Below, one piece after another: positions 1-49,166 of a DNA stretch of 49,166 nucleotides; position 1 is the stretch's first letter, and every line of letters begins with the position of its first letter. The notes under the pieces were generated by a model. That model searched no databases. It saw only the letters and a program-made list of their open reading frames with translations, and was not told where the DNA came from. Location: positions 20,408,970-20,458,135 of the forward strand of contig NC_068993.1 of NCBI RefSeq assembly GCF_001194135.2. Direction: 5' to 3'. Made by a program: the position numbers and the translations under genes. This DNA comes from Octopus bimaculoides (Eukaryota).

Positions 1-29
1 TATACATATATACATATATATACATATAT

Positions 30-190
30 ATGATGGGCTTCTTTCAGTTTCCGTCAACCAAGTGCACTCACAAGGCTTTGGTCGGCCCGAGGCTATAGTA
101 GAAGACACCTGCCCAAGGTGCCACGCAGTGAGACTGAACCCGGAACTATGTGGTTGGTAAGCAAGCTACTTACCACACAGCCACTCCTGA
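30..190 (-). repeat. tRNA-derived SINE, 5' part
   Basis: The reverse complement has a tRNA-like head (ggctgtgtggtaag...ggttcagtc) and the body gccttgtgagtg...gaaactgaaagaagccc shared with 12625-13005. Confidence 0.8.
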
Positions 191-193
191 GGC

Positions 194-620
194 ATGATAC
201 ATGACACAGAGATACATGTACCAATGTATACTGTGTTCTGCACAGACAGAAAAGAGAGAAGTCATGGTGGAGTTGCGATGTACATCCGTGAAGATGTCAC
301 AGCATTGACATTGCTGTTGCATTTGAATGCAGTCTGTGGCACACTCATAGTACATCTAAAGCAACTCAATGTGGTAATATGCACATTATACCACTCACCC
401 GATGCCTCAAACTACGATGGCAAGTTTGAGTAATGTCTTACAAAAGATTAAAAAAATACTCACAAGCCTAGACCAATGCCTTAGTGTACTTCTGATGGGT
501 GGCTTCAACTTCCCCAACATTAGATGGCTTGAAAATTTGAATATTAAAAATTATTTTATTATAGCTTACAAACAACACTATACTCATTTAAGTAGAATTT
601 GGCTAATTCACTACCTTAAA
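194..620 (+). mobile_element. Decayed LINE APE endonuclease fragment
   Basis: DRKERSHGGVAMYIRE...VICTLYHSPD and LLMGGFNFPNIRW resemble GGV..Y and GDFNFP.I.W of LINE ORF2 endonucleases. Confidence 0.7.
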
Positions 621-1475
621 TACAGAAAAAGTGACTAATTAGACAAACTTACAAATTAGCTGAACGGTTTTGTGCAATAAATTTAAAAGATGAGAACTGT
701 AAAGAGTGATAAATTAGAAGAACTGGCATATAAACAAACGACATAGCATATACTGAATGTAAAAACAAATGGGAGACAAACAGAAGGTCCGTAATTCTTC
801 GTCACTTATCGACCAATGGGTAATATTCAATTTCGCACCTTTAATGATGATTGAGTGCTTCCCAATTGGCAGTACCTACAGAAAAAAAAAAAAGACGTTT
901 TCTTGTTTTCTTGAGGAGAATTAGGGACAAGAGCAAACAAAACAAAACAAGCAAAATGACACAGAGTGTGATTTAGGACTGTGGGCGAGGATGATATATA
1001 TTATATATAGCTTTATTTGCCTTGTGATTCTCTGTTCCTAAAAAGAATATATATATATCATCATCATTTAATATCTGTTTTCCATATTNNNNNNNNNNNN
1101 NNNNNNNNNNNNNNNNNNNNNNNNNNNNNNNNNNNNNNNNNNNNNNNNNNNNNNNNNNNNNNNNNNNNNNNNNNNNNNNNNNNNNNNNNNNNNNNNNNNN
1201 NNNNNNNNNNNNNNNNNNNNNNNNNNNNNNNNNNNNNNNNNNNNNNNNNNNNNNNNNNNNNNNNNNNNNNNNNNNNNNNNNNNNNNNNNNNNNNNNNNNN
1301 NNNNNNNNNNNNNNNNNNNNNNNNNNNNNNNNNNNNNNNNNNNNNNNNNNNNNNNNNNNNNNNNNNNNNNNNNNNNNNNNNNNNNNNNNNNNNNNNNNNN
1401 NNNNNNNNNNNNNNNNNNNNNNNNNNNNNNNNNNNNNNNNNNNNNNNNNNNNNNNNNNNNNNNNNNNNNNNNNNN

Positions 1476-1802
1476 AGTGCGATCGTTTCCAGCTTCGCCT
1501 TACTGGCACTCGTGCTGGTGGCACGTGAACAAAACATTGGACTGACTCCTGTGCAGGTGGCATGTAAAAAGCACCATTTGAGTGTGGCCGTTGCCAGTAC
1601 CGCCAGACTGGCCCTCGTGCCGGTGGCACATAAAAAGCACCCACTACACTCTCGGAGTGGTTGGCGTTAGGAAGGGCATCCAGCTGTAGAAACTCTGCCA
1701 AATCAGATTGGAGCCTGGTGCAGCCATCTGGTTTCACCAGTCCTCAGTCAAATCGTCCAACCCATGCTAGCATGGAAAGTGGGTGTTAAATGATGATGAT
1801 GA
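1476..1802 (+). repeat. RTE LINE 3'-end repeat copy
   Basis: ggttggcgttaggaagggcatccagctgtagaaac...acccatgctagcatggaaag + (GAT)n; same family as 14120-14330. Confidence 0.85.
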
Positions 1803-1965
1803 TCATCATCATTTAATATCTGTTTTCCATATTGACATGGGTTGGACAGTTTGACTGGAACAAGGGCTGCAGCAGGCTCCATTTTCTGTTTGGTTTTTAT
1901 TGCTGGATGCTCTTCCTAACACCAACCACTCCACAGAGTATACTGGGTGTTTTTTATGTGGCATC
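1803..1965 (-). repeat. RTE LINE 3'-end repeat copy, tail-to-tail with the previous copy
   Basis: (CAT)n...gggttggacagtttgactgg...ggatgctcttcctaacaccaaccac. Confidence 0.8.
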
Positions 1966-1979
1966 AACAAAAATATGTA

Positions 1980-2013
<34 letters not shown>

Positions 2014-2324
2014 AGCATGTGTAATTTCAGCATGAATTAGGAAATAGTGGTGATTGACATTCTGTAAATAGAATCAGAAGCCTCCACTATATATAGTCTA
2101 ATATTAGGGCATGTAGTGGAAAAGGTATAGCAAAAGATGTTGAGGTAGCATATGAAATAGGCACGTGGACGACTTCAAAGTAAAACAATGGAAAAACATC
2201 GGGTTGTAGTTTAAATAAATTTATTTGAATGACACTTGCGTTTACTTGTTGTATACGACAAATATTTCACTACATCACATCATTTCCAACTGCTTCCAGC
2301 TGGCAAAGAAATTAACAGGGTACA

Positions 2325-2650
2325 TACTGTGTTGATATGATAGGGTAGAACCAGACATGTTTTGTGTCCATGTGTGCGTTGGTCATTCAGTGGTGTCTGT
2401 TTATGTTCTGCGACTTGTTCATGCTGAATATCTCAGAAATTACTGGCTGGCTATCTCATGGCACATCTCTCTCCGTCTGTCTCTGACTCTGACTGCCAGT
2501 CCCTTGACGGATTACCGTATTTATAACTGTTGCGACAGCTAGAAGGACAGACATACCACAGGAGAAATTCCTACCTATGTAGGTCACCTCCTGTCCACTT
2601 GAACCTTAAATTACACGGCTGAGGTTGAAGGGAAACAATCCATCATATTT
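2325..2650. repeat. LTR-like dispersed repeat, copy 1
   Basis: Reverse complement of 41390-41745 (shared gtagaaccagacatgttttgt and cagctagaaggacagacataccacaggag). Confidence 0.7.
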
Positions 2651-2674
2651 TGACAAGACAAAGAAATTTCTTTC

Positions 2675-2754
2675 ATGCCTGTTTGGTCAGTGGTGGATCA
2701 GACAAGCAAGAATCCTTCAATTCGGTTTCAAATCTCATCTCGGAAAAAGGAAGT
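2675..2754 (+). CDS. ERCC1: Candidate first coding exon of ERCC1 (MPVWSVVDQTSKNPSIRFQISSRKKEV)
   Basis: ATG at 2675 is the first in-frame ATG after a TGA at 2651. A GTTAGT donor at 2755 has the phase (2) needed to join exon 3116-3185. The N-terminus would be short and there is no homology I can confirm. Confidence 0.22.
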
Positions 2755-3115
2755 GTTAGTTTTTACAGGCATATAAGCTTCCAATGCCCACTTTTTACCT
2801 TTACAGGGGCTTATATGCTTTAATATTTGACTATTTCCTAAAGTCAAATATGCTTTCTACATATTTATTCATACAATAACAGATTTGTGTCATGAAAGTA
2901 GCTAACACAGAACTATTCGATAAAACCCGCTGTGTCTCAGTCTAGTCTGTAACTTATCCTCACTGTTGTGCTGTGATAAATTATGTGAAGTGCAATGAGA
3001 AAAGGAAGTGTCAGATTGCCTTTATGCATAGTTTGTGAAATCTCTCAAATATTATTTATCCTTGTAGCAAATGTTTATTCACTAATGGTCTTTAATGGTC
3101 TGTTCTTTATTTTAG

Positions 3116-3185
3116 TGCCAACTCTGCTCAACCCACCGTGACCAGTAGAGCTTACAGTAATTCCATTATAGTTAACTCGAGACAG
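3116..3185 (+). CDS. ERCC1: ERCC1 exon ([23 protein letters not shown])
   Basis: tctttattttag acceptor, GTAAGA donor; [10 protein letters not shown] matches the ERCC1 motif preceding RGNP. Confidence 0.9.
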
Positions 3186-5831
3186 GTAAGATGTAGTTTG
3201 TGTATGTTTATGAATCAAAACAATTATATTGTATTGCATATGAATATTTACTTCACCATGCTTTCAGAAATGGCTGTTAATAATTCTCACATTTGTTTTA
3301 TTTGTGGGCATGCTTCAAGGAAGAGTCATGTTTCTGAAAGTTTTGTTCTATGCCGCAATGTATAATTCCGTTACGCAAAACTTATTATTTCCATGACATT
3401 CATTTTATACATTGGGATACATTAAAACAGAAGTTTTTTGTGATGGGAAAAGAACAGTAAGTAATGCAACCACTTTTATGCCTGAAAAATCACAAATAGA
3501 ACTGTATGCATAAATAAAAACAAACATTGAAGAAAAATGTTAGAAAATAAATACGAAAGATCATTAGATTTCATCTGAATGATTGTCATGTTTCATCATC
3601 ATTGTTTAATGTCTGCTTTCCATGCTAGCATGGGTTGGACGATTTGACTGAGGACTGGTGAACCAGATGGCTGCACCAGGCTTCAATCTGATATGGCAGA
3701 GTTTCTACAGCTGGATGCCCTTCCTAATGTCAACCACTCCTAGAGTGTAGTGGGTGCTTTTACGTGCCACTAGCACGAGGGCCAGTCACATGGTACTGGC
3801 AATGACCTCGCTCGAATGATTTTCTAATGTGCCACCGGCACAAGTGCCAGTAAGGTGACGCTGGTAACAATCACGATGCTTGTCCAATCTAATTGTCAAT
3901 CCACATAAGCAGTAGCTATTCCATTTTAAGCAAAATGTAAAACATTTAAAGATTAACACACTCTTTTGGCACTACTTATTTTCACTTCCCTTATATAGTG
4001 GTTGTTCCAATACCATACTCCTCTGTTAGGCTTTGCACATGTACACCACTCTCTGATTTTTCCAGAAATTTTCTGTGGTAGCAATGTATATAAATACCTC
4101 CTCTTTCTTTTCTCTATTTTCCATGAAGATATCTGTAAGCCTTTTTTTTAACACAGAAGAGTGTTCAAAACATGTGAAAGTGTTTCTAGGATGACTAGCA
4201 ACAACTGAACTTGGCTGGGCAAGATCAACCCAAGGTGGGTAAGATCATTTCCCTATAGACGATGGTCTGGTGCATGGCTTGCAGCAGCTGTACATTGTCT
4301 GGGACTTTTCAGAGTGCTTTCTCCATTTGTAACATTTCTGTGTCAAAAAACCATTCAGATTGGATTCATGTGTGTGTGTATACATATACATACATGCACA
4401 CGTGCTCTATATAAAATGTGTATGTGTGCACGCCTTGGTTACCTGTGTATGAATCACTTATTTTCAAGTTAGATGATCTTGCAAATTCAAAATATACTTA
4501 TAGGCACAGGCATGGTTGTGTGGCTAAGAAGTTTGCCTCTCAACCACATCGTTTTGGGTTAATGAAGCTACAGTATTTGAGGATGTTGATTAGTTTTAAC
4601 AATGCTCCAAACGTAGTAATCCATGGGGTTTAAATCTGGTAAGATTATATGCCACAAGTTTGGTGTTAAATGAGTGTGAAGATTGTCTGACATCCATTCT
4701 TAGATTATGTGAGCTTTGTGACACGTAAAATACACCATTTCGAGCGTGGCCATTGCCAGTAAGACATTCGAGCGAGATCGTTGCCAGTGCTGATGGACTG
4801 GCTCCTGTGCAGGTGGCACGTGAAATACACCATTTCGAGCGTGGCTGTTGCCAATACCGCCTGACTGGCCTTCGTGCCAGTGGTACGTAAAAGCACCCAC
4901 TACACTCTCAGTGTGGTTGGCTTTAGGAAGGGCATCCAGCTGTAGAAACTCTGCCAAATCAGATTGGAGCCTGGTGTAGCCTCCTGGTCCACCAGTCCTC
5001 AGTCAAATCATTCAACCCATGCTAGCATGGAAAGCGGACGTTAAACGACGATGATGATGATGAGGATTGTTAAAACATACGTGGCTTTCCACTGCATACG
5101 TCATTCATCTGAAGTTTGACAAATGTGTCCTGCAGCATTAGTTCTCAGATCCTGTAGAAAGATGTGAGGTGGCCTTGACATGATCACCACTCCTAAAACC
5201 ATCACATTTGCTGGAAACTTAGTCTGCATTACTCTGAGTACATAAGAAGGATCTGTGTATAACAGTTAGTCAATTCTCTTATCAAAACTTCAGTCTTGGT
5301 CAAAGTCTTTATCCTCAGAAAAGCAGCAAAGCATGTCATGTTCATGAGGGTGTTCAACCTTGCTAAGTAACCACTTAGCATGGATCAGACAGTTTTCGTC
5401 TGTTTTTGTTGACATGAATTGACCTCTCCTCAGTACATACAACTTGTATCAAAGGTTGAATGGTGTCAGTCACAAGATTTCATTAATTGACCTTGTGAGC
5501 TTTAACACTTAATCTCACAGTTGTGATATTTTTTTACACAGTTCTATATTTAAGAGATGAGGAATTATGTACACTATTTACATTTGACGGATATTTGTCC
5601 TCATCTTGCTTGTTGTTAACACACGTTTCGGCTGATATACCCTCCAGCCTTCATCAGGTGTCTTGGGGAAATTTTGAACCTGGGTTCTCATTCCGAAGGT
5701 ATTTTTCGATGTTGTTGTTGTTGTTGTTGATTATTATTGTTCAGGTCACTGTCTCGAATCAAACTCAGAATCTTGAGGTTAAGAGCGTGAGCTACTAACC
5801 CCAAGATTCTGAGTTCGATTCCAGGCAGTGA

Positions 5832-5884
<53 letters not shown>

Positions 5885-8800
5885 TCGAAAAATACCTTAG
5901 GAATGAGAACCCAGGTTCGAAATTTCCCCAAGACACCTGAAGAAGGCTGGAGAGTATATCAGGCGATGGATGTGTTAACAACAAACAAGATGACGACAAG
6001 TATCCGTCAAATGTAAATAGTGTTTTTTTTTTTTAATGTTTATGAATTATAAATTCTAAAAAGCACATATTAAACTCATAGTAAATTAAAATAGATGTTT
6101 CTTTTTTCAGAGAGGAAATCCAATTTTAAAAAGTATCCGGAATGTTCCATGGGAATTTGGCAACATTGTACCTGATTATGAAATGGGGAAAGCTTGTTGT
6201 GCTCTTTTTCTTAGGTAAAGTTATGAGTGCTTTATTCTTAAAATACTATATTGTTATTGTGTTGATTTGCTGATCATATTTAAGTGTCCCCCCTCTCTCT
6301 CTCTCTCTCCTTCACTCACTCTCCCTTCCTCTCATGCTATCTATCTGTTTATATATCTCTTGTTTCTGTTGTCTGGAATCAGTGAGTTTGATGCTATTAA
6401 TGTTCATCTTGATGGCTGAAGAAAAATATATTAAACAGAGCTGGAATTCCAGAAGGTCAACAGTTTGGAGAGGAGGGGCTGGGTATAAAATTTAGTGTAG
6501 GGCTTGGGGTGGGGCAAAATTTGAGAGAGATGTGAGTGAGTCAGAAATGTCTGAGTGGAAGTGGAACAAAACTAACCACTTATGATAAGTTGAAGCTACC
6601 ATAAATAATGGTCGAAAAGAAGCAGTATGTTTGTGGAAAAGCAGCTGGATTCTGTTGGTCAGTGACTTCATATTAATCATTGCATGACCTTAAGGAAGGG
6701 TATGAAAACTGTATTAAAAGTACTGTTGTATATTAAATCTAAAAGAAGTGTGTATGTGTGTACACACAAACACACACACATATAGGATAAAAAATATCCA
6801 GAGATTAGACTGGTCAATACATAGGTAGATTGAAAGATTGGAGAGCCTGTACTGTTCAGATATTAACAAGTTTACCTGTGGTGTAGTAGGTACTAAGAAT
6901 ATGAGAAGGGTAGGAACAGCTTGTTCAGACCATGTATGGGAGAACTCAAATGAGATCAGGATGACCAGTTTCTGAATTGAGGCAGTTAAGGTAGAGGTAG
7001 CTTAGTTCTTAGTCATCACCTTGTCTATTTTCGAGATTATCACAAAGGAGCACAAAATGTAATATCTTTAGCAGCACCTGTATGAGGACAGTCTTGTTAT
7101 AGAATCGATTGAAATTGAAAGAGAAATTTAAATTCTAGAAAACTGGACGTCAAGGTGAATTTGACCAGGACTAATGTGGCTAATAGGTGAAGCATGAAAA
7201 GCTAAGCAGTTTCAGACAAGAGTAGAATGTATAGAAACTCAGTGCAGTTGCAGAGGATTAAAGGGTAGCATACTTTAGTTAAAGTACATTGACAAAGGAA
7301 CCAGAATATTGATGCAACAGCATCAAGACTGGATTGTTTTGCTAAATCGCTGCAACTAACTTCAGTGGTGAGGCTAGTCATAATATGATGATTAATGTGA
7401 TGAATAGTTGGGAGAAGTTTCAGAAATAACTGTTTATGTTGGTGAGTGACACATGCGTTCTTTCTCTGATAAACGAAAAAGAGATTATTTAACTCTTCTG
7501 TTAAATGTAATGCTGTGCGTTAGTGAATGAATACCTGTTCAGTAAAGTTATTAGATATGTAGTGTGAACATAAGGAGCAATTTAAAGGTATTTATGTTGA
7601 GAGAGCATTCATATATGTAAAATGATTGGCAGAGTATACAAAACAAAAAAAAAACATTAGTGGGACTTTAAGACACATTGTTGTAATTTTTTTTTTTTTT
7701 CAAACCAGATATAAATTATTAGTACTAAGTTCTGAAAGAAATATTTTGAGAGCTTCATGTTATTCCATTCTGCTAACCATTCAATTATAAGGTGGTAAAA
7801 GTGGCAGAAAACAATTCAGCAAGCTTCACTGAAATCTCATAAAATAGTATGAAGAGATGGTTATCTCCCTTGTACTGACTCTCCGATAGAAGACATTGTG
7901 TGTGTGTGTGTGTGCACACACATACACACACATACACTCTTTTATTCATTTCAGTCCTTTAACTGCGGCCATGCTAGAGCACCACCTTTTTAATCAAACA
8001 AATCGACCCCCAGGACTTATTCTTTGTAAGCCAAATACTTATTCTATCCATCTCTTTTGCTGAACTACTAAGTTTCGGGGACATAAACACACCACATCGG
8101 TTGTCAAGTAATGGTGGAGGGACAAATACAGACACACAAACATATGCATACATACATACGTACATATATACATACATGACAGGCTTTGTTCAGTTTCCGT
8201 GTACCAAATCCACTCACAAGGCTTTGGTTGGCCCAAAACCATAGTAGAAGACACTTGCCCAAGATGCCATGCACTGGGACTGAACCTGAAACCATGTTTT
8301 TGAGAAGCAAGCTTCTTACCACTCAACCATGCCTGCACTCACATATATAATATATTGTATAACATTATTTTCCTCAGTTTGCGGTATCACCAGTTGCACC
8401 CAGAATATATACACAAACGACTTGTGTCCCTTGGTAAAAGCTATGACTTGAGAATAATGCTTGTTCAAGTTGATGTGGTAAGGAGTTCAGTTCCTTGATA
8501 TTTTTCTGATTCTAAAAATTATTTTTATATATTTATGTTCTTGAATAAAAATACTTACCCAATCTTTCCATTATTGGAGTAAACATGGCTATTTGTCTAC
8601 CTTCTTTTCAATCCTTCCAACAGCTTTTCTCTTGAAAAACATAGCATAACATGGAAACACTGGCTGTGAGATAAGATGAAGTTTCATTGGCTACTTGAGG
8701 AGTGAACTGTTTGCTGGATCTTCTTGAAATGGCTGTTTGAGTACTTTATGGTTGAGTCTAAACAATAGTATATGGAATCTGATATCTATATTCACACTAT

Positions 8801-11800
8801 ATTTGTAGTTACTGTTAAATTTCTCTCGGTGTGATAGTGCATCATATCTTGTATATACATTATACATCCTGATAATTCTTCAAACGTTTTCCAACCACAT
8901 TGGATTATTTTCATATAAGCACAAAGCCACATATACACAAAGGTGCATCAATATCATCGTTTAATGTCCATTTTCCTAGCTGGCATGGGTTGGACGGTTT
9001 GACTGAGGTCTAGAGAGCCAGTGGCTGCACCAGGCTCCAATCTGATCTGGCAATGTTTCTACAGCTGGATACCCTTCCTAATGCCAACCACTCCAAGAGT
9101 GTAGTGGGTGCTTTTTACGTGCCACTGGTACAGGCACCAGTCAGGCGGGCCTGGCATTGATCATGTTCAGGTAGTGCTTTTTACGTGCCACCGGCACGGG
9201 GGCCAATCAGGGGATACTGGCATCAGCCACGTTCAGATGGTGCTTTTTACATACCACCGGCATGAGAGCCAGTCAGGGATACTGGCATCAGACACATTTG
9301 GAGGGTGCTTTATACTTTGTCTCCAGCACGGGAGCTAGTCAGGCGGACCTGGCATCGACCACGTTCGGATGGTGCTTTCTACATGTCACCAGCATGGGAG
9401 CCAGTCAGGGGTCACTGGCCACAGCTATGATATTGGTTTTACTTGACTCAACCGGTCTTCTCAAGCATATCATATCTCCCGATGCGATCTCACTTTAGTT
9501 GCTGGGTCTTCTCAATCACAGTATATCTCCAGAGGTCTCGGTCTCCTGTCATTGCTTCTGTGAGACCCAACGTTCAAAGGTCATGATAATTGATATACCT
9601 CATAATAACTTGTGATAAAACTGAAGTGAATTAAAGTTACAACCTGAAATCTAAACTGTTTTGATAACTCAGCTTGTCAAGAAATTCATTTGGCATCTCC
9701 AGTCACAAGACTCAGGTGCTGGGCTATTAAATGCAACCATTATGAGTTCAAAATCTTGCCACAACCATATCAGTGCCTTAGATCTATTCCATCAGACTTG
9801 ACCAAAAATACTCACCAGTTGTATTAATATATTGGTTTCAAATTTTGGCACGAGGCCAGCAAATTTGTAGGTGGGGTCAAGTCAATTACATCGACCAGTG
9901 GTTGACTGTTACTTATTTTATCGACCCCAAAAGGATGAAAGGCAAAGGTGACCTTGGCAGAATTTGAACTGAGAACATAAAGATGGCCAAAATGCCACTA
10001 ATCCCAGTGATCTAATGATGCTGCCAGCTCACCACCTTTCAGTTGTATTAATACATTTATAATCTAATGTATTATATTGTATTAACTGTAAAGTATTCAA
10101 AATTCACTTATTGTTGACTAGTTTCTAGTTTTAATGAGTTTTTTTTAATTTACATATGTCTTATTTCTTCATTTTCTTTTTCATTTCAGAAAGACTGTTC
10201 CTATCTTTTGAAAGACTTGGGGAAAATGTGCATCCTTGCCAACTGTACATTAATTCTTGCATTTTCGTAAGTTTCTCTCACATGTGATTCTTATACATTT
10301 TCATTTTTCCTCACAAATTTATAGCTATGTGCTTCTTCAAAGGAAAGCAGTTTGTACACTAAACATATTTAGCTGATTCTAACATGTCTGTATTGATTGA
10401 TTAATTAATCAGTTCACAATCTAACTGGGGTTCAATGAATCTGTCAGCTTTGGCAATGTGACAGAACAGTGTGACTTGATATGTTACAGTTTATACCACA
10501 ATGATCATGCATTCTTCCATATAACATTGAGGCTGTAACAGTTTTGGGTGGTGAGATAGCATAATTGTTAGCACCCTGGGCAAAATGCTTAGTGGCTTTT
10601 TGCCCATCTTTACATTCTGGGTTAAAATTCTTTGCCTAGGTCAACTTTGCCTTTCATCCTTTCGGGGTTGATAAATTAAGTACCAATTAAGTACTGGGGT
10701 TGATGTGATCAACTATCAACCACAAATTCCAGGCCTTGTGCCTATAGTAAGAAAGATTATTGTAACATTGGTATGATCTTTTGGTAGGACAATATAATAA
10801 TACATTACAGTATTGCTGTAATATCTTATATGACACTAGTTGATCATCTTTTAGCAAATTAACTCATTAGCATTCAAATTATTGTGCCAAATGCAATGCT
10901 TATTTATTCACATTGTTTTAAATTAACCATGCATTATTTCATGGCTTTTAGATTTCAATGATGTGATTACTTATTTTTAGAATGACATTGAGGAGTACGC
11001 ATGAAAGGCTGGATCTAGTTAGCTTGAACATAAAACAGGTGGAATATTTTGGCCTGATCTAGTTGGTTTAAATGCAGATCAGCCATCAAATGATTTTTTT
11101 CAGTTAAATAGCTGGGTTGAATTCTCTTTCATCCTCTCTTTTTAGACTAAATGGAAACAAATTTATCATTGTTATTGAATGTACAGAGCCAAAAAGTACT
11201 TCAACCATAAGCAGTTTTTCCATTTTTATGCTGTGCTGATCTCTCTATAAAGTGCTGTTCTCATAGGAAGGTTCAACCTCATTTGTTAAAAAGACTCCAA
11301 GAGGTGGAAGCTATATACCTGAACAGCCTTATTTTAATAATATCTATTATTCAATATTTCCCTTTTCCTGTTCTATTTGTGCCAAGTTGACTTCATTTCT
11401 CATCTCTGATCACTGCCGGCATCACCTTACCGGCACATGTGCCGGTGACATGTGAAAAACAACATTCAAACGTGGTTGTTGCTAGTGCCGCTGGACTGGC
11501 TCTTGTGCAGGTAGCACATAAAAACACCTTTTGAGCGTGGTTGTTGCCAAAACCGCCTGACTGGCCCTCATGCCGGTGGCACGTAAAAGCACCCACTACA
11601 CTCCCAGAGTGGTTGGCGTTAGGAAGGGCATCCAGCTGTAGAAACTTTGCCAGATCAGATTGAACCTGGTGCAGCCTCTGGCTCACCAGTCCTCAATCAA
11701 ACTGTCCAACCCATGCCAGCATGGAAAGCGGACGTTAAACAATGATGATGATGATGAGATAACATTAATTTAATTATTCTGTCAAAAGTAATGCTTTTTT

Positions 11801-12784
11801 ATTCACATTCATCATCATCATCATCATCATCATCGTTTAACGTCCGCTTTCCATGCTAGCATGGGTTGGACGATTTGACTGAGGACTGGTGAAACCGGAT
11901 GGCAACACCAGGCTCCAATCTAAATTGTTCTGAATTAATCATACATTATTTCATAGCTTTGAGATTTTGATGATGCAATTGTTTACTTTTAGAATGACAT
12001 TGTACGGTTGGTGTAAGAGGCTGCATCTGACCAGTTTGAACATAAAACAGAATATTTTGGCCAGATATGACTGGTTTAAATGTTAAAGGCTTAAAGTACT
12101 TATGTTTTTTTTTTCTTTTAACTTTTGTCCAAACAAAATTTTGAGCTAATTTGATGTATTGAGATAATAGAATTTATCTCAATATATTTAATGCTTCTTG
12201 TATTATTTTCTACTTTCTCTAGACCTGAAGAAGCTGGTCGTTATCTCGAAACATATAAAGTCTATGAGAATAAACCACCTGATGCCATCATGGAAAAGCC
12301 TGATAAAGATTATATATCAATGGTAGGTTGGTTATTGATATAATTAAATACATTTTTGATGTAGTACATTCTGTGACAAAATCTCAAAATGTAATAATAC
12401 CATTTTACTATATTCTAGCTCACTGTATTAGTGCGAATGTGCTTGATGAGAAAATTTCCAATGTTTATAATAAATTAATAATCAAGCAAAGACTTTATCA
12501 AATTATCTCCAAGTGGAGTATAAAATTTAGAAACAATGCAATAGAATTGCATCAGTGACCAGGTTGCACTTGATGCAATGAAAATTTTAATGCCAAATAA
12601 TAAATATTCAAGTAAAGTTGACATGCAGGAGTGGCTGCGTGGTAAGCAGCTTGCTTACCTACCACATGGTTCCGGGTTCAGTCCCACTGCGTGGCACATT
12701 GGGCAAGTGTCTTCTACTATAGCCTCGGGCCGACCAAAGCCTTGTGAGTGGATTTGGTAGACGGAAACTGAAAGAAGCCCGTCG

Positions 12785-12815
<31 letters not shown>

Positions 12816-15800
12816 GTGCGTGTGTTTGTGTGTCTGTGTTTGTCCCCCCAACATCGCTTGACCACTGATGCTGGTGTGTTTACGTCCCCGTAACTTAGTG
12901 GTTTGGCAAAAGAGACCGATAGAATAAGTCCTGGGGTCGGTTTGCTTGGCTAAAGGCGGTGCTCCAGCATGGCCGCTGTCAAATGACTGACACAAGTAAA
13001 AGAGTATTTGCTTTTGAATGGTTAATAAATCTTCATCATGCTGCAGTCGTTTTAGTTTCAACACAGTCTTAGTTCAAATGAGTATACATCCAAAAATGAT
13101 ATTTTTGAAATTGCCAAATGTATATTCCATCTCATTAGTAAGGGTTTAAATGTGTGTTTTATTATGATTTAATTTATTAATGGTCTAATGTACATATAAA
13201 TGTATTGTTTTACTATATATTACAACCATGGTCCCTTTGCTTATAATCTATATATGGTCTTATTGTCTTTATTACAGCTGACAGAATGTTTAACTTCTGT
13301 GAAACAAATCAACAAGACTGACTGTGCCAATATCATCTCCAAATTTATGGTGAATATGTTTTCCTAATTATCAATGTTCCAGAATTTTAAATAAATGTGG
13401 CTAAATTACCTCTAATGTTGCTAGCTTTCTTAATTCTGCATGTAAAACTTCTTTGGGATTAGCTTAAAGATGAGAAGTATGGAATAGGAGAAAATAATAT
13501 TTGCAGGTGTGTCCTAGTCATGCCAGTGAGTAATAGACAAAAATGAGGAGTAAAGAGGATAAGATAGCTCATAAGAGTTATGTATTTTACATGGAACTCT
13601 GACAACTCATTGGATAGAATACAATTGCAGAGCATTTGGTTTCTGTATTATTGTTTGGTCTTCTTCAATCAAACATCATCATCATCATTGTTTAATGTCC
13701 GCTTTCCATGCTAGCATGGGTTGGACGATTTGACTGAGGACTGGTGGACCAGGTGGCTACACCAGGCTCCAATCTGATTTGGCAGAGTTTTTACAGCTTG
13801 ATGCCCTTCCTAACGCTAACCACTCCGAAAATCAATCTAAATCCAAGACTACATTATCCAATATGCTGTTTTTTTTAAAAAATCAGTAGGATGTGATGTG
13901 AGGAAGATTTGGTTCGCTATTTCTAGTACTGCAGGTAACCATTTAGGGGTTGCTTTGTTGGCTTGCATACTCCAGTATTCTTGTATTGCTGCTGAGGCTA
14001 CACAACAACAACTCTTTTCTGACTCCTCTAACAGACATACAGTTTATCAGTAACATCAAGCTTGCACATTTTCTAACTAGTTCATCACCATCATCATTTA
14101 ACATCCATTTTCCATGTTGTCATGGGTCAGATAGTTTAACAGTAGCTGGCCAGCTGAAGAGCTGCCCGGGTTCTATATCTGTTTTGGCATGGTTTCTACA
14201 GCCAGATGCCCTTCCTGACACCAACCACTTTACAGAGTGTACTAGGTGCTTTTATATAGCATCGGCACAGGTGTGTTTACATGGCACCAGCACCCATGAG
14301 CCCACAAGATTAGGGATGCAAGGCCAACCATGCTTTTTACTTAGCTTGACATGTCTTTTCAAGCACAGTAAACCACCAGGAGACTCAGTCCCTTGTCGTC
14401 CTCTCTGTGAGTCCCAACATCTGTAGATTCTTTCCCACTACTTTGTCCTACGTCTTCCTGGTTCTACCTTTTCCATATGTTCCTTCTACAATTAGAGACT
14501 GGCACCTCTTGATGCAACTGTCTTCATTCATATGCATTACATGGCCATACCAGAGCAGTCTTCTCTCTTGCATACTACATCTGGTGTCTCGTATATCCAG
14601 TTTTTCTCTCAAATCACTTACACTCTATTGCATATGCACACTAGCATTACCCATCCAGCAGAGCATACTGGCTTCATTTCTTTCAAGCCTTTGCATATCC
14701 TCAGTAGTCTCAGTCCATGTCTCACTGCCATGTAACATAGCTATTTGTACACCAGCAACATACAACTTGCCTTTCACTTTGAGGAAGAAACCTTTTGTTA
14801 CTAACAGAGGAAATAGTTCTCTAAACTTCACCCAGCCTATTCTTATTCTAGCAGTTGTGCTTTCAGAACAACTTCCCCCACTACTAACTTGGTCACCTGA
14901 ATAATAGAAACTATCTACTACTTCTAAGGATATCCCCCTGACATTCGAAGGAGTTTATTTTTTTTGTACATTCCTATTGTTTAATGTACCTGCACATCTG
15001 CCACTGGAAGACTAACACTTTCTGTGTTAGTCTTCCAGTGATACTGCTGCTGCACTTCCTATGTGCCCATAGCTTGCACTGGGTACATCTTATGGAGTAT
15101 CTCCCAGCTCCTTTTCTGCATATCAAGCAGGGCCATCTCCGTTAAAGGGATCTGTGATTTGTTTGTTTTCCTACTTATAAATACTTTAGTTTTTGCTGAA
15201 TTAATTCTAAGGCCCTATGATTCCAGTTTGTGCTTCCATATGTAATATATCTTCTCTAGTTCTGGTAGTGATTTAGCAATAATCTGAAATTTCTTCTCTA
15301 ATTTTGGTACTGATTCAGCAATAAAGTTATAAATATTATTTAAAGTGTTGATAAAACAAAAATAACTAACTATTTGTATTAAAAAAAGAAAAAAGCTAGT
15401 AAATAATTATGTGATGAAAAATGAAAGAACCTTCACTCTAAAAGTATTTATCTTTTTATTAGGCACAATACCAAACTTTTCTATGTGAGGTAGTATAGTA
15501 AATTGAATCAACTTTCAGGCAATATTATTTGTGTCTATTTTATTGCTCTTCCCACATTAAACAGGAGATTTGATTTGAGCAGAATTTGAAGTGAGAATGC
15601 TGAGGTACAAAATTAATTGTTTTAGTTTTCTCAGTTGATTGAAGGACAACATATTTGGAAAGAAGACTTTTAATTACCCCTATGATCATTCTGTATACTT
15701 TCAGTCATTAGAGGCCGTCATTCAGAGTAATGAAAAAGATTTTACATTTTGCCCTGGTTTGGGACCACGGAAGGTAAGTAGAAGTTTGCTCTCCCTCATA

Positions 15801-17635
15801 TCATTGTGGGTGTGTGGGTGATTGAAGACAGCTTTGATGCCCAACACTGGCACAGTCTTTTGCTTAGTGTCTTGGAGCGCTTGTTGTCAATAATAGAAGC
15901 TAAGAAAGATCCTTTTTTGTTGTTGTTGTGACCCTTCCCCACTGCCTAGAACATGAAATGTAGCTGGTCATGATACTAATTTATAGTATAGTACGTAGAC
16001 TACTTGTCAGAGATAAGTGCCTTGACTATAGTGTTGTGCCAACAGCTGATAGTCTGACATCATCATCATCATCGTTTAACGTCCGCCTTCCATGCTAGCA
16101 TGGGTTGGACGATTTGACTGAGGACTGGTGAACCAGATGGCTACACCAGGCTCCAATCTGATTTAGCAGAGTTTCTACAGATGGATGCCCTTCCTAACGC
16201 CAATCACTCTGAGAGTGTAGTGGATTCCGAAGACATATATATGGTTAACCTGACTGTGCAGGAAATGTGACACACACACTTCTAAAATCCTGATTTTTAT
16301 TTCAGTGTTTGGTGGAGGTTGAAAATATTATCTGTCATACTTCATGTTCTTTGAGCTACATATGGGATGTGGAAACATTTTCATGTAATTAAATAATTAT
16401 TTGCATGTAATTAAAGATTTAACCAATTTGTAGGAAATAAATGATGACTTAAATTACATAAGTTTCTTGTTCTTTTCTACTGATAGTGTCTAACAAAGAT
16501 TCCTTACTTTTGGAACTATCTTTGATTTCTTTCAGGCTGAGCAACTGTACAATGTTTTCCATGAGCCATTTTTAAAAAGAAGAAAACTACCATCAAACAA
16601 TGATGAAGGTATACTCGTTTTTCCCTCTCAGAAGGTCTACTGACCAAAGCTTTCTGTAAGTGTGTTTTTGTAACCATGACAAGAACTCCAACTCTGCTTG
16701 CTCTAATTTTCCTGACTTATGAAACAGATATTTATTTACACAGCATGAATGTATGGTTAGAAAGGTTGCTCAGCAGTCATGAGCTCCCTGGTTTGATTTC
16801 ACAACTTGGTATATTGAGCTAGTGTCATTTACCATTGCCTTGAATCAACCAATGTGCTGTGGGTGAAATCTGGATGATGGAAATTGCAGAAGCATGTTTG
16901 GTGCTTGTACCATTTAATACAAAGGCCCAGTCTTCAGCCTTGTTATGCAATGTGTCATGCTGGTTCTACCTGAGGATTATATTAGGGGGATACACGTTAG
17001 TTTAATACTCAACAATCTCCATATTAATTCAGTGAACAGCTTATCATCATCATCATCATTTAGTATTCATTCTCCATGGGTAGGACAATTTGACTGGAAC
17101 TGGTAAAACAGAGAGCTGCACCAAACTCCAGTCTGCTTTGGCTTGGTTTTTACAGTTGGATGCCCTTCCTAACGCCAACCACTCCGCAGAGTACTGGGTA
17201 CTGAATACTCATCACCAAACTGATGACAGTTCCTTTATGTTTTAATTACTAGTAAGAAAGAAATTCTCCTGTTATAGTAACTGCTATAAGGAAAACTATG
17301 CCACCTGTGCTAGCATGTAGAAGTGTATGCAAAAATATAAATTGACAAAACCAGAGAAAGTTCCAGTAAGTGAGTCTTTGTAAGGTGGTTGCATAATATA
17401 AATTATGTACCTCTGCAGCAGTTATTATTTTATTTACAGGTTCCATTACATATATTTTAAACTAATATATTGTATAGTACTTCAGTATTTATGTGTCATT
17501 TTCTAAATGCAAATACCTTTTGTTTTAAACATTTCACTAGTCCATGTATTGAAATAATTTTAATAAAATCCACCTATTCTGTGTCTGACTGGTACCCTTT
17601 CTTTTACAGTTGTTGAAACTAGCCCAAAGAAGTAA
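3116..17635 (+). CDS. ERCC1: DNA excision repair protein ERCC1, spliced gene (9 coding exons seen; N-terminal exon(s) uncertain)
   Basis: Manually joined GT-AG exons 3116-3185, 6111-6214, 8378-8477, 10190-10266, 12223-12322, 13278-13349, 15705-15773, 16536-16608 and 17610-17635 stay in frame. They give ...[60 protein letters not shown]...[57 protein letters not shown].../[15 protein letters not shown].../...[22 protein letters not shown]...SPKK*. This is the ERCC1 central domain plus tandem HhH domain. Confidence 0.96.
3590..3875 (-). repeat. RTE LINE 3'-end repeat copy
   Basis: Same family sequence, reverse orientation. Confidence 0.85.
4710..5065 (+). repeat. RTE LINE 3'-end repeat copy
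   Basis: Same family sequence ending ggacgttaaacgacgatgatgatg. Confidence 0.85.
5571..6023. repeat. Fold-back (palindromic) element with a hammerhead-like core on each arm
   Basis: 5571-5780 is the reverse complement of 5796-6023, apart from microsatellite-length differences. Cores CTGATGA...GAAAC (minus, 5657-5625) and CTGAAGA (plus, 5937-5943). Confidence 0.85.
6111..6214 (+). CDS. ERCC1: ERCC1 exon ([34 protein letters not shown])
   Basis: tttttttcag acceptor, GTAAAG donor; hallmark ERCC1 motif. Confidence 0.96.
7935..8335 (-). repeat. tRNA-derived SINE, full length
   Basis: Reverse complement of the 12625-13005 family, including the ctagcatggccgcag tail. Confidence 0.85.
8378..8477 (+). 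CDS. ERCC1: ERCC1 exon ([33 protein letters not shown])
   Basis: ttttcctcag acceptor, GTAAGG donor; SLRYH and LVQVDV motifs. Confidence 0.96.
8950..9590 (-). repeat. RTE LINE 3'-end copy with about five internal ~63-nt tandem units
   Basis: Repeated gtgcttttta-c-tgcc-cc-gcac...ccagtcagg...ctggcat units at ~9105-9420. Confidence 0.85.
9830..10020 (-). repeat. Third SINE family fragment (cctttcatcctttcggggtcgataaa core)
   Basis: The same core appears in the opposite orientation at ~10535-10750. It resembles the Meta-domain SINE core, from memory and unverified. Confidence 0.65.
10190..10266 (+). CDS. ERCC1: ERCC1 exon ([25 protein letters not shown])
   Basis: tcatttcag acceptor, GTAAGT donor; KMCILA.CTLILA motif. 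Confidence 0.95.
10535..10750 (+). repeat. Third SINE family copy
   Basis: gggtggtgag...ctttgcctttcatcctttcggggttgataaattaagtacc. Confidence 0.65.
10800..11075. mobile_element. Non-autonomous DNA transposon (MITE), copy 1
   Basis: Shares sequence with 11770-12095, whose end reads aaaggcttaa (TTAA/CCC-like terminus, piggyBac-type). Confidence 0.55.
11415..11757 (+). repeat. RTE LINE 3'-end repeat copy
   Basis: Same family sequence with GAT tail. Confidence 0.85.
11770..12095. mobile_element. MITE copy 2, interrupted by an RTE 3'-end fragment
   Basis: Aligns by eye with 10800-11075 once 11810-11921 is removed. Confidence 0.55.
11810..11921 (-). repeat. Short RTE 3'-end copy inserted in a MITE
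   Basis: (CAT)n-cgtttaacgtccgctttccatgctagcatggg...ggctccaatct interrupts the MITE sequence. Confidence 0.8.
12223..12322 (+). CDS. ERCC1: ERCC1 exon ([33 protein letters not shown])
   Basis: ctttctctag acceptor, GTAGGT donor; [11 protein letters not shown] motif. Confidence 0.96.
12625..13005 (+). repeat. tRNA-derived SINE, full length
   Basis: gtggctgcgtggtaag (A box-like) and ggttccgggttcagtccc (B box-like), an internal TA/TG microsatellite and a 3' tail ccagcatggccgctgtcaaatgactga. Confidence 0.85.
13278..13349 (+). CDS. ERCC1: ERCC1 exon, first HhH ([24 protein letters not shown])
   Basis: tttattacag acceptor, GTGAAT donor; 72 nt, the same length as the known 72-nt exon VIII of human ERCC1. 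Confidence 0.93.
13675..13830 (-). repeat. RTE LINE 3'-end repeat copy
   Basis: Same family sequence. Confidence 0.85.
14120..15240 (-). mobile_element. 5'-truncated RTE-clade LINE (RT C-terminus + 3' UTR + (GAT)n tail) in ERCC1 intron
   Basis: [20 protein letters not shown]...MLHGSETW...LERNEASML peptide; continues into the abundant 3'-end repeat ending in a GAT microsatellite. Confidence 0.85.
15705..15773 (+). CDS. ERCC1: ERCC1 exon, second HhH ([23 protein letters not shown])
   Basis: tactttcag acceptor, GTAAGT donor; CPGLGP.K hairpin motif. Confidence 0.95.
16060..16225 (-). repeat. RTE LINE 3'-end repeat copy
   Basis: Same family sequence. Confidence 0.85.
16536..16608 (+). CDS. ERCC1: ERCC1 exon ([24 protein letters not shown])
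   Basis: ttctttcag acceptor, GTATAC donor; HEPFLK terminal motif. Confidence 0.92.
17040..17200 (-). repeat. RTE LINE 3'-end repeat copy (diverged)
   Basis: (CAT)n...ggatgcccttcctaacgccaaccactcc. Confidence 0.75.
17610..17635 (+). CDS. ERCC1: Probable ERCC1 terminal coding exon (VVETSPKK*)
   Basis: cctttcttttacag acceptor with matching phase 1; TAA at 17633-17635; no homology support because the tail is not conserved. Confidence 0.6.
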
Positions 17636-18399
17636 ACATTGCTGGTCACCCTCATTTTCCTGATCACAGAAAGAACACAGTAACTATGATGGAGATAAAA
17701 CAGAAAAGCTGCTCAGTTTATCATCAGCAAAAAATGTGATGTATATTGTAACAAATGTATTGGATTAACTTGACAATACTATTGTCTTATATTTGTTTTA
17801 GGAAGCAGTATATGAAATGACGTAGCCTTTATTGAGATTTTCTGTCTGACAAAAAATCTCTAAAGCTTCTTATAATTATGTGCATGTACATCTATAAATG
17901 CCATTTATATGTATGTAACTGAACATACATACATACATACGTTTTCTTTTTTATCTAAATAACCATCTGATGGTTGGATTCTCATTTTCAACTTTAGTTA
18001 GGCTTCATTAGTAATGACATAAATTCCAACCCTGTTATCGAGTCACTAATGGAGCACAATTGAGTTAACAAAAAAAAAGTAACATCAGAAAGTAATCATA
18101 AAAATGTGTATCAGCAACCATCTGAATAACAAAAGATGGCTTCATCAAAATAACACCTTGATAATTGTGATAGACATCAAAACAAACAGATATATAAACA
18201 AGTGAATGGTAATAGGAATATGTAAATATTTACATGAAAGTAAAAAACAAACAAAAAAAAACAAAATCATACGTAATACACACACACATGCATGAATATA
18301 TACTCCTGCATATATGTATGTGTAATATATATATGTATGTGTGTGTATGTGTATACATACATACACATACACACTAACGTAAATGTATATATAATGGCT

Positions 18400-20400
18400 G
18401 ACTAAATAGAGTGTATCATAGCGTTACATGTGAGAATGACAATGGCTCTTGAATCCTGCCAGCAGCTTACAAAACTTGATGCAGGTTCAACGTTCATACA
18501 AATTCTTTTGACTTCTTGGTTGTTCCGGATCATTCTAATGATTTTCTCTGTGCATCCTCATGTGCCTAGGTAAACCCGAGTGATTTATACGTGTTTTCTG
18601 GCACACAGTGCATGTGAAGTTGGCCCCAACCAGAAAGTTGTAGTTTGTAATAGATCTTTTTCGTGGCTTCTCTGATGGGTCACCAGGCCTGTGTGAGACG
18701 TACATATGCAGCCATAGACCTCACAGACTTGATGAGGAACTGTAGGGTCAACGAAATTGTCTTTTCATGCTGATCTTCTGCATGACCGCTCATTTTTATT
18801 TCACTGGAATGTGCTCATTCTGTCATAGTCCAGATTTTTTTGTCATGTGATATGTCTTCTCGCTCCTGTTATGAAATCATACAGATTCCAAGCAGTTCTT
18901 TTAAGTTGTCCTTAAATCACTTTCTCGACTTACGCTGCAGTCAAATACTTTGCAACAGTGTGCCAAACAACATCTACTTTGGAATTTGGCTTTCATCAAA
19001 ACACACAACATAATCAGCCCAGTGCATATAGTGATGATGGATGTGAGCTTCAATACTCACTGCATTTGCATATGTCAGCATCCTAATGCACTTATGCAAA
19101 CTGGAAACAGTATATGCCTTGACATATGCTAAGGTAAATATATACACACACAGACATGTGTTTATGTACATAGATATATAAATACACACTTGTACATATA
19201 TGAGGACCAAGTATGCCTTTCAAATTGTCATACAATACTCTCAAGTTGTGCAAGTTAGCAGCCAGTTCCAATTCTTGGGTTTTTCTTTGCTCACTGAAGA
19301 TTTTCTATTTCATGCAATTTTTTTGAGCAATTTTCTTAGAGGATGCATATAAGGATCTGTGTGATAGTGAGTTTTTGTTTGAGATCCATACGTTGTATTT
19401 TTCATGCATAGTTTTTAGATGTTTTGTTTGAGAATCATTCACACTGAACCAATTTTGATGCTTGTGATTGATTAATCTTAGAATTTCTTCAGCAGATGAT
19501 TTAATTCTGTTATTAAGATTACATCACAAAGCTTCAGGATCATTGCTTTTCTCTATATTCTCAAGTTTTGAATTTAGATACATTCCAAAATTTTGTATCA
19601 TTTCAGGATTTTTTAATGAAGGCACATTTATTCTAGAAATCTTAATTTCCTCTTTGTATATGGTTTAACAAATACCTGATTGCAAGCCATTCTGTAATCC
19701 AAGTAACTCTTGGGAATTTTATGAGCTCTTGTTGATCTGACATCACAGAAATTTTTGCTCTTAGCTATGCCAGTCAAGCATGTGCCAGTTATCTGATTGT
19801 GGAGACTTACAGGCATTTTTATATTTAATGACTGGCTGAAATACTGTCTGTGATTATAAGACCAAATTATTCACAAAAAGACAACAGTTGTAAACCACTT
19901 GCATTCATCTTTCCTGTTCCATGTTTTCCTACTACTTTTGCCCATACAGTGTATTTGTTACCTGTTCTGGCATTAAAATGGCCCATTAATATGACTTTGT
20001 CATGATACAGAATTTTACTTATAACTCTTTGTAATTTAATGTAGAAAATGTTATGTTCTTGCTGAGGCTCTGTAGGTGTATATGCACTGATAATGTGCAT
20101 AAACGATGAATTACTTATGGGTATACAAAAGGTCATGTGATGCTCATCAACAGCTTGGGGAATGGATGGCAGCTTATGAAGTAAAGTGGATTTAATGGCA
20201 AATCCAACTCCATGAATTCTTGACTGATCTGCTGGCTTTCCACTCTCAAAATATGCATAGCTACTTCCAACTTCTAATTCATCAGAATTTGCAAACCTGA
20301 TTTCACTTAGAACAGCAATATCAATATTATATGAACCAATTACCTTTGCAGTTAATGCTGTTTTTTTGTTCCAGACTCTAATTTGGATTTTAATGGTCTG
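18400..20400 (-). mobile_element. Decayed RTE/BovB-like LINE (endonuclease and C-terminal remnants)
   Basis: 20136-19867 IISAYTPT...DKVILMGHFNARTG...VGKHGTGKMNASGLQLLSFC is an RTE endonuclease. A C-terminal CEVYGCICTSHTGLVTH-like motif lies near 18680-18730. Confidence 0.75.
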
Positions 20401-20639
20401 TGTAGTAGTAAGAATGTTAAAATGTTCTGCTAAGCAGAGTTGTTACCAATGAAATGTGCTGGAGCTGATTCTATAATGACCGATTTAATGCTATAGTTGA
20501 TTCCTTTGTTTTTTTAAACTTCAAATATACTTTGAAAGTTTTGTTATAGACTTTTTTTGTCCTCATCTGAAAGTGTATATATGCTGAGTATGTCTTCATT
20601 TAAAAGTGTTATCTATGGGTAAATTAAAACTTCCTTATA

Positions 20640-20998
20640 ATAGTCCCTCAGTTGGCACTCTGTTGCTTACAACGTTGAGGGTTCCAGTTGATCCGATCAA
20701 CGGAACAGCCTGCTCGTGAAATTAACGTGCAAGTGGCTGAGCACTCCACAGACACGTGTACCCTTAACGCAGTTCCTGGGGATATTCAGTGTGACACAGT
20801 GTGACAAGGCTGACCCTTTGAATTACAGGCACAACAGAAACAGGAAGTAAGAGTGAGAGAAAGTTGTGGTGAAAGTGTACAGCAGGGTTCGCCACCATCC
20901 CCTGCTGGAGCCTCGTGGAGCTTTAGGTGTTTTTGCTCAATAAACACTCACAACGCCCAGTCTGGGAATTGAAACCGCGATCCTATGACCACGAGTCC
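20640..20998 (-). repeat. Second tRNA-derived SINE family
   Basis: The reverse strand begins with a tRNA-like head (gactcgtggtcataggatcgcggtttcaattccc), followed by a conserved-looking core and tail; the 5' end runs into the gap. Confidence 0.7.
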
Positions 20999-21591
20999 NN
21001 NNNNNNNNNNNNNNNNNNNNNNNNNNNNNNNNNNNNNNNNNNNNNNNNNNNNNNNNNNNNNNNNNNNNNNNNNNNNNNNNNNNNNNNNNNNNNNNNNNNN
21101 NNNNNNNNNNNNNNNNNNNNNNNNNNNNNNNNNNNNNNNNNNNNNNNNNNNNNNNNNNNNNNNNNNNNNNNNNNNNNNNNNNNNNNNNNNNNNNNNNNNN
21201 NNNNNNNNNNNNNNNNNNNNNNNNNNNNNNNNNNNNNNNNNNNNNNNNNNNNNNNNNNNNNNNNNNNNNNNNNNNNNNNNNNNNNNNNNNNNNNNNNNNN
21301 NNNNNNNNNNNNNNNNNNNNNNNNNNNNNNNNNNNNNNNNNNNNNNNNNNNNNNNNNNNNNNNNNNNNNNNNNNNNNNNNNNNNNNNNNNNNNNNNNNNN
21401 NNNNNNNNNNNNNNNNNNNNNNNNNNNNNNNNNNNNNNNNNNNNNNNNNNNNNNNNNNNNNNNNNNNNNNNNNNNNNNNNNNNNNNNNNNNNNNNNNNNN
21501 NNNNNNNNNNNNNNNNNNNNNNNNNNNNNNNNNNNNNNNNNNNNNNNNNNNNNNNNNNNNNNNNNNNNNNNNNNNNNNNNNNNNNNNNNNN

Positions 21592-23238
21592 CAATCTTTA
21601 TTAAATGTTACATCGAAAAGCGAAAATTGAAAATTTTTTTGATTATAATTGTTTGTTTGCATGCACATTACAATGAGGAATTTCTTGGTGTCATTGATGG
21701 TGAATCCGGGAACAAACATTTTCTTTTTTTTTTTTGGTGTAACTTCGTTACCGCTGTCGAGTACATCTGTGTCTGAGTCTGTTTGGTTTTTGTTTTCCAT
21801 CATGTCCATTACTTTTAGTATTTCTGTTTCTTCATCTGATGATACAGTGTAGTTGATTTGTGGTTCACGAACATATTTGTCGAATAGTATTTCCCAGATG
21901 GCTGAGTTTAGTTTTGATTTAGATTTTATTAAAAAGTAAGCTGGATTAGGAAATTTGTATTTAATTGTTCGTTGTTTAAATGCTTCTTTTTCATCTGCAG
22001 GTGCTAATGTGTCAAATGAGTAGTTACTTGTTATTATTATTGGTGTTCTTTTTATTGTAACACTAGGTTTGAATTTGACAGCTACTGCAGTGTCTGCACC
22101 TTCGGCAAGCTTCTTAAATGTTTGTAAAGTTTCTAAAGTCATGTTTGGTTCTTCAAATAAACAGAGTTCGGTTTGGTACATGTCTTGAAAAGGAAAACTG
22201 CTTGTGCCTTGAATAGTTTCTGAATATCTGAACATGGCTGAAATACTTTTGCGATATAACTTTTTCCGGAACTTGGTACCCCTTCTAAAACGAAAGTGTT
22301 AATTTTTGGTAGTTCTTTGGTTAGTATATTCCATATGCTGTTTACAAAATCAGATATCTCAATGTGCTGTATTTTTAGTAAATTTTCAAAAATTCTTAGA
22401 CTTGTTGCAACTGTATGGTATTCATTGGTATGAAATTTTGACCATTTCATATTGTGATTTTTTTTTCAAAACCTGTTGCTAAAGTTTCCATTTTTGAAGC
22501 TTCTGCTACTTTTTTTGCTATACTGTCAAACAGAGGATGAGCAAGTGCTCCTAGGAAGTTTTCATTGTTACTTCGTTAACACCATTCTTGTTTCATTTCT
22601 TTGAAATTAGCGTATTCTTTTAAACCGTATAAGTATTTGATGTAATTAAAAAGTTTCATTGATCTTCCGTTGGAATTGATGAAAGTCGGTTGTTGGAAAG
22701 AGGTAGAAGGTTGTTGTATAGTCAATTGATTGTTTGTATTGTAGTATTCTTCATTGCACCAAATGTTTAGTTCTTGAATTGAAGGATTTAATGTTTTAGT
22801 TAAGAATATTTTTGGTGGTTTGCAGAAGTAGTTAGTTAAAGCTGCTGGAAATTTTACTCGTTGAGTGTTTGGTATCTTGTGTTTGTAACCAGTTGCTTTC
22901 CAGTATTCTTGAGTTATTTTTTGCCAAGTACTGTCGTTAGCTGGACTTCTTTCTGTTTTACATTTCCATAGAATGTGGAAATGGTTTATAGTGTTCCAAT
23001 ATTTGTCTCTATTCACCATGTCTTCTGCACGATGGTAAATTGCTATAGCTTGTCTATTGGTTATGAATCGTAAAAGTCTTTTGGCATTACGTACGTCAGC
23101 GTCTTGTTGATTAATATCGTTTTCATTAGTATGTATTTCTGTTATGTCTTCAGTCGGTAGTTCTAAATCAGAATGCCAATGAAATTGTTCTGATGACAAC
23201 CATGGATATATAGCTGTATATAAATGTTCTTGGTTTTG
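21592..23238 (-). pseudogene. NS1: Parvovirus-type NS1/Rep (HUH endonuclease + SF3 helicase), about 550 codons, with 1 stop and 2 frameshifts
   Basis: Motifs seen: HUH NHFHILW (~22965-22986); motif III TNYFCKP (~22815-22836); Walker A VLEGVPSSGKS (~22262-22290); Walker B LCLFEEP (~22147-22167); KKLAEG...VKFK...RTPIIITSN motif C (~22025-22045); acidic tail plus PKKKKK. Lesions: in-frame TAA at 22576-22578 and 1-nt deletions at A-runs 22458-22466 and 22247-22250. Confidence 0.93.
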
Positions 23239-23261
23239 CTGTAAAAGATAAAATTATAATA

Positions 23262-23452
23262 TTAACGCATGGCAGGAAAAGATGAAGCTGAAGATGTATT
23301 AGAATATGTTCTAAGACCTTGTGGCCACTGACATAAGTTCATTTTATGTTCTGGATTAAGAGGACATGTTTTTGTAGCTGCTGGTATTCTTGGTAAATAA
23401 CCAATGAATTGTGGTGAACCACTTGGTTTTTCAAAGTCTACTTCGCTGAAAT
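23262..23452 (-). pseudogene. Parvovirus-like capsid fragment, C-terminal part after the LTR insertion (YFSEVDFEKPSG...FPAMR*)
   Basis: Removing the LTR and one TSD copy restores the frame ...KVNFLITIDYFSEVDFEKPSGSPQFIGYLPRIP...PAMR, with TAA at 23264-23262. Confidence 0.75.
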
Positions 23453-23456
23453 AGTC

Positions 23457-23880
23457 TATAGGAAAGTGGGTTATTGTAGCTCAGCAGGCTGCGTGTTTGA
23501 ATCAAGTCAGAGGGTCACCAGTATAGAGAAGTGGGTTATACATCATTAGATGTACACCTGACTTTCCTGTATAAAATTAAGAATTAACGGAACGCTGAAC
23601 TCCAGACTATCAACATAACAACATTTATTCAAGGTGGAATATATACATCTTTAGCTCTTGTTTGTTGAGACGTCTTTTGTGTGTGTGAGCATGGTTGTTG
23701 GGATGTTGGTATGTAGATGTAAACGAGCTGTCTAGCGTAAGTTCGAAAGATGGAGAGAGACAGCTAAACACGTCCTTGCTCAATCGCTGGCCAGCAACAA
23801 AGAGACAGAATGAAGCGGGAAAGCTTGGTTATTGAATTCCACGCATGCGTGAGACTACGCATGCGCATGGCGTTACTACA
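23457..23880 (-). mobile_element. Deleted Ty3/Gypsy LTR element (LTR + tRNA-Trp-like PBS + second LTR end) inserted in the viral capsid ORF
   Basis: On the minus strand, LTR 23880-23522 reads TGTAG...CTATA with a TATA-like GTATATAT and then AATAAA. It is followed by PBS TGGTGACCC and a repeat of the LTR end ATAACCCACTT..CTATA. 4-bp TSD agtc at 23453-23456 and 23881-23884. Confidence 0.8.
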
Positions 23881-24313
23881 AGTCTATAGTTATAAGGAAA
23901 TTTACTTTTGCCGCTTGGTTTTTTACGTCCAATAGTGGAATTGGATCTAATGCTGCTATTGGAGGTGGATTAGAAGGATTTATCGGCATTTGTGTTAAGC
24001 AGCTTCTACTTGGTATTTTAACGTCATTTAACATATCGTTCCATGTAGTTTTTCCTTGCACTTTTTCTGGTGTCCAATTGTCATCTGCATTTTGAAATGC
24101 ATTTACTTCACAAGCTATTTCTGAATCATTACCAATTTCTCCGTATGTTATATGTCCTGCTAGAGCATCGAAATCTGCTGCATTAAACCAACTAGGTGTA
24201 CGATTTACCCAAGTGTATTCCCAAGTGTCGTCTGTGCGTAGAAGTTTCCAACGTCCTGTATTGTATATGCTCATTAGTTCTTCAGCTGGCATTTCCTGTG
24301 CTGTATTAGTAAA
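23881..24313 (-). pseudogene. Parvovirus-like capsid (VP) fragment, part before the LTR insertion
   Basis: KLLRTDDTWEYTW resembles the conserved VP motif (CPV LLRTGDEF, AAV MLRTGNNF). NPPPIAALDPIPLL...KVNFLITID resembles AAV HPPPQILIKNTPVP...FITQYS. Motif recognition only; no alignment was run. Confidence 0.72.
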
Positions 24314-24324
24314 TTTTTTTTTAA

Positions 24325-24760
24325 GTAAATCCATACCTGAGGTTAGACAAATCTACCTGAGGTTCTTTCTCAGAGGAGTATTCTTTCTAGTGCATACATT
24401 TTACAAAGTATTCCATTTTTACAATGAGCTTCTTTACATATACTCTCTTTGGTGGTATCAGTATATTCTTCATTGAATTCGGTACAGGATAATTCTCCAT
24501 GTTGGCATTCAAGTTTGTCAGTAAAACTCCCTCTAAATAGGATGTCTACATATATATAGACATCGTATTTAGGTAAAAAAATATGTGCTCTATATGTTTA
24601 CAGCTATCATTGATACTAAAGTGCTCTTTACACATATGGATCTATTTGATAACCATATACTCTGCAGAGAGCTTTCTGGGGATACTGTTTGATTCCTTGA
24701 ATCCCTATTGCCAATTCTGTATTTATTAATTGATCAAAGAGGTATTCCATTGTCTCACTT
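24325..24760 (-). mobile_element. Penelope-like element 5' fragment
   Basis: The minus frame SMKNILIPPKRVYVKKLIVKMEYFVKCMH*...RYGF matches the N-terminus of the Penelope-like ORF at 30749 (SMKDIPIPPKKIYIEQLIHK). Confidence 0.65.
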
Positions 24761-24764
24761 GAAA

Positions 24765-27700
24765 AACTTTCTTGAGCCGATCGATACTAACAGTATTCTG
24801 TTTACCATTTACATCGACAACAAAATATTTCTCCCGTTTTTGCAGTACTTTGTAAGGGCCAGAATACGGTGGGCGGATTTGTGCTGGTATTCTGTCATTT
24901 CTAACAAACACGTGTGTCCATTGATTAATGTCCGTGGGGACATATGTATCAGTTTCCTGCTGGCGAGGTGGGTTTGGTGACAGCTGTGACATATGTGCAC
25001 GTAGGCGATGCACATATGTTGTGGGATCTGGGATATCCTGTGGAATTACTGGAACAATCATTTGTCCAGGCAGGGTTAATGTGGTGCCGTAAACGAGTTC
25101 TACCGGTGAGTATCCGATCTCATCCTTGACGGATGTACGGATACCAAGCAGGATTAACGGAAGGAAGCCTATCCAATTGTTCACGTCAGGATATGCCCGT
25201 ATGGCTGATTTCAGTTGCCTGTGGAATCTCTCCACCGTGCTGTTTGCCGCCGGATGGTATGCTGTAGTGCGACAGTGTTTGGAACCGATGAGTCGAGTAA
25301 GCTCGCTGAAAAGGTGACAGTCAGGTTGTCTTCCTCTGTCTGTCGTGATGATAGCAGGGATACCAAAACACGATACCCAGTGTGATATCAGCGCTTTAGC
25401 CACGGTTTCTGCTGTGGTATCAGAGAGAGGGAAAGCTTCAGGCCATCGTGAAAAGCGGTCGATACAAGTGAGTAGGTGTGTATAGTTGTGAGACGGAGAT
25501 AGAGGTCCAATGATGTCTATGTGGATGTGTTGGAAACGACTGTCTGGTGCTGTAAAATTACCAAGGGGTGACTTGACATGTCTGTGTACTTTTGCCTTTT
25601 GACATGCAACGCAACTTTTAACCCAGTCGCGGATGTCTTTATTGATGTTCGTCCACACAAAGCAAGTTGCTATCATCCTCTGTGTGGGACGAACACCAGG
25701 ATGTGACAAACTGTGTAAGGTGGTGAAAATTTTCAATCTGTGTTGTTTGGGGATGTTTGGGCGCTCATGTCTTGTGGAAACATCACACCATATTTGACCG
25801 GTTGAAGAAGATAGTGGGCAAAGTTGGAATTTGAGGGATGATGAATTTCATAACTTATTAGGTTCTTCGTCATCCTCTTGGTCCGCTGCGATCTGCTGTA
25901 ACTCAATCGGTTCTGAAGTATGCAGTGCATTAAGATGGGCGCGGGACAAGGTGTCTGTGGCCGTGTTATCGGAACCTTTAACGTACCGAATGTTGGTTAA
26001 ATATTGAGAGATAAAATCAAGGTGACGGATTTCTCTCGGAAAACGTCGGTCATTCTTCGTTTTAAAAGCATAAACCAGTAGTTTGTGATCCGTGTAGATG
26101 CTGAAGGCAGTCCCTTCAAGCATATGGCGAAAATGTTTAACAGAAAGGTATGTGGTGAGTATGTAAAAGTTTGATAGTTGCAATAGAGACATTAGTCTCT
26201 TTCTATCACTTTTCAACATAATTATATATTAAGGAACAGTAGAACAATTCAACAACATAATAAAAATAAGTTTTATTTTTGATGATCCTTGGTTATATAA
26301 ATCCTGTGTCACTCAGCTTAGCAGCTGCTGATTAAGTTGTAATTTGGTATTGGAAGATTAAGAGCTTCCTTGATGAATGCCAGTGGAGCAAATAGCTATC
26401 ATATCGATAGCATTGTGGTGAAGAGTGCTTCGTTGAGGAGCGAGGTGTTGTCACGTCGAAGGTTTCTTGTTCAACTATCTTAGAAAGTGAAACAAACTCT
26501 TTAAGTACTAATTTTACTACGCATGCACACTCGAGGGGCTTCCGGAAAGGCAAGTCCCTTGCGCAAGTGCAGAATAGTACTTCTTCAATGGCGGCTATAA
26601 GTAGTTCTCGTCCGAAAGTGCTGTATTTAACTTCTGCGGGCTGTAGTTGCTTGGAGAAGAAGGATAGTGGTTGCCAAATTCCATCCACAAACTGTTGCAA
26701 GATGCCGCCGATTCCAGTCTGAGAGGTGTCAACCAGTAGTGTGAGTGGAGTATCAGGTTTGGGATGAACTAGCATCGTAGCTGTAGCTAGCATATCCTTT
26801 AGCTTGTTGAAGGAGGCTAGTTGTGTGTCACATAATGTAATTTCTTGCTTCTTTTTTGTTGGTCTGTTGCACCGGACGTTGGTAAGCAGTTGAGCTACTT
26901 TTGTGCAATGTGGAAGAAAGCGATGGTAGAAATTCACGCATCTCAAAAACTCACGGAGTTTCCGAAGAGACGTTGGGATAGGAAAATTCACTATGGCATC
27001 CACTTTGTCAGGCAGAGGACGGATTCCGTCTTTGTCAACGATGTGCCCGAGGAAAGGCAGAGATAAGACACCGAAAATGCATTTACTTGTGTTAATGGCT
27101 ATGCCATAAACAGTCAGTCGCTGGAAAAGTTGTTGGAGGTGATCTTCGTGTTTGGCCTCAGAGGCGCTTGCTACTAGCATATCATCGATATATGCGTAGA
27201 CGAAGGGTAAACCTCTTGTGACAGTGTCGATGAAACGCTGAAATGTTGGCGCTGCATTACATAATCCAAATGGTATTTGCAAGAATTGATATGCACCAAA
27301 AGGAGTGGCAATTGTGGTTTTGGGGACATTGGCTGGTTCAACGGGTATTTGATTGTAGGCCTGAATTAAATCTATTTTGGAGAAAATCTGTGCTCCATTC
27401 AGCGAAGCAGAAAAATCCTGCAAGTATGGTATGGGATAGGGGTCAGCCACTGTAGCAATGTTGAGAGCTCTGTAATCTCTGCATGGATGCCAACCATTTG
27501 TTTCCTTAGGAACTAAATGAAGGGGGCTGGACCAACTGCTGTTTGACGGTTGAATGATCCCTAGATCTAGCATGTGCTGGAATTCCTGCTTCGCTCTGCG
27601 CAAGCAATCTGGGGGCAGTCTCCTTGGTCGCGATGCTACTGGTGGGCTTGTGGTCTCGATCCGATGTGTGATGCCATGTTTAATCTCGGTGTTTCTAAAT

Positions 27701-28402
27701 ACCGGCCTCGTGATATTTGGAAACTGGTGAAGAACATCCAAGTAACGTCCAGTGTGGGGAGATAAAAGGATTGGTCCGACTGTGGGTATTTGTGCAGTTA
27801 TGCCTCGCACAGTCAGACTGGTGGTGCTATCTACGAGTCTGCGTCGTTTAATATCGACCAAAAGACCAAAGTGGTGTAGAAAGTTGGCTCTTATTATAGG
27901 TGTCGGTAAATTGGCAGCAACGAAAATCCACTGAAATACTCATCGAAGACCTAAATTCAGAGTCAAAGGCTGTTTGTCAAAAGTTTAAATGGGAGACTGG
28001 TTAACTGCTTGGAGAAAAGTTGGCGTCTGTTTCCTGTGGCCTGCGGTTAGTGAAACGGGGAGGATGCTAATCTCGGCTTCGGTATCCACGAGAAAATGGG
28101 TACCTGAGGTACGGTCGTGAATATACAACAGACGACTTTTGTTGGCTCGACCAAGGACGTTCGTTATCCTTATGTCCTGGCTTGGTTGTTTCCCGAACTA
28201 TGAGGGATGTTGATCTTGTATGAGTAGGGTGGCCTGCATGAATGTGCGTCCTTTCCGAATTTCGCGTGGTAGAAGCACAATCTGGAACTGCGAGTGGCGC
28301 TAGGGCTTCTGGAGCGGTGTCTATTAAAATGCCGGTATGGTCTGTGGTCAAGAGAGGAACGGTCACGCACAGTTAACTCCTGCAACTGTGCTGCAAGTGT
28401 CT
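24765..28402 (-). mobile_element. Ty3/Gypsy LTR retrotransposon internal region (gag end-PR-RT-RH-IN), CsRn1-like, frameshifted
   Basis: Gag knuckle CFYHAKFGKDAHSC; protease FLVDTEAEIS; RT PF.LCNA..TFQR and YIDD; RNase H DTSQTGIGGILQQ and YTDHK; integrase HPG...[22 protein letters not shown] and GPY. The 5' part lies in the gap and the 3' end is truncated at DRLK. Confidence 0.95.
26162..26599 (-). mobile_element. Solo LTR inserted in the Gypsy RNase H coding region
   Basis: Termini tgtaa...ctata, 4-bp TSD agta at 26158-26161 and 26600-26603. Removal restores GRELL-TTYLSVKHF. TTTATATAA followed by AATAAA on the minus strand. Confidence 0.85.
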
Positions 28403-29089
28403 NNNNNNNNNNNNNNNNNNNNNNNNNNNNNNNNNNNNNNNNNNNNNNNNNNNNNNNNNNNNNNNNNNNNNNNNNNNNNNNNNNNNNNNNNNNNNNNNNN
28501 NNNNNNNNNNNNNNNNNNNNNNNNNNNNNNNNNNNNNNNNNNNNNNNNNNNNNNNNNNNNNNNNNNNNNNNNNNNNNNNNNNNNNNNNNNNNNNNNNNNN
28601 NNNNNNNNNNNNNNNNNNNNNNNNNNNNNNNNNNNNNNNNNNNNNNNNNNNNNNNNNNNNNNNNNNNNNNNNNNNNNNNNNNNNNNNNNNNNNNNNNNNN
28701 NNNNNNNNNNNNNNNNNNNNNNNNNNNNNNNNNNNNNNNNNNNNNNNNNNNNNNNNNNNNNNNNNNNNNNNNNNNNNNNNNNNNNNNNNNNNNNNNNNNN
28801 NNNNNNNNNNNNNNNNNNNNNNNNNNNNNNNNNNNNNNNNNNNNNNNNNNNNNNNNNNNNNNNNNNNNNNNNNNNNNNNNNNNNNNNNNNNNNNNNNNNN
28901 NNNNNNNNNNNNNNNNNNNNNNNNNNNNNNNNNNNNNNNNNNNNNNNNNNNNNNNNNNNNNNNNNNNNNNNNNNNNNNNNNNNNNNNNNNNNNNNNNNNN
29001 NNNNNNNNNNNNNNNNNNNNNNTGATGCATGATAAATACAATTTTAATAAAAATAATACAAAAAAATTTATACATTTAAAAAAGAGAGA

Positions 29090-31150
29090 TTTAACACCAG
29101 AGTTTTATATCCACGTCTTCATTCAATGTAAACATTTCTGTGTTTAACTATATTTAACCATTAAAATAAGCTAAATATATTAGTCGTCTCACACGTCATC
29201 AGGAATGATTTTCATTAGAACAAAAAACCAAAAGAAAACATAATGAATCGATCAAACAAATCAATTTTTAAAAAACTATACCATTTTCAGTCATCTGTTT
29301 TAATTTTATTGTTATCATTTTCAATATAGAAAACCTTATCTCTATAACCAGCCTTATTTAATGCTGCATTATAGAAATGAGCTTCATTATTAAAAACCCT
29401 ATTATTAGCAGATAATCTAGAGAGTCTTAATGAAATATTTTTAACTAAATTATCAATAATAGCCCTAGGATGGTTACTTGATTTATTTATATACTTTAGG
29501 TTCGTTAAAGGATTATTGTATGGTCTATATGTCTCATTTTTAATATCTAATGTTACATCTAAAAAATTTGCCACTGAAATATCATCTTCATAAACTATAC
29601 CCATCCCCATTCTGCTGAAAAATCTGGCCAGTCTACCCTTAATCCTCTGCAGTTCCTGGTTAGAGCAATTCCTAATATATAAAAGGCAGTCATCTCTATA
29701 TAGACCCCCCTAATCCTAGGGAATTGATCATTTAGTTTGTAGAATGAACCCACCATATCAGCTATTTGAGCTGAGTCTGAGCTTCCCATGGGGACATCGA
29801 AAGCATCTGGTGTATCTTTTCTTCTCCATAGTTTATCGTTAAAGCTAATAAAAGATTTTCTAGCAGCTGTTATTACTTTAAATTCTCTAGTGAGACCAGC
29901 CTTTTTATGGAAAAACCACATTGCCTTATTTAATATTATCGGATTAATCGATCTATAAAAATTTGCTATATCAAATTGAATAAATTTAGTGTCTTCTTTG
30001 TGCTCAATAGAGTTAAGCCAACTTATTACTTGGTCTGTACTAGACCATAATTCTAACTTCAACTTAATTATTATTTTAGGTAAATACTTATTAATAATGT
30101 TTTTACTTAAATACTCCAATGTCTGATTTTGTTGGGCATATAAGTCTTAAAGATGGTTGTGTCCAAAAGTTCACTTTATGATCCTTAAGGATGAATCTCG
30201 GTTCTTTTGGTACCAATGGTTCCGTCCTATCTGTCAGGTTGTACTTCTCCATTATTTCTTTAGTTTCCATATTAGCTTTCTCAAGTATCTTATTATTTAC
30301 TATCTTGTAACTCTTCTCGATTTCTTTTTGCAGTAGATCCTTGTAGTTCTGCTTGGTCAATTTGTAGATGTTCCCTGTTTTGTCGGATTTCACTAAAAAA
30401 CTTTGTTAGTATTCCTTATTTCTTTAATAATTCCTTTTGTGTATTTCAGGTGTTGATTCATTCTCCGTGATCTATTAAATTTAATGTTCTTTACGACAGA
30501 CCAAATATCTTCTTCGAACTTATCTAATCTGTGGTTATACGGCGGATTTCTTCTAGACTTAAATAATCTTGTGTATTTCGATTCGTCTTTCGATATATCA
30601 TTGTGTTTTTCTTTTTTATCCCAAAAATGCGCCCTCCATCGAATTCTATTTATAAAAGAATGCGTTTTATGGATGAGCTGCTCAATATAGATCTTTTTTG
30701 GTGGGATAGGTATGTCCTTCATGGATATGTCTATGTTAAAAATTTCCATTGGTAAACGGTCATGTATCTGCGTCTACTAAAAGACGAGAAGTTATTATAA
30801 TTTTTCAAAGTAAACTCTGTAATTGTTATCAATATAGCATAAGATTTCACCTCAAAGAATATATATATATATATATATGTATATATATTTCAAGGTTTTT
30901 AACTTTTAAATTTGTATATTTAAAAGAGACAGAAACTTCAAACTCGATATATCCAAGATCGATTTATTCACCACTCTATGTCAACATTTCTGTGCCAAAC
31001 TTATCCAGTGACTGGTCCATTGGATTTCGACATTTGGCACTTCTTCAGGAATGGCTACCATCGGAACAAAACACGAAAAAACACATACATAACGATCATA
31101 TTAAATTATTAAATTATTAAAATCCCGTTACAGTTCAACATTTTTTCTGT
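29090..31150 (-). mobile_element. Penelope-like retroelement, decayed RT ORF between diverged terminal repeats
   Basis: ORF pieces 30749-29287 carry IPIPPKK..RIRWRA, KSDKTGNIY, QFDIANFY, FDVPMGS..AQIADMVG, GLYRDD (after a frameshift) and NFLDVTLD...YINKSSNHP. Related terminal segments lie at ~29090-29260 and ~30950-31150. Confidence 0.88.
30985..31053 (-). ncRNA. Hammerhead-ribozyme-like motif in the Penelope 5' terminal repeat
   Basis: CATTC-CTGAAGA-A...C-GAAA with stem III ATCCA/TGGAT followed by A. Stem I pairing next to the cleavage site is imperfect. Confidence 0.45.
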
Positions 31151-31499
31151 TATTATAGGGGAGGTAACTCCTTAATTTTCTATTTTTATTGCTCTCCTGT
31201 GAATTTCCACTAGATTAATTTATTTAATTTATTTGTTTATTTATTCATTTATTTATTAATTTATTTATCTATTAATTTAGTTATTAATTTTTAAATTCTT
31301 ATCTATTATCCCCTATATGTCTACTATATTCATTGCCCCTAGAGGGTTCATCTGTTTATTATTCCATTTTATATTATTATTGTTAGGTCTCTTTACTTTG
31401 CTAATAGAGATCTCAGTTCAGCCATCAAACCTCCTAGGAATCATTACAAGTCTCTTTACTAAAAAAAAATTATATATACTCAAATCTTCATTTTTTCTT

Positions 31500-32921
31500 T
31501 AAGGAGATATAATCTGGACGAGAGCAACAATGTGAGGTTGAATCTCAGCCAGCTGTTTTTTGGTTTGTTGATCCTCTTCAAGTGTACCAAGTTAATTACA
31601 GAACGTATTCACCTGGAAGTGATTATCAGTATGGTTTTGAGTTGGGTAGCCATTGCAAATAACACGGTTATCTCACATAGCAATTTTAATTGAAATGGGT
31701 CATGATTCTTCAAGTGTAATATTGCATTTCTGTCCCTCAGCTTCAGCATATCTGGTCACTTGTGTCCCCACAGCCAATGTGACGAGAGTCCTTTAACAAA
31801 TTGATCTAATGTATCTGTGTGAGAACTTGAATTTAAATAGCTGACGTCAGTACACATTGAAATTAGTAACTTTCTTCAGTTCTGTTACTGGATATCTCAC
31901 ATTATCCAAGTACTATCTTAGTTTTCATGGATCATCTTGTCTTTGTTGTATCTGATAACGAATATATCTTTTACCTTCCTTTTATGTTATATCTGATAAT
32001 GAGCTTGATTATGATTGTGCATACAGGTATTGGAACAGTGCAATAACAGGAATTGCAAAATATTTTGCAGGTTATTTTAAACTTGTTTTTTTTTTTTTTT
32101 TTTTTTTTTTTGAAGGGTTAATATGTCTATATTTGGGATCAGCCAAGAAGTTAGCCTTGTGATCCTTTAAAGTGAAATGGGCAGTCATAGGAGCTAAGCA
32201 TTCAACCTAGTCATCTATTTTAATTATTGATGCTAGTTCTTTTGCTTCAATATCAATATTATTGTATGTGCCAGGGTCAGTTTTTGATAGGTTTTAGTAA
32301 TATTGCTAGAGAGGAGCTGATTATTCAGGTTTTTCTGTACCTCATTAATGCTTTTGGTGTTGTGTGAGGGTACATGTAATTTGTCCAATGTATGGTACTG
32401 TTTCAAATCATTTATGAGTGTGTGTTGAAAATGGTCAGAAAATTTACTGAACTTTACTTTTTTAACTTGGTTCAGCAGGCCATTTTCAAAGGCCTCCAAT
32501 TTTTTGATTTTATAAGGGGCATTTTTTCAAGGCAAATCCATATTTGCAATTAGTTAAATCTGCCTGAGGTCCCTTCTCAAAGAAGTATGCTTTCTAGTGT
32601 ATATGTTATATTGTGTTCCATTTTTTTTCAATGAGTTTAAATAAGCATACGCTTTTTGGTGATATTGGTGTATTCTTCATAGAATATATAGAGCTGAGGA
32701 TAAACCAGCTCTATTACTGGATATCTCATGCTCTCCGAGTACTGTCCTGGACGGTTTTTGTGAATCATCTTGTCTTTGACATTGTCTGCTATGAGAAAAT
32801 TGAAATACTTTTTACCTTCCTCTTTTGTTATCTCTGATAATAAAGATTAATCAAGAATATGAGATCATGCATTCAGGTCTTTGAATATTCCAACAACAGG
32901 GATTGCAAAATATTTTGCAGG

Positions 32922-32952
<31 letters not shown>

Positions 32953-33000
32953 CTCTTTGGATAAATACTCCACAGATGTCAATGAACTTACTTTATATTG
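31500..33000 (-). mobile_element. Heavily decayed Penelope-like element(s)
   Basis: 32499-32233 MEAFENGLLNQVKKVKF...NITKTYQK parallels the N-terminal region of the 29-31 kb element. SMKN-type start near 32690. A ~180-nt segment is duplicated at ~31900-32080 and ~32750-32930. Confidence 0.6.
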
Positions 33001-34427
33001 TATTATGTATATTGTGTGATGGCACTTCTTGTCATGAAAATTCTCACACACCCCAGCGAATCTCATTTAATAACACTTACTCAGTAAGAGATAGAACATT
33101 GCTGGGTTGTTGAAAGGCAAGCAAAGTATTTCCATGACAGTATAAGAATAAAATAAGGCATTGAAAGTAGTATTTAAGTGTCTCAATATGCATGGAGGGA
33201 AATTGAGGCATGTTTTTAATGTGTATGTAGTATTTGTTAATACACATTTGGTATTGAGTTGGCAGAGAATCTGTGGAGAGAGAGAAAGAGAGGCAGAGAG
33301 TGATGGAGCACCCTCTCTACCTCTTTAATCATTTTAAAAACAGGTGAAAGCAACATTTTTATGTAAATAAAATTGGAAATTTTAAGAATTTGCTATTCAT
33401 TTTAGCCTGGTCTGACAAATTTGTCCTTTCCATTTGCCTTTGACAGGGAGAGTGTGCCTTCTCAAAAATTGTAGGCCTATGCTAACTGCTCCCCTCTCAT
33501 TTTGGCCTGGTCTAATTGTGACAGGTTAATTATAGAAATTGGATGTTTATTTAGTTTTTCACTGTCTGCCAGATCCTTCATACACTACTCTCTTAACTGG
33601 ACTGACAGACACGGGCTATTTTGGATTTATCTCTTCATGTCCTGAAACTGTTCTGGTTAATCTTTTCACCTTGTACTAGCCAGTTCAGTATACGCAACCT
33701 TAAATTTCAACACCATAAGAGCTATACTAAGCTGACATTCCCTTAGTTTGTAATGAAGACAATAACAAAACTAAGAGTTCACTTTCTCCTGGCTCTGACA
33801 TTGCCATGAGCTTCGCATGTCATTTTTTCCCTATTAAGAAGCATATTGGTTTTACGATTTTCCTTATATATTGCAATGGCATTTATCTTTACAATTTACT
33901 CCTGGGTAAATATTACAGTTACTAATTAAGATATTTCTTTCCCATGTGGTTTATGTATACTGTAAGTTCTTCAATTATATCTTCAGAATCTCTTTTAGAT
34001 AAGTTTTTTCACCATCTTGTTTAATGAGAGATAAAAGTCATTTATTTATTATTATTTGTATTTACCTCTGCAGTTTTTGAGAGGTTATTGTATCTTGCTT
34101 ACATATGATCTTACATTGTCTGTTTATTTCTGCTCCATATTTCTATTTGGGTCATATTCCATGCACTTAGAGATCATAAAATGCTGTGTCCTTTTCACTT
34201 ATGCTATTCTCCTTTGCATTACTGTTAGTTTTGTTGCAGTGTTAGTATGCTGATATCATTGCATGTAATATCTCATGCACGTTCCTAATGTTATGCGATT
34301 ACTAACTCATGGTAGCAAAAACCTTATTTCAGTCAGTTTAAGTGGGAACTGTTTCAAAACTCTTCTTTTCATAGTAAAATCCAGCAATAATAATAATAAT
34401 ACTTATATTCTTGTCTAAGTTGGTTGA

Positions 34428-34555
34428 TATCATCATCATCGTAACATCAGTTTTCCATGCTCTCATGGGTTGGACTTGATGTTGATAATGATGAAAAAGA
34501 TGTGGCGGGTTTTCTATGGCTGGATGCCCATCCTGTTGCCAACCCCTCACTTGTT
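34428..34555 (-). repeat. RTE LINE 3'-end repeat copy (diverged)
   Basis: (CAT)n...tttccatgctctcatgggttggac...ggctggatgccc. Confidence 0.7.
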
Positions 34556-34624
34556 TCTAAGTGAGGTTGTGTTTTCCCTCCTCTGTGTTAAGAGGCACAA
34601 GCAGTTTCAGACACATGTATACAC

Positions 34625-34775
34625 ATGATGGGAACTTTTGTATACCAAACTCAATCACAAGGTTTCATTCAGCCCAAGGCTAGATCAGAAGACACTTGCC
34701 CAAGGGGGCCATAATGTGATACTGAACCTGAAACCATGTGGTTGAAAAGTAAGCTTCCTAACCACAGCCATGTCT
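34625..34775 (-). repeat. tRNA-derived SINE fragment
   Basis: gaagacacttgcccaagg...ctgaacctgaaaccatgtggttg family sequence. Confidence 0.75.
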
Positions 34776-36959
34776 GACACAAGGAAACAGATCCAAGGAT
34801 AGAGATATTGGTGGTCTCTTTATCTTCAATACCAAGCTACTATTTATTTAATCTACTTCTCCTCTCCCCAGATTGTGAAGAAGTGGCTTAATTAATTACT
34901 GTATGATATTTACATCAACACTATTGTTTTTGTTTTTTTCTATTGACGATAATAAATATAATTATAGAAACATTTTTTAATTGTGAGAGCACGATAAAAG
35001 TCATGATAATGATTTTTTTTTTCATTATTTGTTCTGAGCTTGAGGTTGAAATGTAAATTGTTATCCTAAATTGTTTTTACTGCGGCAAAACATATATATT
35101 TTTAGCTACATAGTAATTGTGCAAAACATTTCTAAAGAACATGTATTGGAATAGATCTAACTGTACATCAGAGGAAGCCATGTTGACTACCTCATGCCAG
35201 AACAAGTGTTTGCTATATATTATAAGAGTCAGAAAGCAATGCACATATCATCATCATCCTCATCATTTAGTTCTGCTCTTCTCTGCTGGTAAGGGCTAGC
35301 TGGGTCATCATAGTGTGTGAAGGGTTTTTTTCTTTTTCGTTTGTTTTATTTACCGACCCACATCATAGAGGTAATAAGAAGGTGTTCTTATTACCAACCA
35401 CTTATCAGAGTGTGGTAGGTGTATTTTATTGACACCAGCACCACAGAGATTGTTTTGGTAGAGATTCAAATGAAAAGGTTATAGAAGAGAGTGTTGTATG
35501 GCTGTGCATTGCTTAGATTGAGCTGGTCAATGATGATATACTTCAAATGCCTGAGTCGCCATAGTTAGGATGGATGGCTTTATTATTGAGGTAGTGTATG
35601 TGCAGTGTCATTGGTTGCATCAATGATAACTGAAGCAAGCTCATGATTGTTAGCTCTAATATTTATTGCTGGACAGAATAGTTTTAGTGTTGGCTATTTA
35701 CAATTGGCAATATTAATAATTGTCAACTGGGAGGAGAGAAAAACTGCTTTGTGAATGTAGAAAGTTATCTGTAACATTATGTGGTGTGAACGAGTGCCTG
35801 GAGTTGTCAGTGCAAATGGTCGAGGTGGCCTATTGGCTGTCTGCTTGGCTGAGGTGATGTGTGTCAGTCGGTCAGCTGACCTCAACACTCTGCAATGAGT
35901 TAAATGCCAAAATGTTTTTATGTGGTGACAGCAGGTGAATTCTAGAACATTCGAGAAAGCCATATCATGCCACGGTTTTTAAATCAATCACGTGAAACTG
36001 GTGGCTCATTTGTATTGCTTAACCGAGTACCGCAGTGGTTAGAGTTCGAATCCCTGCTACAAGAGTAAAAGAAACAAATCAGGGTGCTAGGAGTAAGATG
36101 TTGATGGAAGCGAGAAAGTGTGTTGTTGATAGAAAAAAAGGCTAATGGCGGACAGTGTGAAGCAAGTACTTAATAGTTAGGTGATGTAAGAAGAAATAAT
36201 GTGAAAGTAACAGAGTGATGCAAGAGAGAAGTTGCTGGACAGTATTGGAAGTGAGAGAGAGAGAGAGAGTGTGTAAGAGTGATGGATATCAATAATGAAT
36301 GATATGGAATAGAAGGGATTGCAAAAATGCTCTGATTCATGAAATATGTATAAATTGCTGAATTTTTCCAATTTTATATTTGCTGATACAAAATGGAACA
36401 ATTATGAATAATAAAAAGATGAAATATTTAAAAAATTTATTTTTTTATGTGTGTCTGATTATTAAATGAAAAAATTGATTCAGTTTTAATCAAATGATAA
36501 TGATAACTAAATGACAACATGGAAATGTTTCTGTACATACTTGAATGTATTTTGAACTAATTATTGAATTCGTTAATATATGAATAAAATTGTTCCCTAC
36601 AACTATGTATTTGAACTGATTTTTATTGCATTTTGTTTTTTGTGTAACTCAAAACCTTTTTCATTAAATATAGCTCAGATGCATGTTTAATATCCAAGTA
36701 AAATGATTACATAAAAAAAATCTTTAGGCTTTAGTAATTTCTCATATACATGATTTGTATACTCAATCAAACAAACAGGACAAACAAAGGTGGCAACTAA
36801 TTATTAAGGAATTGCATGTAACAAAGGGTAGTAGTGATACACACAAATAAAGTTAAATAGATGAGATATCAATCATAATAATTGTTTGCACTCAAAAAAC
36901 CATGGTACAAAGAATTAAGAGACATGAGAACATTCAATGAATACAAACTCGTGTTGTAG

Positions 36960-38550
36960 TTATGGTTATTTGAAGGCCCTTTGCTGATATTGAGAAAGTG
37001 TCATCCCCCTTCTCTCTTGAGACTGTATTTGACATGCTGCAGCATGCGTTTGGTTATCTTTGGAAAGTGCCATGTCCCTTCTATATTGAGACTCCATCTG
37101 ATGTGCTGCAGCATGCCTTTGCTGATGTTGAGAAAGTCTCTTGTCCCTTATCTCTTGAGACTCTCGTCTTTGGTTTTCTGCACTCCTCCTTGCTTTATAG
37201 GTGTTTCCAGAGAGATTACGGTTTTTCCTTGGTGGCATATTTTTTTCAAAATTTTAAACAAAAAATTATGAACATAGAAAAAAAATATACATTAATTTCT
37301 ATTTTTGTAAGCAGTTGCATGTATGTAGTATGTCTAAATTTTTGTATGCAGTGTAAATTAACCAAATATAAGCAAATTGTAAATACCTTGCAACCTTGTA
37401 ACTGTTGTAATAATTATGAACTGTTAATGAATGGTAGATGTGTATTTTTATATAAGCTGGGCCTTCCACATAATTGTTATTTGTCAAGAGTTTCACCTCC
37501 AGCCATTCTCGTCACATATGTATATGTATGTGTGTGTTTAATAACATACGTAATGGGAGTGCAAACGCACATATACACTCAGACATACTCATATACAAAG
37601 TGTGACGATATGCACACATACACTCTCACATACAGTCACTTACATATAGTAAGAGAGACATACATTCACGTATGTCAGTTGTCATGTGTATATGTATGTG
37701 TATATTTAATAACGTACCTCACGTGGAAACACACAGTCAGAGAGGCATACACATTCATACATACACTCAGAGACACATACACACTCATATATGTGATGTT
37801 GTCGTCTTAGTGGTATAAAATGTCCTTTATTATCTCGTACATATCGAGCGCAGACACAAAAGTGAAACAATATTATAGTTTTAACACATTAGAACTAAAA
37901 GTAAAACGATATTATACTACACAAGGAAATCAGTTTGTATACAGAAATTACAAATGCCATTTCAGCGTATAAAGCTGTATAAGAAAATAGCTTGAGTGAA
38001 AAGACTTAAGCCATGCATGAATGCTCAGTGGCATGGTTGAATTCTCATTTGGTTACTATTGAGGGCTTATCGGTTGAATCACAACGGTTTTCGATAGAGG
38101 GGTAAATGTAAATAGTGTATTTAAATAGACGGAGTGCAAACATTTTTTAATAAGTAATGTAGGAGAGAACGCACAAATAGTGTGAAGACAAAGGTATTTA
38201 CGCACGACAAAATTGAAATACACTGAAGTCAATTTCCAGAGAGTGAGTGAAAGAAACGAAGACTTAGAGAGAGCAAATATTGAAAAGATAAATAGAGACA
38301 GAGAAGGGAGAGAATCTCTTGAAAACTACAGAAGTCAAAGGGAGAGAATCGCTTGAAGACTGCAATTGTTAGAGAAAAAACCCATGTGAAACATCTTTTT
38401 TGCTGGTCGGTTTCTCGCAGTACACGGGGGCTTGGGCAAAATGTTATAGTGCATGACCATCCTTGACGCATAATTAATGAATTAATGTGTGTGTAAAGTT
38501 TGAAAATCGGCTAAAAACTGTAGAAATGCATACGTACTACAAACACATCT
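36960..38550 (-). mobile_element. Helitron 5' fragment
   Basis: The minus-strand start TCTATATATCTAAAGC at ~38548 resembles a Helitron 5' end. ORF 37238-36966 MPPRKNRNL...RDKRLSQHQQRHAAA repeats resemble the RepHel N-terminus. No Rep or helicase core is visible. Confidence 0.55.
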
Positions 38551-40249
38551 TTGCTTTAGATATATAGATTGTATAAAAAATTGTTAAAATATTGTATGTA
38601 TTGTAGAAGTATAACCTATTTATTGGACATAAATTTTAGTAACAAAATCTTACACGGAACCCAGTTGAGAAGCACTGATTTAAACTGTGCTGTCTCACAC
38701 ACATGTAGTAATTGATAAATCGTTGGCATTCTATAGTTGTAGCTTTACTACATGTAATCTACTAGGATATTGGTGAAAAAGGTTAAAAACTGCTTTAACA
38801 ATATTCTGCCTCATTGTTGTTAACCTTGTCGTCCTTGGCAGAAGGCGAGTGTTGTGGTGTTCATACCTTTTTCAGGAATATAAGTGGTGTTGATGGAAAG
38901 AGATTACTACAGATTGAAATTAAGCTCACCAGGAACTTGCCTCTATTTTAAGTTATTTGCCTTTGAACAGGACTACTGGGGTCATTGATTTTGGTGTTTC
39001 ATTTGCAACTAAAGATACTGAAAAAGTTGGGTGCTAAGTTAGTGTTGATATTTTAAAATGCATAGAACAATAAAAACCAGTCAGAAACACATGTGCAATG
39101 AGAAAAAAATGTATTAGTCAATGTATATGGCAACTTTTGATCAGCAAATTATAGCCTTCACTGAAGTTGTGATCACAGGATTATACATTTGTTGATATGA
39201 GGAAAAGATTTTGTTTAGAATTAACTGAGATATCATATATATGAAGAACGATTGTTTAATTTAACATATTTAAGGTATTGAGTATTAAAAAACTGATCTG
39301 AAAATTCTTGCTGCCGATCAAAGCAAACTATCTACTCTCAAGATTGCGAAACCGTCGAAACAAAGTGTCCACAATGGTTCGATGGGAACCAAGTGAGGTG
39401 TGCTGCATTGCTGCTAGATCGCTTCCAACACCCAGCTCATCAGTACCTTGTCCCTCAAGTGAAAAACTCTGCCGCTTGGCTTTTGATTTCTGCTCACATC
39501 AGCGTTTTCATCAACTTGAAGGGATGTTGTTGTCCTTAGAGCCGAGGAACCTTCAAGCAAGCAAGTATTTGTTGTGTCAAGGACTAAAGGTTGAGTTTTA
39601 CTGCTTCAACAGACTAAAGGTTGGGGGTCTACTGCTTCAACGTCTAGGTGATGTTTGTTACACATTAACCTTATCAAGTTAAGAAAATGTGTGAAACTTT
39701 AATATGCTTACATTGAAAAACGCCCTCATTCATTTAACACTTGCACATCCTACACCCATACATATGTGCTATAAGACCAGATAGTTTCATATTTACAGAA
39801 AGCTGACTACAAAGTTTAGCATGGACAAAAGACAGTTGTTCTGGAGATCAAAACATATACTTCAACTTTTAGCATTTAATAACCCTATAAAAAAACTTAA
39901 GTGAGATCTACAAAGGAATATTGCTTTCAGAACTGGGATAGTGCTGTTGTTATCCTAGACTGCCGGAAAAAAAGCCAACAGTATGTTATGAAGATGATTG
40001 CCAAAACAATTCAGATTGTGGCTCATAGACATACTAGTCTTCTTATTGACTTTTCTATCATTATTACAGTGGATTCTATTTCTCAGAGATTACTGGTGTT
40101 GTGCCACACATGCACACATACACTCAAGCTATCCTGACTCGTCTGTCATCACTGATATTGTGTCTGCTACCCAACATCCGGCCCCACACTAATCATTTCC
40201 CCCAGTCTTTTCTCCTCAGAAGATCAGCTTTCTGGAGTTCTTTTGCTCA

Positions 40250-40680
40250 TGTCTCACCAAAAAACGACCTCGACCAGTGAAATGTGGCCCCTCTCTGCTA
40301 TGGTCTTGATGGTGTGATGATGCCTCTCCACAACCCCATTGCCACTTGGCCGGTATGCTGCCCTGATGAAATGGCTAACATGCCACTTGTCGAGCATTTC
40401 CCCCAGCACCTCTGAACGAAATGCAGTGCCATTGTCCGCAAGCAGCTCATCCACTGGGCGTCGTTTTAGGAATATCTCATTTAGTATTCTTGTGATTTAC
40501 TCTGTGGTCTCCGTCTTCATCTCCCTCCATATGGCCAACCACCCTGGTCCGCAGTCGACCATCGAAAGGTATGTCCCCTGCTGGCAGTGTGTCACGTCCA
40601 CTGCCAGTCATTTCCAGTTGTGTTCTACTGGAATGCTTCCTACCTCATGCACACCCGGAAATGGATTTACAAGAAATTCA
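40250..40680 (-). mobile_element. Ty3/Gypsy integrase remnant
   Basis: LAVDVTH...LLADNGTAF...NGVVERHH (D-D-E) with in-frame stops. Confidence 0.85.
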
Positions 40681-41389
40681 GTCTGAAGTTCGGGGTTTGA
40701 TGATTTATAACAATATTCCAGAAGAGGATGAAATGTTTGTACTTCACTAAAAACAATAAGTAAATAAATAAACTTTTGATAACTAAAAACATTGGTTTCC
40801 TTTTACAACTTTTTCCTTTTACATGAGGACATTGGACGTTTTTGTCTTTCTTGGATTTTTTCTGCAAAAATATAAGACACCCACCAAAAATAAGCCCTAG
40901 TGCCCTGTCCATTTTAGTTGACTGAAATTAATTGCATTTTGTTATCAGTAAGACATGCCAGCTAATGTTATAATTCAACAAAATTTTAGAAATCTGGCGC
41001 CAAGATATTAATCAGTCTATTGTTTTGATGATATATATGATATCGTGCTGTATGTGGACTCAAGTATATAAACACTTGTCCACAAGCAGCATTGTATCTT
41101 ATATATCATTTCCACAATAGAACAATTGTTATCTTACTTGGAGTCAGATTTCAACAAACTGGGAGAACAGAGTGTGATTAATTTTACTCTACAAGAATAA
41201 ACATTTCCTTCATCAACTTAAGTGAAACTGTACCATTAAAACATTTCCCTTTTAAGGAATGTATATGTAAAAAAATAACACTCCTTTTTCCAAGCTGAGA
41301 TTCGAAACCAAATCTAAGGATTCTCACTCGTCTGATCCACCACTGGCCAAACAGGCATGAAGGAAAATTCTTTGTCCAGTCAAAAAGTG

Positions 41390-41745
41390 ATGGATGGATT
41401 TCTCTTCGACCTCCGACCTGAGCTGTGTCATTTAAGGTTCAAGTGGAATGGAAGCAACCTACATAGGTAGAAATTACTCCTGTGGTATGTCTGTCCTTCT
41501 AGCTGGGATGACCATTATAAATACAGTCAGACACATGACAGATAACCAGACAGCCAGCAAGAGGCAAACAGTCGACAGACAGCAGTTAATTTGCACCAGT
41601 CAAGCAACCAACACTGAACCACATATTCAGCATGAATGACACAACACAGTAGCAGTCGCAGAACATTAACAGACATGACCGAATGACCAACACACACACA
41701 CACAGATACAAAACATGTCTGGTTCTACCTCATCACACTAACACA
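41390..41745. repeat. LTR-like dispersed repeat, copy 2
   Basis: Inverted copy of 2325-2650; lies near the Gypsy integrase remnant at 40250-40680. Confidence 0.7.
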
Positions 41746-43133
41746 GTATTTCTCCTGTTCATTTTTTACTTCGCCAACTCAAAGCAAGTTGGTAATGTCA
41801 TGTAATGGATTTCCTTGTGTATACAACATGTAAATGCAAGGGTTGGTTAAATAAATTATTTAAACCACAATCCAATGTTTTCCCATTGTTTTACTTTGAT
41901 GTCGTCCACATGCCCATTTCATCTGCTTCTTCAACAACATCTTTTGCGAATCATCCTGCTGGATTTGCATTAATTTGAGTGTATAATCAATAGGTTTGAT
42001 TTGACCCTAAATATATCCACCCAATATAGTAGTCTTCATCTTGTTAGTCAAGCTTTATTATATATTCTTGCTCTCTTCATTATCTCATCATATGTTGGTA
42101 AAACTGTTGGCAAAATATCATTTAAAATATTCATTACCTGAAGAAATGGCATTTTGGGAAAATACGAACTTCCGTAATATCACATATTAAATTACTCAGT
42201 TGTACGTGTGTTCAAAATAAACTCAACTTTTAAAAAAATAATTATTTATTCTACTCTATGAGTGTCTCAGTGATTGAGTATGCAGGTTACTCGAAAAGAA
42301 CAACTACGACTACATAGCAGCTACAATTAATAAAAATCATGAGTTATTCACCAGTAATTTTTAACTGGAGTAATAGTAGATATCACTATGAATTTTTGAA
42401 AATACTTACATGCAATTTCTACTGTACTTTTTCTTGGAGAGCATCCAAAAAGAAAAAAAATCGTTTTGATAATTCATTTGTGAAAATTTGGATGAGTATT
42501 TTAGGAAATATGACAATTTGAATGGTAAGGAATTGGTCAAAATCTTGCCTCATTGGCTTAAGTGAATAATTAGCCATATTTGTGATGTCATATCTACGAA
42601 GCTGAAGAGATAATCGTCTTCGAATTACACAAATTAATAGTGATCATGGCATAGCAGTCAGTTATTATTTTTTCTAGTTCTTGGAAAGAGAAAAATTTTG
42701 TTTTTGGCAATTTTTAAAAATATTTATGTAAAGCCTATTTTGTTACATGTCACAAACAATTGATTTTGCAGTGTTTTCAGACCTAGTTAAATCCCAAAGT
42801 ACAAACCACAAGGACTGAAATTTTGGCACATTAGTAGTAGGGAGGAACTAAATGAATCCTGAGATTCTGGGACATGACACTGTTTCAATAAAAGTTTAAT
42901 GGACTTTTAAAAAATGGTTATAAATGGTGGAAGTTTGGATTAAATGGATTTTCTCCATTTTGATGGGCATTTTCTCATTTTTTTTTATTGATCCTGGTGT
43001 TGGAAATGACAAGGGTAAGCTTTATTCATAAGGCAATGGACAAAAAGTACCAGGAAGTTTTTTTCATTTTGGCATTCTGATGATCTTGCCAAACTGTGCA
43101 ACCCTTGCCAGCATGGAAGACAGACATTAAAAA

Positions 43134-43134
<1 letters not shown>

Positions 43135-43164
<30 letters not shown>

Positions 43165-43355
43165 CGATGATGATGATGATGGTGGTGGGGTGGTGGTGGT
43201 GATGGTGGTGGTGGTGGTGGTGGTGATGNNNNNNNNNNNNNNNNNNNNNNNNNNNNNNNNNNNNNNNNNNNNNNNNNNNNNNNNNNNNNNNNNNNNNNNN
43301 NNNNNNNNNNNNGGTGGTGGTGGTGGTGGTGGTGGTGGTGGTGGTGATGATGTTG

Positions 43356-43385
<30 letters not shown>
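43135..43385. repeat. (GAT)n/(GGT)n microsatellite spanning a gap
   Basis: Direct reading. Confidence 0.95.
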
Positions 43386-43387
<2 letters not shown>

Positions 43388-43689
43388 CTGCTTAATAAGA
43401 GCACCTGGTGAGTAATGTACAGAGTTTCAGGTCAAAGATTTTGCAAGAAATTGTTGTCATTAAGTTAATGTTATTTTTTCTTCATGGTATAATTATCCAC
43501 AATTAGATATTTTTATGCTTATTAAATATGTAAACTCTAACTTATCTGTAATAAGCCTACTTCACTGAAAAACCATCACACAACAATTCTTGCAAAGCTG
43601 AAAATGTTTCCATAAAAATTTGAAACTTAATTACCTTTTAGTCTAATGTAGTCAAACTAAGATTTAACTTTATTTCAAATCTAATGAAA

Positions 43690-44056
43690 ATTTTCATGGT
43701 TAAGAAGCTCATTTTACAACCACAGTGTTTCAGTTTCAATCTCACTGCTCAGCACCTTTGGTGAGTCTTCTGCTATAAGTTCCAGACCAACCACTGACTT
43801 GTGAGTGAATTTGGCAGATGAAAACAGTGTGTAAGTCACCACGAGTGTGTGTGTGTGTGTGTGTGCAAACGTGTCTGTGTGTGTGCAAACGTGTCTGTGT
43901 GTTGTGTGTGCATGTGTGTGCATCTTTGTATCTGTGTTTACTCATAACACTTCTTGGCAAGTGTCTTTTTACTATGAGTTCCAGACTAATCAATGCCATG
44001 TGAGTGAATCTGGCAGATAAAAACTGTGTATAAACCTGTTATATGTATGTGACCAT

Positions 44057-44145
<89 letters not shown>

Positions 44146-44330
44146 TGTGCACGTGCGCCTTTGTGTCTGTGTTTGCTCCTAGCACTGCTTGACAATCAGC
44201 GTTGGTTTGCTTATTTGGAAAAAGAGACCGATAGAATAACACTTAAAACGAAAATAAGTCAATTTGTTTGACAAAAAACCTTTCAAGGCTGTAGTCCAAT
44301 GACTGAAACATGAAAAAAGAAGATGAAAGA
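43690..44330 (-). repeat. Decayed, partly duplicated tRNA-SINE with an expanded (GA)n microsatellite
   Basis: Family head at 43700-43830, partial repeat at 43940-44035, (GA)n at 44058-44142, tail to ~44320. Confidence 0.7.
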
Positions 44331-44519
44331 ATAAACTTCACAAGAAAAATTTTTGTGCCATGGTTTTTAATGAAGCCAGTTTATTAAAGATAAGATAGTG
44401 TTTAAACATTTAATATAGTAAGCATTACAAACTTTATTAGAGATTGTTATACAATGAGTAAACTACACCATTAACTCAATGGCTAATATCATTTTAATCA
44501 TTTTAGCAGACAGAAGAGA

Positions 44520-44770
44520 CAAATCCATGCATGTTTCAGTTTTGTTGAACCACCTCAGCAAAGCATATGTTTCACTGTAGTTGACAAAGAAATGAAAAGG
44601 CAATTACTCAGAAGATATACATTACGACATTGTATATACTTAAGCATGAAAAATTTGTAGATTTAAAAAGACAAATGACTTAAGAAGACAGATTACTCAG
44701 AGACACCATCTGCACAAGAAACAATACTTAGTTCACCAAAGCTGAAGTGTTTTGAGTAGGATCCTCGTAA
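44520..44770 (+). mobile_element. Possible decayed hAT/SPIN-like transposase 5' fragment
   Basis: Frameshifted YTLRH..TKHEKF.DL-like peptide; weak recognition. Confidence 0.3.
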
Positions 44771-45792
44771 TTTCAGTTGATAATCTATTGTTCTGAAGCA
44801 AATAAGCACTACTTGAATTAGAGGTTTATAATCCCTCCTGTCTTATACCTTATAAAATGTGAACAAAATATTATAAGGGTAAAGTAATGATTAAAGCCTA
44901 ATTATTAGTGAAATTAAAAGTCAAGTTCATTGAAAGAAGTGTTTCTAAAGATGCTTCCTGTTGATACAAGTATATCATCTTTTTCCTGTTTAGAGTTTCA
45001 TTGAATGACAGGATTGGCAAAATACATTTAAATTCAGTAATTGTTATTCTTGAAGGTAGTTAGAAAACATATTATAAAGAAACATGGACAAACAAAAATC
45101 TGATATTGAAATTTAGCTTTGCTCGAGTACCAGGACCTAGGATGAAATGATTGCATATAAATTATAAATTTATGTATTGTTTTCCTCAATGCCTTTAGTG
45201 AGAAAGGAAGGCAGTGCTTATGACCACCTACAGGGTCTCCCTGAGTGATGGGGGTTGGGTGGGAGAAGAGAGAAAGACAAGTATTCTCAAGCTAATAACT
45301 TTTTCCTGAATGCTTGCAACGAAGTGGATTCTGCTAAATGCAACCATAGGGCCTGGTTGTGATGCTAAATCAAGCAATGAATTAAGTCTAATGCATACAA
45401 GCATATATTCATGCCTATATGCATGCATACATACATGAATACATACACATATACATGCATGCATGCATACATACATACATACATGCATTGCCTTGAAGGG
45501 TTTTTACCAGCTCTGGTTAAACTGTTCAACCCATGGACATTAAATGATGATGATGATGATGATATATGCATGTATGTATATTTATGTGTGCGTTTTTGCT
45601 TTTATATTTGTCTCCAGACATCACTTAGTAACTGGTGTTGGTTTGTTTACATCCCCCATAACATAGAAGTGTGATAGAATAACTATCATGGCTTGAAAAA
45701 GAAAATGTTTTGAAAATTTATGGCAGTGCTGAAGCATGGCCCCCACTTCAGTGACTGAAACATTTAAAGAATATATAGATACACACACACAT

Positions 45793-45987
45793 GTATGAAG
45801 GGGTATTGAAAGGTTCCTGGTTTTAATGGTATTGCAAAAGGCCTGACCTTCCAAGTTCTTTTACACTGAAGAACCTCTGCAATAACTGCATGGATCTGAG
45901 AAGGGAACATGTTGTATATAAACATAATTAACTGATCGTTCTGTATTTCCTTTTACCCAAAGCCAGGAACCTGTCAGCACCCCTTCC
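45793..45987. mobile_element. Tc1/mariner-type MITE
   Basis: Imperfect TIRs gaaggggtattgaaaggttcctggtttt and aaagccaggaacctgtcagcacccctt. Confidence 0.6.
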
Positions 45988-46215
45988 AGTGCTATATTGA
46001 CATTATCTCACATATACAGATTCAATAAAAAGAAATTTATAGAATATATATACCACTCCCATATACGTACATTGACACACATATGTAAAGCATAAATAAA
46101 CACAGGCACATTATGGTGAGCCAGCCTAAACACTTAGATACAGATTGTGAATGTGTGTGTGCGTGACTGCTCGTTTGCATGTCTGTTGTTGGTGTGTATG
46201 TATATAAGTTAACTA

Positions 46216-46620
46216 TATATTGGATCATCCCATAAGTAATGCAGTTTTTTAATACTTTTATTTTTCCAAATTAGATGAGCAAAGTTCATTTTTAATCTAA
46301 ATTATATTTTCCTTCATTTTTTACAATGCTCTTCCATCTATTTGATAGACTTGCAAGGCCTCCCTTCCAAAATTCACTTGTCCGTGATGAAAAATACTCC
46401 TCCAGTACTGTTCTTATCTCATCTACAGAATTCATTTTTTCCATCTAGATGCTTTTGAAGACTGCAGAATAAATGATAATCAGATGGGATAATGTTGATT
46501 TTAACAGTTATTTTTTCAAAGTTATAATGGAAGTGACAAAAGAGCATATTCTGCATATTTTGCTTTATGAGTTCAATAAAGGCAACAACACAACGGAAAG
46601 TTCAAGGAATATTATCATCC
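46216..46620. mobile_element. Rearranged mariner transposase remnant
   Basis: Minus-strand C-terminus PSDYHLF.SLQKHL (46490-46300) with a TIR-like end near 46216. Plus-strand N-terminus MEVTKEHILHILLYEFNKGNN from 46528. Confidence 0.75.
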
Positions 46621-46920
46621 CCACCAACACAATACATACAAACATACACATGCACACATACACAGACGCACACATACATATGACCAAACACATACACACA
46701 CACGACCAAACACATACACACACATTCGCACACAGAGCACCCAGACAAATACAAATCGCACACATACACATGCACACATATACACGCACCACCCTGGTAA
46801 ATATAAAAAACACACACACACAGACCCATACACACTCCACACTGAACTCAGACCACTCAAAAAAAAAAACTCCACACACAAATATAAGTACATATATATA
46901 CACACATACATAGAAACGTG

Positions 46921-46959
<39 letters not shown>

Positions 46960-47208
46960 GCACGCACACACACACACCATCTTTATCATTGTCAAAGATT
47001 CTATTTCTTAACATTTTCTTACCATTATCAAAGACTGTGTAACTGTATTTTAATACAATTATGATAACCATTTTTTAACACCACAAAGGCTACACAAAGC
47101 CTTACATTTTTCCTTTTGAAAATCTTTTTTTAAAAAATGAAACTGGTCAAGTCAATAAACATCTTTAAAAGACCTTTCCATTTTGAAACCCTCTTTCCTA
47201 TATATATG

Positions 47209-47209
<1 letters not shown>

Positions 47210-47272
<63 letters not shown>
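47210..47272. repeat. (CA)n microsatellite
   Basis: Direct reading; further CA tracts at 46925-46975. Confidence 0.95.
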
Positions 47273-47280
<8 letters not shown>

Positions 47281-47282
<2 letters not shown>

Positions 47283-49060
47283 AGAGCTAAAATACTCTAA
47301 TGCTGTAGTTAACACATGAATGAAAATATATACACTACTAGGGTCCTGGATCATCACACATAATCACATGCTTGTCCCTCCCCCACACACACTAATATAT
47401 ATATATATATATATATATGCATACACAGAATTATGCAATCACCACGTGTAGGTACATTACAGGGAAATCACAACAAATATATAAATAGACGGACAAATGA
47501 GCAATAAAGATTAGTCACATGTTAATTTCATAAGTTTTGATTTGCTAAGTGGTAATAAGTGTGGGGGATCAAAATTGAAAGAAAGGAACAAAGTGAAACT
47601 GTTGAATCTATATAAATAATACTTTCCTGGGATGGGAATGATAACAATAAATTGTTTTGTTTTATAAAAGTCATGTAAGCTTGTGTCGTCACAAATTTAG
47701 GAATCATTTTGAAACTGACTGTCAAGCCTCCTGTGTGTGGCTGATAAGTGACTCCTAAAGGAAACAAGGAATAGAAAAGAAGAAATTATTAGGTAAGATT
47801 ACTTTCTAAATCTATTAATTTTCTGAAAAAAAAAAAAAAAATGAATTTGCAGAAAAATTGTTTGATGTTAGGGTTAACTGATTTAAAATCTTAGGATATG
47901 GCTTGGTTGTGAGAGTTATGATATGTCTTAGTGATCAAGGCATTCACTTATGGACAGTGAAATGAAATCTGTTGCTTGCATTCCTGTTTGTGTTTCTGGT
48001 TAGAATTACACTATATACAAAATTATTTCAGTTCACTTAGCTGTTGAATACATGTATCAAACTATTTGTGAGTGTTAACTAGTAATAAACTGGTATAATA
48101 TCTAGGGATAAATTGACTTTGTATCTGCTTTTAGTTTGGAATTAACACACACACACACATATGTACAAGGGACATTTTTCAGTTTCTGTCTACTAAATCC
48201 ACTCATAAAGCTTTGCTTGGCCCTAGGTTATAGTAGAAAACACCTGCCCAAGGGATCATGCAGTGGAAGTGAACCTGGAACCATGTGGTTGGGAAGCAAA
48301 CTTCTTACCACACAGCCACAGGTGTGGCTGTGTGACAAGAAGTTTAGCAGAAATAAATTTAAGTAAACAAAATAAAACTAAAACTAATTAACACATAAAT
48401 AAAAACATACACTAACAAATTTTCTAATGCTGTAGTTAATGTACATGAAGGGAAACAAATATACTAACAGGGACCTGAATCATCTGAAAAATGTTGATCA
48501 AGAATTCTTAATACTAACATCAGTTTCAGCATTTTTCAGACAATTCCGGTCCCTGTTAGTATATTTGTTTCCCTTCATGTGCATTAACTACAGCATTAGA
48601 AAATTTTAGCTCTTATTTCTAGCAACAGAGGTGTTTCTTAACACCCTAGTCACACTTAGTGACAATTATAATTCTCCTTTTTGGTGAAACACTGCATCCT
48701 GTTATTAATATTAATTTTATGTATATACTTTAACGAATTGCTAAATCATCCATTAATTTGGATGACAAAACATAAATACTTATAGAGAAGCAAGTAGAAA
48801 GAAAACCAAATATTAATTGGGATTAATTGATGAGGCAACGGAAATTGCCAAAATTGACATTAGGATTAAGAATTCTCGGTTGGTATTTTTCAGATGATTC
48901 AGGATACTAGTAGTGTATATATTTTCATTCATGTGTGTTAACTACAGCATTAGAGTATTTTAGCTCTTATTTCTAGCAATGTAGGTGTTTCTTAACACCC
49001 TAGTCACATTTAGAGACAATTATAATTCTCCTTTTTGGTGAAACCTTGTAACCTGGTGTT
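47281..49060. repeat. Four copies of a local repeat arranged as two inverted pairs
   Basis: 47281-47355 (+), 48415-48492 (+), 48530-48700 (-) and 48885-49060 (-) share ctaatgctgtagttaa...atgaa...aatata...ctaacagggacctgaatcatc. Confidence 0.8.
48165..48325 (-). repeat. tRNA-derived SINE fragment
   Basis: tcagtttctgtctactaaatccactc...gaacctggaaccatgtggttgggaagc family sequence. Confidence 0.8.
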
Positions 49061-49064
49061 TATA

Positions 49065-49119
49065 TATTATATTATGTTATATTATATTATATTATATTAT
49101 ATCATATATATATAATATA

Positions 49120-49166
<47 letters not shown>
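49065..49166. repeat. (TA)n and (TATAT)n low-complexity tract
   Basis: Direct reading. Confidence 0.95.

What the first reader, a model, noticed from the sequence alone, without database searches (positions are those of the whole stretch)
21592..24313. Endogenous parvovirus-like genome with reversed gene order: capsid immediately upstream of NS1 on the same strand
Seen: on the minus strand, a capsid-like ORF ends at TAA 23264-23262 and the NS1 frame begins 23 nt later at 23238. There is no palindrome, promoter-sized gap or AATAAA between them. Established: monosense parvoviruses place NS on the left and VP on the right between hairpin telomeres, and ambisense densoviruses put them on opposite strands. 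Inference: a tight VP-to-NS junction points to one of three sources: a circular parvovirus-like genome, a telomere-less head-to-tail concatemer, or an undescribed VP-first lineage that infected a cephalopod germline. The helicase (KINTFVLEG...GKS, FEEP, KKL.EG, VKFK, RTP.IITSN) looks most like invertebrate densovirus or hamaparvovirus NS1.
Basis: partly seen in the sequence, partly recalled or inferred. Interest (0 to 1): 0.92.

Follow-up and report, generated by a model that had tools for sequence, protein, structure and literature searches.

The report
Octopus fossil of capsid-first parvovirus
This is a decayed parvovirus fossil in an octopus-like genome, and its capsid-then-replicase gene order is genuine: it matches a whole group of unnamed, intact parvovirus-like genomes in public data, although reviews say the replicase gene always comes first.

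Summary
On the minus strand a capsid (VP) reading frame ends at TAA 23264-23262. NS1-homologous coding starts 23 nt later, at 23238, with no palindrome or AATAAA between them.

The upstream ORF is a true VP. It is 74-78% identical to an intact 536-aa Octopus vulgaris "capsid" that carries a PLA2 domain. A profile of that protein matches the PmMDV capsid (E 1.5e-6).

The window copy is a dead endogenous element:
- VP lacks its first ~326 codons and carries one insertion.
- NS1 has two frameshifts and two in-frame stops.

The junction is not a local artefact. A second endogenous copy, 69% identical in DNA, has the same junction. Ten virus-sized contigs (3.65-4.36 kb; ENA, NCBI, Logan, JGI) with both reading frames open encode VP then NS1 on one strand. 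A three-unit genomic array does the same. Hairpins lie only outside the VP-NS1 pair, and no contig shows circular redundancy.

In four lineages a short ATG leader ends at a GTRAGT donor just before the VP start. It is phase-compatible with an acceptor just after the VP stop. NS1 therefore seems to be made by splicing out the capsid gene; this is inferred, and no RNA data were available.

I found no published description of this order.

The parts
23262..24322 (-). Remnant of the capsid gene (VP). It covers the C-terminal ~210 of ~536 codons plus the stop codon TAA at 23264-23262. Breaks: the first ~326 codons, including the PLA2 domain, are missing; there is one insertion of ~0.4 kb of non-viral DNA; there are no in-frame stops in the homologous blocks.
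   Evidence: tblastn of the intact O. vulgaris VP gives two collinear blocks that together cover VP residues 327-536, at 74% and 78% identity (E 1e-63 and 7e-30). The only database hit of the ORF is an O. vulgaris protein, P0001. A profile search found no other VP piece anywhere in the window.
23239..23261 (-). The 23-nt spacer between the VP stop and NS1-homologous coding. It is a pyrimidine-rich tract ending in CAG, which I read as the 3' splice acceptor of the NS1 mRNA. It contains no palindrome, no AATAAA, and no ATG in the NS1 frame.
   Evidence: Sequence read; inverted-repeat scan. The CAG sits exactly five codons before the conserved block LYTxIYPW in the window, in L003/L004 (alignment A1) and in the intact contig L008. 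Equivalent acceptors follow the VP stop in L009, L011, L012 and L014.
21592..23238 (-). Remnant of the NS1 (replication initiator) gene. It runs from the first codon after the acceptor into the assembly gap. Breaks, counted against the intact L008 NS1: two frameshifts and two in-frame stop codons. There is no start codon or leader exon. The last part of the C-terminal tail is lost in the gap.
   Evidence: Pfam Parvo_NS1 E 1.3e-9 on the helicase part as it stands. tblastn of L008 NS1 covers its residues 6-504 of 629 at 42% identity in three blocks, with 2 frame changes and 2 stops. Homologues are found only in octopus data: O. bimaculoides at 84% and O. vulgaris at 46%.
22966..22983 (-). HUH motif of the NS1 nuclease domain (HFHILW).
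   Evidence: Located. It aligns with HFHIIW of L008 NS1.
22810..22833 (-). Active-site tyrosine motif of the NS1 nuclease domain (NYFCKPPK).
   Evidence: Located. It aligns with NYLVKPPR of L008 and NYFCKPPR of P0007.
22023..22282 (-). SF3 helicase core, from Walker A (GVPSSGKS, 22282-22259) through Walker B (LFEEPN), B' (VAVKFK) and C (IIITSN, 22040-22023).
   Evidence: Motif coordinates. Pfam Parvo_NS1 and PPV_E1_C hits. The related L008 NS1 matches AAV Rep40/68 in the PDB.
20999..21591 (.). Assembly gap of 593 N. It cuts off the 3' end of the element, so whatever follows NS1 (a hairpin, host DNA or another unit) cannot be seen.
   Evidence: N-run listing; sequence.
24353..32685 (-). Neighbour: a degenerate LTR retrotransposon that directly abuts the 5' edge of the VP remnant. 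Its LTR remnants lie at 24353-24478 and 32560-32685.
   Evidence: The two LTR remnants are 76% identical. Pfam finds integrase, RNase H and reverse transcriptase in the ORFs at 24729-27861. No VP or NS1 homology lies beyond it.

Best explanation
The window holds a dead endogenous viral element. It is the 3' 40% of a capsid gene, followed after 23 nt by a broken NS1 gene. It derives from a lineage of Parvoviridae whose native linear genome reads: hairpin, promoter and short leader, VP, NS1, hairpin. The capsid-first order is therefore the virus's own architecture (shown by comparison). It is not a product of integration, concatemerisation or misassembly.

The junction is tight because it is the 3' end of an intron (inferred). 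A single left-end promoter makes a pre-mRNA. A short ATG-initiated leader exon ends at a consensus GTRAGT donor, 3-17 nt before the VP start codon in L008, L014, L009 and L012. Splicing to the pyrimidine-tract/CAG acceptor just after the VP stop removes the whole capsid ORF and joins the leader in frame to the NS1 body. Unspliced RNA would serve for VP. In L008 the only plus-strand AATAAA outside the VP ORF lies at the right end, so its RNAs would share one poly(A) site there. This is the mirror image of canonical parvoviruses, in which VP mRNAs are made by splicing out NS sequence.

My probabilities:
- The VP-to-NS1 order is native to the virus: about 0.9.
- The genome is linear and hairpin-bounded: about 0.8.
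- NS1 is expressed by the splice described: about 0.65.
For: (a) Gene identity. The window's helicase part hits Parvo_NS1 (E 1.3e-9), and its HUH, Tyr and Walker A/B/B'/C motifs are all present. The intact homologues of its VP carry PLA2 (E 4.5e-13 and 2.4e-12). Their profile matches AAV VP1u (E 2e-9) and the PmMDV capsid 6wh3 (E 1.5e-6).

(b) The same junction at another locus. L003/L004 are Logan contigs that start in a host-type microsatellite. They align with the window at 69% nt identity continuously across the VP 3' end, the spacer and NS1. Their VP is truncated at a different point.

(c) Virus-sized contigs with both reading frames open and VP then NS1 on one strand:
- L008, ENA, 4017 nt
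- L009 and L010, NCBI, 4079 and 3974 nt
- L011, NCBI, 3876 nt
- L012, ENA, 3805 nt
- L015, Logan, 3650 nt
- L016-L018, three different Logan runs, 4343-4359 nt; the look-up read 8 contigs carrying the same VP
- L019, JGI, 4071 nt
Five of the downstream ORFs were rescanned here and hit Parvo_NS1. L009, L010, L011, L017 and L018 carry precomputed Parvo_NS1 hits.

(d) Hairpins lie only outside the VP-NS1 pair.
- L008: a Y-shaped 87-nt hairpin starting at base 1 (dG -22.4, z -7.2).
- L009 and L016: 3'-terminal hairpins (z -12.6 and -11.8).
- L014: a three-unit genomic array with a ~100-nt near-perfect hairpin (dG -53, z -14.9) at the NS1-to-VP junction that was folded; matching palindromes lie at the other unit boundaries, and none was found between VP and NS1.
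- None of 10 contigs has a terminal direct repeat.

(e) Splice signals.
- In L008 the NS1 frame has no ATG before the HUH motif; the first is 406 nt after the VP stop. In L009 the first is 378 nt after it.
- Leader, donor and acceptor are phase-compatible in L008 (0+0), L009 (2+1), L012 (2+1) and L014 units 2 and 3 (1+2).
- The donor GCG|GTAAGT is identical in L008 and L014.
- The acceptor position is conserved to the codon in the window, L003 and L008.
- On the L008 plus strand, AATAAA occurs once inside the VP ORF and otherwise only at 4002-4015, after NS1.
Against: - No RNA data were available, so the splice is inferred from sequence only.
- Several relatives (L011, L012, L014, L015, L016) also have an in-frame ATG near the NS1 N-terminus, and L003 has one abutting the VP stop. 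NS1 could therefore be made without the leader in some lineages. L019's junction was not examined.
- An unspliced RNA would carry the leader ATG as an upstream ORF ahead of VP. How VP is then translated is unexplained.
- Most contigs show a strong hairpin at one end only, so complete termini and strandedness are unknown.
- The L014 array shows that head-to-tail multimers of these genomes exist, which a circular or rolling-circle form could also produce.
- The hosts of all free contigs are unknown.
- The window and L003 may be old paralogues of a single integration rather than independent events.
- Structure prediction of the VP failed (pLDDT 33), so the jelly-roll fold rests on sequence-profile similarity.
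- I could not check the gene order of PmMDV, the closest solved capsid.
Confidence: 0.8

Rival explanations
1. The virus has a circular, or obligately head-to-tail concatemeric, parvovirus-like genome. In that case 'VP before NS1' is only one rotation of a circle, and assemblers cut the contigs at the hairpin.
For: L014 is a head-to-tail array of three units in a 1.14-Mb contig, as integration of a circle or rolling-circle product would give. Most free contigs show a strong hairpin at one end only.
Against: None of 10 contigs has the terminal direct repeat expected from assembly of a circle. Hairpins sit at the very ends of contigs: base 1 of L008, and the last bases of L016 and L009. The first 23 nt of L015 are the reverse complement of its last 23 nt, an ITR-like feature. 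In L014 related palindromes lie at every unit boundary, as for a homotelomeric linear genome. Even if this rival were true, the VP-to-NS1 adjacency and the splice architecture would stand.
Confidence: 0.07
2. An ordinary NS-first parvovirus integrated as a head-to-tail concatemer, or after circularisation. The telomeres were lost at the junction, which by chance put the VP stop next to the NS1 start.
For: Integration of this kind is known for AAV (my own knowledge, not tested here). In the window only a VP 3' part plus NS1 is visible, which is what the middle of a dimer would look like. A more distant relative, L013, does have NS then VP.
Against: The same adjacency occurs in ten single-unit contigs with open reading frames from four archives. 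There the promoter-like region, the leader and a hairpin precede VP, and a hairpin follows NS1. The acceptor position is conserved to the codon between the window, L003 and L008. A random breakpoint would not produce that.
Confidence: 0.02
3. The junction is specific to this locus, arising from misassembly or a rearrangement after integration in this scaffold.
For: The scaffold has four N gaps, one of them directly after NS1. A retrotransposon and an insertion have disrupted the VP.
Against: L003/L004 come from independent read sets and carry the same junction at 69% nt identity. The intact relatives have it too.
Confidence: 0.01
4. The gene order is native, but NS1 is not made by the long splice. 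It is translated from its own start codon on an RNA made from a promoter inside the VP 3' region, or by re-initiation after the VP stop.
For: In-frame ATGs lie close to the NS1 N-terminus in L011, L012, L014, L015 and L016. In L003 an ATG directly abuts the VP stop in the same frame.
Against: L008 and L009 have no in-frame ATG for about 380-400 nt, which is beyond the start of the nuclease domain. A consensus donor just before VP and an acceptor just after VP recur in four lineages, all phase-compatible; by chance that is about 1 in 3 per lineage. Both modes may coexist.
Confidence: 0.25

Closest known systems
Canonical monosense parvoviruses (Parvovirinae, e.g. Dependoparvovirus/AAV)
   Same: NS1 combines an HUH nuclease with an SF3 helicase; the best solved-structure matches of the related L008 NS1 are AAV Rep40/68 (E 7e-9). 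VP1 has an N-terminal PLA2 domain that matches AAV VP1u (E 2e-9). The genome is about 4 kb with terminal hairpins. Both genes lie on one strand. Splicing is used to reach the promoter-distal gene.
   Different: The ORF order is reversed. Here the capsid ORF is promoter-proximal, and NS1, not VP, needs the upstream cassette removed. A 2024 review states that all parvoviruses carry NS on the left and VP on the right (PMC11357303, section 1.1.1).
Penaeus monodon metallodensovirus (PmMDV; Metallovirinae)
   Same: It is the only solved capsid with significant sequence similarity to the jelly-roll part of this VP family (6wh3, E 1.5e-6). It has a small (4.4 kb) genome, an aquatic invertebrate host, and is described as having a 'unique genome organization'.
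   Different: PmMDV lacks PLA2, whereas the octopus, L008, L014, L015 and L016 VPs have it. Its ORF order could not be checked here, because the primary paper is not held and no genome record is in the available collections.
Ambisense densoviruses (Densovirinae)
   Same: They are invertebrate parvoviruses with a PLA2-bearing VP, and they depart from the NS-then-VP same-strand layout.
   Different: There VP is on the opposite strand. Here both genes are on the same strand, with VP upstream.
Head-to-tail concatemeric or circular-episome integrants of AAV-type genomes
   Same: The VP end is followed by the rep/NS start on one strand. The L014 array is a head-to-tail multimer.
   Different: Such junctions keep ITR sequence between cap and rep (my own knowledge). 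Here nothing but a 23-nt acceptor tract (up to ~130 nt in L008 and L014) lies between VP and NS1. The hairpins sit at the other junction, from NS1 to VP.
Parvovirus-derived endogenous viral elements of invertebrates
   Same: Fragmentary, disrupted NS1 and VP sequences flanked by host repeats. Mollusc parvovirus-related sequences that fall outside known genera were reported by Francois et al. 2016 (PMC5013282).
   Different: That paper does not mention octopus or cephalopods. No paper I found describes a VP-first organisation.

Membership tests
Parvoviridae | NS1 with an SF3 helicase domain (Walker A, B, B', C) | tested here: met
   Pfam PF01057 scores E 1.3e-9, above the cut-off, on the window sequence as it stands. 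The motifs were located. The related L008 NS1 matches AAV Rep40/68 in the PDB.
Parvoviridae | NS1 N-terminal HUH endonuclease (HUH motif plus catalytic Tyr motif) | tested here: met
   HFHILW and NYFCKPPK are present and align with the same motifs in intact relatives. This is motif-level only: no Pfam model matched the N-terminal part.
Parvoviridae | Capsid protein with an eight-stranded jelly-roll fold forming T=1 particles | tested here: inconclusive
   The VP profile matches the PmMDV capsid 6wh3 (E 1.5e-6), weakly matches the chapparvovirus VP 9nek (E 0.012) and matches the IHHNV capsid below threshold. AlphaFold2 without an alignment failed (pLDDT 33). Particle symmetry cannot be tested with these tools.
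Parvoviridae | Linear ssDNA genome of about 4-6 kb with terminal hairpins | tested here: inconclusive
   Relatives are 3.65-4.36 kb, with strong terminal hairpins at one end of L008, L009 and L016 and around each L014 unit. There are no circular signatures. Strandedness and complete termini cannot be tested. In the window itself the ends are lost.
Parvoviridae | Canonical cassette order: NS promoter-proximal ('left'), VP distal ('right') | tested here: not met
   VP precedes NS1 on the same strand in the window, in L003/L004, in ten virus-sized contigs with open reading frames and in the L014 array. This is a conventional description rather than a formal demarcation criterion (classification rests on NS1).
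The 30 VP clusters whose members were looked up are unnamed, except one distant bird-virome MAG.
Endogenous viral element | Viral genes embedded in host DNA, disrupted, with relatives in related host genomes | tested here: met
   An LTR retrotransposon abuts one side and host repeats lie beyond the gap. NS1 has 2 frameshifts and 2 stops; VP is truncated and has 1 insertion. Homologues are annotated in O. vulgaris and O. bimaculoides.
Head-to-tail concatemer integrant of a canonical parvovirus | Telomere (ITR) remnant at the VP-to-NS junction, with canonical order in free relatives | tested here: not met
   There is no palindrome in or around the 23-nt spacer. Free relatives have the same VP-to-NS1 adjacency without a hairpin there.
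Circular Rep-encoding ssDNA viruses | Circular genome (terminal redundancy in assemblies) | tested here: not met
   There is no terminal direct repeat in 10 contigs. NS1 is of the parvovirus type, with a capsid that bears PLA2.

The most novel reading that the evidence does not exclude
A deep and diverse clade of Parvoviridae, so far undescribed, has its capsid gene nested in the intron of its replication gene. The ORF order is VP then NS1, and NS1 is made by splicing out VP. NS1 identities within the clade are only 22-42% outside the near-identical pairs. Members occur in marine, freshwater and other metagenomes and have repeatedly entered animal germlines, including octopods. In Octopus vulgaris an intact capsid gene has even been amplified. 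This would overturn the textbook statement that NS is always promoter-proximal in parvoviruses.
Probability: 0.55. Interest if true: 0.85.

Novelty: new variant of a known kind. Interest (0 to 1): 0.72.

Why it matters
Gene order is treated as a constant of parvovirus biology: the replication genes come first and the capsid genes second. Early/late regulation, promoter maps and annotation pipelines are all framed around it.

A clade that places the capsid ORF first and reaches NS1 by removing the capsid gene as an intron would show that this architecture can be inverted, and it raises the question of how early NS1 expression is secured.

It also has practical consequences. Virus-discovery and EVE-annotation pipelines that expect NS-then-VP may mis-orient or split such genomes. 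None of the 30 VP clusters I looked up carries a virus name, apart from one distant bird-virome MAG.

For cephalopod genomics, it documents parvoviral endogenisation in octopods. It also flags an intact, amplified capsid gene in O. vulgaris as a candidate co-opted gene.

Tried and rejected
- The rest of the VP beyond the abutting retrotransposon: tblastn and profile HMM searches of all six frames of the window found no further VP or NS1 piece.
- O. vulgaris NS1 locus L002: it is NS1 only, 5'-truncated, with no VP upstream, so it is uninformative about order.
- O. vulgaris VP array L001: it has intact VP but no NS1, no leader and no donor, so it says nothing about the junction.
- AlphaFold2 on P0009 without an alignment: pLDDT 33, unusable, so I ran no fold search.
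- IMG/VR scans with the NS1 alignment and with P0009, and the first JGI scan with the NS1 alignment: no relatives found.
- PDB sequence search with the window's own VP piece: no hit. Pfam on the window VP pieces: no hit.
- Literature: ten searches found no description of VP-first parvoviruses, of octopus parvoviral elements, or of the source samples. One of these was a poorly chosen query that returned only irrelevant papers. The PmMDV primary paper is not held.
- tRNA scan of the window: nothing found.
- The non-viral insertion in VP: it has no other copy in the window or in the O. vulgaris loci, so its nature is unknown.

- These implicitly show where the frames change. Later notes, scripts and this report give counts only.
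- The alignment tools print a majority-consensus line by default. I did not use, save or pass on any of them.
- I made no repaired, joined or ancestral sequence.
Full report
**1. Observation**

I read the minus strand directly. A reading frame ends ...ATG CGT TAA, with the TAA at 23264-23262. After 23 nt (tattataattttatcttttacag), a frame homologous to NS1 opens at 23238. The spacer contains no AATAAA, and an inverted-repeat scan of 23000-23500 finds only trivial 10-17-nt arms. The only corrections are that VP homology starts at 24322 and that the element is a remnant, not a whole genome.

**2. What the two ORFs are**

- *NS1.* The helicase part, as it stands, hits Pfam Parvo_NS1 above the curated cut-off (E 1.3e-9). 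The nuclease HUH (HFHILW) and tyrosine (NYFCKPPK) motifs, and Walker A/B/B'/C, are all present.
- *VP in the window.* The upstream ORF has no Pfam or PDB hit of its own. Its only database relative is an Octopus vulgaris protein (P0001, 75% identity).
- *The intact octopus VP.* P0001 is part of an intact 536-aa ORF in that genome, P0008, which NCBI names 'capsid'. It has an N-terminal PLA2 domain (PF08398, E 4.5e-13).
- *Match to the window.* tblastn of that VP onto the window gives two collinear blocks that together cover VP residues 327-536 at 74-78% identity.
- *Capsid fold.* A profile of P0008 plus its 41%-identical relative P0009 matches AAV VP1u (E 2e-9). In the body of the protein it matches the solved PmMDV capsid (6wh3, E 1.5e-6). 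It has weaker matches to a chapparvovirus VP and the IHHNV capsid.

The upstream ORF is therefore a parvoviral VP1, not an accessory NS gene.

**3. State of the copy in the window**

It is a dead endogenous element.
- VP lacks its first ~326 codons, including PLA2, and carries one ~0.4-kb insertion of non-viral DNA. The homologous blocks contain no in-frame stops.
- NS1, compared with the intact L008 NS1, shows two frameshifts and two in-frame stops. It has no start codon or leader and runs into the 593-N gap.
- An LTR retrotransposon directly abuts the 5' edge of the VP remnant. It has integrase, RNase H and RT domains and a degenerate LTR pair.
- No other VP or NS1 piece exists in the 49-kb window.
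- The closest NS1 proteins come from O. bimaculoides (84%), Logan read sets and O. vulgaris. I therefore infer that the window is octopod DNA.

**4. The junction is not unique to this locus**

Two Logan contigs, L003 and L004, begin in a host-type microsatellite and come from two sequencing runs. They align with the window at 69% nt identity continuously across the VP 3' end, the spacer and NS1. Their VP is truncated at a different point and their spacer is 33 nt. That copy is also decayed: against L008 NS1 it has one frameshift and four stops.

**5. Virus-sized relatives with open reading frames have the same order**

The O. vulgaris VP led to P0009, on a 4017-nt ENA contig (L008). There VP (464-2041) is followed on the same strand by NS1, which is open from 2064 to 3953 and hits Parvo_NS1 at E 9e-16.

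An exhaustive profile search with the two VPs found 181 homologues, 12 of them at E<=1e-30. None of the 30 clusters I looked up is named, apart from one distant bird-virome MAG.

| Locus | Source | Length | Order |
|---|---|---|---|
| L008 | ENA | 4017 nt | VP then NS1 |
| L009, L010 | NCBI | 4079, 3974 nt | VP then NS1 |
| L011 | NCBI | 3876 nt | VP then NS1 |
| L012 | ENA | 3805 nt | VP then NS1 |
| L015 | Logan | 3650 nt | VP then NS1 |
| L016-L018 | Logan, three runs | 4343-4359 nt | VP then NS1 |
| L019 | JGI | 4071 nt | VP then NS1 |
| L014 | ENA, 1.14-Mb eukaryote-sized contig | three-unit array | VP-NS1-VP-NS1-VP-NS1 |
| L013 | Logan | 4399 nt | NS1 (745 aa), 99 nt, then VP |

For L016-L018, the look-up read eight contigs carrying the same VP. 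L013 is the only canonical relative found, and its VP is only 22-28% identical to the others. NS1 identities among the VP-first genomes are only 22-42%, apart from near-identical pairs. The group is therefore old and diverse.

**6. What the genome unit is**

Strong hairpins are found only outside the VP-NS1 pair.
- L008 has a Y-shaped 87-nt hairpin starting at base 1, upstream of a TATA-like element and VP (dG -22.4, z -7.2).
- L009 and L016 have near-perfect terminal hairpins after NS1 (z -12.6 and -11.8).
- In L014 a ~100-nt hairpin (dG -53, z -14.9) lies between the first NS1 end and the next VP start. Related palindromes lie before the first unit, between the second and third, and after the last.
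- None of ten contigs has the terminal direct repeat expected from a circular genome. L015's ends are inverted repeats of each other.

The unit is therefore hairpin, VP, NS1, hairpin, and it is linear. Circularity is not excluded at read level.

**7. How the tight junction works (inferred)**

- In L008 the NS1 frame opens 16 nt after the VP stop. It has no in-frame ATG for 406 nt, which is past the HUH motif. L009 is similar, at 378 nt.
- Upstream of VP in L008, a 26-codon ATG-initiated leader (366-443) ends at GCG|GTAAGT, 20 nt before the VP ATG.
- Directly after the VP stop lies ttttctttataattacag|GCT, and NS1-homologous coding starts at that base.
- Leader and acceptor are phase-compatible in L008 (0+0), L009 (2+1), L012 (2+1) and L014 units 2 and 3 (1+2). 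L014 has the same GCG|GTAAGT donor, 6 nt before the VP ATG.
- The acceptor lies exactly five codons before the conserved LYTxIYPW block in the window, L003 and L008.
- In L008, plus-strand AATAAA occurs once inside the VP ORF. Otherwise it occurs only after NS1.

The simplest reading is that one left-end promoter drives transcription, unspliced RNA serves for VP, and removal of the whole VP ORF as an intron gives the NS1 mRNA.

Two caveats apply. No RNA data were available. Several lineages also have an ATG near the NS1 N-terminus, so a second mode of NS1 expression is possible.

**8. Comparison with what is known**

- The element passes the NS1-based tests for Parvoviridae but fails the conventional cassette order.
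- A 2024 review states that all parvoviruses encode NS on the left and VP on the right (PMC11357303).
- A 2026 paper by parvovirus taxonomists lists monosense, ambisense and bipartite layouts but no VP-first one (PMC13426907).
- Francois et al. 2016 reported mollusc parvovirus-related sequences outside known genera, without mentioning cephalopods (PMC5013282).
- Ten full-text searches found no description of this organisation.
- The main uncertainty on novelty is PmMDV. Its capsid is the nearest solved relative and its organisation is called 'unique', but I could not read its ORF order.

**9. Rivals**

- A telomere-less concatemer of an ordinary virus, and misassembly, are both contradicted by sections 4-6.
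- A circular genome remains possible at low probability, and would not change the adjacency or the splice architecture.
- NS1 expression without the long splice is the most serious rival, but it concerns only the mechanism.

**10. Limits and disclosure**

- The hosts of the free contigs are unknown.
- The window and L003 may descend from one integration.
- The jelly-roll fold rests on profile similarity, because structure prediction failed.
- I built no repaired, joined, consensus or ancestral sequence.

Noticed in passing
L001 (O. vulgaris OX597817.1, about 168.36 Mb), e.g. L001:11933-13543 and 14926-16536: Several copies of an intact 536-aa parvoviral VP ORF bearing PLA2. Two copies differ at a single residue and lie in ~3-kb tandem units, with further inverted partial copies. 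Each has TATA- and CCAAT-like sequence about 65-85 nt upstream. They are embedded in a ~125-nt T-rich satellite, with no NS1 beside them. This may be a recently amplified or co-opted capsid gene.
   Followed up: partly
L014:1-12000 (ENA ERZ21939214 ctg11754l, a 1.14-Mb contig of an unidentified eukaryote): A head-to-tail array of three VP-NS1 units with a period of 3.63-3.87 kb. Units are only ~70-93% identical to each other, and hairpins or palindromes lie at every unit boundary. All three VP ORFs are full length; the NS1 ORFs are 475 aa, split into two ORFs, and 539 aa. Either this is an old array, or different genomes integrated repeatedly at one site.
   Followed up: partly
L009:1869-2348 and L010:1768-2247: An extra 159-aa ORF lies between VP and the NS1 helicase region, overlapping the NS1 frame. 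It has no Pfam match and may be an accessory protein of that lineage.
   Followed up: no
L013 (Logan SRR5645212, 4399 nt): A distant relative with the canonical order: NS1 of 745 aa, a 99-nt gap, then a PLA2-bearing VP of 615 aa. Homologous capsid genes therefore occur in both gene orders, which could help to date the rearrangement.
   Followed up: partly
window 24353-32685, minus strand: A degenerate LTR retrotransposon with integrase, RNase H and RT ORFs and a 76%-identical LTR pair. It is interrupted by an N gap (28403-29022) and probably by other insertions at 29287-30749.
   Followed up: partly
window 19867-20136 (minus strand) and 20937-20998: A short ORF whose sequence looks like the endonuclease part of a LINE-type element, though Pfam gave no hit at E<=0.001. 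Next to the gap lies a sequence that looks like a tRNA-derived SINE, but ARAGORN called no tRNA. Both appear to be ordinary host repeats.
   Followed up: partly
L002 (O. vulgaris OX597822.1, about 9.5 Mb) and L005-L007: A second, more divergent NS1-only lineage of parvoviral elements in octopod data, 46-58% identical to the window helicase. Octopods therefore carry more than one family of such insertions.
   Followed up: partly
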